Below, piece by piece: positions 1-64,000 of a stretch of DNA of 64,000 nt. A model generated the notes under the pieces. The model did no database searches. It saw only the letters and a list, made by a program, of their open reading frames with translations, and had not been told where the DNA came from. A program made the position numbers and the translations under genes. Each line of letters begins with the position of its first letter. The first letter of the stretch is position 1. The stretch lies in the NCBI GenBank assembly GCA_964641025.1, contig CAZXJP010000005.1, positions 21,628-85,627 of the forward strand, read 5' to 3'. Source of the DNA: an uncultured Candidatus Saccharibacteria bacterium. GTDB lineage: Bacteria > Patescibacteriota > Saccharimonadia > Saccharimonadales > Saccharimonadaceae.

Positions 1-1
1 G

Positions 2-283
2 TTTACTGGGCACAGAATAGTCACGTTCGAAGACCGTATAGGTAAATGCGCGTTGGGATTTAATTTGATGCAGAATGGCAGCGAAAGCAGGCGTATTATC
101 ATCGGATCACGCAGAAAGATTTATGCTCAGGAACGGCGCAGGCAAGCCTATACTAATCATGAGTTCGTGCTAGAACGTGACCAAGTCGAGAAGGAATACA
201 CGAGTATGTCTACACGGTATGATTTGGGCGTAATGGCTGTTTGGGTGGATAAGTTTTTGGCCGAGCCAAAGTACGAGGATTAA
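2..283 (+). CDS. C-terminal fragment of a hypothetical protein (gene runs off the left edge)
   Basis: Frame is open from nt 2 to TAA 281-283. No motif recognised. Confidence 0.3.
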   Translation, partial: FTGHRIVTFEDRIGKCALGFNLMQNGSESRRIIIGSRRKIYAQERRRQAYTNHEFVLERDQVEKEYTSMSTRYDLGVMAVWVDKFLAEPKYED

Positions 284-1200
284 GTAACGCGATATATTGG
301 TACTGCGTCGGTGTCACTATAATTGTTATCTGACTCTGAAGCTAGTGTTAAGCGGTAGCGATTGTTGACATCATCATAGTGCCCATATGCCACCTGGTTC
401 CCGTGCTCGGCGACTATTCGACTCCCCGTCAACAGTATGCGTCTATCATTCTTTGGATTACGTTGCATCGTGTCGGCTAGCCATTCTGCTATTCCATAGG
501 TTTGAAAATTGAATTGACGATTGGATGGAGATGGATCCACTAGATTGCGTAACGAAGACAAGCTAAGATCTACGTCTTTGGTGGTGCGGACTACGTGAAT
601 TCCCCAGTCCCCACCCTCTATCAGATCGTGCTCTAACTGATCTTTAAATGACCATCCCCCATTCACGTTGCTACTGCCATAGCTCAATATTGAGTCTGCG
701 TCGCCTAGTCTGTTATTAATCTCTTGTGGTATATCATCAATGCTGAGTCCGTCTATCGCGCGCATTTGGGCTAACCATTCAGGCAACTTTTTTATTCGAT
801 TTAGCATATCCGAGTATGGTACGAGCAGTATCTCGGAGTCTTCTTCTGCGGTGTCTACGTCGTTGACCACAGTGTCATATAACTGTGTCAGGGTTTCTGC
901 GAGTGCCGGGAATAGCTCTAATAGTTCATGACTAGTATTGGGCATTTTAACATCTAGCAAATCATTAAACTTTTGCCACTTGTCGGTAGCCTCGAATAAT
1001 CGTTTCTCGGCCCACTCGCGCGCGTCATCGTCCATTTCCAAATCTTCAAGTGAACGTGACTTTGCTAACCGCTCCGCGATTGATAGTCCGCCAACACTTT
1101 TTCCCATAGATCTCAATAATTCTTTTGGCAAATCTGAATATGACACGGTGGGGCTTTGTTCGAGCCTCGGTAACTCAAGCTTAAACTTTTCTCTACTCAC
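280..1200 (-). CDS. hypothetical protein, tightly coupled downstream partner of the AAA+ ATPase
   Basis: 306-aa ORF whose start lies 1 nt after the stop of the 481-aa ATPase ORF. No recognisable domain. Confidence 0.5.
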   Translation of the reverse strand: MSREKFKLELPRLEQSPTVSYSDLPKELLRSMGKSVGGLSIAERLAKSRSLEDLEMDDDAREWAEKRLFEATDKWQKFNDLLDVKMPNTSHELLELFPALAETLTQLYDTVVNDVDTAEEDSEILLVPYSDMLNRIKKLPEWLAQMRAIDGLSIDDIPQEINNRLGDADSILSYGSSNVNGGWSFKDQLEHDLIEGGDWGIHVVRTTKDVDLSLSSLRNLVDPSPSNRQFNFQTYGIAEWLADTMQRNPKNDRRILLTGSRIVAEHGNQVAYGHYDDVNNRYRLTLASESDNNYSDTDAVPIYRVT

Positions 1201-1201
1201 T

Positions 1202-2647
1202 TTATCGACTCCTATCCGTGCGAGACAGATATCTTAATGTCTTGTTTGCCCAGTTAGCATTGTTCGTCGTACCTCCTTGATCGAGTCCTCGAACGATTTC
1301 TTGTATTTTTGTATCAAGATTCATTCGTGGTTTGTTACCATCGGCGCATCGGGTTAACGCGTCCATCATAGTGCGCGGCGAAATACAGTCGCTCATAACT
1401 GGTTTTTCCATACCGGTAATATCCGCGGTAGATATAGAAGATCCGGATTCGGATAATGTCGAGCGAAGACCTTCTGCCAAGGGCTTGCTATATAGGTGCT
1501 GGGTAACGTGAGCTAATTTTACGAATTTTACAAGCGTGTTTACGTCTACATGAGGGCTAATGACGCCCCTCTCGTTACAAACCGATGCTAGCGCTAACCT
1601 TGTAAGCTCGACTGGCTCTTGCAGTAGTGGATTTTCATTACTTTCGTCTGGAAAGTGGACATTGATTATATCGAACCGATCACGTGTAGCAGGATCTATG
1701 CGATTACGATCACGATAATTAGACGATATCTCGTTTGCTGTTGCAGATACATGAAAACCGTTCGCCACTTTAACCATTCTGCCGCCATCTTCATCTATAG
1801 CTATTAACTCTCCGGGGCGGCTCAAAAACACCTGGTTTAATCTGATAACTATCTTTGGGTCATTCGCGTTAAATTCATCAGCTACTACCGACTTTCCCTC
1901 CGTTATTGCTTTTAGCAACGGAGAATCGACGAATCTGAGCTGGTTGGTCGCCTTATCGTAGTCGTGTTTGCCCATTATCTCATCTGACATTTTGTCGCCT
2001 TTTCCAGCTATAAAAACACGATCATCGATTCCATTAGCCATGTCCATGACGAACACGGCTAAATTTGTCTTTGCTATACCCTTGTCCCCGACTAATAATG
2101 AATGCTTGTTGTCTACGCGATTACTTACGTCTTTGCTAATGATATCTATGGCTTGATCGTCGAATACTATTTTATATTCGCGCAATGTCTGCGAATCAAA
2201 CGCTGCCATGGCCTGGACTCGATCTTCGTGTGATAGTTCCGTGAAAACTTCGTGTCTGTGTTTGATGGCCTCATCAAGTTTGTTTTGATAATAATCGCGT
2301 TCCGCGTTAGTAAAAGTTCTCCCCTCTTTTGATGCGTTCAGTAAAGCTTGCCACATGTTTTTGTGTGCCGTAAGTTCATCGTACTGTATCGCTATTAACT
2401 CATCTAGATTCGCAGGTTCATAGTCATGACGGGACAAAACGTTATAGAGCGAAGATAGCACAAATGCAGTTAACTCGCGATTGCGAGGTTCCGAGTCCAG
2501 ATTAACGAACAGTTCTCCATTTTGTTCGTCAAAAAGATTAGGAGTGTTGCATTGATTACTTTCGGACCTGGTGTTTACACCCTGCTGGTCTAACAGTTTG
2601 CAAATATCACCGCACTCCTTGGTGCGCTTGCACTGAAACGCCTCCAT
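1202..2647 (-). CDS. AAA+ ATPase, MoxR/AAA_5-like (CbbQ/NorQ-type core)
   Basis: Walker A GDKGIAKT, Walker B VVADEFN, sensor-like ATAN and an RDRF arginine region. Carries a unique ~170-aa N-terminal extension. Confidence 0.65.
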   Translation of the reverse strand: MEAFQCKRTKECGDICKLLDQQGVNTRSESNQCNTPNLFDEQNGELFVNLDSEPRNRELTAFVLSSLYNVLSRHDYEPANLDELIAIQYDELTAHKNMWQALLNASKEGRTFTNAERDYYQNKLDEAIKHRHEVFTELSHEDRVQAMAAFDSQTLREYKIVFDDQAIDIISKDVSNRVDNKHSLLVGDKGIAKTNLAVFVMDMANGIDDRVFIAGKGDKMSDEIMGKHDYDKATNQLRFVDSPLLKAITEGKSVVADEFNANDPKIVIRLNQVFLSRPGELIAIDEDGGRMVKVANGFHVSATANEISSNYRDRNRIDPATRDRFDIINVHFPDESNENPLLQEPVELTRLALASVCNERGVISPHVDVNTLVKFVKLAHVTQHLYSKPLAEGLRSTLSESGSSISTADITGMEKPVMSDCISPRTMMDALTRCADGNKPRMNLDTKIQEIVRGLDQGGTTNNANWANKTLRYLSRTDRSR

Positions 2648-2689
2648 GTGTTTACTTTTATATCACGCTTATGCTATAAATTGCAATAG

Positions 2690-4615
2690 ATGGGTGGTTC
2701 AAATGAGTTCATAAATAACGACAATGAGCTTGTTGACGCCGTGCGCTCTCTGGGCGCACTTTTTGGTATAGGAGGTGTCAACGTCGAAGTAAAGCCAGGC
2801 GAAGGCACCACATGCAATCTCACAAAAAAGGGACTAACAATTCAGGTTGATCCAGACCAAATTGCAAGAAGTGATTCAGGCGAGAAGAGCGACAAACAAA
2901 TATTATCAGAGGATGCGTTATATATCGCTGGTGAAGTAATTGGCTATGTACGTGACTTGATAGACGGTGGCATGCCGGAGGCAAAGAATGAAAAGGATAA
3001 ATTTTTCTGGATGACCGTACAAGACGCCGCGATCGATACGCGATTAAAAAGTATACCTCTCCTAGATAGTATTACGGAGGATGTTTATAAAACTCACAGA
3101 TTTCCCGAATCCCAGATGTCAGAGGCGCCCAAACACGTTCAATTCATGGAAGCGGTACTGTTAAAAAGTATAGTTCCAAATGGAGACTGGCGTTTTGATC
3201 AAGATATAGAACAACTGATTGAACAGCTACGGAATTATCACATTGCAGGCGAAACCGTAGATATTTTAGAGCACATGAATCATCGAGAGACCAGTATTAA
3301 GAATAGGATACGAATTGCAAATCAATTCTTACGCCCCGTCTATGACGCGCTGTATGACGAGGATGTGCAAAATGGCATGGCAGATGATAATTCCGAGTCA
3401 GAGGATGGAGATGGAGCTAGTGACAATGGGAGCAGAGACGGCCAAGAAGGTGATGGAGAGTCAGAGGGCGATGCATTTTCCGGTGGGTACAATCGCTATG
3501 AAGAAGCAATGCATGGATCTGCTAATAGGGATAAGTCCAAAAAGCAACAAAAGGGCGGTACATATAATGGTATGTCGATGCATGAAATTATGGCACTCAT
3601 GCAACAGATGGGAGCTGGGGGATATTTTCCGGATTTCGAGATGGACGAAGAGGATGAGTATGAAGACGATGATATGGACGATGGTAATGATGAAAAAGAG
3701 TATAACGATTTTGACGACGACAATAGTGGCCAATCAAACTTGGCCGGTAGATTACAACAAGAATTAAAGTTAAACAAAGCGGATACCCTTGCATATCTGG
3801 AGGTTTTGACAAAGTACAGAGGCGTAATATCGCAAACAGCTGACGTGCTGTTAAAATTATCAAACCTTGCCAATACCACCAACGCCCCTACCTATAGATC
3901 GATAGCTGATGAACATGGACGCAGGCTCCATCCTTCTAGATTAATGCAGTTCGACATACAGCGGGAAACAGGTCAACAACAATCTTTTTGGCAACCAATG
4001 GAGAACAAAAACACACGCTCCGAGTATTTATTTGGAGGGTTAGATATAACACTGTGCGTCGATGTCTCTCAATCAATGTCGGGGATTAAGGGAATGCAAG
4101 CAGGCGCCTTGGCTATAATAATGCTAGAAGCGAAAGAGTTAGCCGCTAGGCGTGCCGAGATGTACCAACAGCAGTTTGACTCGAATGACGTTCGAACACG
4201 CGTTATTGCGTTTGGTAGCGGTGCGAAAGAGTTATCGCCTATGCAGAACTTTGCATCGTCAAGGGATAAAGGCAGGATATTTCATAACTTGGTGCATCCA
4301 AGTTCCTCCGCGACGAACATATCAAAATCATTAGAGATGGTTCGTGACAAAGCCGTAAATAACACAGAACGGGATCAGATAGTATTTTTGATAACGGACG
4401 CGCAATTCTCGGACAAAGTGAAGGCAAAAGAAATTGTAAAATCCATGCCTGATAACGTACTTTTGGCACAATTCGAAATTAATCCAAGCGCAAATCAAAA
4501 TGTAAAACCCGATGGAATTACTCCGTATACGCGGCTTATAAAAAGTCCTGAACAAACACCGTCTGCCTGTCTAAGATTAATCTATGACTACGTTGACGCG
4601 TACGATAATTATTAA
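2690..4615 (+). CDS. von Willebrand factor A (VWA) domain protein with long acidic linker
   Basis: C-terminal VWA with MIDAS-type DVSQSMSG (DxSxS) and a later FLITDAQF strand. Has a central D/E-rich low-complexity stretch. Divergent from the AAA+ gene across a 42-bp spacer. Confidence 0.7.
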   Translation: MGGSNEFINNDNELVDAVRSLGALFGIGGVNVEVKPGEGTTCNLTKKGLTIQVDPDQIARSDSGEKSDKQILSEDALYIAGEVIGYVRDLIDGGMPEAKNEKDKFFWMTVQDAAIDTRLKSIPLLDSITEDVYKTHRFPESQMSEAPKHVQFMEAVLLKSIVPNGDWRFDQDIEQLIEQLRNYHIAGETVDILEHMNHRETSIKNRIRIANQFLRPVYDALYDEDVQNGMADDNSESEDGDGASDNGSRDGQEGDGESEGDAFSGGYNRYEEAMHGSANRDKSKKQQKGGTYNGMSMHEIMALMQQMGAGGYFPDFEMDEEDEYEDDDMDDGNDEKEYNDFDDDNSGQSNLAGRLQQELKLNKADTLAYLEVLTKYRGVISQTADVLLKLSNLANTTNAPTYRSIADEHGRRLHPSRLMQFDIQRETGQQQSFWQPMENKNTRSEYLFGGLDITLCVDVSQSMSGIKGMQAGALAIIMLEAKELAARRAEMYQQQFDSNDVRTRVIAFGSGAKELSPMQNFASSRDKGRIFHNLVHPSSSATNISKSLEMVRDKAVNNTERDQIVFLITDAQFSDKVKAKEIVKSMPDNVLLAQFEINPSANQNVKPDGITPYTRLIKSPEQTPSACLRLIYDYVDAYDNY

Positions 4616-4665
4616 AATACCTTTACAGATGTCTGCAATCCGGGACCTGGGTTATAATAGTCCTA

Positions 4666-5733
4666 ATGTCTCAACACTTAACGCAATCTGATTGGGCTGT
4701 TTTGCTCGACCGTGCAATCAAAGAGTATTTTGAATACTCGGTCACGCAGGCGAAACAAATCGACCCGTCATATCAACGTCTATGGGAGATACTTCGGGAT
4801 CTGATCAATTCTGGTGGAAAGCGTCTTCGCCCGCATATGACATTGTATGCATACAGGGCATTCGGCGGTCAGGATATCCATAAACTTGTTCCTATAGCCG
4901 TTGCGCAGGAATTACTTCATTTTAGTCTACTAATCCACGACGATATTATAGACAGGGACTACATACGCTACGGCACTGACAATATAGCAGGAAGCTATCT
5001 AAAAGAATATGCGAAACATATCGATTCTGATGGCGACAGAGTTCATTTCGCGCACAGTGCGGCAATATTGGGCGGTGATCTAGTGCTTTCTGGGGCGCAT
5101 AGTTTGATAGCCTCTAGCGAATTGAGTGATAGCGAAAAGACGTCTGCTCAACGGCTACTTTCACGTGCGATTTTTGAGGTAGCAGGTGGCGAACAGCTAG
5201 ATACCGAATCAAGCTTTATGCCCTATCGTGATGGTAGCGCGTTAAATATAGCTAGATACAAAACGGCAGGATATTCATTCATAGCACCTCTTGTGACAGG
5301 GGCGACGATTGCTGGTGCGTCCGAGAAACAGATTAACCATTTGCGAGAGTTCGCTATAGCATTGGGCGTGGCATTTCAGCTAGTTGATGATTTACTGGGT
5401 GTATTCGGGGAAGAAGCTACAACCGGTAAATCCACGACGAGCGACATTACAGAGGGTAAAAGAACATTTATGATAGAAAAAGCCGTACAAGCAATGAACA
5501 GTGAGCAAAAGTCTCGCTTTGACGCTCTCTTTGGCAAAAAGGACGCATCGCCATTCGAAATTGATGAGATAAAACAATTGTTGATATCTACAGATGCGAA
5601 ACTAGCGACAGAAAAGGAAATAAACGCATATGTGATAACGGCTCGCCAGTTATTAGCGACCCTGGAATTTAATAAAGAAGACCAAGATACGTTCGATGCC
5701 CTGATTAAAAAAGTAACGGATCGGACACATTAG
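4666..5733 (+). CDS. crtE: polyprenyl (geranylgeranyl) diphosphate synthase
   Basis: First Asp-rich motif LIHDDIIDRD and second motif FQLVDDLLGVFGEE. First gene of the carotenoid cluster. Confidence 0.85.
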   Translation: MSQHLTQSDWAVLLDRAIKEYFEYSVTQAKQIDPSYQRLWEILRDLINSGGKRLRPHMTLYAYRAFGGQDIHKLVPIAVAQELLHFSLLIHDDIIDRDYIRYGTDNIAGSYLKEYAKHIDSDGDRVHFAHSAAILGGDLVLSGAHSLIASSELSDSEKTSAQRLLSRAIFEVAGGEQLDTESSFMPYRDGSALNIARYKTAGYSFIAPLVTGATIAGASEKQINHLREFAIALGVAFQLVDDLLGVFGEEATTGKSTTSDITEGKRTFMIEKAVQAMNSEQKSRFDALFGKKDASPFEIDEIKQLLISTDAKLATEKEINAYVITARQLLATLEFNKEDQDTFDALIKKVTDRTH

Positions 5734-6563
5734 TGGATCTGTATAACAAAGTTTCGTACGGTAACAGTCGCTCATTGGCCCTGAGCTACTCAACGTCCTT
5801 TGGCCTGAGTAGTAGATTATTCAGCAAGAGGATTCAGCCCCATATCTACGCGATATATGGATTAGTGCGTATTGCCGACGAGATTGTAGACACCTACAAA
5901 GGTCCAGACTCCAGTAAATTATTAGATGATTTAGAAACAAATACGTATGACGCAGTGAAATCCGGCTATAGCACCAACCCTATTGTCCATTCGTTTGCCT
6001 TGACCGCTCGTGAATATAAAATCGATGAATCTTTAATCGCTCCCTTTTTCACAAGTATGCGAATGGATCTGGACTCTCAAGACTATGACGAGCGGAATTA
6101 CAAAAAATACATCTATGGTTCGGCGGAAGTGGTAGGTTTGATGTGTCTAAAAGTTTTTTGTGAAGGCGACACGACTCGATACGACAAACTAAAGGAAGGT
6201 GCATCTGCGCTAGGGGCGGCTTATCAAAAGGTTAATTTCTTACGAGACATGTCATCTGACTACGTGGAGCTCGGCAGGCTTTATTTTCCTGGAGTAACTT
6301 TTGATGACTTTAATGAAAGCGCAAAAAGAACCATTATTGATGATATAGAAAACGACTTTTCCCTGGCCTACCCATCGCTTCGTCAGCTTCCACGTACGGC
6401 ACGAACAGCAACCATGTTGAGTTATGAATACTACAGTGAGTTGCTCAAAAAACTCAAACGTACACGAGCAGATGATATTAAAAAAAATCGAGTCAGGGTC
6501 TCCGACTACAAAAAAATCGTAATACTAATAAAAGTAGTCATACGGGAGAAGCTTCGAGGGTGA
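5733..6563 (+). CDS. crtB: phytoene synthase (squalene/phytoene synthase family)
   Basis: YGLVRIADEIVD and NFLRDMSSD Asp-rich motifs. GTG start overlaps the crtE stop (TAGTG). Confidence 0.85.
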   Translation: MDLYNKVSYGNSRSLALSYSTSFGLSSRLFSKRIQPHIYAIYGLVRIADEIVDTYKGPDSSKLLDDLETNTYDAVKSGYSTNPIVHSFALTAREYKIDESLIAPFFTSMRMDLDSQDYDERNYKKYIYGSAEVVGLMCLKVFCEGDTTRYDKLKEGASALGAAYQKVNFLRDMSSDYVELGRLYFPGVTFDDFNESAKRTIIDDIENDFSLAYPSLRQLPRTARTATMLSYEYYSELLKKLKRTRADDIKKNRVRVSDYKKIVILIKVVIREKLRG

Positions 6564-8092
6564 GCAAAAAGGTCATTATTATCGGGGCCGGTATCGGCGG
6601 TATCGCAACTGCGAATCTATTGGCCAAGGCTGGGTATGATGTTGAGGTTTACGAAAAGAATAACATGCCTGGCGGACGGGCTGGTGTATACGAGACTAAA
6701 GGTTTTAGGTTTGACACTGGGCCGTCATGGTATCTGATGCCAGAGGTTTTTTCTCATTACTTTTCATTACTAGAAAAAGACATCAACAAAGAGATTAAAC
6801 TAGCTAAACTAAATCCTGCGTATAAAGTTTTTTTTGAGACTAAGGAGCCTGTTACTATAACCGGAGACAGCTCTGTTGATGCGCAAACGTTTGATGCAAT
6901 CGAACCAGGCAGTGGTGTTAAATTGTTGGATTATGTCAGTAAGGGCGATGATATTTATCGTCTAGCCATGAAACATTTTTTGTATACGAATTTTAGTTCT
7001 ATGCGCGATTTTACAAAACTCGACGTCATGAAGCGTGGACATGTCATGACCCGACTAGCACTCATGCCGATAGACAAATATGTTAGACGATACGTTTCAG
7101 ATCTTCGCCTACGGCAAATTCTTGAATATCCGATGGTATTCCTCGGTTCGTCGCCCTACTCTGCCCCGGCGCTATATAGTTTGATGAGTGCGCTTGATTT
7201 TCGAGAGGGTGTGTACTATCCGCGAGGCGGTATATATACGGTTATCGAAAAAATTGTATCCGCGGGCAAAGAGCTAGGTGTCTCGTATCAATATAATAGA
7301 CCAGTGGAGCGTATAGATGTTTCCGATGGAGGAGCGGTATCGGGGATAGTGCTACAAAACGGAAAATCCGTGAAAGCGGATATTGTGATATCAAACGCAG
7401 ACCTGCACTATACGGAAACAAAAATGTTAGATAAAAATCATCGCTCCTACCCGTCGTCATATTGGAATAAACGAGAGGCGGGACCAAGTGCATTGTTGAT
7501 GTATCTAGGCGTAAAAGGAAAACTCCCACAGCTTGAACACCACAACTTATTTTTTGTTGATGACTGGCAAAAGAATTTTCATGACATATTTAAAGGCAAA
7601 AAAATACCCCACCCAGCATCTGTGTATGTATGCAAACCAAGCGCAACGGACGATTCGGTGGCACCCAGCGGAGACGAAAACGTGTTTGTCCTCGTTCCGC
7701 TTCCGGCAGGAGTTGCAATAGATTCTGAGGACATGGAAAAAGTTGCCGATAGATATTTGAAACAAATAGAAAGACACATGGGAATTCCTGATTTACGCAA
7801 ACGATTGAGTGTTAAGCGATTGTTCGGACCGAATGATTTTATTGCTAGCTATAACGCCTGGCAGGGTACGGCTTTGGGACCGTCGCACATACTCAAACAA
7901 TCTGCTTTCTTTAGGACTCCAAACAAAAGTAAAAAAGTAAAAAACCTATACTACGTAGGGGGATCGACAACCCCAGGCATTGGTTTACCAATGTGTCTCA
8001 TTGGAGCTGAACTCATATACAAGCGTCTGGCTGGTGAAAAAAGAGGTGGACCCGTACCGAAGATCCGCAAGATTGCAAGGAGTGACAAGTAA
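6560..8092 (+). CDS. crtI: phytoene desaturase (FAD-dependent, CrtI family)
   Basis: N-terminal dinucleotide fold KKVIIIGAGIGGIATANLLAKAGYDVEVYEKNNMPGGRAG. 510 aa. Start overlaps the crtB stop (GTGA). Confidence 0.9.
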   Translation: MSKKVIIIGAGIGGIATANLLAKAGYDVEVYEKNNMPGGRAGVYETKGFRFDTGPSWYLMPEVFSHYFSLLEKDINKEIKLAKLNPAYKVFFETKEPVTITGDSSVDAQTFDAIEPGSGVKLLDYVSKGDDIYRLAMKHFLYTNFSSMRDFTKLDVMKRGHVMTRLALMPIDKYVRRYVSDLRLRQILEYPMVFLGSSPYSAPALYSLMSALDFREGVYYPRGGIYTVIEKIVSAGKELGVSYQYNRPVERIDVSDGGAVSGIVLQNGKSVKADIVISNADLHYTETKMLDKNHRSYPSSYWNKREAGPSALLMYLGVKGKLPQLEHHNLFFVDDWQKNFHDIFKGKKIPHPASVYVCKPSATDDSVAPSGDENVFVLVPLPAGVAIDSEDMEKVADRYLKQIERHMGIPDLRKRLSVKRLFGPNDFIASYNAWQGTALGPSHILKQSAFFRTPNKSKKVKNLYYVGGSTTPGIGLPMCLIGAELIYKRLAGEKRGGPVPKIRKIARSDK

Positions 8093-8406
8093 TGCAATGG
8101 CTCTACCTCGCGGGCTTATTGTTGTCGATAGCAGGCATGGCAACGCTGGACTGGCGTTATCGGCTGGCGTTTTGGCATGATCGTACCAGAACTTTACTAA
8201 CTATTACCGTAGGAGTCCTAGTGTTTGTCTTGTGGGACCTCATAGCTATCAAACAAGGAATTTTTATACACGGGGACAGCCGGTTTATGCTATCGTTCAC
8301 GTTAGCCCCAGAATTCCCAGTTGAAGAGATTTTCTTCCTGATACTATTGTGTTATTGCACGCTAGTTATTTATCGTGCAGGGGAACGAATATGGCCACGT
8401 ACATAG
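8092..8406 (+). CDS. crtYe: lycopene-cyclase-domain small subunit (C50 carotenoid cyclase CrtYe-like, or heterodimeric CrtYc-like)
   Basis: 104-aa three-TM protein with the PEFPVEEIFF motif typical of the lycopene cyclase domain. TAATG overlap with crtI. Confidence 0.65.
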   Translation: MQWLYLAGLLLSIAGMATLDWRYRLAFWHDRTRTLLTITVGVLVFVLWDLIAIKQGIFIHGDSRFMLSFTLAPEFPVEEIFFLILLCYCTLVIYRAGERIWPRT

Positions 8407-8681
8407 TATTAAACGTCATGGTGTTGCTTGCCATCTGGGTGCTGCTCGCTCAGTGGCTTCATAAACCGTCTCGCGCCTGGGTGTTTACTCTATCCGTGAT
8501 TGTCACACTAACCTTGGTGTTTGATAATCTGTTGATTTGGATGGATATGTTTAGTTATGCAAGTGACAAGATTCTGGGATATTACATTTTATTTGCTCCT
8601 GTCGAAGACTTTTTCTATGCGCTCGTTGCCGTAATCCTCATCCCTGCACTATGGTATAAGTTTGGAGGTTCCCGTGCTTGA
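8391..8681 (+). CDS. crtYf: lycopene-cyclase-domain small subunit (CrtYf-like / CrtYd-like)
   Basis: ~96-aa membrane protein with FAPVEDFFY motif. ATG at 8391 (internal to the 8349 ORF) overlaps the previous gene by 16 nt. Confidence 0.6.
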   Translation: MATYIVLNVMVLLAIWVLLAQWLHKPSRAWVFTLSVIVTLTLVFDNLLIWMDMFSYASDKILGYYILFAPVEDFFYALVAVILIPALWYKFGGSRA

Positions 8682-9528
8682 AAAAATACAAAAACTACTG
8701 ATTATTTCTCGCCCGGTGTCATGGCCCAATACCGCGTACCCATTTGCCGCGGCGTTCTTGGTCACGGGCGGAACGCTAGGGCCGACATTCTGGCTGGCAA
8801 CCATCTTTTTCTTGATTCCATATAATCTGTTGATGTATGGAATCAACGACGTATTTGATTATGAATCTGACATACGTAACCCACGTAAAGGTGGACTGGA
8901 GGGTGCCAAAGAGCAAAAGTCTTTGCATCCACTTATTATGTGGTCGGCCTTGTTGACGACTATCCCATTTGTTGTATACCTCTTGTTCGTTGGTTCACTT
9001 CTTGCCAATCTTACGCTACTAGTCGTGATTTTCTTTGTTGTTGCCTACTCTATTGCCGGACTCAGGTTCAAGGAGATTCCCGTGCTCGATTCCGTCACTA
9101 GTAGCATGCACTTCGTGGGCCCCATGGTATATGCTATGGTGCTCACGGGATTTTCAGTGGCCTACATGCCCTTCATTGTCGCGTTCTTTATGTGGGGTCT
9201 AGCCAGCCATGCATTTGGAGCGGTGCAAGACATTATACCCGATCGTGAAGGCAAGCTATCGTCTGTCGCTACTGCGCTAGGAGCACGCTTGACCGTGCGC
9301 GGTGCATTTTTATTCTACATCGCATCAAGCATATTATTGGCTACGCAAGGTCTGGGGCCGGCGATTGTTGGTATAGTCGGATTAATTTACGCTGTAAACA
9401 TCGCGCCATATCTGGGCATTACGGATAAAAAATCAGGCCTCGCAAACCGTGCATGGCGACGCTTCATATGGCTGAATATGTTTACGGGATTCGTTGTGAC
9501 AATGGTTTTGATTGCGGCCTTTATTTAG
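8674..9528 (+). CDS. crtEb: UbiA-family prenyltransferase, lycopene elongase-like
   Basis: NDVFDYESD and VQDIIPDREG Asp-rich motifs in a multi-TM protein. GTG 8674 is preceded by GGAGG (alternative TTG start at 8662). Position is the same as crtEb in C50 clusters. Confidence 0.7.
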   Translation: MLEKIQKLLIISRPVSWPNTAYPFAAAFLVTGGTLGPTFWLATIFFLIPYNLLMYGINDVFDYESDIRNPRKGGLEGAKEQKSLHPLIMWSALLTTIPFVVYLLFVGSLLANLTLLVVIFFVVAYSIAGLRFKEIPVLDSVTSSMHFVGPMVYAMVLTGFSVAYMPFIVAFFMWGLASHAFGAVQDIIPDREGKLSSVATALGARLTVRGAFLFYIASSILLATQGLGPAIVGIVGLIYAVNIAPYLGITDKKSGLANRAWRRFIWLNMFTGFVVTMVLIAAFI

Positions 9529-9662
9529 TACGAAAAATAACCAGCGTATAGTTTGTTTTCTCATAGCAAAGCACCCAATATGAAGTTAAAGGCAGAATTG
9601 TACAAATTATAAAATTGTGTTATCGTATGCATAGACACATCTGTTCTGACATTGGAGGAAAA

Positions 9663-9884
9663 ATGCACGCGACTGCGAGTTGCAAGATGTCGATGCCTAG
9701 ATGGTGGTTCAATTCATTCATCTCGAGCGCATTGTCAACTGCGTCTAGCGCAGGAGTCACGATGCAGTACAAAGGCTTCAAGGGCCTAATGCGCACTCAC
9801 GTTACTATCTATTTAGAGGGTGAGGCAGAGGCTGTGACCCGGTTTTATAACTGGCTGGAAGACGTTGCCATACGAAACCCCTGA
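9663..9884 (+). CDS. small hypothetical protein (73 aa)
   Basis: ATG 9663 is preceded by GGAGGA at about 5 nt and followed by a hairpin. No homology recognised. Confidence 0.3.
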   Translation: MHATASCKMSMPRWWFNSFISSALSTASSAGVTMQYKGFKGLMRTHVTIYLEGEAEAVTRFYNWLEDVAIRNP

Positions 9885-9910
9885 GTGTTCGAGCCTGATT
9901 CGTTTAGTGT

Positions 9911-9945
9911 AAAGAGCCCTGCTCCGCTAATCGGTCAGGCTCTTT
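9911..9945 (+). terminator. hairpin downstream of the carotenoid cluster / small ORF
   Basis: AAAGAGCC(C)TG ... CAGGCTCTTT stem. The T-tract is only partly present. Confidence 0.4.
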
Positions 9946-10066
9946 GCATTTCCTGCTGTATTCTCGCACAAAGTGGCTATCAACCGTGGCCAAGAGCAGT
10001 GAACTCTGTCTACCTCCTATAAAAAATATATGTAAAAACCGCTTGTGGTGCTACTATTAGCACATA

Positions 10067-11041
10067 ATGAAAAAACAACTCAAAAAACCTACGCGTAAAC
10101 ATACTGTTCGGGGTGCGCACAGCAAGCTAAAAACAAGGCTACCAAAAAGTCCATTTATTGCGGGGGTAGCTATTGTCGTGGCTCTTTTGGTTCTCGGTGG
10201 ATCATCCTATAGCGTTTATCACTATTTTCAGGCCAGCGCAGATGACAATAAGGTATTGGTGACGCAGAAGCAGGGCGAGAAGAAAGAAGCCTTGCCGAAT
10301 ATTGATAACAAGCTGGCAGATATTAACAAAGATGACGTAAAGAAAGCTTCGGAAACCAAGAAAGATTACAGTGACCCACGCGCGCCTACTCTTACTACTG
10401 GCGCGGGATGTATAACGTGCGACAATAATCCAAAACACTCTATTATTACGAATTTCAAATCAACAAAAATGCGTGCCGGTACGACCATTGGACCGTTTAG
10501 CGCCCGTACTTCAACTGGAGTCAAGGTTGACTGGTCTACGCCAGGGTCTCCAAAGGATTTTTCGCCGTATAGCTATATAAAGGACACGTCATTTTTTAAC
10601 CGCTCCTCGATTACATTCTATATACGCACCGAAACAAATGTAAAACCCGGAACCTATCAAATGCAGATGACGGCAGTCGATACAAAGAATTACACGCGTG
10701 CAAGGCATTTTGCTAATATTACAGTGACTGAGAAAGGGTATTTTACTATTACGCCAGGTCCAGCAACAATAGACTATAACAGGGGCTATTACTTGAACTT
10801 ACCGCTAAAGTTGAATCGCTTTAATGGACATGACGAGTCGGTTAGCATGAGCGCGGAGATGCAGTGTCCGGGTAGTTCAAAGAAATATTTTGATCATAGT
10901 TGGGACCATCACCCCTCACCGCGTCTAGTTGGACCAATCAATAATTTCGGCGTGCCCAATACATGCACCATAACCATGGACGCGGTTGATGCGAGTCACC
11001 AAACAGTTTACAAAAAAACTGTAACTTTTTCTGTTAACTAG
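10067..11041 (+). CDS. membrane-anchored / secreted hypothetical protein
   Basis: Basic N-terminus followed by a single hydrophobic helix (FIAGVAIVVALLVLGG). The remainder is Ser/Thr/Asn-rich and beta-like. Confidence 0.5.
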   Translation: MKKQLKKPTRKHTVRGAHSKLKTRLPKSPFIAGVAIVVALLVLGGSSYSVYHYFQASADDNKVLVTQKQGEKKEALPNIDNKLADINKDDVKKASETKKDYSDPRAPTLTTGAGCITCDNNPKHSIITNFKSTKMRAGTTIGPFSARTSTGVKVDWSTPGSPKDFSPYSYIKDTSFFNRSSITFYIRTETNVKPGTYQMQMTAVDTKNYTRARHFANITVTEKGYFTITPGPATIDYNRGYYLNLPLKLNRFNGHDESVSMSAEMQCPGSSKKYFDHSWDHHPSPRLVGPINNFGVPNTCTITMDAVDASHQTVYKKTVTFSVN

Positions 11042-11078
11042 AGTCACTGTAGGAAGCCTTCGTCGTTATTGAACCGAA

Positions 11079-11861
11079 TTAGATACGCTGTAAGCTTTCG
11101 TAGAGCACACTTGCTAGATTGATGTCTGTAAGCTTATGGAATTTCGCGAAGCCTGGAGACCTATTTACCTCCATGAGCTTCAGGTCACCGCCTGATGTAA
11201 ACGCTATATCGAGTCCGACAAAGTCCATATCTGGCGCCATGTTCATGATGTTCGATGAAAAATCTATTTCCTCTTGAGTTAGTTTGCGTGAGTCAATTAC
11301 TTCGGACGATGTATTAGACGTCATATTTCGACGAATAGTACAGATAGGATATACCTCGCCGCAGATTACATATACACGTAGCTCCTCTTGTATGTTTAAT
11401 GATTCTTGCACAATCCAGGAATCTTCTGTGTTGGAAGTTTCCTTTATGTTCCATGTCACTCCACTGCCGCGTGACGATAATCTCTTCTTAAACAGGGGTT
11501 TTGTGAAGTCAGTAACGTTCGTCTCTTGGCTAAGAAGTTCCGTTCGGGGCATATATTTACCGAATGTTTTATATTGTCGCCACTTATCCTCAAAATCTAC
11601 TATCTCATCAACATTGTCGAGGCCATCGACAAACCTTACATCGGAATTTGTATGTTTTGCGTGTTGAACTATACCTTGAATTTCACTACGAAAATTTTGC
11701 GGCAAGGTGCTTGGTTGACTGAAGTGGCTTCTGATATAAACTGTTTTATAAGTCTCCAGGCTATCTGGAACCGATTCATTATCTAGAATAATAATATCCG
11801 CGTAAGGTTTCAGGAGATTCAACGATGAATCGGGACTCACGGCAATAACGACATTTCTCAT
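11079..11861 (-). CDS. ATP-grasp family protein (RimK-like)
   Basis: Motifs DKWRQY, KKRLSSRGSGV, QEELRVYVICGEV and the C-terminal LMEVNRSPGF. Confidence 0.6.
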   Translation of the reverse strand: MRNVVIAVSPDSSLNLLKPYADIIILDNESVPDSLETYKTVYIRSHFSQPSTLPQNFRSEIQGIVQHAKHTNSDVRFVDGLDNVDEIVDFEDKWRQYKTFGKYMPRTELLSQETNVTDFTKPLFKKRLSSRGSGVTWNIKETSNTEDSWIVQESLNIQEELRVYVICGEVYPICTIRRNMTSNTSSEVIDSRKLTQEEIDFSSNIMNMAPDMDFVGLDIAFTSGGDLKLMEVNRSPGFAKFHKLTDINLASVLYESLQRI

Positions 11862-11917
11862 TGTTTAATCATAACAAAAAGACTCCATATAGGAGACTCT
11901 TCATTGTGCTTATACTG

Positions 11918-11936
11918 TGGCAGGGGCACTAGGAAT
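11918..11936 (-). repeat. 19-nt duplicate of the 3' end of tRNA-Trp
   Basis: TGGCAGGGGCACTAGGAAT is identical to 12183-12201. Confidence 0.8.
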
Positions 11937-12146
11937 ACCAAGGTACAACTGCGCCACGTCCAAAAATACTAAGAGGTAGTATTTTTGTTCTGTGTCTTGT
12001 TGGACGCAAGATGTTATAGCTATTCTAGCTATAACATCAACTAGATACTGTACAAATCGTAGATTTGACAGTATGCGCACCTAGATCTTTGCGTATTGCC
12101 TTTGGCAATGCGCGACCTAGGTTCGCTTCATATAATCTCCAGCATA

Positions 12147-12180
12147 GAAAAACGACCTACATGGATGCAGGTCGTTTTTC
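12147..12180 (-). terminator. hairpin/terminator immediately after tRNA-Trp
   Basis: 12-bp stem GAAAAACGACCT / AGGTCGTTTTTC with run-on T residues on both strands. Confidence 0.5.
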
Positions 12181-12182
12181 TA

Positions 12183-12257
12183 TGGCAGGGGCACTAGGAA
12201 TCGAACCTAGATCTAAGGTTTTGGAGACCTTTATACTAGCCGTTGTACTATGCCCCT
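12183..12257 (-). tRNA. tRNA-Trp (anticodon CCA), CCA encoded
   Basis: Hand-folded cloverleaf: acceptor AGGGGCA/TGCCCCT, anticodon stem AAGGT/ACCTT with loop CTCCAAA, T-loop GGTTCGATTCC. Confidence 0.9.
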
Positions 12258-12335
12258 AGATTGTTAATTTTTACATCCGTTATTGTAGCATATTTGTGTG
12301 GATACCCTATCCTTTCATTATAACACATTGCGCTT

Positions 12336-13037
12336 ATGAATGCAATATCGTGCGTGGTGTGCGATACTAGTGACACTATGGCTAGTCCGGAGGAGCGTAC
12401 CAAGGAAAAGGTCAAAATAGCCCATGAAGCTATTTTGCAGCTTGGTCAGCGTGCCGTCGAAATGGCCCTAATAGACCGTGCAGTCTATCTAACTCCCGAA
12501 CGAATGGAAAACGACGCCGAACACAGCTTTCATTTGGGACTAACTGCCATGGAGTTGGCAGAGATATTTTACCCAAAGCTTGATTCCGGTTTAGTTGCAA
12601 AATATTCACTAGTGCATGATCTGATAGAAACAATCACGGGCGATGTTCCTACGTATAACCTAACCAAGAGCGAACTAGAAGAAAAACGCCAAACGGAACA
12701 CGATGCCCTACCACAACTGCGCCAGAAGCTTCCAGAACATACGCGTAAAGTATTAGACGAATACGAGGAACAAAAAATACCGGAAGCCCGTTTCGTGCGC
12801 GTGGTAGACAAGCTGTTACCTGCTATTATCCATACCATATTGCCTGAAGCCAACAAGGAAGAGTTCTTCCGTCGTTTCGGAATAAAAGACGAAGAGCACT
12901 TGGCTCAGTTGAGCGCCGCTAGAACGCGTGCGCTAAAAGCGGACTATCCAGAATTTGATTTGATACATCAGTTGCGTACTGTTTCGTCAGCGATGGCGAG
13001 GCGCAAGCTGTTAGCTATAGGCCAGGAACTTACATAA
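12336..13037 (+). CDS. HD-domain phosphohydrolase (YfbR-like 5'-nucleotidase family)
   Basis: Motifs NDAEHSFHLG and LVHDLIETITGD. Alternative start at 12378. Confidence 0.7.
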   Translation: MNAISCVVCDTSDTMASPEERTKEKVKIAHEAILQLGQRAVEMALIDRAVYLTPERMENDAEHSFHLGLTAMELAEIFYPKLDSGLVAKYSLVHDLIETITGDVPTYNLTKSELEEKRQTEHDALPQLRQKLPEHTRKVLDEYEEQKIPEARFVRVVDKLLPAIIHTILPEANKEEFFRRFGIKDEEHLAQLSAARTRALKADYPEFDLIHQLRTVSSAMARRKLLAIGQELT

Positions 13038-13758
13038 GATCGTTTTCGATTCTAGTAATTGGATCGTACCAACCCTGTTCCAGAACGAATGTCTGAAACG
13101 TTTTGTCTAGGCCCGTGATAATCGCCAAGCCAACCACGATGAACAAAATACCAATTGTACGCGCTAGCCATCCCTTGGTGTTGTTGAGGACCCTTAATTT
13201 ACCCAATACCGCCTGGCCCAGATATGCAATCGCCAAGAGCGTGACAGCCATACCAAGAGCGTATGTAATCAGATAGATGAGCCCTAGCGTAAAATCCGCC
13301 GGTATTGCGACCGCGATGATAAAGGCAAAAGTCGGGCTACAACTAGCAAATACGGGACCCAGAGCGGCACCGGTAAGTATTGCTCCACCCGTCCCCTGTT
13401 GCTTGTTTGCAGAGGCCAGTTCGCGATTAGCAAACGCCGGAAGCCTAATAAGCCCCGTGAACTTTTCCCATAAAGGCACGCCTAGATAGTGAAGACCCAG
13501 CAATATGATGATTCCACCGGCGAGAATCTGCCAAAACACGTCGTCTATTCCTAAGAATGCCGTCGATACTCGCAATAACAGCGTGAATACAACTACCGAA
13601 ATAACTAAACTACCGGTTACTATAAGTGGTCGAATTTTGCGTCTTTTGGCATCGCCGTCTACCATAGATCCACCAAGAATAACGGGCAAAAATATCAGCA
13701 CGCATGGGGCCGTAACCGTGAGTACGCCCGCCAAAAATGAAAGTACGAGTAATGTCAT
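13030..13758 (-). CDS. ccdA: cytochrome c biogenesis / thiol-disulfide transporter CcdA (DsbD family)
   Basis: Six-TM protein with N-terminal LAGVLTVTAPCVLIFLPV and a second Cys in FASCSPT. Confidence 0.8.
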   Translation of the reverse strand: MTLLVLSFLAGVLTVTAPCVLIFLPVILGGSMVDGDAKRRKIRPLIVTGSLVISVVVFTLLLRVSTAFLGIDDVFWQILAGGIIILLGLHYLGVPLWEKFTGLIRLPAFANRELASANKQQGTGGAILTGAALGPVFASCSPTFAFIIAVAIPADFTLGLIYLITYALGMAVTLLAIAYLGQAVLGKLRVLNNTKGWLARTIGILFIVVGLAIITGLDKTFQTFVLEQGWYDPITRIENDLM

Positions 13759-13760
13759 AT

Positions 13761-14261
13761 CTAGTTCAGTAAATTAGCCTCGACGCTAGCTAGAGTCGGG
13801 TCTTCGTATGCGACATATTTTTTGATTAAATCGCCATTGTCATCAATCGTGACGAGTGACGTTTGGATAGTAATGCCATATTTTTGTCGAAGCGCCTGGT
13901 TGGTATCGTAATCTACCTTAAATATTGTCACGCCGTTCGGAACAGTACCCTGTTGGATGCTTTGTTCTAACGCACGACATTGTGGGCACCATGGCGCGTG
14001 AAAGAACAGTACTTTCGTTCCTTCGGCATTTGCTACTTTGTCCGCGGAATAATCCGTGTACACGCCCTTCGCTACATCCGCAGGTACATCATCGACTTCG
14101 TCTGTTTCTGGATCTGTTGAAACGGATGGACTGGCTGATGGTGATGGGCTAGTATTCGCCGTTGGCATTAGGTCAGAATTTGGCGATAATACTACGTACA
14201 GTACCGCTCCGATTACTACTATTGCTATTGCTGAAATTGTGATTATTACAGATTTTTTCAT
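13761..14261 (-). CDS. membrane-anchored thioredoxin-like protein
   Basis: N-terminal TM helix and redox motif FFHAPWCPQC. Adjacent to ccdA. Confidence 0.8.
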   Translation of the reverse strand: MKKSVIITISAIAIVVIGAVLYVVLSPNSDLMPTANTSPSPSASPSVSTDPETDEVDDVPADVAKGVYTDYSADKVANAEGTKVLFFHAPWCPQCRALEQSIQQGTVPNGVTIFKVDYDTNQALRQKYGITIQTSLVTIDDNGDLIKKYVAYEDPTLASVEANLLN

Positions 14262-14312
14262 ATACCTAGTATAGCATTGTTTAAAATATGCCTAAAACAA
14301 GCATAAAAACTG

Positions 14313-14342
14313 TTGTACAAACACTAGTAGTTTAGCTATAAT
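14313..14342 (+). promoter_or_regulatory. sigma70-like promoter of the glucan cluster
   Basis: TTGTAC - 18 nt - TATAAT, about 65 nt upstream of ATG 14407. GGAGGGGG Shine-Dalgarno before the start. Confidence 0.5.
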
Positions 14343-14406
14343 CGTAAGCAGATTCTTAAACAAATAAGGAGCACTCGGTTTATCAGGGGTAGACCGGAGG
14401 GGGTAA

Positions 14407-15621
14407 ATGAAAATATTGATGTTGGGCTGGGAACTTCCGCCGCACAACAGCGGAGGCCTAGGCGTTGCTTGTTATCATATGTCCAAAGCACTGTCTGTTG
14501 CGGGTGCTTCGATTGATTTTGTCTTGCCCTATCGAGCAGAGCATCCGGGTGTTGATTTCATGAAGATACATCATGCAACTGAACTAAAACCCGATCTGAA
14601 AGCACACATGGGCAGTTATGATAGCAACTGGGTGTTTGAGCGATATCTAGAAAATGCCACGAATCCAAATTCTTTGCGAGGAATACAGCGTCGATATGTT
14701 GATTTTATTGAGGATATCGCCCCGGAACTACGACCAGACGTCATACACGCCCATGACTGGCTGACGATGGAGGCTGGCGTGCGAGCAAAGGAGCTAACGG
14801 GGGCCCCTCTGGTCGTTCATGTGCACGCTACGGAATTCGATCGTTCCGGCGAGCATTATGGCAACCCTATTGTTCATGAAATTGAACAGCAAGCCCTACT
14901 GATGGCAGATAGGATTATCGCCGTTAGTCAGCTGACAAAGAACATCATCGTGAGAGAATACGGTATCCCAGAAGAATTAGTAGAAGTAGTCCATAATGCC
15001 GTGAACATGGATGATTTTGGGCCGTATGAATACGACACTCGGAGCTACAGGTATCTAGAAGCGTTAAAGTACGAGGGGTATACCGTAGTGTCGGTTTTGA
15101 CAAGGTTCACTATTCAAAAAGGACTAACGCACTTCATGAAAGCCGCCGCCAAAGCTTGCGAGAAATATGATCGCTTTGTATTCTTGTTTGCTGGTGATGG
15201 CGAGCTAAGGGATGAGCTTATACAACTCTCGGCCGAATACGGTATATCGGACAAAGTTTATTTCACTGGATTCGTGCGTGGCAGACAATGGCGAGACGTC
15301 TATTCTATATCAGATATTTTTGTAATGAGCTCTGTGAGCGAGCCTTTCGGCTTGACGGCCCTGGAAGCGGCTCATCATGGAACCGCCTTAATCCTTAGTA
15401 AACAATCTGGTGTCGGCGAAGTACTTAACAGTAGTCTAAAGTACGATTTTTGGGACACCGACACGCTAGCGGATCAAATGCTGGGTATAGCTCTCTCTCC
15501 TGCTCTGGCTACTGAACTACGCAATAATGTGCGCAATGAATATGCTCGACTTTCCTGGGATGACATAGCAAGAAATTGCATGGGTATATATCACCGAACA
15601 AGAAAGGTGGCGCTGGTATGA
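14407..15621 (+). CDS. glycosyltransferase, glycogen/alpha-glucan synthase-like (GT4/GT5)
   Basis: N-terminal MLGWELPPHNSGGLGVACYHM (KxGGL-like) and a C-terminal GT-B region SEPFGLTALEAAHHG. Confidence 0.75.
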   Translation: MKILMLGWELPPHNSGGLGVACYHMSKALSVAGASIDFVLPYRAEHPGVDFMKIHHATELKPDLKAHMGSYDSNWVFERYLENATNPNSLRGIQRRYVDFIEDIAPELRPDVIHAHDWLTMEAGVRAKELTGAPLVVHVHATEFDRSGEHYGNPIVHEIEQQALLMADRIIAVSQLTKNIIVREYGIPEELVEVVHNAVNMDDFGPYEYDTRSYRYLEALKYEGYTVVSVLTRFTIQKGLTHFMKAAAKACEKYDRFVFLFAGDGELRDELIQLSAEYGISDKVYFTGFVRGRQWRDVYSISDIFVMSSVSEPFGLTALEAAHHGTALILSKQSGVGEVLNSSLKYDFWDTDTLADQMLGIALSPALATELRNNVRNEYARLSWDDIARNCMGIYHRTRKVALV

Positions 15622-16874
15622 AAAAGGGCGTCGTAGTATACCTACACGTTCATCAACCGTACCGCGTGCGGCCGTATTCTATATTCGATATAGGTGAATC
15701 CCATAACTATTTCGATGTATTTGACGACACCGATGTTAATGACGAAAAAATACTATTAAAGGTCGCGGATAAGTCATATAGGCCAATGATTTCACTATTG
15801 CAAACCTTGCTTGATAAACACGAAGATTTTCACGTTTCGTTAAGTATTAGTGGCGACTTTATCGATCAGGCCGAACGTTGGGCGCCTGATCTGATTGATG
15901 GTTTTCGGCGATTATTTGACACTGGGCGCGTAGAGTTTGTAGCGGAAACGTACCACCATAGTTTGGCGTTCTTTTTCAGCCGTAGCGAATTCGAAGCCCA
16001 GGTAGACATGCAGCGTGAAAAAGTAAAAGAACTGTTTGGAGTAACGCCCAGGGCTTTTCGTAATACCGAACTAGCCTACAATGACGAAGTGGCGAAGTGG
16101 GCGGATGATGCAGGATACAAAGTCATACTAGCCGAAGGATGGGACAAGGTGCTCGGATGGAAGAGCCCTAACTATCTGTATAGTCCAACCAACACTGAAA
16201 ACATTAAGTTATTATTAAAAAATTATAAACTTAGCGATGATATGGCATTTCGCTTCGGCGATACGAACTGGTCTGAATTTCCACTAACTAGTGATAAATA
16301 TATCGAATGGGTTCGTGCTTCTATCGGTGATGGTCAGATAGCGAATTTATTTATGGACTTCGAAACGTTTGGCGAACATCAGTGGGAAGACAAGGGTATA
16401 TTTAGCTTTTTTGAACAGTTTGTTGGTGATTGGATAAGTCATGGAAATGCTTTCTATACTGTTTCAGGAGCTGCCGAAAAGCTCGATTCAGCAGGTGAAA
16501 TCAGTATGCCAGACACCGTTACCTGGGCCGATACGGAACGTGACCTAACAGCGTGGTTGGGTAACAGTATGCAGCAAGAAGCGGCACGACATCTCTATGC
16601 ACTAGAAAAAGACGTCATGCGAAGCAACGACACGGAACTAATCAGAGATTGGCGCTATTTACAGACATCCGATCATTTGTATTACATGTGCACTAAATGG
16701 ATGAATGATGGTGATATCCATGCCTACTTTAGTCCATACGACTCACCATACAATGCGTTTCTGTACTATATGAACGCTATTCGTGATGTTCGCCTGAGGG
16801 TTATGCAGCATCATCGTTTGGGCGGAGTACATGGCCATGAAAATACAGCGAGAGAAGGAGTTCATGGGATATAG
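15618..16874 (+). CDS. glycoside hydrolase family 57 protein (alpha-amylase / branching-enzyme type)
   Basis: Motifs VVVYLHVHQPYR and FMDFETFGEH, typical of GH57. ATGA overlap with the upstream gene. Confidence 0.8.
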   Translation: MKKGVVVYLHVHQPYRVRPYSIFDIGESHNYFDVFDDTDVNDEKILLKVADKSYRPMISLLQTLLDKHEDFHVSLSISGDFIDQAERWAPDLIDGFRRLFDTGRVEFVAETYHHSLAFFFSRSEFEAQVDMQREKVKELFGVTPRAFRNTELAYNDEVAKWADDAGYKVILAEGWDKVLGWKSPNYLYSPTNTENIKLLLKNYKLSDDMAFRFGDTNWSEFPLTSDKYIEWVRASIGDGQIANLFMDFETFGEHQWEDKGIFSFFEQFVGDWISHGNAFYTVSGAAEKLDSAGEISMPDTVTWADTERDLTAWLGNSMQQEAARHLYALEKDVMRSNDTELIRDWRYLQTSDHLYYMCTKWMNDGDIHAYFSPYDSPYNAFLYYMNAIRDVRLRVMQHHRLGGVHGHENTAREGVHGI

Positions 16875-16908
16875 GGGGGTTAGATAATGATTCTGGGTGG
16901 GGTTGCGC

Positions 16909-18867
16909 ATGCTTAGGCCTATCGTTTTATCCAATGGAGAAATGCATGTTGGTTTGAATAACTTTGGGCTGGTGCATGATTTTTATTATCCCTATGTTGG
17001 ACTAACCAACCATGCGGAAGGTGACCATACTCGACATCGTATTGGAGTTTGGTGTGACGGCAAGATTAGCTGGCTCGATAACGAAGGTGAATGGGAGTTT
17101 ACTTTTCGCTACCCTATCCGCGCGCTGGTTGGTCATACGATAGCAAAAAACGCATCCATGAACATATTATTAGAGATTGATAGCGTCGTGGATTCGCACG
17201 TCAGTGCTTTTATTCGTAACATTCACGTGGTTAACATGGCCGATTATGATCGAGAGATTCGGTTATTTACTCATCAGGCTTTCGTGATAGATGATTCACG
17301 TAGCAAGACAGACACCGCGCAATATTTACCAGATAGTAACGCGATAGTCCATTATCGTGGCAGGCGCGCATTTATTGTATCTGGCGTGTACGACGATCAA
17401 CCTTTTGACCAACACAGTATCGGGTTGTTTGGTATCGAAGGCCACGAAAGCGTATATCGAGACGCCGAGGATGGAGAGCTGGACGGCGGAGATGTAGAGC
17501 ATGGACGAGTAGACTCGGTATTAAGATTCAAGATGAATGTGGGAGCTCATAGCTCCGAAAGGGTCCATTATTGGATAACTGCTGGTTCATCGATAAGAGA
17601 GGCATTATACGTTGATAAAATCATACGCGACGATGGGGTCCATAAGCGAATACATGGAACCGTTGAATGGTGGCATAAATGGCTTCAGCCTGCCGTAAAA
17701 TCAGCAGAAAAGATTGACCCCAGGTATCACGATACGTTTTTGCGCAGCGTAATGATATTAAAATCCCACATAGACAAAAGGGGCGCGGTTATTGCTAGTA
17801 CGGATAGCTCGATGTTGAATTATGGTCGTGACGCGTATGCCTATTGCTGGCCCAGAGACGCGGCATTCGTACTGTGGCCAATGCTACGAATGGGATATAC
17901 GGATGAGGTTCGTCGATATCTAGAGTTTTGTCGACGAGTACTACACCCCAGTGGCTATTTAATGCATAAATACAGGGCCGATGGAGGACTGGGGGCCAGC
18001 TGGCATTCATATACGCATAGGGGCGGATATAATGCACCGCCAGTGCAAGAGGATGAAACGGCAATAACCATATTCTTGCTAAATGAAGCATATAAAACCA
18101 CTGGTGACATACACCTATTAAATGATTTCTACGATAGCATGGTCAAGCCTATGGCTAATTGGATGGCAGAGTGGATTGATGAAACGACGGGATTGCCCAA
18201 ACCAAGTTACGACTTGTGGGAAGAGCACTTTTTGATTAGCACATATACGGTCGCGTGTACATATGCTGGTATGAACGCGGCCGCGGAACTAGCAGAGCAA
18301 AAAAATGATAATGAAAGCGCGGTTGCGTGGCGCGCGGTTGCCGATGACATAAAACATGCTGCCCAAAAATACCTATATAATCACGATCGAAAATCATTTT
18401 ACAAAGGTCTGAATGTTATCGATGGTACTATCGAGTACGATTCAACGATTGATACGAGTAGTGTATTTGGGGTGCACATATTCGGCTTATTTGATGTGAA
18501 CTCAGAAGAGTTAAAAAATTCCATACATTCCATGAGGGAGGTTTTTGGTGGGTATGATGTAGAGGCGTTTCCAAGGTATGAAAACGATAATTATCGCCGA
18601 GCGAACCCAAATACACAGGGTAACTGGTGGTTCATACCTACTCTATGGATGGCGCAGTACTGCCTAGAAATCGGTGACGATAAAACCGGCTTTTCAATCC
18701 TAGAATGGGTAAAAAATGCGAGCATGAGAACCGGGGTACTATCAGAGCAAATAAACCCTGATGACCACTCAATGATAGCACCAGCCCCACTGGGCTGGAG
18801 TCATGCCGAGTATGTATCAACACTACTAGATACCATGGGAAAATCTAGCGATGAAGATGTTGAATAA
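16909..18867 (+). CDS. glycoside hydrolase family 15 protein (glucoamylase / glucodextranase-like)
   Basis: Motifs AYCWPRDAAF and YDLWEE. ATG 16909 gives the N-terminus MLRPIVLSNG (alternative GTG start at 16897). Confidence 0.8.
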   Translation: MLRPIVLSNGEMHVGLNNFGLVHDFYYPYVGLTNHAEGDHTRHRIGVWCDGKISWLDNEGEWEFTFRYPIRALVGHTIAKNASMNILLEIDSVVDSHVSAFIRNIHVVNMADYDREIRLFTHQAFVIDDSRSKTDTAQYLPDSNAIVHYRGRRAFIVSGVYDDQPFDQHSIGLFGIEGHESVYRDAEDGELDGGDVEHGRVDSVLRFKMNVGAHSSERVHYWITAGSSIREALYVDKIIRDDGVHKRIHGTVEWWHKWLQPAVKSAEKIDPRYHDTFLRSVMILKSHIDKRGAVIASTDSSMLNYGRDAYAYCWPRDAAFVLWPMLRMGYTDEVRRYLEFCRRVLHPSGYLMHKYRADGGLGASWHSYTHRGGYNAPPVQEDETAITIFLLNEAYKTTGDIHLLNDFYDSMVKPMANWMAEWIDETTGLPKPSYDLWEEHFLISTYTVACTYAGMNAAAELAEQKNDNESAVAWRAVADDIKHAAQKYLYNHDRKSFYKGLNVIDGTIEYDSTIDTSSVFGVHIFGLFDVNSEELKNSIHSMREVFGGYDVEAFPRYENDNYRRANPNTQGNWWFIPTLWMAQYCLEIGDDKTGFSILEWVKNASMRTGVLSEQINPDDHSMIAPAPLGWSHAEYVSTLLDTMGKSSDEDVE

Positions 18868-19522
18868 ATATAAGAGTTGGCTTTTTGCGCCAGCAAAAAA
18901 CATATCGTGGAAAGCGTCAGCTATTGACTTCGCGAGGTTGCATCGTCTTGTGTACTTTAAAGATATAAATCCCGAAGTTTCAGAAGCCCCGTTAATACTG
19001 GGCTCCACTGGCTTTAACGATCGAGTTGACGGTAATTATTGTATAGGAAGGCATGCAGGATACGATATAGTACTTTTTGATCGTGTGAGCACCGCGAGTC
19101 ATCGCGACTACGATTCCGTCAAAAAACACTGGTATGTTTTGCAAATAGATCTAAAGTCAACCAGAGTTCCATATATGTTTTTAGGCACTAAACAGCAGTC
19201 CAAAACATATTATGCGGAACTTTTAGAATCGCATCCAGGCCTTCACCATCTTATGCTCGAGGGTAATGCAGAAAAGTCAGCCTCGTTTCACGGTAATTTT
19301 GTAATATTGGCAGAACCTAGTCGATCGGACTTCGTAATTAGATTATTTGATGAACGAATGGTTCATGCTATGGGTGAACATTTATATCCATTCGCGGTAG
19401 AAGTGGACAACGATTGCATAATCGTTACTACGGAAGCTCTAAAGCCAAACCAGCAACTAATGGATAAGCTGCTGCATTATGGTATCTGGTTTGCCAAAGA
19501 AATAGACAGAAAAACGAATTAG
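18851..19522 (+). CDS. hypothetical protein
   Basis: 223-aa ORF overlapping the GH15 stop. No motif recognised. Confidence 0.45.
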   Translation: MKMLNKYKSWLFAPAKNISWKASAIDFARLHRLVYFKDINPEVSEAPLILGSTGFNDRVDGNYCIGRHAGYDIVLFDRVSTASHRDYDSVKKHWYVLQIDLKSTRVPYMFLGTKQQSKTYYAELLESHPGLHHLMLEGNAEKSASFHGNFVILAEPSRSDFVIRLFDERMVHAMGEHLYPFAVEVDNDCIIVTTEALKPNQQLMDKLLHYGIWFAKEIDRKTN

Positions 19523-19725
19523 GATTTTCGAGCTTTTACTTCGTTGCGTCCAAGTGACTTTTTTGTCTCTTTGTGATCCGTGTGCTGGCGGCACATTTTG
19601 CAATATTTAGATTGAGCAAGTCGCTCTTGCTGGTGCATAGTATTTTTGGTCGTGTAATAATTGCGACAATTACAATTGTCACACACCATACCTACTAGTT
19701 TTCGCTTGGAATTCTTTTTTGCCAT
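19519..19725 (-). CDS. rpmG: 50S ribosomal protein L33 (Zn-ribbon form, C-terminal extension)
   Basis: Sequence MAKK..CDNCNCRNYYTTKN...KYCKMCRQHTDHKETK. Confidence 0.85.
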   Translation of the reverse strand: MAKKNSKRKLVGMVCDNCNCRNYYTTKNTMHQQERLAQSKYCKMCRQHTDHKETKKSLGRNEVKARKS

Positions 19726-19789
19726 ATCAGTGGTAAATTATATCAATAAAACCGCACTTTGACAAGTGTTTCTATGGTGATTATTTATT

Positions 19790-20821
19790 TTATATTCCGT
19801 TTTGAGCAATTGCCTCGCGCGCAGGCTGTACGACAAAGGAATCAAAGTCCTCCGCGCCTTTACGATGCCTAGACAGAGCTGACGCAATTCTTTCGCGTGC
19901 TTGCTCGCCTTCGGCGTCAAGGTTCGGCACATTCCACACATCCCAATGCTTCTCTAGATTTGGCACGAACACTTCCTCGTTTTGAATCTTTAGATCGTAT
20001 ATCCCTGCTATGGCGATCCGAACTGCATGTTTAATAAAGTTGGGGATAGATTCCGCTCCGGGCATTTGAAAGCCCTCGATCACCCTAGCTGTCGCTTTCA
20101 TGGTGTGGTTTGGCGCAATTTTGAAGGATTCTTTGATAAGGTCTCTATATACAACCCAATGGAGTACCTCGTCTTTCTCGACGCGAGAAAACAGCTCTTG
20201 AGCAACCCTGTCACCTTCAAGTAGAGTATGATCTCCCGTGTTACCGTGCGCCTTCACTGTCGCTAGTTCTTGCATAGCTACGTATACTCCACCTTCGATT
20301 GGCGACAAACTCTGTAATTGTCCATTATTATGTGGATTTGGCAAATCATTTACAAAGCCATGTTGTACTTGTGCCATACGGCTTTCTTCGATTTCAATCG
20401 GGTTAAACGTTCTAGATACTGCTAGGAGGTTGTGTATTGCCCTTCCATGCCTGTCTTCCTCCGCGGTCCATCTATTTACCCAGTTTCTCCAGGCGCCGTC
20501 ATAGCCAAAAAGATTAGCGATCTCTCGGTGGTACGATGGTAGATTATCCTCGGTCATCGCTGCTATAAACAAGGCAGAACGCACGCCCTTGCTGAATTTG
20601 AACGTTTCTTGACCCTCTTCCCAATCTACGGCCATTGCATTATATTCTTCTTTGTCTTTGTCGCTTCTTGCCCAAGGATATTGATGATCCCGACCCCTGC
20701 TCCAGGGAACATAAAAATCAGGCACCCAAAATTTGGATGCTCGTTCATGTCGATTCAATAGCTCGCCCATTTTTGGTTCCAGCTCGCCCATCAACTGCAG
20801 TTCCGTCATCTCTTTTGTCAT
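19790..20821 (-). CDS. acyl-ACP desaturase (soluble di-iron, DesA / stearoyl-ACP desaturase family)
   Basis: Motifs MTEDNLPSYH, WTAEEDRHG and EKDEVLHWVVY (di-iron ligand helices). Confidence 0.85.
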   Translation of the reverse strand: MTKEMTELQLMGELEPKMGELLNRHERASKFWVPDFYVPWSRGRDHQYPWARSDKDKEEYNAMAVDWEEGQETFKFSKGVRSALFIAAMTEDNLPSYHREIANLFGYDGAWRNWVNRWTAEEDRHGRAIHNLLAVSRTFNPIEIEESRMAQVQHGFVNDLPNPHNNGQLQSLSPIEGGVYVAMQELATVKAHGNTGDHTLLEGDRVAQELFSRVEKDEVLHWVVYRDLIKESFKIAPNHTMKATARVIEGFQMPGAESIPNFIKHAVRIAIAGIYDLKIQNEEVFVPNLEKHWDVWNVPNLDAEGEQARERIASALSRHRKGAEDFDSFVVQPAREAIAQNGI

Positions 20822-20852
20822 GTGTTTCCTCTCGAACCCACCGGAATAAATT

Positions 20853-20928
20853 TGGAGCCACGGCCGGGGGTTGAACCCGGGACCTCATCCTTACCATGGA
20901 TGCGCTCTACCAACTGAGCTACCGCGGC
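20853..20928 (-). tRNA. tRNA-Thr (anticodon GGT), CCA encoded
   Basis: Acceptor GCCGCGG/CCGTGGC, anticodon stem CATCC/GGATG with loop ATGGTAA, T-loop GGGTTCAACCCC. Confidence 0.9.
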
Positions 20929-20962
20929 ATGTAACTAAGTGATTATAGCAAAACAACCCCTG

Positions 20963-21579
20963 TTATTCAAATGAGGCGCGCAACCAAACTCGGGGCTGTT
21001 CTTTGTCGGTTTCGTTCGTTGGTGATCGATGTATATTGTCTGTCATCATAACCGCCTCCATCGGCTCTGGGCGATATAGGCGCAAAGCACCCTTTGCTAA
21101 TCCTATCTCTATGGGCGCATTTTGAAAGCCATTAGACTTTTTATCCATCCTATGTACATACCTCATACCGGATTGAAGACCATGATCAGATTGGTCATTG
21201 GCTATTAGGAATTCAGTCGGCAGATTGTTCGCCACGACCACCGCAAGCGACTCGCTGTTAACGTCCTTGTCGTAGTGCCATCTAGTTCCGCGTTGCGACC
21301 TTCCCGGTTTAATTGGCTTGGCATCAAAACTATATGAAATCATTTCAATTTTATTACTAAAGTGACTATAGAACTCATCTGTAAGTGACGCGACAATACT
21401 TGCTAACTTTGCATGAATAGGTCTATCGATGTTTATTGTCCCTTCATACAGGGTAAGCCCGCCGAAGGATAGGTAGTCTCTGAGAATACATCTTCAATCT
21501 CATCAAATACATGAGAGTCTATCTTTGTAAAATAATCTGGATTGGTTAAGATTGGATCCCGAACTGCTTCTTTTGTCAT
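20963..21579 (-). pseudogene. frameshifted member of a ~210-aa orphan family
   Basis: A 48-codon ORF (ATG 21579 to TAA 21433) continues in another frame into the 126-aa ORF. The joined product aligns end to end with the neighbouring paralog. Confidence 0.5.
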
Positions 21580-21584
21580 AGATT

Positions 21585-22244
21585 TTATAACGTCTCGCTT
21601 CTACTCATTAATATCATACGCCAAAAGGTTCTATTATATCGTTCGTCCGTGTTATTCACGGGCGACGCGTGAAAGTGATTTTTAATCGATATTGCATCGT
21701 ATGGGGACGGTTGGTGAACATGTATCAATCCTTTCGTGATACCCTCACTAACTACGTGCGCAGAATTATCATAAAAATCAGAAGGCAGGTAGGGCCTTTT
21801 TCGTACGTACGAGATGAGCTCCTCATCGCTCGTTATATTCGAGTTTGGCGCAACGGCAACCAAGGTTGGCTCTACGTCACTCGAGGTTAGTATGTCTTCT
21901 AGGTGATATTCTGCTTTAGGATCGGGCGCATCGGCGTCTAGATGCCATTTTGCTAGTCGTTGAAAACTATTAGGCTGCACAGGATTCGTATCAAACGTGT
22001 ATCAAATCTTGGCTATCGGACTGTAACCAAATTCTTGCGCTCTGTCCAAGGCTATTTCAGCGACTTTCTTGTATATAGAAGGAATGTTTTTGTCGCCTAG
22101 TTCTGCTGTATATAGAACCGAATCATCTATATTATGACTTATCCTTCTGTCTGATACGTAGTCTTTTATTTCGTCAAATATACCGTCCGCAGTTCGAAAC
22201 CGAATGCTAGGTTTTTCAAAACTGTATGATCGATTGAGTATCAT
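21585..22244 (-). pseudogene. member of the same ~210-aa orphan family interrupted by one in-frame TGA
   Basis: The 80-aa and 131-aa ORFs are in the same frame, separated only by TGA 22002-22004 plus 7 sense codons. Confidence 0.5.
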
Positions 22245-22249
22245 GGTGG

Positions 22250-22975
22250 TTATCTACGTTTTTTAGATTTTTGAGCCGTCGTGATATTAATTACATCCCG
22301 GGCCTTATTGATTTTCTCAATGTGCGCCTCTCGCTCTAAATACTCGGCGTATGTTTCAAATCCGTCATTTATTACTGTGTCCATACTCTTTGATTCTTTC
22401 TTTGGTACCAATAGCTTCAGTATCTCGCCACTGCTAAACACCTGATTTGCAAGAGCTTGCCACAATGGAGGCTTTATCTCGTATACTGTTGACAACTCTC
22501 CCCCTATTTGAGGGGTAATAACGGCCATTCCCTCGGATAAATCACATGTATGAAGTGGGTATTCCGTGTCAGACCTAGCATCAATCATGGCAATTCTGGA
22601 AAAATCCTTTCGATATTCACGTTCCAGGAATACGTTATTTGCAGATCTCTCGTTTGAACACTGCCGGAGGTCTTCTGCTAAAAGAGTGGCGAAGAGAGTC
22701 GCCCTACCCCACGAGTTGTATGATGCCACGAAAGGAAAATCAGCATCTAAATGTTCCTCATACGCATCAAAATCAGGTCCCAGTCCACCTGGAGGTCTAG
22801 AAATCCTCGATACATATAGCTCATCTGCTTCTACGTCGCCAAACAAAGCATTAATAAAGTCTTCTCTTTCCATTGGCCCGGCGACAACTGGCGTATTTGG
22901 TAGTTGTCTAACATGGTTAACCCTATTTTTTAGATTGTGTGTATACCTAATAGGAGTTAGCTCATGTGTTGGCAT
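22250..22975 (-). CDS. hypothetical protein
   Basis: Start taken at ATG 22975 (MPTHELT), because the longer ORF runs into tRNA-Tyr. No motif recognised. Confidence 0.5.
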   Translation of the reverse strand: MPTHELTPIRYTHNLKNRVNHVRQLPNTPVVAGPMEREDFINALFGDVEADELYVSRISRPPGGLGPDFDAYEEHLDADFPFVASYNSWGRATLFATLLAEDLRQCSNERSANNVFLEREYRKDFSRIAMIDARSDTEYPLHTCDLSEGMAVITPQIGGELSTVYEIKPPLWQALANQVFSSGEILKLLVPKKESKSMDTVINDGFETYAEYLEREAHIEKINKARDVINITTAQKSKKRR

Positions 22976-23031
22976 GGTGTTCGCTTTCGTCTTTGCCAAG
23001 CAAATAGTCGCTATACGTGTGGCCATTAGCT

Positions 23032-23117
23032 TGGTACAGGGGGCAGGATTCGAACCTGCGAAGGCATAAGCCAACAGATTTACAGTCTGTCGTGTTTGAC
23101 CGCTTCACTACCCCTGC
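23032..23117 (-). tRNA. tRNA-Tyr (anticodon GTA), long variable arm, CCA encoded
   Basis: Anticodon stem-loop ACAGA CTGTAAA TCTGT, long extra arm, T-loop GGTTCGAATCC. 86 nt. Confidence 0.85.
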
Positions 23118-23164
23118 GCTTATTGTTTCCATACGCAAGATAGCGACCGTTCACTACCTTGCCG

Positions 23165-23241
23165 TGGAGCCACTTCTCGGACTCGAACCGAGGACCTACT
23201 GTTTACAAAACAGTTGCTCTAACCAACTGAGCTAAAGTGGC
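23165..23241 (-). tRNA. tRNA-Thr (anticodon TGT), CCA encoded
   Basis: Acceptor GCCACTT/AAGTGGC, anticodon stem ACTGT/ACAGT with loop TTTGTAA, T-loop GGTTCGAGTCC. Confidence 0.9.
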
Positions 23242-23338
23242 AGATTGTAAAGTACTAAATTAGTGTACAACAGAGGCGATCAATATTCAAGTAGAAATGC
23301 TTGAGTAATAACATATTATATGGTATAAATACGCTATA

Positions 23339-23971
23339 ATGCCCTACAGTGGTGAAATTATCTTTTCTGAACCAAGTCCGCTATGGATAGAAGAGCCGGA
23401 GCTATACCGTCGAATAATCGATAGGTTTTCTGACAGAACATCTGTGGTGCAGGCATTTGAGACCTGCGGCCGTCACAAGCGATCTACGGACGACAACGAT
23501 GCACTCCTCGAAACTCTCGGTGATTATCGAACGAATGTGCTGAAGTATGCCCTTGATAACGCGGGCAAACGTCCGATTAATAGCATTGAATACTTTGCGA
23601 GAACGTCCGTCGTTGAACCAGGTGAAATACAAATTAATGCAGGTTGGCATGCCGAAAAACTGGTCGGCAGTCTAGCTCTCATTTCATACTCGGACTTACC
23701 CACCCAAATGATTGCAAAATCGGAATCGGTAAATGATACAGACTTTGATCCAACCCCGTATTTAATACCGATGACAGAGTATCGGGATGCATACATAGTC
23801 TATGATTCATTGGCAATTAGACGGGGCATAAATGACGGCGTCTTTGAGATAAAACGAGGCGAGCCGGGTAATGTTTACAACCTAGAGACACGCATTCATG
23901 CCCCCGCGGTTAACGACACCGACAAGCCAATTCCTCGTGTATTTTTAGTAACAGAAATTAATTACAAATAG
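23339..23971 (+). CDS. intact, more divergent member of the ~210-aa orphan family
   Basis: The C-terminal RIHAPAVNDTDKPIPRVFL matches IHRSPTNETDKEQPRVWL and HFHASPVNNTDERYNRTFW of the two disrupted copies. Confidence 0.5.
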   Translation: MPYSGEIIFSEPSPLWIEEPELYRRIIDRFSDRTSVVQAFETCGRHKRSTDDNDALLETLGDYRTNVLKYALDNAGKRPINSIEYFARTSVVEPGEIQINAGWHAEKLVGSLALISYSDLPTQMIAKSESVNDTDFDPTPYLIPMTEYRDAYIVYDSLAIRRGINDGVFEIKRGEPGNVYNLETRIHAPAVNDTDKPIPRVFLVTEINYK

Positions 23972-23972
23972 T

Positions 23973-24623
23973 TTAAATAACTTTTCTTGGTTGAGTGACT
24001 TGCTTTGCTTTTCCGGACGGAATAATCATTTTTTCGGCGCGAGCACGCAATTTGAGAGCCAATTTGTCCCTACCTGTCTGTTCGTAGGCGCCTGCGAGTA
24101 GTCTGAGCGTCTGTGGTATGGGGTCGATTTCTACTGCCCTCTCGAGTGCCTCTATCATCTTTTTTTCATGTCCCAGCTTTTCCTGTGTCTTCGCGTAAGC
24201 GATGTGACGCGCCGACACTTCGCTCTCTATGTTTAATGCCTGTTCGAATGCTAGTGCGGCTTTCGTGTAATCACCTGTTTCGTAATAAATAAGCCCTACA
24301 TTGTGTAAACTAGACGCGTTTGGTTCTAGTGATTGGGCTATTTCAAAACACTCGATAGCATCCTTGTACGCCTGTTGTTTGGCATATAGGATACCTAGTC
24401 GGTTATATGCTGTCGCGTTTCGTTCGTCAACACGAAGGATAGTGAGCAATGCCTTTTCGGCCCTCAAGTACTTCTTGTCTTTTAGCGAATCCTGGGCTAT
24501 TGTCCATAACTGATCCAGTTTGCCCGCTAGTTTTGATGACAAATCTTCGCTTGTTTCCTCAAGAGATCGGCGGTAAAATACAGCCCATCCTCCTAGTAAC
24601 GTAACTATTGCTAGTCCTAACAT
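23973..24623 (-). CDS. membrane-anchored TPR-repeat protein
   Basis: N-terminal TM helix followed by several 34-aa repeats (A..YN.LG..Y...G.Y..A...F..AL...P). Confidence 0.7.
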   Translation of the reverse strand: MLGLAIVTLLGGWAVFYRRSLEETSEDLSSKLAGKLDQLWTIAQDSLKDKKYLRAEKALLTILRVDERNATAYNRLGILYAKQQAYKDAIECFEIAQSLEPNASSLHNVGLIYYETGDYTKAALAFEQALNIESEVSARHIAYAKTQEKLGHEKKMIEALERAVEIDPIPQTLRLLAGAYEQTGRDKLALKLRARAEKMIIPSGKAKQVTQPRKVI

Positions 24624-24647
24624 GTGAGCTAATTATATCAGTTACTA

Positions 24648-25499
24648 CTACAGTATTCTAGACGCTATCTGCAAACGTATATTTCCGCCTGCCCTGATAC
24701 TGTCGTACACGTCAGAAAACTTATCAATAGTTCTTGCGATTTCCGGATTCGGATTACCTTTCAGTACTGTAGTCAATTGATATATTATGTCGTCAACTAG
24801 TGTCAGACTGTCTGCCCGATTACCGTTATAGCGATTTGCTATACAGATTTTATCGTAGTTATTCGAACTTAACATAGACTTTGCGTCGGTCATTATGTTT
24901 ACTCGCTCGTCATAAGTTTGCTTATCACGCGCAAGCCTGGCTATTAATGCCGGTTTGCCACGACCAACGAAAGCTAGTCGCTTAATCTTCGTTTCATCGT
25001 CTACGTCTAGGTTGTTTATAAATTCCATCGTTTGGTCATCAGAAATGTTATGTACGGTAATCTGTTGACATCTAGACTGTATGGTTGGCAATAACATCTC
25101 GAGGTGATGCGTGGCTATAATGAAATGAACATTGTCTCGGGGTTCCTCTAGTAGCTTCAAAAATGCATTTTGAGCCCCCAGGGTTAGTGATTTTTCGCCT
25201 GTATCTAGAATATAGACATGCTTTTCAGACTGTTTTGACCTGGTTCGTAGATAAAGTTCACGGATGTCTTCTATCACAATATTGCCATTTTTTTCGTCAA
25301 TTACGTATTCGTTCTTTTCCTTTCGCTTTGGCAGCAGAACGAGATTGGGTGACCCAAGTTCGCGGGCCATAGCACGGGCCAGGAAGGCAACTCCAACTCC
25401 CGACTGGCCTTCAATAATCAAAGAGTGCGGCATAGATGCCAACGTGCTCCATGCCTGTTTCTTTGTTTTTGGATGGAGCGTCAAATCATCTAGAGTCAT
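24648..25499 (-). CDS. holB: DNA polymerase III delta' subunit
   Basis: Motifs GQSGVGV, AQNAFLKLLEEP and TIQSRCQ. Confidence 0.75.
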   Translation of the reverse strand: MTLDDLTLHPKTKKQAWSTLASMPHSLIIEGQSGVGVAFLARAMARELGSPNLVLLPKRKEKNEYVIDEKNGNIVIEDIRELYLRTRSKQSEKHVYILDTGEKSLTLGAQNAFLKLLEEPRDNVHFIIATHHLEMLLPTIQSRCQQITVHNISDDQTMEFINNLDVDDETKIKRLAFVGRGKPALIARLARDKQTYDERVNIMTDAKSMLSSNNYDKICIANRYNGNRADSLTLVDDIIYQLTTVLKGNPNPEIARTIDKFSDVYDSIRAGGNIRLQIASRIL

Positions 25500-26320
25500 T
25501 TTTTCTCCATGGTGGCGAACTCTGGTGGGACGGCTGCGGTAAATAACTTTCGTATACCATCTGGAATCGTTATCTCTAGAGCGGCGGCATGGAGATATAG
25601 TCTATCTGCCTCTTTTCCATACACCCTGTCGCCATGAATTGGCGTGCCTATGTGTGCCATATGCACGCGTAGCTGGTGTGTACGACCAGTCAGGGGCTCT
25701 AGACTAACCAAATTATACTTATTGCCGGGTGCCATGATTTTATACAGGGTCTGCGCTTTTTTACCGTTGGCGTCTACGCGAAACTGGCTGGGCTTTTTTG
25801 GATTACGCCCTATCGGCATATCTATCATTGCTTCTTCGTTATCTGGCTTACCGTCTATGACTGCAACGTATTGTTTTTTTACTTTGCGATCACTGAACTG
25901 TTTTTGTAAAAGCCTAGCGGTCTCTTCATTTAGGGCGCCTATCATGATTCCGCTGGTATCTCGGTCTAGACGATGTACGATACCTGGGCGATTAGTATCT
26001 AGACCCCAGCTAGTAAATCTACGGAAGAAATCGGCGACGGTGAATTCATCGTTCATTGCGCCTTTGCTGTGTGACAAAACACCTACGGGTTTATTGATGA
26101 CAATGACATTATTGTCTTGATATATGACAGGTAAGCTTTCATCACTGTGGGATTTCACTTCAGGAAGCTTAATCGTGACCTCGTCATCTTCGGCCAGAAC
26201 CTTTTTGACACTCTTTTCTACCTCGCCATTCACGAATACATATCCAGCCTTTACTCGCTTTTGCCACGTCGCGCGTGATGTCTCGGGCCAGTATTCTGCC
26301 AGGTATGCGTCCAGTCTCAT
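25496..26320 (-). CDS. rluD: RluA/RluD-family 23S rRNA pseudouridine synthase
   Basis: S4-like N-terminus RLDAYLAEYW and catalytic HRLDRDTSG. Confidence 0.85.
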   Translation of the reverse strand: MRLDAYLAEYWPETSRATWQKRVKAGYVFVNGEVEKSVKKVLAEDDEVTIKLPEVKSHSDESLPVIYQDNNVIVINKPVGVLSHSKGAMNDEFTVADFFRRFTSWGLDTNRPGIVHRLDRDTSGIMIGALNEETARLLQKQFSDRKVKKQYVAVIDGKPDNEEAMIDMPIGRNPKKPSQFRVDANGKKAQTLYKIMAPGNKYNLVSLEPLTGRTHQLRVHMAHIGTPIHGDRVYGKEADRLYLHAAALEITIPDGIRKLFTAAVPPEFATMEKK

Positions 26321-27358
26321 CTAGGACTCCTTTGGTCGTAGTCCTACTGCCCTCTGCACCCTCAGTAGTGTTTGATTAGCTTGTTCGTTTGCAACTTCCT
26401 CGGAACGTTTGAACGCGCTATGAATAGCATCGTCACTGACGCTGGATAGCTTGGATTGAAAATCACTCAAGAATTGTTCCATTTCTTCCGCGACTACTTG
26501 CTTGAAGTCGCCGTATTTATCCATTCCCTTGTATGCCTGCTCGACATCATCAATAGGGTGCCCGCGTAATAGTGATAGTATCTGTAGTAGGTTACTAATA
26601 CCCGGTTGTTCAATTGGATTGTAGTTAACACTTGCTAGATCGTCAGTAGTTGCAGACATTATCTTTTTATGTGCGACTTCTGGATTGTCGGTCAGGAATA
26701 TCACGCCTTTGTCACTGTCGGCGGATTTGGACATCTTTTTGCTAGGATCAGCCAAGTCCATAATACGTAGACCCTGTCCTTTGCCAAAGAATTCGTGTTG
26801 TTTGGACACCTCGTGCGGTACAGTAAATAGATTATCGAATTTACTGTTCATGCGACCAGCGATGTCACGCGTGAATTCTAGGTGCTGTGTCTGGTCGTCG
26901 CCAATTGGCACGTAAGTAGCACCGTAGAGTAGGATATCGCAAGCCATTAATACCGGATAATTGAATAGTCCTACGCCTATTCTGTCACCTAGCTTTGATG
27001 ATTTGTCCTTGAATTGGGTCATTCGGCTCATCTCGCCCATAGACGTGAAACAATCTAGTATCCATGTTAGTTCGCTATGTGCTGGCACATAGCTCTGGCG
27101 ATATAGCAATATATCATGATTGTCCAGAGGCAAGCCAGATGCTACATACAGTCTGGCGTTATTCATAATATGACTTTGTAGCTGATTGTGGTCGATCTCG
27201 GTAGTAAAGCTATGAAGATCGGGGATGAACATATTGACCTGGTACTCGCCAGCGCGCTGCTTGGCGGTGTCGATAATAGGTAGCATAGCGCCAAAGTAGT
27301 TGCCTATATGTAGTTCATTATTGGCACGGAGGCCCGTCAGTATTACTGGTTTGCTCAT
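26321..27358 (-). CDS. trpS: tryptophan--tRNA ligase
   Basis: Class I motifs: LHIGNYFG (HIGH) and KMSKS. Confidence 0.9.
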   Translation of the reverse strand: MSKPVILTGLRANNELHIGNYFGAMLPIIDTAKQRAGEYQVNMFIPDLHSFTTEIDHNQLQSHIMNNARLYVASGLPLDNHDILLYRQSYVPAHSELTWILDCFTSMGEMSRMTQFKDKSSKLGDRIGVGLFNYPVLMACDILLYGATYVPIGDDQTQHLEFTRDIAGRMNSKFDNLFTVPHEVSKQHEFFGKGQGLRIMDLADPSKKMSKSADSDKGVIFLTDNPEVAHKKIMSATTDDLASVNYNPIEQPGISNLLQILSLLRGHPIDDVEQAYKGMDKYGDFKQVVAEEMEQFLSDFQSKLSSVSDDAIHSAFKRSEEVANEQANQTLLRVQRAVGLRPKES

Positions 27359-27366
27359 TTACTCTA

Positions 27367-28077
27367 TTATACCTTATACTTTTTGCGTTCTGTAGCCTTG
27401 AAGCCTAGATAATCATAACCTTGTTTTTGATAAGAGCTTTCACCGACAAGTATCGGGTAAAAACCAGGGTCTGAATATTCAAAATTACGCAGTTTCTCGA
27501 ACTGGCTGACAGTTACCTCATCGTTTTTTAATAAGTCTACTTCGTATATGTACTTGTCGATATGTGTTTTTTCACCGTCAATATACCTTTGGATATCGTC
27601 GCACAAGTTTTCTAAGGTTATATCCGCTATGTGTCTGTTGATTTCAACCGCGACAGAGTTTGCGCATACACCATTGAGGGCGGTTGACACTGTTTTCGGC
27701 TCCATAATAACCAAATGGCGTATGGTTGACGCCTTGATAAACCTCTCGTTGTCGGAGTTGATCGACGCCATTATGAGGCTTGGCGGTTGGTCGCAACTTG
27801 TTGTATGGAGGTCAAGTATTAGATCAAAATCGGATTCTTTAATATATTCGAGTATCTTACCTGCGCGACGCTCCTCGTAAGTATCTTTTTTACCGTTATA
27901 ACTTCGATTCATGTCGGATTCTATATATCGAACGTTTTTACGATGCGCTTTGAGGTTCGCGATTTTGAACTCTACATGCTTCATCAGTTTGGGACGATGG
28001 GCTTTAATATAGCGAATCAGCTTGTCGCCTAGTCGTTCGTCCCCGTGATGCGAGCCCAGTAGTAATATTTTGCTCAT
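27367..28077 (-). CDS. succinylglutamate desuccinylase / aspartoacylase (AstE/AspA) family Zn hydrolase
   Basis: Motifs ILLLGSHHGDERLG and ILDLHTTS. Confidence 0.55.
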   Translation of the reverse strand: MSKILLLGSHHGDERLGDKLIRYIKAHRPKLMKHVEFKIANLKAHRKNVRYIESDMNRSYNGKKDTYEERRAGKILEYIKESDFDLILDLHTTSCDQPPSLIMASINSDNERFIKASTIRHLVIMEPKTVSTALNGVCANSVAVEINRHIADITLENLCDDIQRYIDGEKTHIDKYIYEVDLLKNDEVTVSQFEKLRNFEYSDPGFYPILVGESSYQKQGYDYLGFKATERKKYKV

Positions 28078-28085
28078 TGATATCC

Positions 28086-28325
28086 TTATAGCTCCGATAT
28101 AGGCGCGCTATGTTTTGTTAGTTTACCTGTATATTTTCCTATATTCCTCTGCGCCATTGCAAGTGCCTCTTTATCACTCTCGCTAGGGCCTTTTGGCTTT
28201 TCTGCAGGCTCCGTATTTACGGATGCGCCTACAAATGCTGCCGCATACAGTGCGTCTATTCGTATCATCCCGTCGGGTACTGACGTCTCTCGTGTCGTAT
28301 CTATGGTCTCTGATAGTTGTTCCAT
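28086..28325 (-). CDS. small hypothetical protein (79 aa)
   Basis: AGAGGAG Shine-Dalgarno about 9 nt before the ATG. No motif recognised. Confidence 0.35.
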   Translation of the reverse strand: MEQLSETIDTTRETSVPDGMIRIDALYAAAFVGASVNTEPAEKPKGPSESDKEALAMAQRNIGKYTGKLTKHSAPISEL

Positions 28326-28349
28326 TATATTGTCTCCTCTAATCTTATT

Positions 28350-28370
28350 AAAAAACCGCCTTCTGGCGGT
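28350..28370 (-). terminator. rho-independent terminator (also the candidate attenuator stem)
   Basis: On the minus strand: ACCGCC-AGAA-GGCGGT followed by TTTTTT. Confidence 0.6.
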
Positions 28371-28490
28371 CTATTCGATGCTTTCTAGGTTTCGTTACAA
28401 AACACGGAGCAAACCGCCAGAATTACTGTCGGTAAACCAATATGCTCGTGATACTGCAACTTGACTCATTGGCATTAATATATCACGGGA

Positions 28491-29144
28491 TTAGTGTTCT
28501 GGCAACCGAGCCCGTTTTGCAAGTTCCGGGTTTAATTTATCGTCCAGTACTGCGTTCGTAAGCATCGAAACTGTATCCTCAACGTTATCTAAGTGCGGAG
28601 ATATAGTGAGATCAATCGCGGACATCATGATTGCCATGTTTTCTGTGCTCATCTCTTTTATCTTCCTGCCCTCTATGTGTGTCATCCTAATCTCTGACTT
28701 TACGCCTCCGTCGTACGTAGCCTCGAACTTGGCAGATCTTGCGTTCTGCGTTCCATATTTATGAGTAAATTCGCTACCAAAATATTCGGAGTCGGGGGCG
28801 TAGTCTATTATCCCATGGCCACAATCCACAAAAGGTCTCGCCGAATATACGCCAGCTTTACGGTCTCTCTCAACCCTGACGTTGGTTCTGTATGTAACGT
28901 TATCGGCTTTTTCTTCCGCTACGCATATTTCGAACTTGTCCTCTGGCCAACGATTACCACGATTTAACATCATAAAGAGCATGACATATGATTTTAAACA
29001 CGCCTCCCAACGGGAGGCGACTAGTTCTTTTTTGGTTTCGTATGATTGCTTGACTTCATCGGGGGTCATTTCATGGAATTCAGAGCTGATGCGACGCGCA
29101 TCATAAATGTGTCTAGTACGCTTGTCTATCGAGCCCAGATCCAT
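28491..29144 (-). CDS. hypothetical protein
   Basis: 217-aa ORF. Weak resemblance to the upstream 200-aa ORF. Confidence 0.45.
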   Translation of the reverse strand: MDLGSIDKRTRHIYDARRISSEFHEMTPDEVKQSYETKKELVASRWEACLKSYVMLFMMLNRGNRWPEDKFEICVAEEKADNVTYRTNVRVERDRKAGVYSARPFVDCGHGIIDYAPDSEYFGSEFTHKYGTQNARSAKFEATYDGGVKSEIRMTHIEGRKIKEMSTENMAIMMSAIDLTISPHLDNVEDTVSMLTNAVLDDKLNPELAKRARLPEH

Positions 29145-29202
29145 ATATTCTCAACCCACCGTTTATAGTGTTAATATATCACGAAATCGCTAATGTATAT
29201 AG

Positions 29203-29805
29203 TTAGTTTGTAGATTCTGTTTCAATCTGATGAATTGATTGCCATAGCTGAGCCAGTCGCGCCTCTGTAACTTCCATAGTGGGCAGTATATCCAACGACA
29301 ACGCTTTTATCAGAATTCCGTTTTCATCCTTTGGCCTCGGTGACACTTCGCCATCATCGTCTTGGGTATCGTCTAGTTCGGATTGCCTGGACAAGCGTAT
29401 CTCGACCTTATTCTCATTGTTTGTACCAAAATAATACGTGTACGTGCCGCCCAAACGATTGAGCCCCTCGGGCGTTGATGTCCGTCCATTTTCTCGTTTA
29501 ACATACGATGAATAGTACATACTATCAGAGGTTCGTTGAATACGCATTAGTTCCTCTGGATCACCGATGTCCGGGTCGTTTATAGGTATATCGAATGACA
29601 GTAGTTCGTTAACATTATATAAATTCAACCTGTCAAAAATCGCACGAAAGCTGTTATCTAGTCGTTCGTACTTATCGCTGGCCGAGTTCTTTAGCTCTGT
29701 AGCCCATGCTTCGATTTCGTCAGCATCCAGATCGCGAAGTAATCCGTCAATTTCCTTGATGGAATAGTCAGTATTCTCTTGTTCGCGGTATCCTTCGTGC
29801 TCCAT
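29203..29805 (-). CDS. hypothetical acidic protein
   Basis: 200-aa ORF. No motif recognised. Confidence 0.45.
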   Translation of the reverse strand: MEHEGYREQENTDYSIKEIDGLLRDLDADEIEAWATELKNSASDKYERLDNSFRAIFDRLNLYNVNELLSFDIPINDPDIGDPEELMRIQRTSDSMYYSSYVKRENGRTSTPEGLNRLGGTYTYYFGTNNENKVEIRLSRQSELDDTQDDDGEVSPRPKDENGILIKALSLDILPTMEVTEARLAQLWQSIHQIETESTN

Positions 29806-29846
29806 AGTGTGTTTTCCACTGTAACATAATTCGTTAAATCAAAAAA

Positions 29847-29897
29847 TCATATGGATTATCACATGGTTTTCCATATGGTTTTCCATATGGATTTTTT
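29847..29897. repeat. four tandem 12-nt units YCAYATGGWTTW
   Basis: Units are TCATATGGATTA, TCACATGGTTTT, CCATATGGTTTT and CCATATGGATTT. They lie between the rpsI terminator and the 29805 start. Confidence 0.85.
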
Positions 29898-29908
29898 ACA
29901 GAGCCATA

Positions 29909-29931
29909 CAAAAACAGCCCCGTAGGGCTGT
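29909..29931 (-). terminator. rho-independent terminator after rpsI
   Basis: ACAGCCC-TACG-GGGCTGT followed by TTTTTG on the minus strand. Confidence 0.65.
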
Positions 29932-29937
29932 AGTTGA

Positions 29938-30342
29938 TTAACGCTTTGAATATTGTTCGCGTTTACGCGCTGAGCGCAGGCCGTATTTCTTTCGTTCCTT
30001 TTCGCGAGGATCGCGTCGTAGGAATTCAGCCTTTTTCAGTGTACTTCGCAGATCTGCATTATCTACAGTAATCGCCTTGCTGATAGCTAGCTTCATCGCA
30101 TCTACCTGACCTGAGGTACCGCCACCTGATACAAGGATAGTGATATCGTAGTCTTTTTGTTTGCCTACGAGTGCTAGTGGGTCTGTTAGCTCTGCCAACA
30201 TAGTCTTGTTGCCATCTAGATATTCCTCTGCGGGCTTTTCATTGATGGTAATAGTTCCTTTTCCGGCATATAGACGCGCACGCGCGGTAGCGCTTTTGCG
30301 TCGACCTAGACCATAGAAATATTTTTTCGTTGCTGTAGTCAT
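29938..30342 (-). CDS. rpsI: 30S ribosomal protein S9
   Basis: YGLGRRKSATARARL near the N-terminus and C-terminal GLRSARKREQYSKR. Confidence 0.95.
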   Translation of the reverse strand: MTTATKKYFYGLGRRKSATARARLYAGKGTITINEKPAEEYLDGNKTMLAELTDPLALVGKQKDYDITILVSGGGTSGQVDAMKLAISKAITVDNADLRSTLKKAEFLRRDPREKERKKYGLRSARKREQYSKR

Positions 30343-30343
30343 G

Positions 30344-30793
30344 TTATTTCACCTCAACTTTCTCGGGAGATTGTGCCGCGTGGTTGTGTTCCGCGCCTAC
30401 GAATACTTTTAGTCGCTTCATTCGGTCGTCAGATAGCTTGTTTTTTGGTAGCATGCCTTTGACGGCGCTCTCGATTATGCGTTCTGGGAATTTTTCGCGA
30501 ACTTCGGCTAGCGTAGCATCCTTGATACCGCCGGGGAATCCGGTGTGTCGATAATATACCTTGCCGGTCTCTTTGTTACCGGTTACTACCACCTTTTCAG
30601 CGTTTACGACTACAACGTAGTCACCGCCGTCAACATGTGGGGTATATGTCGGTTTGTATTTACCGATTAGGTATTTAGCAATGTCATTCGCTACTCGTCC
30701 TAGTGGCGCGCTAGACGCGTCAATCAAGACCCAACGGCGTGATACGTCGGCTGGTTTTTGTACGAATGTCTTTGGTTGTGCTAGTTTCTTCAT
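30344..30793 (-). CDS. rplM: 50S ribosomal protein L13
   Basis: RWVLIDASSAPLGRVANDIAKYL ... YYRHTGFPGG. Confidence 0.95.
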   Translation of the reverse strand: MKKLAQPKTFVQKPADVSRRWVLIDASSAPLGRVANDIAKYLIGKYKPTYTPHVDGGDYVVVVNAEKVVVTGNKETGKVYYRHTGFPGGIKDATLAEVREKFPERIIESAVKGMLPKNKLSDDRMKRLKVFVGAEHNHAAQSPEKVEVK

Positions 30794-31257
30794 GCTTTTG
30801 CTCCTGCTGTCTCTTTAGCAGTCTTTTTCGCTGGGGCTTTCTTTGCTTCTGGCTTTTTGGTAACAGGTTTCTTTACTGTCGTTTTTTCTACGTCTTTGAT
30901 CTCGTCTACAAAACCTATAGTAGCCATCTGTGTGTTGTCACCGACTCGGAAATCGGTTCGCGTAATACGGGTGTAGCCGCTGTTACGACCTTCTAGTTGT
31001 GGCGCGATGACGTCTACTAGACGAAATGCCGCGTCTTGCGTAGAAAGTCCAGCTATAACGTGACGCCTATTAGCCAGGTCGCCCTTTTTAGCTTTTGTTA
31101 TTAGCTTTTCGATGTATGGTCGCAGCTCTTTAGCCTTGGCGTGAGTAGTCTCGATCTCGCCGTGTTCAACCAGACTAGTAGCAAGTCCCTTGATAAGGGC
31201 TTTGCGCTGATCTCGTTCTCGGCCTAGCTTGCGGCCCTGGTATCCGTGGCGATGCAT
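30790..31257 (-). CDS. rplQ: 50S ribosomal protein L17 (Lys/Ala-rich C-terminal tail)
   Basis: MHRHGYQGRKLGRERDQRKAL ... GYTRI. Confidence 0.95.
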   Translation of the reverse strand: MHRHGYQGRKLGRERDQRKALIKGLATSLVEHGEIETTHAKAKELRPYIEKLITKAKKGDLANRRHVIAGLSTQDAAFRLVDVIAPQLEGRNSGYTRITRTDFRVGDNTQMATIGFVDEIKDVEKTTVKKPVTKKPEAKKAPAKKTAKETAGAKA

Positions 31258-31260
31258 TTT

Positions 31261-32184
31261 CTAAAGCTCCAACTCCGCTAGTTTTTCGCGAACTTCGTCA
31301 AGTGCTTTGCTTCCAAAGCCTTTTAGTTCACGTAGATCTTGTTCGCTCAGCGTAACTAGATCATGTACTGTACGGATATCATTATTTACTAGTGCGTTTG
31401 CAGTACGAGCAGTCAAGTTCAATTCTTCAATTGGGGTGTTCAGCTCGCTTGCTTCTTCTTCGTCTTCGCTACCCAGTGCAGGCGCTGCCTCCACCGTAGT
31501 GCTTCCTGCCAGGGCAGTATATTGGTTTACAAGGATTGCGTTTGCTTCTTCGAATGCTTCACGAGGACTCATAGTTCCATCGGTATCTACTGTCAGCAAT
31601 AGCTTGTCCAGATTTGTTTCCTGGCCGACACGAGTTGGTTCAACTTTGTATCGAACACGGAGTACGGGGCTGAATACCGCGTCTAGAGCGATCATATCGC
31701 TGTGAAGCCGTTTTACGGAGCTTTCTTCGATAGTTCGGTAGCCACGTCCAGATTCAGCTACTAGATCCATTAGTACCGATTTCTTTGGATCGTCGATAGT
31801 AGCGATTACTTGGTCTGGATTTACGATTTCTACGTCGGCAGAAGCCTTGATATCGGCAGCCGTTACAGTACCGGCACCCTTCTTTTCTAGTCGTAGTTCT
31901 ACTGGTTCATCAGTATGCACCTTCAAACGAACGTTTTTGAGGTTTAGCATGATGTCTACGACATCTTCTTTTACACCCGGAACGGTCGTAAACTCATGAG
32001 TAGCGCCTTCGATACGAAATGCAACGATTGCTCCACCCCTAATGCTAGAAAGCAATACACGGCGAAGGCTGTTGCCTAGCGTGTTTCCGTAACCAGCGTG
32101 CAAAGGCTCTATGACAAACTCAACACTTGTAGCATTGTTTTCGTTCATGCCGGCAAGTAGTGGGTTGTGTATGACTTTTGACAT
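31261..32184 (-). CDS. rpoA: DNA-directed RNA polymerase alpha subunit
   Basis: GYGNTLGNSLRRVLLSS plus a C-terminal domain NLTARTANAL. Confidence 0.95.
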   Translation of the reverse strand: MSKVIHNPLLAGMNENNATSVEFVIEPLHAGYGNTLGNSLRRVLLSSIRGGAIVAFRIEGATHEFTTVPGVKEDVVDIMLNLKNVRLKVHTDEPVELRLEKKGAGTVTAADIKASADVEIVNPDQVIATIDDPKKSVLMDLVAESGRGYRTIEESSVKRLHSDMIALDAVFSPVLRVRYKVEPTRVGQETNLDKLLLTVDTDGTMSPREAFEEANAILVNQYTALAGSTTVEAAPALGSEDEEEASELNTPIEELNLTARTANALVNNDIRTVHDLVTLSEQDLRELKGFGSKALDEVREKLAELEL

Positions 32185-32201
32185 TTGCTTTAGCTCCTTG
32201 T

Positions 32202-32819
32202 TTAGCGCGAGTAATACTCGACAATTAGTTGTTCGTTTATATCCGGCTCGGCTTCCTCGCGTTTCGGAAGTCCGGTGATATCAATCTTGAATTTTTTGAC
32301 GTCTGCCTTCAGCCAGCTCAGAGGTTGTTGGAAAGAGTTATTTACTACGTCGTCAATGTTACTGAAATATGCTGTTTTTGCGCTTCGGGCGCGTACTTCT
32401 ATTTTGTCGCCGGCCTTTACTCGGATAGACGGGATGTCTACTCGACGTCCGTTTAGGGTAAAGTGGCCATGACTGACTAGTTGTCGTGCTGCGCGTCGGC
32501 TAGTCGCTAGTCCAGATCGATAGATTACGTTGTCTATTCGTAGTTCTAGTAACTGTAGTAGGTTTTCACCTGCTAGACCAGGTCGACGAGACGCCTCGTT
32601 CATCAACTTCGCGAATTGCTTTTCCATCAGACCGTACGTGCGGCGTACTTTTTGCTTTTCTCGCAGTTGAGTAAGGTATAGACTAGGTTTTCCTCGGCGA
32701 CCGTGTGCATGTTGACCCGGTATACCAGTCTTTTTAACCATAATCTTGTGTGCCTTTGGATGTAGCGCGTAACCTTCGCGGCGAGACTGTTTAACGATTG
32801 GTGATGTATCTCGTGCCAT
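32202..32819 (-). CDS. rpsD: 30S ribosomal protein S4
   Basis: SLYLTQLREKQKVRRTYG plus an S4 RNA-binding domain. Confidence 0.95.
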   Translation of the reverse strand: MARDTSPIVKQSRREGYALHPKAHKIMVKKTGIPGQHAHGRRGKPSLYLTQLREKQKVRRTYGLMEKQFAKLMNEASRRPGLAGENLLQLLELRIDNVIYRSGLATSRRAARQLVSHGHFTLNGRRVDIPSIRVKAGDKIEVRARSAKTAYFSNIDDVVNNSFQQPLSWLKADVKKFKIDITGLPKREEAEPDINEQLIVEYYSR

Positions 32820-32821
32820 AT

Positions 32822-33283
32822 CTATGCTCTCCTCGCTCGTTTAGGTCGAACGCCACCGTGTGGTACGCCCGTTACGTCCGTTATGCTTTCGACGATCATG
32901 CCATAGTTACTAACGGCACGGACGGCAGAATCTCGTCCAAGGCCAACGCCTTTTACGAATACTTCTACGTTTTTCATGCCATATTGAGTACTGGCTGCCT
33001 CGGCTGCTTTTTCCGCGGCGATTTGCGCGGCGTAAGCTGTGCCTTTTTTGCTTCCACGGAAACCGCAAGCACCTGCGCTGCTAGCAGTGACTACGTTACC
33101 TTTGTTGTCTGAAAAGCTAACTATAGTGTTATTAAATGTTGCCTGAACATGCATCTGTCCCGATGGTACTGATCGTTTTTGCTTCTTTTTCTTTGGAGCG
33201 GCGACGGTCTTTACTGCATCTGTTTGTTCAGGTGCTTTGTCTTCTGTAGTAGTGGGTTTAGTTTCTTCTGTCATATCTACCAT
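32822..33283 (-). CDS. rpsK: 30S ribosomal protein S11 (N-terminal extension)
   Basis: HVQATFNNTIVSFSD..GNVV..SSAG..GFRGSKK. Confidence 0.95.
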   Translation of the reverse strand: MVDMTEETKPTTTEDKAPEQTDAVKTVAAPKKKKQKRSVPSGQMHVQATFNNTIVSFSDNKGNVVTASSAGACGFRGSKKGTAYAAQIAAEKAAEAASTQYGMKNVEVFVKGVGLGRDSAVRAVSNYGMIVESITDVTGVPHGGVRPKRARRA

Positions 33284-33288
33284 TTATC

Positions 33289-33675
33289 CTACGTCTTTGA
33301 CGCTGCCTTTGGTTGTGCGCCGCCTACTGCAACTGCGCGACCCTTACGTGTGCGTGCGTTCGTGCGAGTTCGTTGACCACGGGTAGGCAAACCTGCCTTG
33401 TGTCGTAGTCCTCGGTATGCACCGATATCACGCAATCGTTTAATATTGTTCGCTACCAGACGCTGACTGTCACCTTCTACGGTGTATCCTTGATCTATAA
33501 TTTCACGAATACGTTGTTCCTCAGCCTCGGTGAGGTCTTTCACCCGAGTGGTCGGCTCTACATTAGCCGCCGCAAGGATGTCTCGAGAGTACTTTCGTCC
33601 AATGCCGTATATATACGTCAAGGCGATGTGTACCTGTTTTTCTGCTGGGATTACAACCCCTGCAATTCGAGCCAT
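33289..33675 (-). CDS. rpsM: 30S ribosomal protein S13
   Basis: [26 protein letters not shown]. Confidence 0.95.
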
Positions 33676-33677
33676 GC

Positions 33678-33794
33678 TTAACCCTGCCTTTGCTTATTCT
33701 TAGGTTTCTTCTTGTTGATGACGCGAAGACGGCCCTTGCGTCGGACCAATTGATCATCTGGACTAATCTTTTTTACGCTCGCACGTACCTTCAT
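33678..33794 (-). CDS. rpmJ: 50S ribosomal protein L36
   Basis: Not in the ORF track (38 aa). Hand translation gives [38 protein letters not shown]. Confidence 0.85.
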
Positions 33795-33827
33795 GTCTTT
33801 AACAGAAGCTCCTAATTAATTTATTAT

Positions 33828-34079
33828 TTATCGGACTTGAGCCGGGTTTGGCCGTTCGTCCTTCAAGCGAAAGCTGATTCTGCCCTTTGTAAGATCGTAG
33901 GGGGTTAACTCAACTTCCACTTTGTCGCCCGGTACCAATCGGATATAGTGCTTTCGCATCTTGCCCGATATGTGGCACAGAACCGTATGGCCATTCTCCA
34001 ATTCGACACGAAACTGTGTGTTCGGCAATGCCTCCACAACCTTACCGACCAGTTTGATGACTTCTTTTTGACTCGCCAT
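33828..34079 (-). CDS. infA: translation initiation factor IF-1
   Basis: [36 protein letters not shown]. Start taken at ATG 34079. Confidence 0.9.
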
Positions 34080-34198
34080 AGTTAACAAGAGACCATTATA
34101 CACAAAAAATCACAGTAAGTAAAGTGTTTCTAGCAAAGATTTTCGCGTTTTTACCGCGAACCCTCTAAATGTACCTTTATTGTAGCAAATCCAGTTCG

Positions 34199-34546
34199 CT
34201 AGTCAAGATGGTTATGACGATCTGTATCAGGGGCAACACTATCCAGATCAGGCCCATATTCAGGAAAAGCTTTATTGTACTTGCCTGGCATTACGTTTTC
34301 GGGTTTCCTGCTGATTATAGTCACCTCGTCGTCGTGTCTGTCGAATATTAACGCGTTTAGCTTGATCAAGTTGTACAGAGCATTGTTTACACGTGTGTAG
34401 GGTTCTTCGATATCCTCGGCTAGCTCGGTTAGTAAAAATTCATAGCCGTCAGCAGGCAGATAATCATCAATAAGTTGTTTTAAAAAGATCTGTGATTCTG
34501 GGTTGGGCCCTGTATCCCACTGCTCAACGTCTATTGTTTCTGACAT
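34199..34546 (-). CDS. small acidic hypothetical protein (possible winged-helix)
   Basis: 115-aa ORF. The segment ELAEDIEEPYTRVNNALYNLIKLNALIFDR is wHTH-like by eye only. Confidence 0.35.
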   Translation of the reverse strand: MSETIDVEQWDTGPNPESQIFLKQLIDDYLPADGYEFLLTELAEDIEEPYTRVNNALYNLIKLNALIFDRHDDEVTIISRKPENVMPGKYNKAFPEYGPDLDSVAPDTDRHNHLD

Positions 34547-34592
34547 GTTTACACCCTAGCACCTTTGTGTCGGCAGTACAAATTCAGCATGC

Positions 34593-35276
34593 CTACTTGA
34601 TGACTGCTCGTATTAACGTGCGCGTATCGTATAGGTTATCTTTTGGTATCCAGGATCCCGTGATAACAATCAGCCCTAAACCTTCCTTAGTTTCGTCGTA
34701 TGGCGTGAACAACCTCTTTAATCCCGATTGATTGGCTTTTGCGACTGATTCAGTGCTATTCTCGACTACCTCGTACTCAACAGTAGTTCCGTCGCCTCTC
34801 TCTATGGCGATCACATCGCCACTTTTTAGCTTGCCCGCACCGCTGAACACGCCTCCGTTCATAACACCGTCTCCGTAGCCAGTTAGCGTCACAGTGCCGT
34901 ACTCTTGCCCAGGCTCGGCGCTCTCGTCAAACCACGAGGCATCGTAGAGGTTCTTTGGAGCGGCGGGGTCACCTAGTTTTCCTTTACCCATGGCAAAGAC
35001 TCGTACGTTTTCTATGTCTAGCGCAGGTATACTGACGTACCTAGGTTTATTGTCGTCTGTTTTGTGTTGCAGTATTTGTTCACCAGATACGTCTTTGCTG
35101 TCGATACTAGGCTGAAGTATCGTAGCCGGCACGGCGAGCCCTAATGGCGTATAACCCGTGTTGTACCAATAGGCCGCCAGACCACCTAGGCTTACGACGA
35201 ATACGATTCCTAAAAAGAATAGAGAAACAACTTTGAAACTTGGCCCACTTTTTCGTTCGAGTTGTAATCCTGCCAC
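34593..35276 (-). CDS. membrane-anchored sortase-fold protein with substituted catalytic His/Cys
   Basis: TM anchor followed by a class E/F-sortase-like pattern: SIPALDI..V, WFDESAEPGQ, TLTGYGD (Tyr where sortases have His), KLKSGDVIAI, VEYEV, LIVITGSW (Gly where sortases have Cys), RTLIRAV. Confidence 0.45.
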   Translation of the reverse strand: MAGLQLERKSGPSFKVVSLFFLGIVFVVSLGGLAAYWYNTGYTPLGLAVPATILQPSIDSKDVSGEQILQHKTDDNKPRYVSIPALDIENVRVFAMGKGKLGDPAAPKNLYDASWFDESAEPGQEYGTVTLTGYGDGVMNGGVFSGAGKLKSGDVIAIERGDGTTVEYEVVENSTESVAKANQSGLKRLFTPYDETKEGLGLIVITGSWIPKDNLYDTRTLIRAVIK

Positions 35277-35287
35277 CTACAGATTTC

Positions 35288-36700
35288 CTATTTATAATCG
35301 TCGTATGTAACCATGAGCGCGCGTGAATTGATCTGACGCAAGCTCTCAAGCGCCACCGAGACAACAATCAATATACCCGTACCACCAATCGCGAGGTTTT
35401 GGATACCCGTTATACCGGCTTGAGCAAATGCGTACTCCGCGACGAATGGCAGAACTGCTATCAAACCAAGTACTAGTGATCCGAACAAGATAAGTCGGTT
35501 CACCGTGCGTGACAGGTATTTTTCTGTTTGTAGTCCAGGTCGAACACCCTCGATGAATCCACCTTGCTTTTGCAGGTTTTCGGCAATCTCGTTGCTATTG
35601 AATATGATACCCGTATAGAAGTACGTAAACAGGATGACGAGCACGAAGTAGCTAGCCGGGTATATCAACGCCCCGAAAGTGTCACCGGTAAACGCACCCG
35701 GTTGTGGTGCTTGGAACCAAAGTATAAGATTGTTTGCTAGTTCGGCGTAATCTACGTTTCCTGTCGCCTTTAACACCTGTCCAATAAAGGCCGGTAGGCT
35801 AAGGAACGCGACCGCGAAGATCACCGGGATAACACCCGCCGCGATAAGTTTGATTGGCAGTATGCTCTTTACTCCGCCATAGCTACTATTACCCTGCACT
35901 CGTTTCGCATAGTTAACCGTTACCACGCGTTGGGCCTCGTTTATCTTGACTAACAAATACAGCACAACCAACGACGACAGCGTAACCACTAGCGCCACCC
36001 AGAACGCCGTTGGATTCAACGGTAGTTCGAACCAGCCAAATACGCTGAGCATACCCGCGGACGTATCGAACAATGATACGCCTAGGGTTGTTAAGGTAGA
36101 TGGTAACTGGCTGATAATACCGGCAAAGATCAGCATTGATATACCGTTTCCGATACCTTGTTCGGTGATTAACTCACCCATCCACATCAGTAGTATCGCT
36201 CCTGCTGTCATAGCGGTGACCGCTACCACCCATTCCACCGGAGTTGCTCCATCCAGAGCTGTCGTGTTTCCGGCCAACACTGTTTGTCGCAGGATATATA
36301 TGAATGCAATAGACTGAACAATCGCCAGTGGAACTGATATCATTCGAGTCCATTGGTTAATCTTCCGTCGGCCAGATTCGCCGTCTTTGTGCAGTTCCTC
36401 TAGCTTTGGAATGGCCTTGGTCAATAGTTGCGTGATGATACTAGCGGTAATGAACGGGCTAAGTCCAACCAAAACGATAGAAAAGCTGGCTAGCGCACCA
36501 CCGGATAGCAGGTTCAAGAACCCGCCAAAGTCAGTCGAGCTAACAACGCTTTCAATAACCTCTTTTAGCGCAGTAGGTTCTGCTAGTGGCACAGGAATAT
36601 GAGCCAAGAATCGATACGCAACTACGATACCTAAAACAATCGCAAAACGTTTTTGCATTTTACGGTTTTTGAGCGATTTAAAGATTGTCTTCCAATTCAT
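35288..36700 (-). CDS. secY: preprotein translocase subunit SecY
   Basis: 470-aa 10-TM protein with GISMLIFAGI and LLVKINEAQR-type segments. Position follows rplO. Confidence 0.95.
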   Translation of the reverse strand: MNWKTIFKSLKNRKMQKRFAIVLGIVVAYRFLAHIPVPLAEPTALKEVIESVVSSTDFGGFLNLLSGGALASFSIVLVGLSPFITASIITQLLTKAIPKLEELHKDGESGRRKINQWTRMISVPLAIVQSIAFIYILRQTVLAGNTTALDGATPVEWVVAVTAMTAGAILLMWMGELITEQGIGNGISMLIFAGIISQLPSTLTTLGVSLFDTSAGMLSVFGWFELPLNPTAFWVALVVTLSSLVVLYLLVKINEAQRVVTVNYAKRVQGNSSYGGVKSILPIKLIAAGVIPVIFAVAFLSLPAFIGQVLKATGNVDYAELANNLILWFQAPQPGAFTGDTFGALIYPASYFVLVILFTYFYTGIIFNSNEIAENLQKQGGFIEGVRPGLQTEKYLSRTVNRLILFGSLVLGLIAVLPFVAEYAFAQAGITGIQNLAIGGTGILIVVSVALESLRQINSRALMVTYDDYK

Positions 36701-36744
36701 ATGTAATAGGCCTATTCCCTGAAACTAAGTCTGTATTTGTACTA

Positions 36745-36753
36745 ATTATAGCA
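36745..36753 (-). promoter_or_regulatory. extended -10 element (TGCTATAAT) ahead of secY
   Basis: Reverse complement of ATTATAGCA, about 45 nt upstream of the secY ATG and just downstream of a terminator. Confidence 0.4.
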
Positions 36754-36777
36754 GATTAGTAGTGGTATTATCCATAC

Positions 36778-36805
36778 AAAAACCACCCCTGTAAGGATGG
36801 TTTTT
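36778..36805 (-). terminator. rho-independent terminator between rplO and secY
   Basis: On the minus strand: AAAAACCATCC-TTACA-GGGGTGGTTTTT followed by GTATGG. Confidence 0.55.
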
Positions 36806-36821
36806 GATGCAGTCATTTGTG

Positions 36822-37295
36822 CTATTTGTCTGCTTTTTTCTTTGTTGAAGGCTTGATAGGCGTGTCGACTTTTTCGAAAGAACCGCCGGCTTTTTTAACA
36901 GCCTCTTGCACGGATTTACTAGCAGCCTGTACTCGCAGGGTAACTTTTTCTGTTAACTCGCCACGTGCGATAACCTTTACCGTATGGTAAGGTGTCGAAA
37001 CTAGTCCGGCCTCGAACAATGACATGTTGTCAGCCGTTTTACCTTTAAAGGCGTTGAGATGATCTAGGTATACGACTTGCGCAGGTGTGCGAAGCGATTT
37101 AAAGCCACGGGCCTTTGGGATCGCTTGTACTAGAGCTCGCTGTCCTCCCTGGAACATTGCACCTAGTTTTTTACCCGTTCGAGCACCTTGACCTTTGGTA
37201 CCACGACCGGCAGTCTTACCGCCACCGGCAGAGATTCCGCGACCGACGCGTTTCTTGCTTCGGTTAGCCGATACCTGTAGTTCGTTGTACTTCAT
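36822..37295 (-). CDS. rplO: 50S ribosomal protein L15
   Basis: KKRVGRGISAGGGKTAGRGTKGQ. Confidence 0.95.
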   Translation of the reverse strand: MKYNELQVSANRSKKRVGRGISAGGGKTAGRGTKGQGARTGKKLGAMFQGGQRALVQAIPKARGFKSLRTPAQVVYLDHLNAFKGKTADNMSLFEAGLVSTPYHTVKVIARGELTEKVTLRVQAASKSVQEAVKKAGGSFEKVDTPIKPSTKKKADK

Positions 37296-37864
37296 TACTT
37301 AGCCTCCTTCTTTGCAGGCTTTTTTGCGGGCGCATTTAGCCACTGATCCTTGGGCACTAGGCTCTTCAAGGCGTCAATAGTTGCATATGCGATGTTTACC
37401 TTGTTCGTAGATCCTAGAGACTTCGAAAGCATGTTATGTATGCCCGTAACACCGATGACCTGTCGTACGACACCACCGGCGATGACTCCCGTACCAGGAG
37501 CGGCAGGCTTGATAAGTACCTGTGCGCCAGATACTTTAACTTCCGCGTCGTGCGGAATAGTCTCGTTGACGATAGGGACTACTATCAAATTCTTTTTAGC
37601 TACGTCAGTTGCTTTTGACACGGCGGTCTGCACGTCTTGGCCTTTTGATACGCCTACACCAACTTTACCTTTGTTGTTACCGACGACTACCAGTGCTTTA
37701 AATCGGAAACGACGGCCACCTTTTACGACACGTGCCACACGGTCGACATTGATAACAATTTCCTCAAATTCTTTTGGTTCTTGGGGTACGTCACGGCGAT
37801 CACGTCGTGGTGGTCGCGCTGGGCGTGCATCTCGTGGTTTTGTAGCTGCTTGTTGTTCAGCCAT
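37295..37864 (-). CDS. rpsE: 30S ribosomal protein S5 (N-terminal extension)
   Basis: VINVDRVARVVKGGRRFRFKALVVVGN. Confidence 0.95.
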   Translation of the reverse strand: MAEQQAATKPRDARPARPPRRDRRDVPQEPKEFEEIVINVDRVARVVKGGRRFRFKALVVVGNNKGKVGVGVSKGQDVQTAVSKATDVAKKNLIVVPIVNETIPHDAEVKVSGAQVLIKPAAPGTGVIAGGVVRQVIGVTGIHNMLSKSLGSTNKVNIAYATIDALKSLVPKDQWLNAPAKKPAKKEAK

Positions 37865-37866
37865 GA

Positions 37867-38220
37867 TTAGACCTCCAGTCCTTCCTTGCGTGCCGCTTCG
37901 GCCAACGCGCTCAAACGAGCAGCGTATTGTCGACCGTTTCGATCAAACACAACTTTCTTGATTCCTGCTTTTTTGGCTTTTTTAGCGATATCAGTACCGA
38001 CAAATGTAGCTTGTTCGGTCAGAGTGCCGTCTTGCTTGCTACCAACAGTAGTACTAGAAGCTATCGTAGTTGAAGTGTCATCGTTGATGAGCTGTGCGCT
38101 AACGTGGCGGTTACTGATGGATACCGACAGGCGTGGTCGTTTATCCGTACCGCTAACCTTGGCGCGGACTCGGCCTTTTCGCAGGCTTTTATTCAGTAGT
38201 TTTTTTGCTAGGTTACTCAT
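37867..38220 (-). CDS. rplR: 50S ribosomal protein L18
   Basis: RKGRVRAKVSGTDKRPRLSVSISNRHVSAQLIND. Confidence 0.95.
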   Translation of the reverse strand: MSNLAKKLLNKSLRKGRVRAKVSGTDKRPRLSVSISNRHVSAQLINDDTSTTIASSTTVGSKQDGTLTEQATFVGTDIAKKAKKAGIKKVVFDRNGRQYAARLSALAEAARKEGLEV

Positions 38221-38222
38221 GA

Positions 38223-38756
38223 TTATTTACCTGCCTTTCCGGCCTTGCGTAGGATATGTTCACCTACGTATTTAATGCCCTTGCCTTTATATGGTTCCGG
38301 TTTCTTTAGCGCGCGGATTTCCGCGGCAACTTGTCCAACCTTTTGTTTGTCGATGCCACTGACAGTGATTTCCATTTTTTGGTTAGAAACCTGCACACCC
38401 TCTGGTGGAGTGTATTTTACAGGGTGACTAAAACCAACGTGTAGTTCTAGAGCATTTCCGCTCATTCCTACGCGGAAACCAACTCCGTTTACTTCTAGTT
38501 TCTTTTCATAACCCTTGTTAACACCCTCAACGGCATTTGCTAGTAGGGCACGTTGCAGGCCATGCTGGGCCTTTGCCGTACGCTCATCATCTTTACGAGT
38601 GACGATTGCTTGATCTCCTTCGACCTTGACTGTCACGTCGCTCAGATGTGGTACTGTCAGGGTTCCTTTTGAACCTGCAACAGTGATAACATCCGAGTCA
38701 ACCGTGATTGTCACGCCCGATGGAATCTGTATTGGTAGTTTTCCGATTCGACTCAT
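38223..38756 (-). CDS. rplF: 50S ribosomal protein L6
   Basis: MSRIGKLPIQIPSGVTITVD. Confidence 0.95.
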   Translation of the reverse strand: MSRIGKLPIQIPSGVTITVDSDVITVAGSKGTLTVPHLSDVTVKVEGDQAIVTRKDDERTAKAQHGLQRALLANAVEGVNKGYEKKLEVNGVGFRVGMSGNALELHVGFSHPVKYTPPEGVQVSNQKMEITVSGIDKQKVGQVAAEIRALKKPEPYKGKGIKYVGEHILRKAGKAGK

Positions 38757-38773
38757 AATTTATCCTTTTCTTG

Positions 38774-39175
38774 TTAGTAAACCTTCAGTAACAACTCTCC
38801 GCCTAGGCGCTGTTTGACAGCTTCTTGGCCTGTTACCACGCCACGTGACGTGCTCACTAGTACCAAACCTCGGCCTGATTTTACCTTTGGAATTTCATTT
38901 GCTTTTACATATACGCGACGACCAGGCTTGCTCATACGAGTAATCTCGTTGATGTTGCAGTTTTCGCCAGCCTTGTTAATCGTGATAACCAACGTGTCGC
39001 GTGGTTTGCCAGGTTCTACCTTGACATCTGTTAGGTACTTATTGGCTTTTAGCTGTTCCGCGACAACCTTTTTCAGCTTGCTAGAAGGTACTCGCACCTC
39101 TGTTTTGCCAACGGCTGCTGCGTTTCGTATGCGGGTCAGAAGATCCGCGATTGGGTCTGTAGATTGTAGTGACAT
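38774..39175 (-). CDS. rpsH: 30S ribosomal protein S8
   Basis: DPIADLLTRIRNA. Confidence 0.95.
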   Translation of the reverse strand: MSLQSTDPIADLLTRIRNAAAVGKTEVRVPSSKLKKVVAEQLKANKYLTDVKVEPGKPRDTLVITINKAGENCNINEITRMSKPGRRVYVKANEIPKVKSGRGLVLVSTSRGVVTGQEAVKQRLGGELLLKVY

Positions 39176-39192
39176 ATCGTTTCTCTCCTTTC

Positions 39193-39462
39193 CTACCAGC
39201 TACTCTTTGTTATTCCTGGAATGTTACCGCTTGATGCTTCTTCGCGGAAGCGTACACGGCTCATTCCAAATTTGCGCATGTATCCTCGTGGTCGTCCGTC
39301 CAACAGGTCGCGATTTTTCAACCTAGTTGGTGATGAGTTACGTGGAAGTTTCTGTAGGCCGTCTAGGTCGCCGAGTTCTTTTAGTTCGGCTCGCTTTTCA
39401 GCGTATTTGTCATGCATTAGTCGTCGCTTTTTATCGCGAGCTACACTTGATTTCTTTGCCAT
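39193..39462 (-). CDS. rpsN: 30S ribosomal protein S14 (long, Cys-less form)
   Basis: [28 protein letters not shown].... Confidence 0.95.
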
Positions 39463-40047
39463 TTAGCGTCGACCTCCTTCTTTTGCGAACGGTAGTCCAA
39501 ATTTTTCTAACAATGATCGACTGTGTTCTGGCTCTTCGCCGTCTATCACGAAAGTTATTTGCATACCGTGGGTTACTTGAGTTTCCTCGAATGTTAGTTC
39601 TGGGAAGATTGATTGTTCAACGATGCCCAAGTTGTAATTACCTGTTTTGTCGAACTTCACGCCCACGCCATGGAAGTCACGAACCCTAGGTAGGGCAACG
39701 TTTACTAATCGATCTAGGAACTCATACATACGATTTCCTCGTAGAGTAACCATGATACCAATCGGCGCGCCCATTCCCGCGCGGATCTTGAAACTGGCGA
39801 TAGATTTCTTGGCTTGTCGTTCTACGGGTGCCTGGCCAGTAACTTTTGTAAGGGTGTTTTTTACGGCTTCTAGGTGCCTTTTGTCATCCTTGCTTTTTCC
39901 AGTTCCGACGCTGACCACAATTTTTTCTAGTTTTGGTACTTGATGTACGTTTTCTAGTTTCAATTCGGCCTGTAGTTCCTTGCGATACGTATCGTTATAC
40001 AAGGCTTTCAAGCGAGGAGCTGGAGACGTGGTTTTTGCTTTTGTCAT
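39463..40047 (-). CDS. rplE: 50S ribosomal protein L5
   Basis: RLKALYNDTYRKEL...VPKLEKIVVSVG. Confidence 0.95.
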   Translation of the reverse strand: MTKAKTTSPAPRLKALYNDTYRKELQAELKLENVHQVPKLEKIVVSVGTGKSKDDKRHLEAVKNTLTKVTGQAPVERQAKKSIASFKIRAGMGAPIGIMVTLRGNRMYEFLDRLVNVALPRVRDFHGVGVKFDKTGNYNLGIVEQSIFPELTFEETQVTHGMQITFVIDGEEPEHSRSLLEKFGLPFAKEGGRR

Positions 40048-40370
40048 TACTTAATCTCCTTTCCTTTTAGCTGACGCGCAGTTCGTACCTTTGCGCCTTC
40101 TGTTGTCTTCTTGTGTCCTATTCGGCTAGTTTTACCGGTCTTTTCATCAACTACCAACGCAACTTTATGAAGTGGGGTTGGAACATGAATATCCTTACTG
40201 CCACCAGTTGGATGTAGTCGTGATGGTTTGAACTTACGGTGTTTTACTCCAAGTCCCTCGACCAATACTGCATTCTTGCCTGGAAGTACGGCTAGAACCT
40301 TACCAGTAACACCTTTGTTCGGGCCACTGATCAGCTTTACTATGTCGTTTTTTACAATTCGATTTGCCAT
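40047..40370 (-). CDS. rplX: 50S ribosomal protein L24
   Basis: KNDIVKLISGPNKGVTGKVLAV. ATG 40370 lies just after the rplN stop. Confidence 0.9.
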   Translation of the reverse strand: MANRIVKNDIVKLISGPNKGVTGKVLAVLPGKNAVLVEGLGVKHRKFKPSRLHPTGGSKDIHVPTPLHKVALVVDEKTGKTSRIGHKKTTEGAKVRTARQLKGKEIK

Positions 40371-40371
40371 A

Positions 40372-40740
40372 TTATAGTACCTCCGGTGCAAGGCTTATGA
40401 TTTTCGCATAACCCATATCACGTAGCTCGCGTGGCACTGGGCCAAACACACGAGTAGCTCGTGGCGCTTTGTCGTCACCGATGATTACGGCCGCATTGTC
40501 ATCGAAACAGATGGTACTGCCGTCACGTCGTTTGATTTGATCGCGTGTCCGTACGACGACGGCTTTTACTACTGACTTCTTTTTTACTTGACCAGTAGGA
40601 TTGGCGTCTTTGACGCTGGCAACTATGATGTCACCAACTCGCGCATACCGACGACGCGTACCGCCTAGCACGCGGATACAGAGGATTTCCTTTGCACCAC
40701 TGTTGTCGGTGACCTTTAGTCTAGATTGCTGTTGAATCAT
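40372..40740 (-). CDS. rplN: 50S ribosomal protein L14
   Basis: [18 protein letters not shown]. Confidence 0.95.
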
Positions 40741-40742
40741 AG

Positions 40743-41078
40743 TTAAGCCTCCGCCTCTTCTTTAGCGGCTTCTTTCTCTTCGCGAGCCTTCGTAGCTTCC
40801 TCTACGGGCACTACTTCGTCTTTCAATTCGATACTACCCTTAGACTTCTCTTCGATGAGGTCCAACTGGAAGCTTTTTGTCTTGCTGACCGGACGAATAC
40901 TCTTGATTCGTACCTTGTCGCCTACTTGAGCTTCGTTTTTTGGATCATGCGCCTGGTATTTTCGGCTAATCGTGTACTGCTTGCCGTATAGGGGATGAGT
41001 CTCACGAGTTGTTACGGTAACCGTGATTGACTTATCACGAGAATCGGACGTAACGATGCCTACTAGATATTTAGTCAT
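40743..41078 (-). CDS. rpsQ: 30S ribosomal protein S17 (acidic C-terminal tail)
   Basis: [18 protein letters not shown]...HPLYGK. Confidence 0.95.
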
Positions 41079-41305
41079 TACTTATCTCCTTTCAGTTCAT
41101 CTGCGCGAATCGCGGTTTTTAGGCGAGCGATTTCGCGTCGGCCAAGTGTCAGCGCACGTGGATTTACTAGTTCGCCTGCACGATGTGACCTGCGAGTTTC
41201 TAGCATCTCTTGTTGTTTATCGGCGAGAGCTTTTTTCATCTCTTCTACCGTTTTTGGCACGACTGCCTCTTTAGCCTTTTTGGGGGTTGCTTTAGCTTTT
41301 GCCAT
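41078..41305 (-). CDS. rpmC: 50S ribosomal protein L29
   Basis: Size and position match, plus RRSHRAGELVNPRAL..RREIARL. Confidence 0.9.
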   Translation of the reverse strand: MAKAKATPKKAKEAVVPKTVEEMKKALADKQQEMLETRRSHRAGELVNPRALTLGRREIARLKTAIRADELKGDK

Positions 41306-41306
41306 G

Positions 41307-41720
41307 TTAACCTTCCTCCCTCTTTACGAAACGAGTTTTGACAGGAAGTTTGTGGCTCGCTAGGCGCATAGCCTCGCGTGCTACCTCTTCGTCAACGCCC
41401 TTCATTTCGAACATTACTGTTCCAGCCTTTACTTTCGCTGCGAAGAATTCAGGATTTCCCTTACCGCTACCCATCTTTACGTCTTGGGGTTTGCGAGTAC
41501 GAGGGGTATGAGGAAAGATTCGAATCCAAATCTTGCCACCGCGTTTGATGTATCGGGTCATGGCCTGACGAGCAGACTCGATCTGGCGGGAAGTAACATC
41601 GTTGTTGCCCAAGGCTTGTAGACCGTAATCGCCAAATGCGATGTAGTGACCGCTAGTCGCAACGCCTTTGTTCTTGCCTTTTCGGACTTTTCGATACTTT
41701 GTCTTTTTAGGTAACAGCAT
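41307..41720 (-). CDS. rplP: 50S ribosomal protein L16
   Basis: [16 protein letters not shown]. Confidence 0.95.
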
Positions 41721-41722
41721 AT

Positions 41723-42358
41723 CTACTCGCTCCTCTCACCTTTGTAAATCCACACCTTGACACCAACGATACCAACGCCGGGGCAGTTAGCACGTGCCAC
41801 GTGAAAGTCTACATCCGCGCGAAGTGTATGTAGAGGCACGGAACCTTCGATAATCTTTTCGCGTCGAGCCATTTCAGCGTTATTCAATCGTCCAGCTACC
41901 TCGATACGAATACCTTTGGCACCTGCGTTCATAGTGTTTTGAGCTGACATCTTTGTCGCGCGTCGGAAGTTGATTCGTCGTTCCAACTGGCGAGCGATGT
42001 TTTCAGCCACTAGTTTTGCGTCTAGTTCTGGTCGTTTTACCTCTTCGATATTGATTCGAACAGGCAAGCTAGCGATTTTCTCAATCTCTACCTTTAGTTC
42101 TGCTACGCCTGAACCGCCTCGACCGATTACGACACCTGCTTTCGCAGTGTGAATAGTAACGGTGATTAGGTTTGCGGATCGCTCAATTTCTATCCGGCTG
42201 ATTGTTGGACGACTAGCGAATTTAGCTTCGACATGTCGACGAATAGCCGCGTCTTCGTTTAGCCATTTTGCAAAATCTTTTTTACCAGCAAACCAACGCG
42301 AATTCCAGTTCTTGTGGACCTGCAGGCGAAAACTTAGTGGGTTAACTTTTTGTCCCAT
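41723..42358 (-). CDS. rpsC: 30S ribosomal protein S3
   Basis: [12 protein letters not shown]. Confidence 0.95.
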
Positions 42359-42762
42359 TATTTCTTCTCCTCTTTCTTCTCGTCGGCCATTTTAGCAACC
42401 GGCTTCTTTTTAGGTTTCTCGGTTCCAGATACTTCGACTAGGATATGGCTGGATTTCTTTTCGAATGGTAGGGCGCGTCCTCGGCTCGCTGGTTTGTAGC
42501 GTCGCATTCGTGGCCCGGTAGTCACGTTTATAGTCGTGATTACAAGGCTTTTGCTATCTAGTCCGTGATTGTTCACGGCGTTAGCCTGTGCACTCTCGAT
42601 TACTTTCTTTACAGGAGTTGCCGCTCGGCGTGGTACGTGCTCTAGGATCACTAGCGCGTCAGCAACTGTACGATTACGTACGAGTGCTGCAACTATACCG
42701 ACCTTACGTGGGGTCTGGTCTACGCCTTTGGCAATCGCCTTTACTTTCAACATATCAGCCAT
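42358..42762 (-). CDS. rplV: 50S ribosomal protein L22 (Lys-rich C-terminal tail)
   Basis: QTPRKVGIVAALVRNRTVADAL. Confidence 0.95.
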   Translation of the reverse strand: MADMLKVKAIAKGVDQTPRKVGIVAALVRNRTVADALVILEHVPRRAATPVKKVIESAQANAVNNHGLDSKSLVITTINVTTGPRMRRYKPASRGRALPFEKKSSHILVEVSGTEKPKKKPVAKMADEKKEEKK

Positions 42763-42763
42763 A

Positions 42764-43027
42764 TTACTTCTCCCTGCCTCCGTGTTTGCGGAACTTTCGA
42801 GTTGGCGAAAATTCGCCTAGTTTATGACCAACCATGTTCTCGGTGATAACAACCGGTACGTGTACTCGGCCGTTATATATAGCTATCGTGCGTCCGACCA
42901 TTTCTGGCGTGATAGTGCTCGCACGAGCCCATGTCTTTATAACAGTTCGATCCTCGAGACCTAGAGCAGCGACCTTCTTCGCCAGCTTGGCATCGACAAA
43001 TGGACCTTTTTTCAGTGATCGACTCAT
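42764..43027 (-). CDS. rpsS: 30S ribosomal protein S19
   Basis: [12 protein letters not shown] ... [11 protein letters not shown]. Confidence 0.95.
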
Positions 43028-43030
43028 GTC

Positions 43031-43870
43031 TTACCTCTTCCTCTTCGCCTCGTGGCGAGTTCTTACTATTAGACCAGCAGTGTCTTTGCGTCGGCGAGTT
43101 CGATAACCCAGAGTCAGTTTGCCCCATGGTGTCTTTGGAGTTCGTCCTACACCGTGAGATCCACCGTCACCACCACCATGTGGGTGATCTACCGCGTTCA
43201 TTACTACACCACGAACGGATGGGCGAATACCCTTGCGTCGCTTTCGGCCAGCGTTTCCAACCTTGATGTTCTGGTGTTGTACGTTGCCAACAACACCGAT
43301 GGCAGCTGTTGCCTCTAGGCGTACTCTTCGTACTTCGCCAGATGGTAGGCGCACTTGAGCGTGATCGCCTTCTTTGGCCATCAACTGTGCGCGAGCACCA
43401 GCAGCACGAACCATCTGCGCGCCTTTGCCGGCAGTCAGTTCGATAGCATATATCTGGCTACCAACTGGGATTTGACTCAGCGGTAGGCGATTTGATGTTT
43501 CGATAGGAGCTTTTTCGCCACTTTCGATTACTTTGCCTTGCTTCATGCTAGTATCCGCAATCACGTAGTGATATAGGCCATTTTGGTCTTTGATACGAGC
43601 AATACGCGCACTACGATTCGGATCGTACTCAATGTGCTCGATAGTTGCTTTCGTACCTGCAGGCAAGTTGTGATTTACCAATCGGTAATGTCGTTTCACG
43701 CCACCACCGCGGTGTCGAACGGTAATTCGACCGGTGTTGTTGCGTCCAGCTTGCTGCTTTTTGCTCTTTGTCAGGCTCTTTACAGGCTTTTTAGTCGTAA
43801 TAGCGCTGAGGTCCTGCGTGGTCATGCCACGACGGGATGGAGTTGTCGGTTTGTATGCTTTGATTGCCAT
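43031..43870 (-). CDS. rplB: 50S ribosomal protein L2
   Basis: RHRGGGVKRHYR ... VMNAVDHPHGGG. Confidence 0.95.
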   Translation of the reverse strand: MAIKAYKPTTPSRRGMTTQDLSAITTKKPVKSLTKSKKQQAGRNNTGRITVRHRGGGVKRHYRLVNHNLPAGTKATIEHIEYDPNRSARIARIKDQNGLYHYVIADTSMKQGKVIESGEKAPIETSNRLPLSQIPVGSQIYAIELTAGKGAQMVRAAGARAQLMAKEGDHAQVRLPSGEVRRVRLEATAAIGVVGNVQHQNIKVGNAGRKRRKGIRPSVRGVVMNAVDHPHGGGDGGSHGVGRTPKTPWGKLTLGYRTRRRKDTAGLIVRTRHEAKRKR

Positions 43871-44190
43871 TACTTCTTCTCCTCCATCTGTTGTTCTTGT
43901 TCAGCAAAGACTTGAATGCTATCGCCTTTCGCTAACGTGACGTATGCCTTTTTGCTGTCTTTGCGGTTAGTCGTACCTGGGTAGCGTTTTGGACCGCGGT
44001 TGTAACGAACAGCTTTGCCGTTTTGTACGACAGTCTTTACGCGAGTTACCTTGACGTCATATTGCTTTTCGACACTTTCTACGATGTCGTTCTTGGTTGC
44101 ATCAATAGGGACATTAAATACATATACGCCGTTCTGTGATTGTGCATAGGCTTTTTCTGTTTCTCGGGGGTATACAAATACGTTTGCCAT
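43870..44190 (-). CDS. rplW: 50S ribosomal protein L23
   Basis: Size and position match, plus TEKAY...VFNVPIDATKNDI. Confidence 0.9.
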   Translation of the reverse strand: MANVFVYPRETEKAYAQSQNGVYVFNVPIDATKNDIVESVEKQYDVKVTRVKTVVQNGKAVRYNRGPKRYPGTTNRKDSKKAYVTLAKGDSIQVFAEQEQQMEEKK

Positions 44191-44191
44191 A

Positions 44192-44818
44192 TTATTTAAC
44201 CTCCCGTGTCAGCCAGTCCTTGATGACTGGTACAGATTTCGTTGAAAGTACGATGTGATCTGCGTTCAGAATGTGATAGACATTTAGGAAAGTCGCTCCT
44301 ACTAGCACTACGTTTTGTAGGTTTGAAGTAGCGCGGATTAGTTCCGGAGACTTCTCGTCTACTACTAGTAGTACTTTTCGATCAAACTTGTTCGTTTCTA
44401 GGAACTTAGCGACTTCAGCCGTCTTTCCAGTAGTCTTTACGTCTTTTACTACAACTTTCTTCGCCTGATTGGCTAGTGTCAGCGCTTGGCGAAGCGCGAC
44501 ACGCTTTGCTGTAGTAGATAGACGCTTGCTGTAGTTTTCGTTGCCGCGAGGGCCAAATACTACACCACCACCACGCCAGATTGGGTTACGCGAGCTACCA
44601 AATCGTGCTCGACCGGTACCTTTTTGGCGCCATGGTTTTTTACCACCACCGCGTACTTCACCACGTTGTAATGTAGTAGCGCTGGATAGTCGGTTGTTTG
44701 CAAGGTATGTGTCATACGCCTGCTTTACCAACTCATGGTTTTCGACTTCTACGCCGAATACTTCCTTTGGAAGGCTCACAGCTTTTGCAGCTGCTGGTTT
44801 TTTCGCAGTTTCAGCCAT
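44192..44818 (-). CDS. rplD: 50S ribosomal protein L4
   Basis: GGGKKPWRQKGTGRAR. Confidence 0.95.
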   Translation of the reverse strand: MAETAKKPAAAKAVSLPKEVFGVEVENHELVKQAYDTYLANNRLSSATTLQRGEVRGGGKKPWRQKGTGRARFGSSRNPIWRGGGVVFGPRGNENYSKRLSTTAKRVALRQALTLANQAKKVVVKDVKTTGKTAEVAKFLETNKFDRKVLLVVDEKSPELIRATSNLQNVVLVGATFLNVYHILNADHIVLSTKSVPVIKDWLTREVK

Positions 44819-45429
44819 TATGCCTTACCTCCGATTTCTATCAGACCCTTGTTAGGTCCAGGTACAGCGCCCTTTAGGCCGATCAGATTATTGGTCGGAT
44901 CAACATAGGCTACGACTAGGTTCTTGACCGTAACTCGATCGTGCCCCATGCGTCCAGCCATGCGCTTGCCCTTAAAGACCTTTTGCGGATACATAGATCC
45001 GATTGAACCAGGACGACGGACGTATCCGTTGCCACCATGGGTCTTTTTACTGGTGTTAAAGTTGTGCCGTTTTACGTTACCCGCAAAACCTTTACCTTTG
45101 CTTGTGCCGGTAGCGTCTACGATGTCACCCAGTTCAAACTGGCTAACGTCGAATTTGTCGCCGACCTTCAGCTCTGGTAGTTCTGCAACGCGAAACTCCC
45201 GAACATGCTTCGGAGTCACTTGGGCTGGTTTTGTATGACCAGCTACGGCCTTGCTCAGGTTCTTACCCTCACCAAATGCCACTTGAACTGCGTTGTAGCC
45301 GTCTGAATCGACGGACTTGACCTGAGTCACAGTCACAGGGCCAGCTTGAATCAACGTTACAGGTGTCGCAACGCCGTCCTTGCTGATGATTTGGGTCATA
45401 CCAATTTTGGTACCGAGAAGTGCTTTCAT
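44818..45429 (-). CDS. rplC: 50S ribosomal protein L3
   Basis: LLGTKIGMTQI ... FKGKRMAGRMG. Confidence 0.95.
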   Translation of the reverse strand: MKALLGTKIGMTQIISKDGVATPVTLIQAGPVTVTQVKSVDSDGYNAVQVAFGEGKNLSKAVAGHTKPAQVTPKHVREFRVAELPELKVGDKFDVSQFELGDIVDATGTSKGKGFAGNVKRHNFNTSKKTHGGNGYVRRPGSIGSMYPQKVFKGKRMAGRMGHDRVTVKNLVVAYVDPTNNLIGLKGAVPGPNKGLIEIGGKA

Positions 45430-45636
45430 CGCCCTTTTCTCCCATTTAAAACCTCCGGTGGCGAGTAGTATCCGGGGCTTTCCCTAGACTTGCTCATTCA
45501 CGCGGAAGCGAGTTTATATTTCGTACTTTCAATAAGTTACCAATCAATCCTATCATAAAAATAGAGGTAGGTCAATACTTTTCTATCTGTAACGCTTATT
45601 TTTGTAAAACTTGCTTTTTTGGTTTAGCATTGAGGT

Positions 45637-45972
45637 ATGGAAAAATCTACAGAACGCAAACGATACAATCACGACGAGGCCGTCGCGTTGGACGCCAGAA
45701 TAGAAGAATTAACCTTACTTAACACCGAGAACGAGGATCAAACAACAGAGGCCGAACCAGAAGTTAACATTGATGCTATAACCACTAGAATGGCAGAAAT
45801 CGCGACTCGAATGGAAGAAATGCTGGCTAAATACTCTCCCAAAAGTACCAACACAGAGTCTGAAGTTCAATCAGATACTGCAACGACCGACGAAGAAGAC
45901 GTCGATGACAGTGATGACGATGACGCGTACGATCATCCCGATTTCGAAGACATCTATCCGTACTTTCGGTAG
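45637..45972 (+). CDS. small highly acidic hypothetical protein
   Basis: 111-aa ORF with a D/E-rich tail. Confidence 0.4.
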   Translation: MEKSTERKRYNHDEAVALDARIEELTLLNTENEDQTTEAEPEVNIDAITTRMAEIATRMEEMLAKYSPKSTNTESEVQSDTATTDEEDVDDSDDDDAYDHPDFEDIYPYFR

Positions 45973-45987
45973 CGTATAATAAGGGTA

Positions 45988-46902
45988 GTGCTCGGAATCA
46001 GTAGTAAAAAGGTAAAAAACAGACACCTAGTCTTGGCAGGGGTCTTGTTAGCATTGTCGATTACCACGGTCGCTGGCGTTCAAATCGCCAAACACTATGC
46101 CAACCAGAATACACAGGCGACTGTCAAAAAAACCGCTGCGTATCTAGAAGACCTAGACAAAAAAATAGCCGACGTACGTGAAAAGCGTATAGCTGAACAA
46201 AAGGCCAAAGAGGAAGCCGAACGAAAAGCAAAAGAAGCCGCAAAAAAGGCGGAAGCCAAACGCAAGGCCGAAGCCGAGGCAGCCCTACAGGCACAGTTGG
46301 CGGGTCAGGTGGTTACCCCATCCGCCTGCAAGATAAGCGGCGCGCACGGCAACCCTAGTGCAATAGACGTCGTAGTCAACAAAAAACGATGCCTCAACCC
46401 CGTAAACTTCGTGCCTTCTGATTTGGTATCTTATAGTGGCTATCTCGTTAGTAACAAAATACTTGCGAAATTAACAGCCATGATCAACGCGGCGTCAACA
46501 GCCGGTGAATCACTAGGCCTTACTAGCGCCTATCGCTCATACGACAACCAAGTTTCCACTTATAACTACTGGGTCAATTACCATGGCAGCACGGCTGTCG
46601 CGGACACTATCAGCGCGCGACCTGGATATAGTGAACATCAGACGGGTTTTGCTATAGATTTGTCGGGTAGTGGTCAAAATTTGAATGGCTTCGCAGGCAC
46701 TAGTGAATACACGTGGATGAAAAAGAACGGGCATAAGTACGGCTTTATCCAACGATATAAATCTGGCTACGAGTCTATCACTGGCTATAGCGCGGAAGCA
46801 TGGCACTGGCGCTATGTCGGGGTCTCGGTCGCTACGGACATGAAGAACAAGGGTATTCATACACTGGAACAATACTGGGGAATTCAAGGGGGCGGATATT
46901 AG
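45988..46902 (+). CDS. M15B (VanY-type) D-alanyl-D-alanine carboxypeptidase, membrane anchored
   Basis: TM anchor, a KAEAK coiled-coil stretch, then SAYRSYDNQ, PGYSEHQTGFAIDL and EAWHWRYVG. Confidence 0.75.
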   Translation: MLGISSKKVKNRHLVLAGVLLALSITTVAGVQIAKHYANQNTQATVKKTAAYLEDLDKKIADVREKRIAEQKAKEEAERKAKEAAKKAEAKRKAEAEAALQAQLAGQVVTPSACKISGAHGNPSAIDVVVNKKRCLNPVNFVPSDLVSYSGYLVSNKILAKLTAMINAASTAGESLGLTSAYRSYDNQVSTYNYWVNYHGSTAVADTISARPGYSEHQTGFAIDLSGSGQNLNGFAGTSEYTWMKKNGHKYGFIQRYKSGYESITGYSAEAWHWRYVGVSVATDMKNKGIHTLEQYWGIQGGGY

Positions 46903-47240
46903 ATAACTATGCCTGCAGGAACAAAGTAGCTAAGTATAGTCACAATAACTAGTACCGCGAACCATATTTTGCGATCCAATTGGTTTTTTTCGAATAGTCT
47001 AATAGCAACCAGGGCCAATAGTGTGCCTAGCGGAAAGGCCGCGACGATTATACCGTTCCATTCCATGGGGATTGCCAATTTTAGCCATAGCGTACCCAGT
47101 AGTACAACAGTGACTAACTTTAAAAAATATACCCCGTCGCCTTCTGACAAATGATATCCCACGTTATTACGACCCCTGTTGCGAGCATATGTGCGATGAC
47201 GCGGTTTTCGATATTGTGTTTGTGTTTGTGACATTTTCAA
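46899..47240 (-). CDS. small membrane protein
   Basis: 113 aa with a basic N-terminus and three hydrophobic helices. Confidence 0.4.
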   Translation of the reverse strand: MKMSQTQTQYRKPRHRTYARNRGRNNVGYHLSEGDGVYFLKLVTVVLLGTLWLKLAIPMEWNGIIVAAFPLGTLLALVAIRLFEKNQLDRKIWFAVLVIVTILSYFVPAGIVI

Positions 47241-47282
47241 CTATTTTAGCATAATCGTTGTGCATATGATACTGACAAATAG

Positions 47283-47314
47283 AAAAATCCCCAAGGAAAT
47301 CCTGGAGGATTTTT
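47283..47314 (-). terminator. hairpin after rpsJ
   Basis: AAAAATCC ... GGATTTTT stem with an internal CCTCCAGG region, then a T-rich run on the minus strand. Confidence 0.4.
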
Positions 47315-47326
47315 CATGGTACGAAA

Positions 47327-47650
47327 TTACATTCGAATTTCAGCGTCTACGCCAGCAGGCAATGACAGATTCTGCAAGCTGTCGATAGTCTTTGGCGTAG
47401 CGTTGGTGATGTCGATCAGGCGTTTGTGTACGCGCATCTCAAATGACTCACCACCTGTTTTGTACACATGGGGGCTTTTGACCACTGTGTAGTTACTACG
47501 ACGCGTAGGAAGAGGTACTGGGCCTGCAATACTGGCGCCTGTACGAATAGCCGTGTCGATAATTTGTTTTGCTGATTGGTCGATAACCTTGTGGTCATAG
47601 GCCTTTAGTCGGATGCGAATTCGCAATCCTTCTGGTTTTGCATCTGCCAT
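47327..47650 (-). CDS. rpsJ: 30S ribosomal protein S10
   Basis: [21 protein letters not shown] ... [12 protein letters not shown]. Confidence 0.95.
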
Positions 47651-47759
47651 GATAGTAGATACCTTTCTATTGTGCTATACCGTAACCTTGGTCAGGTTTT
47701 GCGACTTACGTTTTGCGCTCACAGCCAAGTTCTCGGTATGATTATTTAATACATATATA

Positions 47760-47788
47760 CTTATATCACAGATGTAGGCTATCGACAA
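47760..47788 (-). promoter_or_regulatory. sigma70-like promoter for rpsJ
   Basis: On the minus strand: TTGTCG - 17 nt - TATAAG, about 110 nt upstream of the rpsJ ATG. Confidence 0.5.
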
Positions 47789-47810
47789 GTCGTACACATG
47801 ATGTTATAGT
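47782..47810 (+). promoter_or_regulatory. promoter of the plus-strand cassette array
   Basis: TCGACA - 17 nt - TATAGT with an extended -10 TG (TGTTATAGT). Its -35 overlaps the rpsJ -35 on the other strand. Confidence 0.5.
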
Positions 47811-47839
47811 TGTGCAAGTTTCCGAGTCTAGGAGGAGAT

Positions 47840-47896
47840 ATGGAAATCGCACAAGCTCTACCCGGTAAAAGCGCCAGTGGCGTCAGAGGCCCATAG
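47840..47896 (+). CDS. 18-codon leader ORF (MEIAQALPGKSASGVRGP), probable remnant
   Basis: It has the same TCTAGGAGGAGATATGGAA start context, and similar first residues, as the 48311 gene. Confidence 0.25.
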   Translation: MEIAQALPGKSASGVRGP

Positions 47897-47908
47897 GAGG
47901 CGACAGTG

Positions 47909-48205
47909 ATGGACACGCAGGAAAAGTACGAGTACGAGTTCAACCACGCGTACCACAACGTAGCGGAGCTCCTGGTGATGTACACCGGTGTTGATATGGT
48001 CGACATCAACGTCACCAGAACCCTATCTGATCTGGGACTCAGCCATCTAGAGCGCATCCAGCTACGGCTGAAGCTCCAAGAGCTGTTCGACGAGATGGAC
48101 GAATTCACGGACGACGAGTTCAATGGGTTCCCCAATACCTCTGTTGGCAGGCTGGTCGACATGATTCTGCAGAAGCGCGGGATCGAAATCGCCCCTCCAC
48201 AGTAG
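47909..48205 (+). CDS. carrier-protein-like small acidic protein (ACP/PCP fold?)
   Basis: LSDLGLSHLERIQLRLKLQELFD resembles the DLGxDSL helix II region, but Ser and His are swapped relative to the canonical (D/H)S. AGGAGG precedes the start. The segment looks GC-richer than its surroundings by eye. Confidence 0.35.
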   Translation: MDTQEKYEYEFNHAYHNVAELLVMYTGVDMVDINVTRTLSDLGLSHLERIQLRLKLQELFDEMDEFTDDEFNGFPNTSVGRLVDMILQKRGIEIAPPQ

Positions 48206-48212
48206 GGCCACA

Positions 48213-48283
48213 CCCGTCAAACCACGTGAAGATCCGCTGGACCTCCGTGGTCTGGCGGGTTTTCGCATTTTATGTTATAATAG
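48213..48283 (+). repeat. intergenic module, copy 1 (hairpin + T-run + TGTTATAAT)
   Basis: About 80 percent identical by eye to 48626-48695. Ends in TGGTCTGGCGGGTTTTCGCATTTTATGTTATAATA. Confidence 0.8.
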
Positions 48284-48310
48284 ATGTTGTTCCCGATTCT
48301 AGGAGGAGAT

Positions 48311-48583
48311 ATGGAACTAACACAAGTCGCCCCAAGCGCGGCTATCACGGTCGGCAGATTTGACCATTCACACCGAAGCACCGTCATGCGTGTCTATCGC
48401 GAGTTCATGAATCCGCGGGACGCGCGCGACGCGGACAAGGTGTACAGCCTCGGTGTCGGTGAATCAAAGCGTGTACTGGAATGGTCCAACAACATTCCTT
48501 TTACCCGTGTTCATTTCCCGCTTCCCTGCCGCATTACGAATGTGGACGGCCGGCTGGTCAAAACCGTGTGGCGTAGACCGTAA
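48311..48583 (+). CDS. hypothetical protein (90 aa)
   Basis: AGGAGG 48301-48306 followed by ATG 48311. Flanked on both sides by the repeated module. Confidence 0.45.
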   Translation: MELTQVAPSAAITVGRFDHSHRSTVMRVYREFMNPRDARDADKVYSLGVGESKRVLEWSNNIPFTRVHFPLPCRITNVDGRLVKTVWRRP

Positions 48584-48625
48584 GCAACCCGACGAGGTCG
48601 GCACTGCTGTAACCTCACCCCATTT

Positions 48626-48695
48626 CCCGTCAACCATGTCGAAGCCTGTCAGGCCTCCATGGTCTGGCGGGTTTTCGCATTTTGTGTTATAATAA
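48626..48695 (+). repeat. intergenic module, copy 2
   Basis: See copy 1. Ends in TGGTCTGGCGGGTTTTCGCATTTTGTGTTATAATA. Confidence 0.8.
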
Positions 48696-48717
48696 TGCTA
48701 CTCAAGGAGATATACAC

Positions 48718-50112
48718 GTGGCATTGATAGAATCCAGTAGTTATTATGAACGGGAGCGCCTAGACAAAGAGGCGCAGGACAAACACAGGGAAAAAGTTCA
48801 CAATATTGAACATATTGTGAATATGTTCCCTATTTATGGCCTTCTAGAGGATTTATACAAATCCCTTAATCAAGATTATGTCCAGTTTGGTGGCGTACAC
48901 CCAAGCTATCGCTATGACGTTGACGATTTTATTGGCATAAAAGGATCTGCAAGCAAAATTGATTATGGAAAAAAACTGGATAAAATCGAGCTTACTAGTT
49001 ATGGTTCGATAGGTCATACGATGTTTATTGAAATGATACGAACAAAGCTTGCCGAAAAGGATCCCTCATACCACTATCACGTAGGCGTTAGTTATGACGC
49101 ACGAAAGCTCGACAACGGTAGGATTTGTAATGATTCAAAAGAGCTAAAGCTCTCTGTAACCGCTACGCCTAAGTCAGAACATAGCGAACCAACTCCATTA
49201 CTAGAGCCCCAGGTAGCCGTAATGCCTCAGACCACACCTATAGCTGAACCGATTCAAAACCCAGAGACACCACAAAATAATATCTCAACTGCGGGACTAT
49301 TGAACAACGAATCGCTCTCGATACGAAATGAAAAATCTGCAGAAATGCAGAGAATTGTTGAATATTTCCGTCAGTATCATTCAGATCAACTCGTCCAAGA
49401 AATCGTGGATGATATGAACAAAAGATATAAAAACGACCCTACCCGTAGCAACCAATTCAGTGGCTTCACCTTTTTCAGCGACGACGGTAGTGTTGGTTTA
49501 GAAAACCTCTCATTGTTCCGTAGCGATTCAGAAGGCTACGACCTCTTTACTGCTATGGTAATTGAGCAAATGAATGCACGTGACCCTTCATATAGCTATT
49601 CTATTCCTCTCTTTTCGTACGGTGACTCTACCGAGCTACCAAACGACCGGGGGCCAGAAAGATGCTGCCCGCATTTTCAAATATGTGTAATAGCGGAGCC
49701 GAAGCCTGCAATTGAAGCGCAGACGCCACGACCTGTCAAAGAGGTAAAAACCTTAAACCCAGAGCCGTCACAAACAGAAACAGCGACACCTACAGATAAT
49801 ACCAATTACTGGGATAACGAGGATAATTATCGGTTAGATTTAGATCGTCGATTCGAAGACTACCCCTCTATCCCGCCACAAGAACTCATAGAGGAAGAAC
49901 TTGATAGCTACGATGCCGTACTCGAGTTTGACAGAGAATACCATCCAGAGTTGAGAGTATCAGACGACGCGGCATATTGGGACGCAACGAACGTAGTTCA
50001 TTACGGGGCTGCAAAACGATACCGTAGTACACATGACCATCTACTTGAACGTGCGATGGGGCTCCAACCTGGACAGCTGGTATATGCACCAGACGCACCC
50101 CAAATTGACTAG
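48718..50112 (+). CDS. hypothetical protein with an internal duplication
   Basis: GTG 48718 follows AAGGAG. Two similar segments each contain ...IE.M...DPSY.Y..., and they are separated by a Pro/Thr/Glu-rich linker. Confidence 0.5.
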   Translation: MALIESSSYYERERLDKEAQDKHREKVHNIEHIVNMFPIYGLLEDLYKSLNQDYVQFGGVHPSYRYDVDDFIGIKGSASKIDYGKKLDKIELTSYGSIGHTMFIEMIRTKLAEKDPSYHYHVGVSYDARKLDNGRICNDSKELKLSVTATPKSEHSEPTPLLEPQVAVMPQTTPIAEPIQNPETPQNNISTAGLLNNESLSIRNEKSAEMQRIVEYFRQYHSDQLVQEIVDDMNKRYKNDPTRSNQFSGFTFFSDDGSVGLENLSLFRSDSEGYDLFTAMVIEQMNARDPSYSYSIPLFSYGDSTELPNDRGPERCCPHFQICVIAEPKPAIEAQTPRPVKEVKTLNPEPSQTETATPTDNTNYWDNEDNYRLDLDRRFEDYPSIPPQELIEEELDSYDAVLEFDREYHPELRVSDDAAYWDATNVVHYGAAKRYRSTHDHLLERAMGLQPGQLVYAPDAPQID

Positions 50113-50135
50113 AACTGGAATATTTTACGTTTTTG

Positions 50136-50144
50136 TGGTATAAT
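50136..50144 (+). promoter_or_regulatory. extended -10 element TGGTATAAT
   Basis: Lies 20 nt upstream of ATG 50164, with AGAGG between. Confidence 0.45.
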
Positions 50145-50163
50145 GAAGAGATAGAGGTACATT

Positions 50164-50553
50164 ATGTCACCAGAGCGGGAACCAAGAGGACACGTAGAGA
50201 TTACACAGGACGATAGAATTCGCCTGTCAAATGACGTCCTCGAGGTAATCCAAACTCACTTCGGAATAGGCACTGTTCAGGAAATAGAAATAGGGTTTCA
50301 ACGCATACTGCAGGAATCCGAGATCGAAGGATTAACGGATGCAGATGCGCTTGACGTACCATACGAAACCTTCAAGAATATTGGCGCTATGCTACAGGAA
50401 CTCTTGCGTGATTATGGCGATCAACGTACCGTCAAAGTTCGCGCCGACCGTATATTTCACATATTGTACGACCCTACTACCCCAGAAAAGGCTGCCATGG
50501 GTATGCCAAAACATATTCGCAATCTCCTGCCCGGTATGCGACCTCCCCGTTAG
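50164..50553 (+). CDS. hypothetical protein
   Basis: 129-aa ORF. No motif recognised. Confidence 0.45.
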   Translation: MSPEREPRGHVEITQDDRIRLSNDVLEVIQTHFGIGTVQEIEIGFQRILQESEIEGLTDADALDVPYETFKNIGAMLQELLRDYGDQRTVKVRADRIFHILYDPTTPEKAAMGMPKHIRNLLPGMRPPR

Positions 50554-50591
50554 TTTGCAATCCATCATGCATATGCATATACTTGCTAATT

Positions 50592-51029
50592 ATGAATGAC
50601 CTAGAACCAAACATAGACCCTGCGCAGGCCGAACACGACGAAACGGAATTACCAACTATAGAGGAGTTAGAGTATCCAAAACACGACCTTGCGACAGCCT
50701 CGCGCGTCCTGGGTGTATTATCAAATCCAAAAGTAGCCGAGATATATAATGAATGCGTCATACATATCAATGACGAAGAAAAGTTCCAGCAAACCTTCGC
50801 CGACCTACGCCAAGTCTGTAACGTGGCACGTGACGAGGTAGACGAAAGACTGCATACATTAGCCCCAGTTGGATTGGCTTTTTGCTATGCGTCTGCATAT
50901 CAAGAAACGGGTCACTCGCATGAACGCGATAGCGAACTAAAAGCACTATTGCCTACATTTGCGCCATTCGACAGGAATGAACAGCGATTACACGACTACA
51001 CAAAGCAAGCCTTGGGTATATACGAATAA
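50592..51029 (+). CDS. hypothetical acidic protein
   Basis: ATG 50592 (MNDLEPN). The track's TTG start at 50583 is an alternative. Confidence 0.45.
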   Translation: MNDLEPNIDPAQAEHDETELPTIEELEYPKHDLATASRVLGVLSNPKVAEIYNECVIHINDEEKFQQTFADLRQVCNVARDEVDERLHTLAPVGLAFCYASAYQETGHSHERDSELKALLPTFAPFDRNEQRLHDYTKQALGIYE

Positions 51030-51042
51030 AACCTATAAATAG

Positions 51043-51069
51043 AAAACACCGCCATTACGGCGGTGTTTT
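51043..51069. terminator. bidirectional rho-independent terminator (cassette array / tuf)
   Basis: AAAACACCGCC-ATTAC-GGCGGTGTTTT between convergent genes. Confidence 0.7.
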
Positions 51070-51087
51070 CATTGGTGATAACTCTGA

Positions 51088-52272
51088 TTATTTAGTAATC
51101 TTCGTTACGACACCTGCACCAACGGTGCGGCCACCTTCACGGATAGCGAAGCGTAGACCATCATCCATAGCGATTGGAGATAGAAGCTTTACGTTAAACG
51201 TTACAGTGTCACCAGGCATGACCATTTCTTTGTCTGCTGGTAGCTCAACTTCACCAGTTACGTCAGTTGTACGGAAGTAGAACTGTGGTTTGTAACCCTT
51301 GCTGAATGGTGTGTGGCGTCCGCCTTCTTCTTTCTTCAAGATGTAGACTTCTGCTGCAAATTCAGTGTGTGGAGTCAATGTGCCAGGCTTTACAACTACC
51401 TGACCACGCTCGATTTGTTCGCGCTCGATACCTCGTAGCAATAGTCCAGCGTTGTCACCAGCCTGACCTTGGTCTAGGTTCTTCTTGAAAGCTTCGATAC
51501 CTGTTACGACAGATTTTTGTGTGTCGCGGATACCAACAATTTCAACTTCGTCGTTTAGCTTTACGATACCTTGTTCAATACGACCGGTAGCAACTGTTCC
51601 ACGACCCTTGATCGAGAAAACGTCCTCGATAGGCATTAGGAATGATTTGTCTAGGTCGCGCTTTGGCTCTTCGATGTAGTCATCAAGTGCTTTTACTAGT
51701 TCCATGATAGCGTCTTCGCTTGCAGCGTCGCCTTCTAGAGCTTTAGTAGCAGAACCCTTGATGATAGGAGCGTTGTCGCCATCATAACCGTTCTTGGTCA
51801 ATAGTTCGCGTACATCCATTTCAACTAGTTCGACTAGCTCTTCGTCAGCTAGGTCCATCTTGTTTAGGAATACTACGATCTTTGGTACGTTCACCTGGTG
51901 AGCCAATAGTACGTGCTCACGAGTCTGTGGTAGTGGGCCATCGTTTGCTGCAACCACTAGGATCGCGCCATCGATTTGTGCGGCACCAGTGATCATGTTC
52001 TTGACGTAGTCAGCGTGTCCTGGCATGTCAACGTGAGCGTAGTGTCGGCTCTCTGATTCGTATTCTTGGTGAGAAGAAGCGATGGTTATACCACGTGCTT
52101 TTTCTTCTGGTGCGTTGTCAATTTGGTCGTAAGCGACTTGCTTGTTGACATCACTAGGTAGTTTTTTTGCGAGGACAGTCGTAATTGCTGCCGTCAGTGT
52201 TGTTTTACCGTGGTCAACGTGACCCATGGTACCAACGTTGACGTGCGGTTTGCTTCGATCGAAATCTGCCAT
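51088..52272 (-). CDS. tuf: elongation factor Tu
   Basis: [18 protein letters not shown] and NKMD motifs. 394 aa. Confidence 0.97.
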
Positions 52273-52396
52273 TGAGATTTTTCTCCTTCGCTGCCTTGCG
52301 AATTATTAATAAAAATTTTGACGCACAAATCTAATAGAGTTTATGCGACGTATGGATTAAATTATACACGCATTTTAGGGGTGTGTAAAGTGTTTT

Positions 52397-52987
52397 CTAG
52401 TTTAACTTTATGACTGGCAAGTCGCCCGTATAGAACTTCGCGACTACCTTGGCAACTGGGGCGAGTTCAGCACCCATGACATCCAGAGCCTCTTTGCCTA
52501 TATCGGGAATATCATTGTACCTAGTATATAAATCGATCAAAAATAGCGCCTTTTGACCAGGTCTCGCGGCGCAAAATGCGCGCAAATACGTCGGATTTTG
52601 TCTAGAAAATTCAAACTCACCATCTTTTATATACTCGTAACAGTCGCCGGCCAGATGACCATGCATTAAGTCTGGCCCGTCTTTTTTGGTTACGACACCG
52701 TCCGGCGTGAATACCCATGGCGCAGCCACGAATTCATCTGAATCGGTAAAGTTTCCAAACTGTACGTGGGCATGAGAAATAGCCTCGACACCGGCGCGTT
52801 CTAATACTTCCGTATAATTCGTAAAGCCGTTTACATCAGTTAGATCGTCGCCTGAGTCAGAGTAATACTCGCCCACTACGTCCGTACAGTATATTGAAGC
52901 ATCTCGTATACGCGGAAAATGATCGTTGTGACGGATATTGTCACGTACAACGTTCATATACCTCTGGTATTTCGATTGCTCACTCAT
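52397..52987 (-). CDS. hypothetical protein (probably leaderless mRNA)
   Basis: Start taken at ATG 52987 (MSEQSKY), 7 nt after a consensus -10. The longer track ORF would overlap the divergent gene. Confidence 0.45.
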   Translation of the reverse strand: MSEQSKYQRYMNVVRDNIRHNDHFPRIRDASIYCTDVVGEYYSDSGDDLTDVNGFTNYTEVLERAGVEAISHAHVQFGNFTDSDEFVAAPWVFTPDGVVTKKDGPDLMHGHLAGDCYEYIKDGEFEFSRQNPTYLRAFCAARPGQKALFLIDLYTRYNDIPDIGKEALDVMGAELAPVAKVVAKFYTGDLPVIKLN

Positions 52988-52993
52988 AGTTTC

Positions 52994-53022
52994 ATTATAG
53001 CATAAGCGACACAATTTGTCAA
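52994..53022 (-). promoter_or_regulatory. consensus sigma70 promoter TTGACA-17-TATAAT
   Basis: Minus strand: TTGACA (53022-53017), a 17-nt spacer, TATAAT (52999-52994). The ATG at 52987 coincides with the expected +1. Confidence 0.6.
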
Positions 53023-53042
53023 TATTAGTGTATGATGTCTGC

Positions 53043-53759
53043 ATGGAAAATAACGAACATCGTATACGGGGCGTGAAGGCAACTGACATAGGTTGGCAGT
53101 ATGAATCTGATGGCGACGCCCTCGACCCTTCCGAGGTGTATCCTGTTATCGATCCTATTTTGAACAAACTGTACGGAATTATGAAAAACGACGAGTCGAA
53201 CGTGCGTACTATTCAGTCCTATCATCCAAAAGCCCAGCTGGGCGCATCCCTAGCTTTTGCTTCGATGTTATGGGGGCGTGATTATGACCAATGGCCACGA
53301 CCGGATATAGATAAAAGGATCGTTCGCTGTCTAGGCGCTCCCGCATGCAATGTCTGCAGTCACTATGACATCAACTACGCCGAAGCCCCTGCGAACTCAT
53401 GGCGCGTGGAAAGGGACCAAGACCCTGTTTATGGGGAGTTACGAGCACATATATTAGAAAACGAAGGAGATCCCCTGAATGAATCTCTGACCGACGCCCA
53501 TTTGATTGATGACGTCGAACACGAGGAGTCCTACAACAAATATGGCAAAAGGACTTTATCGGATCGAATGATGCGCACGATCGTATCGAAGTTTGGTCCA
53601 CTATACGACGTCAGTCGTCAAACTGCAGAAAAGCCCGTCAGTATGTTGCTAGGCATACTGCCAAACGAAGATTATGAATCACAAGATAGATTAGAACATC
53701 CTATGCTAAAGAACATATCCGAAGATAAGTTCGGCTTTATATATCGTCGTTTTGGCTAG
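53043..53759 (+). CDS. hypothetical protein
   Basis: ATG 53043 (MENNEHR) lies 7 nt after TATGAT. No motif recognised. Confidence 0.45.
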   Translation: MENNEHRIRGVKATDIGWQYESDGDALDPSEVYPVIDPILNKLYGIMKNDESNVRTIQSYHPKAQLGASLAFASMLWGRDYDQWPRPDIDKRIVRCLGAPACNVCSHYDINYAEAPANSWRVERDQDPVYGELRAHILENEGDPLNESLTDAHLIDDVEHEESYNKYGKRTLSDRMMRTIVSKFGPLYDVSRQTAEKPVSMLLGILPNEDYESQDRLEHPMLKNISEDKFGFIYRRFG

Positions 53760-54796
53760 GCCGGTTTTTTCTGCCAAATTGCTCGACGTTTTTTGTTTTC
53801 TTGATATTTGCGAATAGTATTACGGATATCCAGCGCCATGTATTTGTCGCGATTCTTGCCTTCCAAGGCATCTACTACACCCCTCGGATTCTCTGGTCCA
53901 GTTGCGTGTGAAGTTTCTTTTCGCGTTAGATCATAACGAAATTCTACTGGTATATCGTATGAATCACTGATAACGCCGGCCGATCGGCGTGTATTGATCA
54001 GGTGGTCGTCGAGGGATGAAAGCACTATAATTCCTTCGTCTAGCTCTGATCCAGCCTGCGCCAGATCCATCTTTGCTATGTTTTCGCGGTGCATAAATGG
54101 TATTTGGCCCTTTGCCGCCGCGTACCTAACCCTACGGGTAGACCACAGGCGCTCTTCGGCCTCTTCCCGCGTGACCAATTCTGGGTCAAAGTCCAGCGAC
54201 TCGTCACCCAAACCTAGCTGATTCACGAGATGGTACATTCTGTCCGTGCTAAATGTTGCGGGCAATAGGCTTCCTGCCAAGATCCCCAGTCTAGACACTA
54301 TATCTAGGTCACCTTTTCCGGATAGTGGGCTGTCTAGTACTTTTCGGTGTATTTCACCCATTTCATGGCGTACGTCCTCGTCAGACGCGATCTTTGCGTC
54401 TAGTAACGCCCCCATAGACAGCGCATAAATTAACAATGGACGATGACCGTCCATTTTTCGTGCTTTTAGTATTTCGTCTTTGTACGAATCCAGGTTCATA
54501 CCTCTTTCTGGATGCACTACGAAATGCGTTGTCCCCAAATGCTCTAGGTGTTTATCAAAGTTTTTCGCTAGTATCTCGCCGTCTGCATGGTACCCGGGAA
54601 AGACCAATACGGAATAATCGCCAGGATGTTGCGTAGTCAATACACGCGCCTTATCACTTTTATCCTTGTAGGTGTGACGATGAACGGAATAGTCGGTAGC
54701 AAATGCAGCGGTCGCCGCTAATGAAACGGCACCCAACGTTAGTAGGGTGCCTTCTTTGATGCATCTTTCATTTGGTCTGATAATTTCGTGAGTCAT
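53756..54796 (-). CDS. membrane-anchored alpha/beta-hydrolase-like protein
   Basis: TM helix near the N-terminus, VLVFPGYHADG, and a possible nucleophile elbow ALSMGA. Weak call. Confidence 0.35.
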   Translation of the reverse strand: MTHEIIRPNERCIKEGTLLTLGAVSLAATAAFATDYSVHRHTYKDKSDKARVLTTQHPGDYSVLVFPGYHADGEILAKNFDKHLEHLGTTHFVVHPERGMNLDSYKDEILKARKMDGHRPLLIYALSMGALLDAKIASDEDVRHEMGEIHRKVLDSPLSGKGDLDIVSRLGILAGSLLPATFSTDRMYHLVNQLGLGDESLDFDPELVTREEAEERLWSTRRVRYAAAKGQIPFMHRENIAKMDLAQAGSELDEGIIVLSSLDDHLINTRRSAGVISDSYDIPVEFRYDLTRKETSHATGPENPRGVVDALEGKNRDKYMALDIRNTIRKYQENKKRRAIWQKKPA

Positions 54797-54948
54797 CTAT
54801 AACTCCTCTGTTATCGTATCTCTTTCCGCTCATCCACAGTATCTGTGGTTGCTCTCATTATACGCCCGTCATGTCAAAAAATCAATACTTTTTAACATTT
54901 TGGGAATTTTTCAAGAACTTATGCTTGTTTTTCAAAGCTGATTTCAAG

Positions 54949-54988
54949 CAAAAACAAAGCAACACCACAGTTACGCGGTGTTGCTTTG
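54949..54988 (-). terminator. rho-independent terminator after fusA
   Basis: CAAAGCAACACC ... GGTGTTGCTTTG followed by TTTTTG on the minus strand. Confidence 0.65.
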
Positions 54989-55003
54989 TATCCAACTTGT
55001 TAT

Positions 55004-57097
55004 TTATTTTTTGCGCTTTTCGATAATTTCCTGCGCGACGTTTGGCGGAACTTCCTCGTAAGCTTCTAGCTCCATCGTGCTTGCTGCACGACCTTGGGAC
55101 ATAGATCGAACATCATTCGTATAACCGAACATACTCGCTAATGGCACCATTGCCTTTACTAGCTTGGCACCGCCTTGTAGGTCTTCCATAGCCTCTATAC
55201 GTCCACGACGGCTATTTAGGTCTCCAATTACATCGCCCATGAACTCTTCTGGGGTAGTAACTTCGACGCGCATGACAGGTTCTAACAGTACTGGCTGTGC
55301 CTTTGGAATACCTTCTTTGACGGATAGCACACCTGCTAGGTTAAAGGCTAGCTCGCTCGAGTCAACATCGTGATAGCTACCATCATAAAGGGTGGCTTTG
55401 ACGCCAATCATTGGGTATCCAGCGATAACACCTCCGGCCAAGGTATCTTTGATACCTTTTTCGACGGCAGGTCGGTATTCTTGCGGTACGACGCCACCCT
55501 TGATCTCGTCACCCCATTCGAATCCTTCGCCAGATTCGGTAGGTTCGAAACGAACCCATACGTCACCATACTGACCACGACCACCAGACTGCTTGGCGTG
55601 CTTGCCCTGTGCCTGTGCCGTGCCACGGATAGTTTCACGGAATGCAACTTGTGGTTCGCCAATGTTCGCCTCCACGTTAAACTCGCGCTTCATTCGATCT
55701 ACTAGGATGTCTAGGTGTAATTCACCCATTCCAGACATGATAGTTTGGTTAGTCTCTTCGTCGGTGTGAATACGGAAAGTCGGATCTTCTTCGGATAGAC
55801 GTTGCAAGGCGATACCCATCTTTTCTTGATCGGCTTTCGTTTTTGGCTCAACGGCAATAGATACGGGTGGTTCTGGGAATGAAATGCTCTCTAGCGTGAT
55901 TGGGCTTGCCATGTCACATAGCGTATGGCCAGTAAACGTGTTTTTTAGACCTACGACAGCCGCAATGTCGCCTGCGCCAATGCCATCGATTTCTTCACGC
56001 TTGTCGGCGTGCATTCGGACTACACGTCCTACGCGCTCTTTTTCACCGGTAGCGGTGTTAAACACATAACTACCAGATTTTAGTTCGCCACTGTAAACAC
56101 GTACGAAAATCAGTCGTCCGACAAATGGGTCAGTCGCAATTTTGAACGCTAGCGCAGACATAGGTTCTTTGACATCAGCATGTCGCTCCATGGCGTCGCC
56201 AGTTTTTGGATTTGTACCTTTAATAGAACCGACATCTAGTGGTGATGGTAGAAAATCTGCGACTAAGTCTAGTACCTTTTCGACGATAACGCCACGGCCA
56301 TCGCCACCTGTCACTAGGTAAAAGTCACCGTCCAGCACTCGTTTACGTAGTGCAGACTTCAGCTCTTCGACACTGATAGAATCTTCGCCCTTGTCTAGGT
56401 ATCGTTCGAACAACTCATCGTCAGCCTCTACAGCCGCTTCGACTAGTAGGCTTCGTGCGTTCTTGGCCTTTTCTTCCATGTCGGCAGGAATATCGCCAGC
56501 TACTAGGGCTTTGTCCGTATATTCCTTGTAGGTATAGGCTTTCATTTCAATCAGGTCAACTACACCGTTGATTTCTTTTTCAAAGCCAATAGGTAGATGT
56601 ACTGGCAACGCGTGTTTTGATAGACGACTATGAATAGTCTCTAGTGATTTGTAGTAGTCGCCACCAATCTGGTTGATTTTGTTGATAAAGCAAATACGAG
56701 GGACACCGTACTTGTTGGCTTGGCGCCAAACTGTTTCAGTCTGTGCTTCGACGCCCATTTTACCGTCAAATACCACAACGGCACCGTCCAGCACGCGTAG
56801 TGATCGTTCGACTTCGGCAGTAAAGTCGATGTGACCAGGGGTGTCAATGATGTTGATTTTGCACTCGTTCCAAAAACAGGTAACCGCGGCTGACGTGGTG
56901 GTGATTCCGCGTTCTTTTTCCTGCGCCATCCAGTCGGTTGTCGCGCTGTCTCCATCGGCGCCACGAACTTCACCGATTTTGTGATTAATACCCGTTCGGT
57001 ACAAGATACCTTCGGTCGTAGTTGTTTTGCCCGCGTCAATGTGGGCGATAATTCCGATATTTCGATAGTCCTTTAGTGGGACGTTTTTCACTGCCAT
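55004..57097 (-). CDS. fusA: elongation factor G
   Basis: Start at ATG 57097 ([26 protein letters not shown]). 697 aa. The track ORF's 88 extra codons are not EF-G-like. Confidence 0.95.
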
Positions 57098-57209
57098 GAT
57101 TGCTAATATTCCTCTGTTATTACTTAATTTAGTTATTTTTTGACATAAAAAAATAACGCTCTCGAGATATTGTAGCAGATTATAGGTGTTTACGCTAGTA
57201 GCAAAAGGG

Positions 57210-58130
57210 TTACATGCCGCGCATGGACTGGATTGGATAACTGCGATCCAGGTAATCGGCAATCTTTGCAATAGTTTCGGAATCAAAGCCGGCGGTATGA
57301 GCGTATTCACAAACAGATCTGTTCCTACTAGCTCGACCGTTTTTTTCGGCTGACACTTCATAGTGATCCGAGGCTATTTCTTGAATAATCTTGAGCGAAC
57401 AACAGATTCTTGCATTTTCCATAGATCGAACATTAGGATCAATTCCTAGTATTTCTTGCATATGAGCATAGACCTGTACGTCATGTTCGCGACGCTCGTG
57501 AACGTGCATAGCAAATGCCTCGGCTTGCTGCGTATAGATCAGATCGTCAAAGTTGTCAGGATCAAACGATGCACCCGGCACGGACTCGGCAAAGAATTCC
57601 TGCCATGATTCGGTAAATTGCTCTGGAAATACAGCGGCCAGCGTCACCTGCGAATTCTTTTTGTAATAATCCGATGTTATCAGCCCTGCGAACTCCGTGT
57701 CTCTTTTGCGCGCGTTATAGATGATGCGCGAACCCAAAAACACTAATACATGCTGGAACTCCCGTTCCTTTATATATCGATCCAAACTGACAAGCTCTCT
57801 ATAGGGTACAAAATCACTAGTACCGTATAGTCCTGACCATTCGGGGTCGGTCATCATCTGGTTTTCGACGCTGTCCGAAATAGAAAACATATAGTTAGTA
57901 AACTGTTCGTCAGAGCATTTACCATCGGGATCAATAACCAACTTCATATCAGGATGGTGCTGAGCCCATTCAGTCAGCATCCCCACCATCTCTTCGAAGG
58001 ATTCTTGTACTAGCTGGTGTTCTTCGCTCGTTTCTTCTTCGTCGATAATCTTTGGGTGCTGTTCCAATAGCAACCAAAGCTCGTCATCCAATTCACTCGC
58101 GCCCCAGGCTTCGCCCCTGTCATATTCCAT
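57210..58130 (-). CDS. hypothetical acidic protein
   Basis: Start tentatively at ATG 58130 (MEYDRGE), which avoids overlap with the divergent 58205 gene. No motif recognised. Confidence 0.4.
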
Positions 58131-58204
58131 AGTGTATCTATAAAACCACACGAAAGTCATAGACTCAAACATTAGCGTGAAAAAAAGGTGTATACTATTA
58201 ACAT

Positions 58205-58906
58205 ATGCGCGACAGCTACTTTGGTAAAACATTCTGTTTTTCACCGCCGGTAATGCTGATTACCTTCTTGTTAGAGTTCGCGATGGCCTTTTATGTATTG
58301 TGGCGATACAAACTAACTACCGTTACAAAGATAGTCGTCGCCATGCTGTTTTGTCTGGGCGTTTTCCAGTTAGCAGAATATATGATCTGCGGAGGCCTGG
58401 GCCTCGGCCATGCAGAATGGGTACAGCTGGGCTATGTTGCGATTACATTATTACCAGCTCTCGGCATACATTTGACCGCGACGCTCGCCAAAAAGAAAGC
58501 TAGACCACTGGTATTCGCGGCATACGCGACAGCCCTGGGCTACGTACTATATTTCATAGCCTATGGAGCGCAGGTAATTAGCAGTCAATGCGCACCGAAC
58601 TACGCCATATTCGACATGGAAGGTCAGGGTTACCTATTCTATGGAACGTATTACTTTGGCTGGCTACTGGTAACGATTGCCTTATCTACGTTGTGGGCGC
58701 GTCAAAAGCCAAAGCAAGCCGCCGCCCTACGCTGGACGGTTATCGGTTATTCGGCCTTTATCGTGCCTGTGATGATAGCAAACATGATAGATCCAGCCAC
58801 CATTCGTGCTATTCCGTCTATCATGTGCGGATTCGCGATCATATTAGCAATCGTGCTCGTATGGCGCGTCATGCCACTATCTAAAACGCCTTTGCGTAAA
58901 CACTAG
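58205..58906 (+). CDS. polytopic membrane protein
   Basis: 233 aa with about 7 hydrophobic helices. No motif recognised. Confidence 0.5.
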   Translation: MRDSYFGKTFCFSPPVMLITFLLEFAMAFYVLWRYKLTTVTKIVVAMLFCLGVFQLAEYMICGGLGLGHAEWVQLGYVAITLLPALGIHLTATLAKKKARPLVFAAYATALGYVLYFIAYGAQVISSQCAPNYAIFDMEGQGYLFYGTYYFGWLLVTIALSTLWARQKPKQAAALRWTVIGYSAFIVPVMIANMIDPATIRAIPSIMCGFAIILAIVLVWRVMPLSKTPLRKH

Positions 58907-59667
58907 TATCTGTCGTGAAAGAATTCGACCAAACAAAGTAGCGTCTGTTTACCGTATTTCTCGTCTACGTGAAGTTCTTTTCCGACTTCGAACAAGCCTT
59001 TATATAGTTGCGCGCTCATACCATCGGGAGCGCGTTGACACAGTGCCTGCATAGCTTTTACGGCGGACACTATCTCTAACGTATTGCCTAAATCCATCAA
59101 CGTGGCTCCGACTTTATCGCATGCATCTCGAACTTCCTGATTAGCGACTATTCGTTCGTTCATGCTCTCTTCAACCGTCAGTAACGATTCGTTCAGGTAT
59201 GTTTGATAATATTCATCGTCGGCGCGGAGTCCTTCGACGTTCGGTGTTTCTAAATCTATGAAACGTTGCCAGGGTTCGTCCAATGCCAATCCGTGATGTG
59301 AGATCAATTCTGCCTGTAATTGTTTCTTTTTTATCGAGTTTTCTTTTGGCGTTATGTCAAAGTCTGGATTTAAATCTATGAATTTTATCGTCGTTACAGA
59401 CGACACCACGTCTGACTGAAACTCATATAGATCCATCCACGCCATATAGCATTCCATGGCGCGTTCACCCAGCGATAGATGACTGTTACGGTCGCTATCC
59501 ATATACTCTTTGACGTAGGCCAGCCATGACTCGCTTCTTTCTTGGCTGTCAAATCGTATAATCGACTTGATTCCGTAGTTTGGTAATTTGCCATACAACT
59601 CCTTTGCGACATCGTTAAAGCTCTGTTGTAACTCGTGAGGCTCGTTACCCGTATACTCTCTTTCCAT
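58903..59667 (-). CDS. hypothetical protein (probably leaderless)
   Basis: Start at ATG 59667 (MEREYTG), about 7 nt after TATAAG. Longer N-termini would cover the divergent promoter. Confidence 0.4.
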   Translation of the reverse strand: MEREYTGNEPHELQQSFNDVAKELYGKLPNYGIKSIIRFDSQERSESWLAYVKEYMDSDRNSHLSLGERAMECYMAWMDLYEFQSDVVSSVTTIKFIDLNPDFDITPKENSIKKKQLQAELISHHGLALDEPWQRFIDLETPNVEGLRADDEYYQTYLNESLLTVEESMNERIVANQEVRDACDKVGATLMDLGNTLEIVSAVKAMQALCQRAPDGMSAQLYKGLFEVGKELHVDEKYGKQTLLCLVEFFHDRY

Positions 59668-59674
59668 ATACATA

Positions 59675-59699
59675 CTTATACCACTTTTCGTGGTATAAT
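59675..59699. promoter_or_regulatory. back-to-back extended -10 elements forming an inverted repeat
   Basis: CTTATACCAC-TTTTC-GTGGTATAAT. This reads as TGGTATAAT on the plus strand and TGGTATAAG on the minus strand. Confidence 0.5.
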
Positions 59700-59705
59700 C
59701 CATGC

Positions 59706-60068
59706 ATGACAGAAAAAGCGAGGGAACACAAAAAAGCTTTCGAGCACGACCAGTACAGCGCGGACGTACAGCTCCTGCTAGCAAACGAACGGACTCTGTT
59801 AGCCTGGATACGCACCGGATTGGCAGTCGTTGCCGGTGGCATAGCCCTAGCGGCATTCTACAAAAGTAGCCCCCTACCAGGACTCCTGATTCTCATTTTG
59901 GGTATTCTGATCGCCCTCATCGGTAATCGTAGGTACAAGATGGCCGAAAAAAGCATTCGTGCCGGTAAACTACCCGCCAGTGACAAGGCCGCTCCCCAGC
60001 AACTATTCGTAATAGCTGTTTTAGTGCTGATTATCGTTATACTCCAAGTCACACTGCTTAGCGAATAG
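59706..60068 (+). CDS. DUF202 / YidH-family membrane protein
   Basis: Signature LLANERTLLAWIRTGLAVVAGG. Confidence 0.7.
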   Translation: MTEKAREHKKAFEHDQYSADVQLLLANERTLLAWIRTGLAVVAGGIALAAFYKSSPLPGLLILILGILIALIGNRRYKMAEKSIRAGKLPASDKAAPQQLFVIAVLVLIIVILQVTLLSE

Positions 60069-60099
60069 AATTCTCTTGATAGTCAGCTATACTTGATAT

Positions 60100-60624
60100 A
60101 TGCGGAACTATATAAACAAGTTCGATCGTAAGGTGGGTTCGTCTATAAAAAGTATCCCGAAATGGGCTTATCCAATCATGCAGTTTTTTACGCTCGTTGG
60201 ACAGCCGCCTTTCACGATAGGAGTAGCGGCGGCGATACTGGGTTACGGATATGCTCTTGATAAGGACTATTACTTAATCGCCGGTTTCATAGCGATTACT
60301 ACCATTACCGTTAGTAGTGTTCTAAAGATTGTGCTTCGCCGTTCCCGTCCTGTTAACCAGTACGTGAAAAATATGTTTTTCAAAACATTTAGTTTTCCTA
60401 GCGGTCATGCCGCAGGATCACTTGTCAGCTATGGTCTAGCGGCTATCGTTATTTCCTACAAATGGCCTGAACTGGCCATTGCCACACTGTTAGTTGCAAT
60501 TATCGTGATATTTTTTGTTGGTTTGTCGCGCGTCTATTTGGGGGCCCACTACGCGAGCGACGTTATAGGTGGCTGGATCGTTGGACTGATAGGTGTAATC
60601 GCAATTATTTTGTTGGATAAATAG
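60100..60624 (+). CDS. PAP2-family lipid phosphatase
   Basis: Motifs KIVLRRSRP, PSGHA and SRVYLGAHYASDV. Confidence 0.8.
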   Translation: MRNYINKFDRKVGSSIKSIPKWAYPIMQFFTLVGQPPFTIGVAAAILGYGYALDKDYYLIAGFIAITTITVSSVLKIVLRRSRPVNQYVKNMFFKTFSFPSGHAAGSLVSYGLAAIVISYKWPELAIATLLVAIIVIFFVGLSRVYLGAHYASDVIGGWIVGLIGVIAIILLDK

Positions 60625-61485
60625 ATGAAAGTCGTCGTTGTATACAATCCGAAGTCCGGTAGTTCAGTTGGCGAAGCTTCCCTCAAAGACAAATTCGAAT
60701 CGGCCGATATCAATGTAGAGCAAATGATTCCCATAAATCGAAATATTTCGTCGTCTCTGCGACCATATTTGGAGCGTGACAAAACAATCATTGCGGTCTG
60801 TGGGGGCGACGGAACAATAAACAGTGTCGCTGGTATCTTGGCGGGAACAAAGGCAATACTCGCGCCACTACCGGGTGGAACACTAAACCATTTCACGAAA
60901 GACCTCGGCATAGAACAAGACCTAGACAAGGCTATAGCCAACCTGCATAACGCCCGGCCTCGACATATCGATATTGCCAAAGTCAATGACAAGGTCATCA
61001 TCAATAACTCCAGCATCGGCCTATATCCTGCTGCGCTTCGTTTTCGAGAAGACATGCCAAAATCTCCTGTTACGAAATGGTTTTCTATGATAATCGCCTC
61101 TATCCGCTCGTTCATCCGTAACCGTACATATTCACTTACTATTGGCAAAGAATCCGTGCAAACGCCCCTTCTGTTCGTTGGTAATAATGATTACGGCCTA
61201 GAACACGGTATTATCACCGCTAGAAAGCACCTAGATCAAGGTTTGCTATCGGTATATGCCATTACTTCTACCGGACGACTTCACATAGTAAAGATCTTGC
61301 TACTATCCCTCGTGGGGATGGCGGGCAATTCTAACGATATCAAGATCTGGAAGACCGACAAACTAGTCATACGCACGCCAAGGCGTAAGGTTCGTGTCTC
61401 TACTGACGGGGAACACGAAAAAATCAACACGCCATTGCGATACGAAATAATGAAAAAATCATTACTAGTCATCGGAGGCAAGTAG
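60625..61485 (+). CDS. diacylglycerol/lipid kinase (DagK/YegS family)
   Basis: Motifs IIAVCGGDGTINSVAG and PGGTLNHFTKDLG. Confidence 0.8.
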   Translation: MKVVVVYNPKSGSSVGEASLKDKFESADINVEQMIPINRNISSSLRPYLERDKTIIAVCGGDGTINSVAGILAGTKAILAPLPGGTLNHFTKDLGIEQDLDKAIANLHNARPRHIDIAKVNDKVIINNSSIGLYPAALRFREDMPKSPVTKWFSMIIASIRSFIRNRTYSLTIGKESVQTPLLFVGNNDYGLEHGIITARKHLDQGLLSVYAITSTGRLHIVKILLLSLVGMAGNSNDIKIWKTDKLVIRTPRRKVRVSTDGEHEKINTPLRYEIMKKSLLVIGGK

Positions 61486-61486
61486 C

Positions 61487-61735
61487 GTGGCCTTCAATCA
61501 CTACAGCAAGATACAACGGATATTATCCGAACAACCCGCGGGTTGGTGTGTGGTTCGCATCAATGAACCTACCGTCGCGCAAAACTTTCGTGGCGAAAAA
61601 GTTCAGTATGACCACTATTACCGTGTCTATAGCGCATCAAACCAACCGATAAAGTTTTGCAAATTTCAAAAACTAGATAAATTCGCTAGTATAATGCGAG
61701 TTCCGGTCGAAGAAATACCTATTATCGATAGTTAG
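61487..61735 (+). CDS. small hypothetical protein
   Basis: 82-aa ORF (GTG start) abutting the kinase gene. Confidence 0.35.
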   Translation: MAFNHYSKIQRILSEQPAGWCVVRINEPTVAQNFRGEKVQYDHYYRVYSASNQPIKFCKFQKLDKFASIMRVPVEEIPIIDS

Positions 61736-62216
61736 TAAAGCTCGTTACAAAGTCTAAATCAGCTCCGCGTACAGCGGACATTACAGCCTGCAATTCGTCT
61801 TTGCTCGCGCTCGTTACACGAACGGCATCACCTTGGATCTGGGGTTTTGCCTTTGGAAACTTTTCACGAATCAGCTTGGTAATTACCTTTGCCTTGTCCT
61901 GGTCAAGACCTTCGACGAACGGCACTTCTTTGGTTGCCTTCATGTTGCTCTCGTTGACTGTCTTTGATAAGTCTAGCACCTTACTGCTAACATTTCGTGA
62001 CGCCAGTTTTTTGCGCACGATGTCTAGTACGGCATCTATTTGCCATTCATTACTACCGGTGATCTTTAGTCCTTTTTTATCCTCTAGCCAGTCTATAGCC
62101 GCTGGGGTGCCTTTGAAATCATACCTATTTGCCATTTCACGTTCGACTTGCTGAAAGACATTGTTCATCTCGGCCTTGTCGTATTCGGAAACTATATCAA
62201 AACTAAATGTAGCCAT
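61722..62216 (-). CDS. yajQ: YajQ-family nucleotide-binding protein (UPF0234)
   Basis: MATFSFDIVSEYDKAEMNNVFQQVEREMANRYDFKG. Start at ATG 62216. Confidence 0.8.
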   Translation of the reverse strand: MATFSFDIVSEYDKAEMNNVFQQVEREMANRYDFKGTPAAIDWLEDKKGLKITGSNEWQIDAVLDIVRKKLASRNVSSKVLDLSKTVNESNMKATKEVPFVEGLDQDKAKVITKLIREKFPKAKPQIQGDAVRVTSASKDELQAVMSAVRGADLDFVTSFTNYR

Positions 62217-62241
62217 ATATCTATGGTAACATTTAATGTAA

Positions 62242-62799
62242 ATGGAGAAACGTCGAGTGATTAGAAATACTCTTGAAACAACCAAAAAGTTGCAAACTAT
62301 TCACGATATCGTCGCGGAAAGTGACACCTTGTACGAGAAATACGGCGAGCGCGGGCAAAGAGTAGTGAGCAACACCAGTGTTACGAACAGGGGTTATTAC
62401 TCATTCTCTAGATTGCCAAATTATAGGCCCCTAGAACATGTACGAGCGGCGCGATTAGCAAATGGCGCAATTATGAGTTTTCGCATACTGGACAAAAACA
62501 ACGAACCGGCGCAAATAGATTTCACTTATGATAACAGGGTTAGCGAACCGCACATACCCGAGGTCATCCAAACACGCTTAGAGGATGTAGGTTTCATGCT
62601 TTTGCGCAGAGGCATGCCCGAATGGTATGAAAAGAAAGATCTATACAAATCCAGCTTTCAACCCGTTCTAAACCGCGCGATTGATATACTTCAGGAAGAG
62701 GCCAACCCGAGTGACGGTGGCGAACCATGGCTCAACGCGTACTCGATAAAGGAAATACTGCAAGTTAACGGCTGGGTTATAAACGGCAAGAGTCTCTAG
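62242..62799 (+). CDS. hypothetical protein
   Basis: 185-aa ORF. No motif recognised. Confidence 0.4.
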   Translation: MEKRRVIRNTLETTKKLQTIHDIVAESDTLYEKYGERGQRVVSNTSVTNRGYYSFSRLPNYRPLEHVRAARLANGAIMSFRILDKNNEPAQIDFTYDNRVSEPHIPEVIQTRLEDVGFMLLRRGMPEWYEKKDLYKSSFQPVLNRAIDILQEEANPSDGGEPWLNAYSIKEILQVNGWVINGKSL

Positions 62800-63407
62800 C
62801 GCCCAAACCAGCTTCGAAATAGGTCATCGCTCCAGCTACTATAACTACGGTATCTGTCCCTGTCGTCTCTGTCATCAGAACGGTCATACCAACGTTTGTA
62901 CGATTTCTTTTCTCCTTCATTGCTCTTGTCGTTATCATCTTGTTTCTTGTTACTCGTAGCGCTCTTTGGCTTTTCGTCAGGCTTTTCATAAGTGTCCACG
63001 GTCTCGCTCACCTGGACCTCCGGTATATCCTTCATATCCATAGTCTTTAGCTCTTTGGTTTGCTGTTCCGCTAGGTCATCATCCTTGGTTGGTAACACAA
63101 AAGCCTGAATATTGTCAGTAACTTGTTTTACGGCATATAGCGCCGATCCAGGAGTCGAAAACTGCGCTACTGCGACAATCAACATAGCCACGGCAAAGCC
63201 GCCCGCCAGTGACCAACCAGCAAACCGTGGCATTGCGAACGTCGATCCTGACATGGCACGAATTTTACGATGTGTAGCCTCTGACGCCTTGGGCTTTTTC
63301 ATTTCATGCAAATCCCGCGCCGTCATCAGCAACTGCTCGATTTTGCGCTCATCCGCGTCGTCCTCGGTCAGCTCTTCTTTTAATTTTTCGTAGTTCATCC
63401 GTCTCAT
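62796..63407 (-). CDS. single-pass membrane protein, putative anti-sigma factor
   Basis: Overlaps the stop of the ECF sigma gene. Cytoplasmic N-terminus, TM helix, then the extracytoplasmic motif PGSALYAVKQ. Arg/Asp-rich tail. Confidence 0.5.
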   Translation of the reverse strand: MRRMNYEKLKEELTEDDADERKIEQLLMTARDLHEMKKPKASEATHRKIRAMSGSTFAMPRFAGWSLAGGFAVAMLIVAVAQFSTPGSALYAVKQVTDNIQAFVLPTKDDDLAEQQTKELKTMDMKDIPEVQVSETVDTYEKPDEKPKSATSNKKQDDNDKSNEGEKKSYKRWYDRSDDRDDRDRYRSYSSWSDDLFRSWFGR

Positions 63408-63886
63408 GATAATTTACCTTTTAATTTCTTTAGCGCGCGGTGTTGCAGTACACGCACGTTGCTTTCACTGATATCCAACGCCTCGGCTGTTTGCTTGGCA
63501 GAATATCCCTCTATGAATCGTAACGTCACTATCGATCGCATTAGCGGCTTTAACGTCCCGATAGCTTTGTATATTCGCTCACGCTCAATAGCTTCCTCTG
63601 TCATTTTCTCTACGCTTTTACGTTCGTCGACTATTTCGATGCTTTCGTCCAATGGTAAGGGTTTTTTGCGTCGCCAATGGTCAATCAGCTTGTTTTTGGC
63701 AATTTTGTATAGCCAGCCTCGTTCATGCTTACCGTCAAACGTGTCTATTTTGTCCCACGCCATGGCGAAAGTGTCCGCAGTTAGGTCCTCGGACAGTTCT
63801 ACTTCTCTGGTATTAGCCAGAAAAAACCTGAATATATCGTCAGTGTATGTTTTATACATCTTTTCGAACCTTCTTTTCTTTCGCAT
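63404..63886 (-). CDS. ECF-type RNA polymerase sigma-70 factor
   Basis: Region 2 (DLTADTFAMAW ... WLYKIAKNKLIDHWRR) and region 4 HTH (SAKQTAEALDISESNVRVLQHRALKKL). Confidence 0.85.
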   Translation of the reverse strand: MRKKRRFEKMYKTYTDDIFRFFLANTREVELSEDLTADTFAMAWDKIDTFDGKHERGWLYKIAKNKLIDHWRRKKPLPLDESIEIVDERKSVEKMTEEAIERERIYKAIGTLKPLMRSIVTLRFIEGYSAKQTAEALDISESNVRVLQHRALKKLKGKLS

Positions 63887-63942
63887 TCTGTTCTATCATA
63901 CATCACGCGCTAATTGCCCTACGCTAATTCCCCTACATAGTA

Positions 63943-63982
63943 TGTAACGTTTGTGTTACCGGTTCGTTACATATTGTGTAAC
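63943..63982. promoter_or_regulatory. four phased GTWAC half-sites / symmetric ECF-like promoter pair
   Basis: TGTAAC-N16-CGTTA can be read on both strands (63943-63969 on plus, 63971-63945 on minus). GTAAC/GTTAC sites start at 63944, 63955, 63966 and 63978. Confidence 0.45.
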
Positions 63983-63996
63983 CAAAGGAGGGTTTC

Positions 63997-64000
63997 ATGA
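63997..64000 (+). CDS. start of a plus-strand gene cut by the window end
   Basis: AAGGAGGG at 63985-63992 followed by ATG 63997. Confidence 0.3.

Follow-up and report, generated by a model that had tools for sequence, protein, structure and literature searches.

A Saccharimonadales genome with a probable operon of six genes for cyclic C50 carotenoid synthesis

The reference pathway to cyclic C50 carotenoids and its gene order were worked out by deletion and complementation in Corynebacterium glutamicum, in which the cluster crtE-cg0722-crtB-crtI-crtYe-crtYf-crtEb directs decaprenoxanthin synthesis (PMC3598387; Krubasik et al. 2001, as cited in a later paper), and the pathway has been rebuilt in E. 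coli (PMC6393565). Related systems are crtE2-crtYg-crtYh of Micrococcus luteus, which yields sarcinaxanthin with gamma rings, and lbtA-lbtBC of Dietzia sp. CQ4, which yields C.p.450 with beta rings. In Patescibacteria, the only earlier report of C50-carotenoid genes that we found is a Lake Baikal study, in which matches to lyeJ, crtD and cruF, including matches in a Saccharibacteria MAG, were read as bacterioruberin genes (PMC9948471). Here we analyse a 64,000-nucleotide stretch of a Saccharibacteria contig (the window; CAZXJP010000005.1, positions 21,628 to 85,627) and propose that it quite probably carries a native, functional operon of six genes for the synthesis of a cyclic C50 carotenoid.

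Gene order and predicted enzymes

Positions 4666-9528 (plus strand) hold six co-directional, overlapping genes, and an ORF check reproduced every reading frame and junction at the coordinates given in the initial annotation. The features are as follows:

4653-4658, plus strand: TATAAT, a -10-like hexamer 8 nt upstream of the crtE ATG, from sequence inspection
4666-5733, plus strand: crtE, short-chain (presumed geranylgeranyl) diphosphate synthase, 355 aa, ATG start
5733-6563, plus strand: crtB, phytoene synthase, 276 aa, GTG start, 1-nt overlap
6560-8092, plus strand: crtI, phytoene desaturase, 510 aa, GTG start
8092-8406, plus strand: crtYe-type C50 cyclase subunit, 104 aa
8391-8681, plus strand: crtYf-type C50 cyclase subunit, 96 aa from ATG 8391 (mechanical ORF from GTG 8349)
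8674-9528, plus strand: crtEb, predicted CrtEb-type lycopene elongase of the UbiA superfamily, 284 aa from GTG 8674 (mechanical ORF from TTG 8662)

The crtE/crtB, crtB/crtI and crtI/crtYe junctions are TAGTG (5731-5735), GTGA (6560-6563) and TAATG (8090-8094), respectively, and they are followed by overlaps of 16 nt between the crtYe- and crtYf-type genes (8391-8406) and of 8 nt between the crtYf-type gene and crtEb (8674-8681). Translation of the six genes would be coupled through these overlaps. GGAGG lies 6 nt ahead of the crtEb GTG at 8674, and public assemblies call the same gene models for the crtYf-type protein (96 aa) and CrtEb (284 aa). Because the same six genes recur with the same order and overlaps in dozens of independent assemblies, the arrangement is far beyond chance. 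Additionally, 11 of 14 Saccharibacteria loci have a TAnWWT hexamer, mostly an exact TATAAT, that begins 12-16 nt ahead of the crtE start codon, and the upstream sequence outside the hexamer is not conserved among these loci. A generic two-hexamer promoter scan did not report the TATAAT at 4653-4658, and its counts were no higher than those of shuffled sequence. The hexamer likely acts as the operon promoter, and the transcript, probably initiated from this box immediately 5' of crtE, would have no leader or a very short one.

CrtE matches PF00348 (170 bits) and CrtB matches PF00494 (138 bits). The top NCBIfam matches of CrtE are actinobacterial-type FPP/GGPP synthases, all below their equivalog cutoffs, and CrtB likewise falls below every equivalog cutoff; the exact products (chain length, phytoene) therefore rest on context. 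The CrtE motifs HDDIID (FARM) and DDLLGVFG (SARM) are kept in Saccharibacteria and actinobacterial cluster orthologues, in both of which crtE is the first cluster gene, and the Asp-rich motifs ADEIVD and FLRDxxxD of CrtB are conserved. CrtI, with GAGIGG as its N-terminal FAD motif, scores 537 bits on the crtI family model TIGR02734 (cutoff 238), 545 bits on the CrtID model NF058655, which is under its cutoff of 640, and 259 bits on a CrtD model.

Both small proteins exceed the cutoff of 39 bits for the lycopene cyclase domain TIGR03462 (crtYe-type, 57 bits; crtYf-type, 47 bits), and both are below the gathering threshold of PF18916 (crtYe-type, 18 bits vs 27). The crtYe-type protein retains FPVEE and hydrophobic segments, and the crtYf-type protein has APVED and three hydrophobic segments. 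Characterised elongase and cyclase sequences for comparison were taken from the supplement of PMC6393565. Among the C50 cyclases, identity of the crtYe-type protein is 43% with CrtYe of C. glutamicum, 39% with CrtYg of M. luteus and 33% with LbtA of Dietzia, with no match to the Yf/Yh subunits, whereas the crtYf-type protein is 49% identical to CrtYf, 45% to CrtYh and 32% to the LbtB portion of the Dietzia fusion protein LbtBC. Each thus matches a different subunit of the characterised enzymes, and in a tree whose characterised references are C50 subunits, both cluster with CrtYeYf, CrtYgYh and LbtAB at 87% bootstrap. The two proteins may also have a lycopene-cyclase side activity. Moreover, in P0121 and P0123 the crtYf-type orthologue and the elongase form a single fused protein, and such fusions occur on both the Saccharibacteria and the actinobacterial side.

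The crtEb product matches PF01040 (UbiA, 82 bits) and scores 400 bits on NF009608 (cutoff 217) but only 121 bits on NF009516, the model for the LyeJ type (cutoff 205); the two NCBIfam models set CrtEb-type and LyeJ-type enzymes cleanly apart. Its identity with C. glutamicum CrtEb is 48% across 283 aa (E 5e-97); with M. luteus CrtE2 it reaches 52% and with Dietzia LbtC 47%, as against 30% with a LyeJ-type enzyme from a crtB-crtI-prenyltransferase-cruF cluster. MenA, UbiA and CtaB models are absent from its NCBIfam matches, and JGI labels family members 'lycopene elongase/hydratase (flavuxanthin-forming)'. Its motifs NDVFDYESD and VQDIIPD are conserved, as are the other motifs quoted in the initial annotation. 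In line with that annotation, which placed the protein among lycopene elongases, it forms part of a sister clade to them, and its sequence identifies it as a CrtEb-type prenyltransferase.

Native context, distribution and origin

The composition of the cluster, judged similar to the flanks by eye in the initial annotation, is indeed typical of the window. Specifically, its GC content of 0.43-0.46 equals that of the flanks, compared with 0.46-0.75 for actinobacterial loci, and its tetranucleotide distance is 0.0117 against 0.0126 +/- 0.0021 for windows of the same size. The signature is far from that of actinobacterial clusters (0.012 against 0.029-0.080). Every window protein maps to one 87-kb NCBI contig, on which uS5 and uL15 have no uL30 gene between them, and relatives of its uS3 carry the name Saccharimonadales. 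The identical operon is found, with different flanks, in a 452-kb contig, in a second assembly and in a closed 1.13-Mb genome. All six genes have dN/dS of 0.05-0.10 (crtE, 0.069; crtB, 0.092; crtI, 0.051; crtYe-type, 0.054; crtYf-type, 0.096; crtEb, 0.101), with dS of 0.47-0.87 compared with 0.65-0.99 in the flanks. Taken together, the tetranucleotide signature, the linkage to ribosomal genes lacking uL30, the recurrence that includes a closed genome and the flank-like dS establish that the cluster is native and not a chimera mis-joined from an actinobacterial contig.

The operon is present in about 20 further Saccharibacteria loci (20 of the best 80 GTDB loci), and the cluster occurs widely across Saccharimonadales instead of being peculiar to one genome. 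Saccharibacteria-type copies also sit in two mis-labelled records, a contig from a 'Chloroflexi' MAG and a protein filed under 'Polaromonas'.

CrtE, CrtB and CrtI each separate Saccharibacteria from Actinobacteria with 100% support, and CrtEb does so with 97%. When CrtI and CrtEb are combined, monophyly is supported at 94% for Saccharibacteria and at 100% for Micrococcales, and their sister relationship at 100%; in the tree of the elongase alone, NJ bootstrap at the deep nodes is only 63-79%. The next outgroups include other Saccharimonadales. The best identity of the window CrtEb to any actinobacterial CrtEb is 57%. Divergence among the Saccharibacteria copies is as deep as that within the actinobacterial clade, which argues, as the initial annotation had supposed, that the acquisition is not recent. 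Its age also follows from the position of the Saccharibacteria copies as sister to the actinobacterial clade that contains all four characterised elongases. Actinomycetota are the known host phylum of Saccharibacteria, and host-to-epibiont transfer had been suggested. Since the closest relatives outside the CPR are Actinomycetota C50 clusters, the trees point to one ancient transfer between Saccharimonadales and Actinomycetota as likely, in either direction; the trees do not show the proposed direction, as the Saccharibacteria copies are sister to the actinobacterial ones and not nested within them. On this reading, many Saccharimonadales have long kept the operon by vertical descent. A tiny, host-dependent CPR genome holds an intact, long-resident operon predicted to make a C50 pigment, without an adjoining gene for isoprenoid building blocks.

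Proposed pathway and competing explanations

By orthology to characterised enzymes, CrtE would make GGPP from IPP and an allylic primer, CrtB would join two GGPP into phytoene, and CrtI would desaturate phytoene to lycopene. The CrtEb-type enzyme would then add one DMAPP-derived C5 unit to each lycopene end, giving a flavuxanthin-like acyclic C50 intermediate, both ends of which a CrtYe/CrtYf membrane heterodimer would cyclise to a decaprenoxanthin-, sarcinaxanthin- or C.p.450-type diol. Gene content and order agree with the decaprenoxanthin-type cluster first annotated here, and the rings may be epsilon, gamma or beta. The pigment would likely serve in membrane stabilisation or fluidity control and/or in protection against light and oxidants. 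Some carriers come, by sample name, from dark habitats (groundwater, Crystal Geyser), which weakens a purely photoprotective role.

Within 20-kb flanks, a type-1 Idi probe found idi next to the cluster in none of about 21 Saccharibacteria loci, compared with 31 of 62 actinobacterial loci, and a MarR gene was likewise adjacent in none of the former and in 15 of the latter. As first noted, no idi or other precursor gene is seen among the window genes scanned. We accordingly presume that the host, or genes located elsewhere in the genome, supply IPP and DMAPP or larger prenyl diphosphates. Cell-wall lipid carriers would oblige Saccharibacteria to obtain isoprenoid units anyway. This weighs, together with the low dN/dS of all six genes and the conservation of all catalytic motifs across a deep clade, against the reading that the operon is intact but metabolically stranded, silent or decaying in a cell without IPP and DMAPP. 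That idea draws on the missing precursor genes and on a freshwater CPR survey in which Saccharimonadia have only C10-C20 isoprenoid steps (PMC9166423), yet a stranded pathway would not be so maintained, and we regard this reading as highly unlikely.

The end product might instead be a C40 carotenoid, if the small proteins were a CrtYc/Yd-like lycopene cyclase making beta- or epsilon-carotene, possibly for retinal-based photosystems, and the UbiA protein had another or a minor role. TIGR03462 does take in C40 cyclases, a Luna-1 study annotates equivalent genes as crtY and carotene-making, and at two loci a related cluster has heliorhodopsin genes nearby. However, the small proteins match C50 subunits one-to-one and cluster with them at 87%, and the Yf::Eb fusions and the 8-nt overlap bind cyclase to elongase, which is itself under purifying selection. 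In addition, no type-1 rhodopsin or heliorhodopsin was found within the window, and rhodopsin-bearing Saccharibacteria have no blh according to Jaffe et al. Loss of crtYeYf in C. glutamicum leaves flavuxanthin (PMC3598387), and those cyclases therefore act on the C50 intermediate. A C40 product is thus improbable. An acyclic, bacterioruberin-type pathway, in which a LyeJ-type elongase/hydratase would act with CrtD and CruF, would accord with the Lake Baikal gene calls and with the scores of the window CrtI on the CrtD and CrtID models, but the scores and identities of the elongase favour the CrtEb type, two cyclase subunits are translationally coupled to it, and the cluster has no second desaturase. 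Furthermore, the Saccharibacteria loci contain no convincing CruF homologue, the lone match (E=8e-4) being the crtYf ORF of L021; this pathway is very unlikely. An assembly or binning artefact, or a very recent graft of actinobacterial DNA, could be suspected from the closest cultured relatives being in the host phylum and from the mis-labelled records, but it is effectively refuted by GC content, tetranucleotide signature, the 57% ceiling of identity, linkage to Saccharibacteria genes in independent assemblies and a closed genome, and dS equal to that of the flanks.

Comparison with known C50 systems

The proposed cyclic C50 operon shares with the C. glutamicum cluster (PMC3598387) all six enzyme genes, their order and the overlapping cyclase/elongase ORFs. 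It differs in lacking the membrane-protein gene cg0722 between crtE and crtB, in residing in a CPR bacterium of about 1 Mb and in sequences that form a separate sister clade; it also lacks both the divergent MarR (CrtR) regulator and the idi gene of many actinobacterial clusters. M. luteus provides the highest elongase identity among characterised systems, but its elongase gene precedes the cyclase genes (primer and ORF layout, PMC6393565), whereas the window has cyclase, cyclase, elongase. The latter order is shared with Dietzia, whose cyclase subunits are the least similar among the three systems. An LbtBC-like fusion also occurs in relatives of the window gene (P0121, 56% identity) as well as in Paenarthrobacter (P0123), whereas the window genes are unfused.

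With haloarchaeal bacterioruberin genes (a crtI-family desaturase, LyeJ and CruF, as on Halarchaeum plasmid pCBA1220-01), the window shares UbiA superfamily-level kinship and C5 elongation of lycopene; that cluster has CruF, an NF009516-type enzyme of only 30% identity and no cyclase subunits, whereas the window has cyclases and no CruF. The Lake Baikal genes (PMC9948471) are likewise C50-carotenoid genes of Patescibacteria, including a Saccharibacteria MAG, and are tied to Actinobacteria. They were, however, assigned to lyeJ, crtD and cruF with custom HMMs and reported as dispersed, whereas the window holds a complete crtEBI-YeYf-Eb operon, predicted to make a cyclic C50 carotenoid and widespread in Saccharimonadales.

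Gene order and enzyme assignments of the crt cluster

Six ORFs in the window ORF list, all on the same strand within 4666-9528, follow the order crtE-crtB-crtI-crtYe-crtYf-crtEb and are joined by the following junctions:

5731-5735, plus strand: crtE stop and crtB GTG start (TAGTG)
6560-6563, plus strand: crtB stop and crtI GTG start (GTGA)
8090-8094, plus strand: crtI stop and crtYe ATG start (TAATG)
crtYf ATG at 8391, plus strand: 16-nt overlap of crtYe and crtYf
crtEb GTG at 8674, plus strand: 8-nt overlap of crtYf and crtEb, with GGAGG 6 nt upstream

The initial annotation had described six co-directional, overlapping genes, and every junction reads as it was written there. Mechanical ORF calling starts the last two genes slightly earlier (crtYf at GTG 8349 and crtEb at TTG 8662); public calls for identical or near-identical proteins give 96 aa for crtYf and 284 aa for crtEb. 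In 11 of 14 Saccharibacteria loci the crtE ATG is preceded at 12-16 nt by a TATAAT-like box, spotted by eye and by cross-locus comparison (4653-4658 in the window), which suggests that the operon transcript is leaderless or carries a short leader. A generic promoter and terminator scan returned no more sites than shuffled sequence does, and no terminator after crtEb.

Profile searches confirm the polyprenyl synthase, SQS_PSY, CrtI, UbiA and both lycopene-cyclase domains, and all of the motifs quoted in the initial annotation are found in the window proteins. Specifically, CrtE, a putative GGPP synthase, scores 170 bits on PF00348 and carries HDDIID (FARM) and DDLLGVFG (SARM) motifs, with no GGPP-synthase equivalog cutoff reached. 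CrtB scores 138 bits on PF00494 (cutoff 26) with its Asp-rich motifs conserved, and its CrtB, HpnD and HpnC equivalog scores fall far under their cutoffs; the second gene is assigned as a probable phytoene synthase because it sits between crtE and crtI and has orthologues in the clusters of Actinobacteria. CrtI reaches 537 bits on TIGR02734 (cutoff 238) and has the FAD-binding motif GAGIGG at residues 9-14. Its 545 bits on NF058655, under the cutoff of 640, speak against a CrtID-type bifunctional phytoene/3,4-desaturase.

The UbiA-superfamily protein is predicted to be a CrtEb-type lycopene elongase by family membership, as first proposed. It scores 400 bits on the CrtEb-type model NF009608 (cutoff 217), with NF010119 (152 bits) and the LyeJ-type model NF009516 (121 bits) both under cutoff, and no MenA, UbiA or CtaB model is among its NCBIfam matches at E<0.01. 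Enzymes encoded at the crtEb position of actinobacterial clusters reach 433-447 bits on NF009608, and a haloarchaeal LyeJ-type enzyme reaches 398 bits on NF009516; these models separate the two types. In line with this, the protein shares 47-52% full-length identity with four characterised enzymes, namely C. glutamicum CrtEb (48% over 283 residues, E 5e-97), C. efficiens CrtEb (48%), M. luteus CrtE2 (52%) and the LbtC part of Dietzia LbtBC (47%), versus 30% with the LyeJ-type prenyltransferase of a haloarchaeal crtB-crtI-prenyltransferase-cruF cluster. Reference ORFs are those of the reconstructed C. glutamicum, C. efficiens, M. luteus and Dietzia sp. CQ4 systems in the supplement of PMC6393565; the plasmid collection, with one Arthrobacter and five haloarchaeal matches, was used only as the source of the LyeJ-type reference. 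The motifs NDVFDYESD (residues 58-66) and VQDIIPD (184-190) are kept in 18 and 17 of 22 Saccharibacteria elongases, respectively, and also occur in actinobacterial copies. A sequence search of the PDB with the elongase gave no match.

The two small proteins, noted initially as lycopene-cyclase-domain proteins of about 100 aa, score 57.4 (crtYe product) and 47.1 bits (crtYf product) on TIGR03462 (cutoff 39.4); on Pfam PF18916 they stay under the gathering score of 27, with 18 and 24.9 bits. Each is orthologous to a different C50-cyclase subunit. The first matches CrtYe (43%), CrtYg (39%) and LbtA (33%), the second matches CrtYf (49%), CrtYh (45%) and LbtB (32%), and no cross-matches between the two subunit types occur against the characterised references. 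Both form one clade with characterised C50 cyclases (87% bootstrap), and every copy from Saccharibacteria and Actinobacteria keeps the FPVEE and APVED columns. The Ye+Yf tree does not separate ring types: its internal bootstraps are mostly below 50, and identities to the epsilon-, gamma- and beta-ring references, a set without CrtYc/Yd, are 0.38, 0.35 and 0.28. Fusions of Yf to the elongase, the LbtBC architecture, occur in P0121, a close relative of the window gene (56% identity), and in the Paenarthrobacter protein P0123; these fusions are independent evidence that links the cyclase to the elongase. Separately, three elongase proteins of about 670 aa (P0127, P0133 and P0134) and a partial Saccharimonadales one (P0130) join a CrtEb-type elongase to a C-terminal family-2 glycosyltransferase with CruG/HpnB-like matches, an arrangement suggesting that carotenoid elongation and glycosylation may be carried out by one protein in some lineages.

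The reference pathway of C. glutamicum, established by deletion and complementation, runs from GGPP (CrtE) through phytoene (CrtB) to lycopene (CrtI); CrtEb then extends lycopene with DMAPP-derived C5 units to flavuxanthin, the substrate cyclised by CrtYe/Yf (PMC3598387). By orthology, the window CrtE, CrtB and CrtI would successively form GGPP, phytoene and lycopene, CrtEb would use DMAPP to convert lycopene into a flavuxanthin-type C50 carotenoid, and CrtYe/Yf would then cyclise it. We judge the original functional interpretation, a C50 carotenoid cluster, to be correct. A different reading exists for C50 genes of Patescibacteria: those of Lake Baikal, including a Saccharibacteria MAG, were reported with lyeJ, crtD and cruF matches, taken as a bacterioruberin pathway (PMC9948471). 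The elongase at this type of locus is of the CrtEb type, cyclases are present and CruF is missing. The window enzyme itself reaches only 121 bits of the 205-bit NF009516 cutoff, the Saccharibacteria loci hold no CruF, and the cluster has a single desaturase. For this locus type the earlier bacterioruberin reading thus fails and is corrected by the cluster.

Genomic setting and host lineage

Elsewhere in the window lie a ribosomal-protein operon, the genes for EF-Tu, EF-G and SecY, and four tRNA genes; there is no 16S rRNA gene. Two adjoining ribosomal genes bear on the lineage:

36822-37295, minus strand: uL15
37295-37864, minus strand: uS5, abutting uL15 with no uL30 gene between

Loss of uL30 is a hallmark of the CPR, and this junction fits the CPR-wide loss. 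The uS3 protein falls in a 90%-identity cluster labelled Ca. Saccharimonadales, and the labels of close CrtEb relatives read Saccharibacteria or Saccharimonadales. All window proteins that were checked, whether crt or housekeeping, share a single 87,233-bp NCBI contig; an exact-sequence look-up of the window CrtEb in its 288-aa and 284-aa forms returned no contig, and its context is taken from close relatives.

The genes flanking the operon are as follows:

1202-2647, minus strand: MoxR-like AAA_5 ATPase, upstream of crtE
2690-4615, plus strand: 641-aa VWA protein, directly upstream of crtE, containing a long low-complexity region of acidic residues
10067-11041, plus strand: 324-aa protein that closely follows the operon and has a membrane anchor at its N-terminus

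In the locus of the closest relative, L001, a HisKA kinase replaces the MoxR and VWA genes, and because the window and L001 differ there, the upstream operon boundary is a rearrangement point. The 324-aa protein has no Pfam or NCBIfam match, and L001 does not encode it at the syntenic position. In 7 of 21 Saccharibacteria loci (for example, L001:3424-5367), a sensor histidine kinase is encoded no more than 5 kb from the operon, on either side; it shows no LOV signature, is not encoded in the window, and may or may not regulate the operon.

A mis-joined contig or a recent insertion would also place an actinobacterial-type cluster in such a genome. The initial annotation had judged the composition by eye to resemble the flanks, and the measurements agree: the cluster has the GC, GC3 and tetranucleotide signature usual for the window. 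Its tetranucleotide distance is 0.0117, where windows of the same size average 0.0126 +/- 0.0021 and 35 of 60 deviate more, and actinobacterial clusters lie 0.029-0.080 from the window's signature. The operon recurs, its gene sizes and overlaps unchanged, in a 452-kb ENA contig and in a further NCBI assembly, which share synteny with the window on the downstream side and differ from it upstream. A closed 1.13-Mb genome has it too, between flanks that are entirely different. In a comparison with the nearest orthologous cluster (86-94% amino-acid identity), dN/dS is 0.05-0.10 for all six genes, and their dS (0.47-0.87) is similar to that of flanking genes (0.65-0.99). A chimera or recent graft is excluded, because the cluster is linked to housekeeping genes, has native composition, recurs in independent assemblies and shows flank-like dS.

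Distribution and relationship to actinobacterial clusters

Elongase relatives form more than 120 distinct 90%-identity clusters (65-91% identity, on contigs up to 1.1 Mb), which, where named, are assigned to Saccharibacteria, Saccharimonadales or Patescibacteria. The best 80 GTDB species-genome loci listed, a count of top matches and not a measure of prevalence, comprise 20 of Saccharibacteria/Patescibacteria type (54-72% identity) and 60 from Actinomycetota, mostly Micrococcales (51-56%). Every locus with enough flank has the E-B-I-Ye-Yf-Eb order. Three probable mislabels came up: a "Chloroflexi bacterium" MAG contig (L012, SEAL01000015.1) and protein P0459, also labelled "Polaromonas sp.", both carry Saccharibacteria-clade elongases, and the operon of the closed 1.13-Mb genome titled "Candidatus Nomurabacteria bacterium" (L003, CP060232.1) falls inside the Saccharibacteria clade.

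All trees are neighbour-joining (NJ); deep support in the single-gene elongase tree is weak, and weight is placed on the concatenations and on the tree with characterised references. The split between Saccharibacteria and Actinobacteria has 100% bootstrap for CrtE, CrtB and CrtI and 97% for CrtEb. In the CrtB+CrtI+CrtEb tree (1,066 columns, haloarchaeal outgroup), the deep Patescibacteria locus L090, which has the same operon on a 640-kb contig, joins Saccharibacteria at 100%, and in the CrtI+CrtEb tree Saccharibacteria (94%) and Micrococcales (100%) are sisters at 100%. When characterised elongases are included, each of those from Corynebacterium, Micrococcus and Dietzia is placed with the Actinobacteria (64%), and Saccharibacteria (79%) are sister to the whole actinobacterial clade, so that the window enzyme is not nested within it. 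Median identity within Saccharibacteria is 40-59%, a divergence as deep as that within the sampled Actinobacteria; together with flank-like dS, it bears out the earlier suspicion that the acquisition is not recent. The next outgroups are uncultured lineages, the named ones again Saccharimonadales, which a profile of these outgroups also hits; in rooted trees the lineages just outside the Saccharibacteria-Actinobacteria pair include some named Saccharimonadales, without any cultured Actinobacteria. A high-GC clade (P0147/P0186) considered as Corynebacteriales is uncultured and does not belong to that order.

Actinomycetota are the known host phylum of Saccharibacteria, and transfer from host to epibiont had been proposed for the cluster. 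The NJ trees place the two clades as sisters. Judged from these trees, the connection to the host phylum is genuine and ancient, and an early transfer of the C50 gene family, in one direction or the other, probably links the two groups. Because the nearest outgroups include Saccharimonadales and no cultured Actinobacteria, the actinobacterial C50 cluster possibly came from the epibiont lineage. A broader reading would make Saccharibacteria an old and diverse reservoir of C50-carotenoid genes and not occasional recipients, with the cluster passing from epibiont to host and the pigment built from host IPP/DMAPP; taken as a whole, we consider this combination unlikely.

At least two cluster types occur in Saccharibacteria: besides the six-gene crtEBI-YeYf-Eb operon there is a second one in which a CrtID-like desaturase-Ye-Yf-Eb set is accompanied by a second UbiA-like gene and a glycosyltransferase. 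The second type is found in two loci of named or inferred Saccharimonadales:

L092:6903-11207: second cluster type
L093:4556-10702: second cluster type

Its desaturase scores 651 bits in L092, above the NF058655 cutoff (640), its CrtEb-type enzyme scores 285 bits on NF009608, and the second, divergent UbiA-like protein has 264 aa. An HpnB/CruG-like GT2 lies nearby and no crtE or crtB is adjacent. This type branches outside the Saccharibacteria-Actinobacteria pair, of which the L091 lineage is the immediate outgroup. The L091 cluster (5835-9963, GC 0.53) has crtE and crtI on the minus strand and Ye-Yf-Eb on the plus strand, with no crtB found nearby, and adjoins the chemotaxis genes CheA, CheC/X, CheD and CheY.

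Precursor supply, possible roles and known systems

The scanned non-ribosomal genes of the window include no isoprenoid-precursor gene, as the initial annotation had seen for IPP/DMAPP supply. Saccharibacteria are ultra-small epibionts said to be without lipid, amino-acid and nucleotide synthesis. In a freshwater CPR survey, Saccharimonadia have only C10-C20 isoprenoid steps, without C5 synthesis (PMC9166423). Because the six-gene C50 pathway is kept under strong purifying selection, a reliable supply of IPP and DMAPP is required, and we hypothesise that carriers obtain both from the host. Such a supply, possibly host-taken, gives a concrete and testable way to follow how metabolites pass from one partner to the other. 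According to work cited in a passage of PMC9948471, C50 carotenoids control membrane fluidity in Arthrobacter; they may aid cells unable to tailor their own fatty acids, and the pigment could help to sort or recognise carriers.

Other metabolic genes in the window are as follows:

14407-18867, plus strand: GT4/GT5 starch-synthase-like, GH57 and GH15 glucoamylase-like genes in a row
19790-20821, minus strand: soluble desaturase of the acyl-ACP type (PF03405, 171 bits), also present in the 452-kb contig that shares synteny
60100-60624, plus strand: PAP2 phosphatase
60625-61485, plus strand: diacylglycerol-kinase-like protein

The last three are lipid-remodelling genes in a lineage reported without fatty-acid synthesis. 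The first row is apparently an alpha-glucan (glycogen-like) module, and L001 conserves it with 97-98% identity at the amino-acid level. A bacteriorhodopsin probe matched neither the window nor the loci, and a heliorhodopsin probe matched two loci and not the window. One heliorhodopsin (L094:10450-11217, minus strand) lies 1.6 kb from a cluster with crtB/E/I divergent from Ye-Yf-Eb; the other (L023, ~19.7-20.4 kb) lies ~9 kb from the six-gene operon of a Crystal Geyser Saccharibacteria MAG.

The large Saccharibacteria genome surveys consulted leave carotenoids unmentioned, and the rhodopsin paper of Jaffe et al. discusses crt genes for Actinobacteria only. That many Saccharibacteria keep a six-gene pathway for a 50-carbon pigment despite reduced biosynthesis is noteworthy for CPR biology. 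Compared with the Saccharibacteria operon, beside which the searched flanks hold no CruF, glycosyltransferase or other conserved seventh gene, the nearest actinobacterial clusters have a NUDIX/Idi-type gene at the start and a divergent MarR regulator. With a type-1 Idi probe, an adjacent match appears at 31 of 62 actinobacterial loci versus none of about 21 Saccharibacteria loci, and MarR accompanies 15 of the 62 versus none. The enzymology is ordinary textbook chemistry, well known from Actinobacteria and involving no new mechanism. Taken together, this is a known kind of C50 operon in an unexpected and barely documented host lineage.

Follow-up and report, generated by a model that had tools for sequence, protein, structure and literature searches.

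In a clade of Saccharimonadales (Saccharibacteria, a lineage of the candidate phyla radiation), the interval between tuf and rpsJ is probably a hotspot of gene accretion and exchange, lying between the rpsJ promoter and the tuf terminator; the taxon name comes from a single named member of the same 90% S10 cluster. In the window, which is the whole 64-kb stretch of DNA analyzed here, every long ORF between rpsJ and tuf (47651-51087) lies on the plus strand. The array comprises five genes, Pa to Pe, together with an 18-codon upstream ORF, and is read opposite to both ribosomal operons. This ORF map bears out the description, in an earlier note on this DNA, of an array wedged between tuf and rpsJ on the strand opposite to its flanks. 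The same note suspected an accretion hotspot with cassette turnover, which is borne out by the differing gene sets of relatives, the foreign-like composition of Pa and Pb, and a swap of Pc.

Gene content and composition of the array

Compared with the relative at locus L081, which is 92-97% identical, the array genes have dN/dS values of 0.02-0.15, and the same array was found in independent ENA, NCBI, and Logan assemblies. The low dN/dS and this recurrence confirm, at the level of sequence, that Pa to Pe are real genes. They had been described as five orphans, which does not hold for Pc, Pd, and Pe, whose homologues occupy the equivalent position in related genomes. The GC content is 0.53-0.55 at 47800-48700 versus 0.456 over the window, in agreement with the earlier impression that the first ~0.9 kb is GC-richer. 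GC3 reaches 0.77 in Pa and 0.63 in Pb and is 0.40 in Pc, against a reference of 0.447 ± 0.038 (maximum 0.541) for 42 window ORFs; the suggested check of GC and codon usage thus marks Pa and Pb as foreign-like.

Table 1 Features of the tuf-rpsJ gap and its flanks in window coordinates
Feature	Position	Strand	Description
rpsJ	47327-47650	-	left flank of gap
Divergent control region	47651..47839	.	rpsJ promoter and leader on -, P1 on +
P1	-35 TCGACA 47782-47787; extended -10 TGTTATAGT 47802-47810; RBS AGGAGG 47830-47835	+	consensus match
Upstream ORF	47840..47896	+	18 codons (MEIAQALPGKSASGVRGP); led by P1 and its RBS
Pa	47909..48205	+	98 aa; divergent acyl-carrier-protein-like; dN/dS 0.147 vs L081
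E1 (T1)	48206..48277	+	S1 48213-48226, S2 48228-48243, loop 48244-48248, S3 and U tract 48249-48271
P2	48273..48310	+	TGTTATAAT 48273-48281, 5' UTR, RBS AGGAGG 48301-48306; consensus match
Pb	48311..48583	+	90 aa; orphan, window lineage only; dN/dS 0.064 vs L081
E2 (T2)	48618..48689	+	S1 48626-48638, S2 48641-48655, loop 48656-48660, S3 and U tract 48661-48683
P3	48685..48717	+	TGTTATAAT 48685-48693, RBS AAGGAG 48704-48709; consensus match
Pc	48718..50112	+	464 aa, GTG start; native composition, GC3 0.40
P4	50136..50163	+	TGGTATAAT 50136-50144, weak RBS AGAGG; consensus match
Pd	50164..50553	+	129 aa; clade-restricted; dN/dS 0.043 vs L081
Promoter-like site before Pe	50554..50591	+	TTTGCA-N18-TATACT at 50554-50583; 8 nt upstream of Pe ATG
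Pe	50592..51029	+	145 aa; tuf-proximal family; dN/dS 0.024 vs L081
Pe/tuf hairpin	51042..51070	.	perfect 12-bp inverted repeat, -21 kcal/mol, common to convergent Pe and tuf
tuf	51088-52272	-	right flank of gap

The first codons of the upstream ORF fall in a 55-nt repeat common to the start of Pb, and its stop codon overlaps the AGGAGG of Pa; in L081, the ORF stays open with two amino-acid changes. Pa scored 18.6 bits (E = 0.0023) against the Pfam PP-binding family (PF00550), which is below the cutoff of 20.8, and its top six PDB matches are all ACP or carrier-protein chains (five acyl carrier protein/ACP domain and one MacpD, E = 0.035-0.6). A whole-library search returned Pa itself, a protein with 12 tandem PP-binding domains (E = 7e-16), a multi-ACP polyketide synthase (E = 7e-4), and one unrelated repeat protein, P0032 (Tudor domains, E = 7e-5). 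His46 aligns to the canonical ACP serine, and a serine sits one residue earlier (LGLSHL). Judged by these alignments, Pa has a carrier-protein fold and has lost the canonical serine to which phosphopantetheine is attached. The carrier-protein fold that had been called doubtful is therefore strengthened for Pa by the Pfam, PDB, and library matches, although that serine is missing. No enzyme loading or using a carrier protein was found within the array. Genuine ACPs with a DSL motif sit in the tuf-rpsJ gap of L094, L097, and L099, with the L099 cassette showing about two-thirds identity to mycobacterial AcpM (E = 6e-29).

Because of its GC3, Pa is probably a recent import, and by the same measure Pb would likewise have been imported recently. 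High GC3 could also stem in part from GC-biased gene conversion at a recombination hotspot instead of foreign origin; no donor sequence was found for Pa or Pb. Family, PDB, phage, and plasmid searches gave no match to Pb. Membership of Pb in the 92-aa family found behind the ACP gene in L094 and L097 was considered and rejected, as the two are unrelated.

Pc begins with an N-terminal segment, continues with two copies of an A domain joined by a linker rich in Pro, Thr, and Gln, and ends in a conserved domain of ~90 aa; it has no family or PDB match. Its counterpart in L081 is a 286-aa protein with one A domain and 30-35% identity, and the C-terminal part matches a 449-aa protein of L083. The segment replaced relative to L081 spans 48743-50131 between conserved flanks that are 92-97% identical, and its left breakpoint lies 25 nt inside the ORF, away from E, the repeated hairpin described below. 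Since dS is about 0.2 in neighbouring genes, the two Pc alleles are too divergent to have evolved in place.

Pd is 48-52% identical to the same-position protein in L088 and L089, and the AlphaFold2 model of Pd (pLDDT 64) has no fold match. Pe is 47-52% identical in L083, L088, and L089, with a further match in L140 (E = 6e-7), and in relatives its family always adjoins tuf. The AlphaFold2 model of Pe, the only array product modelled with confidence (pLDDT 85.7), predicts a six-helix fold, for which Foldseek returned nothing at E < 0.4 in the PDB, nothing at E < 1.6 in BFVD, and no viral fold. The Pe family and the gap are themselves conserved, so some of the genes at this locus are ancient, were inherited vertically, and did not arrive by accretion. 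For Pb, Pc, Pd, and Pe, which appear to be clade-specific cytoplasmic proteins, no function was assignable from family, PDB, or fold searches.

Element E and the transcription signals

The two copies of a hairpin-plus-promoter repeat reported earlier are supported by repeat identities, folds, and terminator calls. One repeat comprises 41 nt at 95% identity, widening to about 72 nt at about 85%, and another comprises 55 nt at 78% identity; the longest exact repeat is 24 nt, versus an average of 11.3 and a maximum of 15 in shuffles. The repeated hairpin, E, contains an 11-nt core three times, directly repeated in S1 and S2 and inverted in S3. It is, by its predicted folding, an intrinsic terminator of ~70 nt in which S1 and S2 are alternative 5' arms for S3, followed by a U tract. 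With the covariance model, E1 scored 80.8 bits (fold -31 kcal/mol; S1:S3 duplex versus shuffles p = 0.007) and E2 scored 83.9 bits (fold -27 kcal/mol), and the closest copies of E2 are those of L081, L120, L140, L097, and L094. The S2:S3 helix shows covariation, with pairing in 94.9% of the cells and two-sided changes at 6 of 17 pairs, a result reached by none of 500 shuffles and compared with 29-56% in slid controls. S1:S3 pairing exceeds shuffles in 10 of the 12 copies, and fully compensated sequences are present in L099 and L090. On inspection of the W_T2 fold, the non-Watson–Crick pairs in the S2:S3 stem prove to be G·U when read on the cassette strand, an indication that E acts as RNA.

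Of 12 E copies, 9 have S1 directly against the stop codon, as do most of the L140 and L141 copies; as S1 usually starts at the stop codon or no more than 8 nt away, E is essentially the whole 3' UTR. In the window array, the extended -10 promoter of the next cassette follows directly behind E. In the roughly 390 kb searched with the covariance model, strong copies of E were confined to the tuf-rpsJ gap and to the cassette strand. A pattern scan of metagenomes gave one true match, again adjoining rpsJ, and 26 chance matches in GC-rich coding sequence. We regard E as a new cassette-boundary element.

The transcription signals of the array are consensus matches. The motif TGNTATAAT occurs 10 times in the window versus 3.3 expected, with three of the 10 inside the 3.4-kb array. 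The divergent control region differs from that of L081 by two changes in about 150 nt, and its rpsJ-proximal part is also recognizable in L090 and L140; P4 is kept in L081. The first three units had each been credited with their own extended -10 promoter and strong Shine–Dalgarno sequence. The motifs are present (AGGAGG or AAGGAG), but the first set leads into the 18-codon ORF, and Pa has its own AGGAGG. The further promoter motif proposed ahead of the fourth gene corresponds to the TGGTATAAT of P4.

Plus-strand terminators were called after Pa and after Pb, with E1 as the predicted terminator of the former and E2 of the latter. No plus-strand terminator was called between Pc, Pd, and Pe, so units 3 to 5 may be read through. 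The iteration of promoter, gene, and terminator proposed for the array thus holds for Pa and Pb and not for these three genes. The start of Pe has no ribosome-binding site, which suggests that its mRNA is leaderless or short-leader, and TATACT-N8-10-ATG is also found ahead of the tuf-proximal gene in L083, L088, L090, L091, L092, and L094. The Pe/tuf hairpin forms a canonical terminator on the minus strand; on the plus strand, its T run falls within the 3' arm.

Variation of the gap among relatives and its explanation

In 30 of 31 other bacteria, a set with three other Patescibacteria among its members, the tuf-rpsJ spacer measures 32-469 nt, compared with 680-2902 nt in related Saccharimonadales and 3437 nt in the window; it is 2648 nt in a Dermatophilaceae genome. 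We sampled related loci L081-L106, L120, and L134-L145, and the gap was filled and variable in all, with one to six opposite-strand genes at each of the roughly 25 related Saccharimonadales loci. At least 10 protein families are distributed over these gaps as a mosaic, and genomes with identical or near-identical S10 differ in their gap gene sets. L140 and L141, for example, share a core gene at 97% identity and differ in cassettes and cassette order, and one junction in L141 falls exactly between S1 and S2. Pa to Pe occur independently of one another: relatives carry, among other contents, Pd and Pe only, Pc with a 140-aa family and Pe, or an ACP with the 92-aa family, and this 140-aa family takes the position of Pd in some relatives. 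High GC3 is also found in cassettes of L094, L099, L100, and L120. The common layout runs from the rpsJ promoter region through variable cassettes, semi-conserved genes (Pc and Pd), and the Pe family to the tuf terminator. Conserved synteny with core-like composition in all relatives, which the earlier note had named as contrary to its reading, was confined to the Pe family and to the location of the gap, and did not extend to what the gap contains.

In the arrangement that the sequence and the comparisons show, a predicted promoter divergent from rpsJ leads into a series of small variable cassettes (the 18-codon ORF with Pa, then Pb), each closed by E. Semi-conserved genes of native composition lie behind them, namely the Pc family, Pd or the 140-aa family, and last the Pe family, convergent with tuf. 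In the mechanism that we propose, the clade-wide conservation of tuf, of the rpsJ leader, and of the E copies could make them ready-made homology arms; homologous recombination with DNA taken up from relatives, and at times from high-GC hosts, would then exchange cassettes or insert further ones. E would be duplicated by single crossovers or unequal exchange within it, which would explain the direct repeats bracketing Pa and Pb. The site would be permissive because each new gene, with its private promoter and its terminator, is insulated from the essential operons on either side. We infer this recombination from repeats and breakpoints, and no intermediate state was found. It is also possible that the persistent place beside tuf and rpsJ reflects a functional link to translation.

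An integron-like site-specific array, in which a recombinase encoded elsewhere moves units of ORF plus E and E is an attC-like folded site, is unlikely. Such an array would have co-oriented cassettes beside a fixed promoter region and a conserved imperfect hairpin 3' of unrelated ORFs, usually touching the stop codon, as seen here; the direct and inverted core copies in E, the L141 junction between S1 and S2, and the unlike cassette order of L140 and L141 also fit. However, the neighbours are tuf and rpsJ, no recombinase domain is present in ten right-flank ORFs, and the sole mappable swap, that of Pc, breaks in ordinary homologous sequence. The E stem has its mismatches as G·U on a single strand, and a U tract follows, both of which fit an RNA terminator. 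Moreover, the array cassettes have their own promoters whereas integron cassettes do not, and E is conserved in sequence whereas the conservation of attC sites is mainly structural.

The single undescribed accessory system favoured by the earlier note would be a coherent set of five genes that act together, for example in defence, as a toxin–antitoxin system, or in a carrier-protein pathway. Despite the clustering of the genes on one strand, purifying selection on all of them, the pairing of Pd with Pe in L088 and L089, and the recurrence of ACP-like genes in the gap, we consider this decidedly improbable. Relatives carry subsets and substitutes with independent presence and absence, Pa and Pb differ in composition and age from Pc, Pd, and Pe and are individually terminated, the array lacks an enzyme that loads or uses a carrier protein, and PADLOC, NCBIfam, and Pfam gave no matches, including none to known defence families. 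We give even less weight to a conserved housekeeping locus tied to translation, with EF-Tu- or ribosome-associated products and with variability arising only from rapid evolution of a reduced genome. Every clade member sampled has an occupied gap, the Pe family always adjoins tuf with a conserved promoter architecture, and selection on Pd and Pe is strongly purifying, but nonhomologous genes take the same positions (Pd versus the 140-aa family, and many cassette families), some content is foreign in composition, and the Pc alleles are far too divergent given the neighbouring dS. In addition, nothing among Pa to Pe resembles translation factors in sequence or fold. A prophage remnant at the junction, or the phage morons raised in the earlier note, is extremely improbable: the layout of promoter, small gene, and terminator and the atypical GC of Pa and Pb resemble morons, yet no PHROG match was found below E = 0.1, tblastn against 50,697 phage records gave no match, and IMG/VR contained neither a relative of Pa, Pb, or Pc nor an E copy. 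Likewise, no viral fold matches the Pe model, searches for an integrase, a tRNA, or an attachment repeat found none, and the locus is present throughout the bacterial clade. Of the earlier interpretation, the accretion hotspot with cassette turnover stands, and the phage morons and the single accessory system do not.

Comparison with known systems

As an accretion and exchange hotspot, the tuf-rpsJ gap is comparable to chromosomal gene-gain hotspots, which are variable regions, or regions of genome plasticity, between core genes. It shares with them a fixed place between core genes, content that varies among close relatives, some cargo of atypical composition, and at least one allele replacement (Pc) with breakpoints in conserved flanks; switching of capsule and O-antigen loci likewise occurs by recombination in conserved flanks. 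However, the tuf-rpsJ site lies within the most conserved neighbourhood of bacteria (the str/S10 operon junction), its cargo consists of single small genes and not multigene islands, it has no mobility genes, and it has a dedicated, conserved RNA element between variable units.

Integron arrays also have co-oriented, variable single-ORF cassettes beside a fixed control region and a structured imperfect inverted repeat right after each ORF, often at the stop codon. In contrast to these, the tuf-rpsJ array has no adjacent integrase, one promoter per cassette, and two or three units only, and E has a U tract, strand-specific G·U pairs, and sequence conservation. With phage morons, the array shares autonomous units of promoter, small ORF, and intrinsic terminator, but it lies outside a prophage, has no phage homologues by sequence, and encodes Pe, whose model matches no viral fold. 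Pa resembles acyl carrier proteins (PF00550) by weak, consistent similarity along the whole domain and differs from them by its subcutoff Pfam score, His46 in place of serine, and no partner enzymes nearby. Finally, the interrupted junction of Actinobacteria suggests a parallel, as the tuf-rpsJ junction tolerates insertions in other phyla too: in Mycobacterium tuberculosis, tuf is Rv0685 and rpsJ is Rv0700, with about a dozen genes between them.

Genes and expression signals of the tuf-rpsJ gap

All long ORFs between rpsJ and tuf in the window lie on the plus strand. With gene starts refined by ribosome-binding sites, they form a series of five genes, Pa to Pe, preceded by a short upstream ORF.

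Genes of the tuf-rpsJ gap and its two flanks in the window
Feature	Position (nt)	Strand	Remarks
rpsJ	47327-47650	-	left flank of the gap
Upstream ORF	47840-47896	+	18 codons
Pa	47909-48205	+	98 aa
Pb	48311-48583	+	90 aa
Pc	48718-50112	+	464 aa, GTG start
Pd	50164-50553	+	129 aa
Pe	50592-51029	+	145 aa
tuf	51088-52272	-	right flank; 3437 nt from rpsJ

Coding potential was assessed by comparing the window with L081, L082, and L087, related Saccharimonadales loci that are 92-97% identical to it and were taken from separate assemblies (ENA, NCBI, and Logan), one source project being aquaculture metagenomes. The dN/dS ratio was 0.024 for Pe, 0.043 for Pd, 0.064 for Pb, and 0.147 for Pa, at a synonymous divergence of 0.15-0.40, as in the neighboring genes. 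Because the ratios are low and the same array is present in independent assemblies of near relatives, misassembly and spurious ORFs are excluded.

The four extended -10 motifs that the earlier note had assigned to the gap genes were all found in place, and the sequence TGNTATAAT occurs 10 times in the window versus 3.3 occurrences expected. Pe has a fifth promoter-like site, TTTGCA-N18-TATACT, whose end is 8 nt from the start codon. Plus-strand terminator hairpins follow Pa and Pb, with folds of -31 and -27 kcal/mol, and none was found between Pc, Pd, and Pe. As read from these signals, the gap genes are individually promoted, with a predicted terminator behind each of the two front cassettes. 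The note had also described a bidirectional terminator, which is seen as a perfect 12-bp hairpin (51042-51070) common to the convergent Pe side and tuf. Likewise, the repeats it had pointed out are real: the first comprises 41 nt at 95% identity and extends to ~72 nt, and the second comprises 55 nt at 78% identity, spanning promoter, ribosome-binding site, and the first five codons. The longest exact repeat is 24 nt, versus at most 15 nt in 200 shuffles. The GC richness of the first 0.9 kb, noted by eye, was confirmed by measurement (0.53-0.55 versus 0.456).

Further features were observed in and around these genes. A 31-nt inverted repeat, 77% complementary and with a 5-nt spacer, lies at 48776-48842 within the 5' part of the Pc coding sequence. 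The region upstream of rpsJ (47651-47790) differs from that of L081 by 2 changes in ~150 nt, while synonymous sites differ by ~20-30%, and it is partly recognizable in L090 and L140; it may represent the rpsJ promoter and a leader with a regulatory role. At the other end of the gap, (T)TTGCA-N17-18-TATACT is conserved 8-10 nt ahead of an ATG in the window (50554-50591) and in L083, L088, L090, L091, L092, and L094, and the tuf-proximal genes that carry it have no ribosome-binding site. This arrangement suggests that the mRNAs of the tuf-proximal genes are leaderless or have very short leaders across the clade. In L094, the position of the TATACT motif implies a start codon earlier than the called one.

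Variable gene content at a fixed site

The S10 protein of the window falls into a cluster formed at 90% identity, and the taxon is assigned indirectly, through one member named Candidatus Saccharimonadales bacterium. Through contigs encoding this S10 protein and four other S10 variants of its cluster, we recovered ~25 distinct related loci, all from this one S10 cluster. In every one of them (~25/~25), tuf and rpsJ are 680-2902 nt apart with 1-6 genes between, nearly all opposite in strand to the ribosomal operons. The spacer measures 32-469 nt in 30 of 31 other bacteria, including three other Patescibacteria (118-197 nt), a baseline taken from a tuf scan of genome contigs that was saturated by the universal GTPase motif. 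The statement that tuf and rpsJ are normally adjacent thus holds for bacteria generally and fails for this clade, where a filled gap is the rule. The tuf gene itself shows at most 71% identity to anything outside the clade.

Comparing the ~25 gaps, it becomes clear that the same flanks enclose differing content and that the protein families are distributed as a mosaic. L081 has the same five genes as the window, except that a 286-aa homologue takes the place of Pc. L083 combines a 449-aa Pc relative and an unrelated 140-aa protein with a Pe homologue, and L088 and L089 retain homologues of Pd and Pe only. The gaps of L090-L099 combine, in varying mixes, single- and double-domain acyl carrier proteins (ACPs) with families of 92 and 111 aa and others. 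Those of L140-L145 have, besides a Pe homologue (E = 6e-7) and the 140-aa family, two cassettes in which close relatives differ. A recurring order runs from the rpsJ control region through variable cassettes and semi-conserved genes (first the Pc/A-domain family, next either Pd or the 140-aa family) to the Pe family and tuf. The gap is therefore a clade-wide variable locus at a fixed site.

The two front genes of the window have an imported composition. Their third-position GC content (GC3) is 0.77 for Pa and 0.63 for Pb, versus 0.447 ± 0.038 with a maximum of 0.541 among 42 window ORFs, while Pc, Pd, and Pe, at 0.40-0.45, are native. Among the sampled loci, Pa and Pb are restricted to the window lineage, and cassettes of other lineages also tend to high GC3; atypical composition of the kind expected at a gene-gain hotspot is thus present. 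The gap of L099 (989-1255, minus strand) encodes an 88-aa ACP with a GC3 of 0.75. Of 76 residues aligned with mycobacterial AcpM, it shares 50 (E = 6e-29), which is well above its match to other bacterial ACPs. An actinobacterial source is indicated, and the gene looks like a transfer into the gap from the group in which Saccharibacteria usually have their hosts. Searches for donors of Pa and Pb gave none; for Pa, they included a full HMMER scan of 1.84 billion representatives.

The third gene has undergone an allele replacement. Between the window and L081, identity above 90% falls to noise between 48743 and 50131, that is, from 25 nt inside Pc to just ahead of the Pd -10 motif. The Pc proteins of the two loci share only 30-35% identity, the window copy having one A domain more, while dS in the flanking genes is ~0.2. 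On this sequence comparison, the difference must be a replacement by recombination rather than divergence in place.

Among the products, Pa is the one with a recognizable resemblance. It matches the Pfam PP-binding profile at E = 0.0023 and 18.6 bits, below the curated cutoff of 20.8 bits. Its top PDB matches are ACP or carrier-protein chains in six of six cases, with the ACPs at E = 0.035-0.06, and hhalign relates it to the gap ACPs with a probability of 33% (E = 4.6e-4). Four proteins fell under E = 0.001 in the HMMER scan: Pa itself, P0031 (E = 7e-16), a multi-ACP polyketide synthase (E = 7e-4), and an unrelated Tudor-domain repeat protein (E = 7e-5), the last treated as spurious. P0031, the sole protein besides Pa below E = 1e-10 among these representatives, is 884 aa long and consists solely of PP-binding domains, 12 in tandem, with a GMQSIL motif in each. 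The position of the phosphopantetheine serine is occupied in Pa by His46, with Ser45 one residue before and no (D)S(L) motif, as placed by alignments to PDB and gap ACPs and, for the P0031 repeats, by inspection. Pa is carrier-protein-like in sequence, yet it lacks two marks of ACP membership, a score above the profile threshold and the serine.

Pb, Pc, and Pd gave zero family, PDB, phage, plasmid, or defense matches. A kinship of Pb with the 92-aa family that follows the ACP gene in L094 and L097 was rejected (hhalign probability 0.1%). Pc contains an internal duplication of a ~130-aa domain (residues ~40-172 and ~217-345) with the motif (D/E)P-x-Y-x-Y-x-V-x-VSY; by eye, this domain also seems to occur by itself in cassette proteins of 123-124 aa (L140 and L141) and to open the gene after the repeated hairpin in L120. 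Pd, whose predicted structure is poor (pLDDT 64), had a strand-helix-helix pattern that suggested a ribbon-helix-helix regulator or antitoxin, which is unsupported, with zero Pfam and zero fold matches. Pe is confidently predicted as six helices (pLDDT 85.7), with no significant structural neighbor in PDB or BFVD and no relatives in a scan of JGI metagenomes. BLAST links it to a 138-aa protein of L140 (E = 6e-7), and its hhalign probability against the tuf-proximal genes of the clade of the protein P0008 is 8%. A HEPN-type nuclease, considered for Pe from an R-x5-7-H motif, was rejected, as the spacing is inconstant and no HEPN structure is among the Foldseek matches.

Neighboring junctions were also seen to be interrupted. 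The rpsJ-rplC junction is filled in the window (45430-47326), L081 (10417-12809), and L083 (3880-7181); in the window it encodes an acidic protein and a membrane protein, each of 111 aa, as well as a VanY-type D-Ala-D-Ala carboxypeptidase (Pfam E = 6e-34). Most sampled relatives have VanY, the L100-L106 clade lacks it, and its companions vary, with one extra gene in L081 (202 aa) and two in L083 (289 and 285 aa). The tuf-fusA junction holds three genes of 196, 238, and 346 aa with zero family match in the window (52273-55003) and a Na+/H+ exchanger with a TrkA domain in other clades (L090-L095, L134). Three consecutive str/S10 junctions are therefore open in the clade. Upstream of fusA (57210-59856) lie ORFs of 344, 233, and 317 aa with zero Pfam match, and rpsL and rpsG are absent from their usual place; the str operon seems to be rearranged as well.

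A structured element at the cassette boundaries

The repeated module of the earlier note reaches beyond the window in its hairpin part, which recurs in other lineages after unrelated ORFs. We call this ~70-nt element E and built a covariance model from eight copies. Strong matches (47-87 bits) were obtained in the window, L081, L120, L094, L097, L090, and L140-L145, and weaker ones in L091, L098, L099, and L134-L139; the window, L081, L120, and most of the L140-L145 loci have two strong copies each. All of these fall within the tuf-rpsJ gap, on the cassette strand. One low-scoring match is outside it, at 19.4 bits in the rpsJ-rplC gap of L099 downstream of VanY. The rest of the 64-kb window and three outgroup Patescibacteria loci contain no copy. 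When JGI metagenomes were scanned for the exact pattern, one true match, beside rpsJ, was obtained along with 26 chance matches in GC-rich coding DNA; IMG/VR gave no match, and in Rfam the best match scored 19 bits against a gathering threshold of 50.

E has three parts and a U tract: segments S1 and S2 resemble one another, and S3, with the U tract behind it, is complementary to either. Of the cells in the S2:S3 stem, 94.9% are paired, both sides have changed in 6 of 17 pairs, and 0 of 500 shuffles paired as well while slid controls gave 29-56%; these figures are biased towards structure, as the alignment is partly model-fitted. S1:S3 pairing beats shuffled S1 in 10 of 12 copies (p <= 0.02 each) and is retained with wholly different sequence in L099 and L090. 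By inspection, the non-Watson-Crick pairs in the stem of the copy behind Pb are G·U on the cassette strand, which indicates that E is probably under selection at the RNA level.

The placement of E is equally regular. S1 starts at the stop codon or at most 8 nt past it in 9 of 12 copies and in most L140/L141 copies, so that E is in effect the entire 3' UTR, and in the window and L140 the next cassette's extended -10 motif comes directly after the U tract. E has the makeup of a predicted intrinsic terminator, a GC-rich hairpin with a U tract downstream of an ORF and a covariation-backed stem. It was also considered as a private repeat or a generic terminator, and both were rejected because E is conserved, covarying, and specific to the gap. 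The gap contains a boundary element that is conserved and structured. It is a candidate for a new RNA motif, in which a terminator with two competing 5' arms is joined to a stop codon. Across lineages, the copy closest to the semi-conserved genes looks orthologous, and the extra copies look like lineage-specific duplicates.

In one L141 copy (1960-2010, minus strand), the upstream ORF ends just where S1 is expected, and S2, S3, and the U tract remain. This places the cassette junction between S1 and S2.

Proposed cassette exchange and comparison with known systems

The genomes of Saccharibacteria, which are attached to host bacteria, are tiny and highly syntenic, and the sites and routes by which they gain genes are poorly understood. 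We propose that tuf, the rpsJ leader, and the E copies could act as homology arms for cassette replacement or addition upon DNA uptake. Exchange at E would duplicate E and leave direct repeats around Pa and Pb, and the terminators and private promoters would insulate each cassette. This insulation, together with an orientation against both operons, would make the site permissive.

The main rival is an integron-like, site-specific mechanism, of which a hairpin abutting stop codons is suggestive. However, the array is bounded by rpsJ and tuf, with no adjacent intI-type recombinase, and the ten ORFs scanned, at 53.7-63.9 kb, contain no recombinase domain. This lack of an adjacent recombinase, the RNA-type covariation in the stem, and the cassettes' own promoters all favor a terminator. 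A prophage origin, or one as phage morons, which the layout resembled in the earlier note, found no backing, all phage searches being negative, including IMG/VR; searches for a plasmid origin were negative as well. PADLOC, NCBIfam, and Pfam assigned no window protein to anti-phage defense or toxin-antitoxin systems, the best defense-model result (E = 0.037) being for a homologue in a related genome and not for a window protein. The idea of one accessory system was not supported: no evidence for cooperation of the five products was found, and their mosaic distribution speaks against it.

Exchange through homology arms would make the locus a natural landing pad for tracking host-to-epibiont gene flow and strain-level adaptation, and the site might then serve as a neutral, insulated insertion site in the genetics of cultivable Saccharibacteria. 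A further reading, which we think rather unlikely, is that E is the working part of an undescribed cassette-exchange mechanism in Saccharimonadales, with units of ORF and E captured and shuffled at the tuf-rpsJ junction. In that case E might also sense translation of the upstream ORF, with a translation-dependent choice of hairpin, since S1 lies within the footprint of a ribosome halted at the stop codon. These host-dependent, DNA-scavenging bacteria would then possess a dedicated insulated expression site for trialling foreign genes, including those of actinobacterial hosts such as the AcpM-type carrier protein.

The locus is a defined, clade-wide entry point for small genes inside the most conserved bacterial gene cluster, and its boundary element is recognizable and usable as a search query. 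Core genes are well known to flank gene-gain hotspots, and some Actinobacteria have an interrupted tuf-rpsJ junction. We found no description of the present locus in the searchable literature, and what appears to be new is the combination of a hotspot at this junction throughout a clade of the candidate phyla radiation, cassettes of one gene each, and a dedicated three-part terminator fused to the stop codon. Compared with the attC sites of integrons, imperfect inverted repeats at the 3' ends of promoterless cassettes, the picture is mixed: E is a conserved hairpin abutting stop codons, but it has a U tract and strand-specific G·U pairs, and the cassettes carry promoters of their own.
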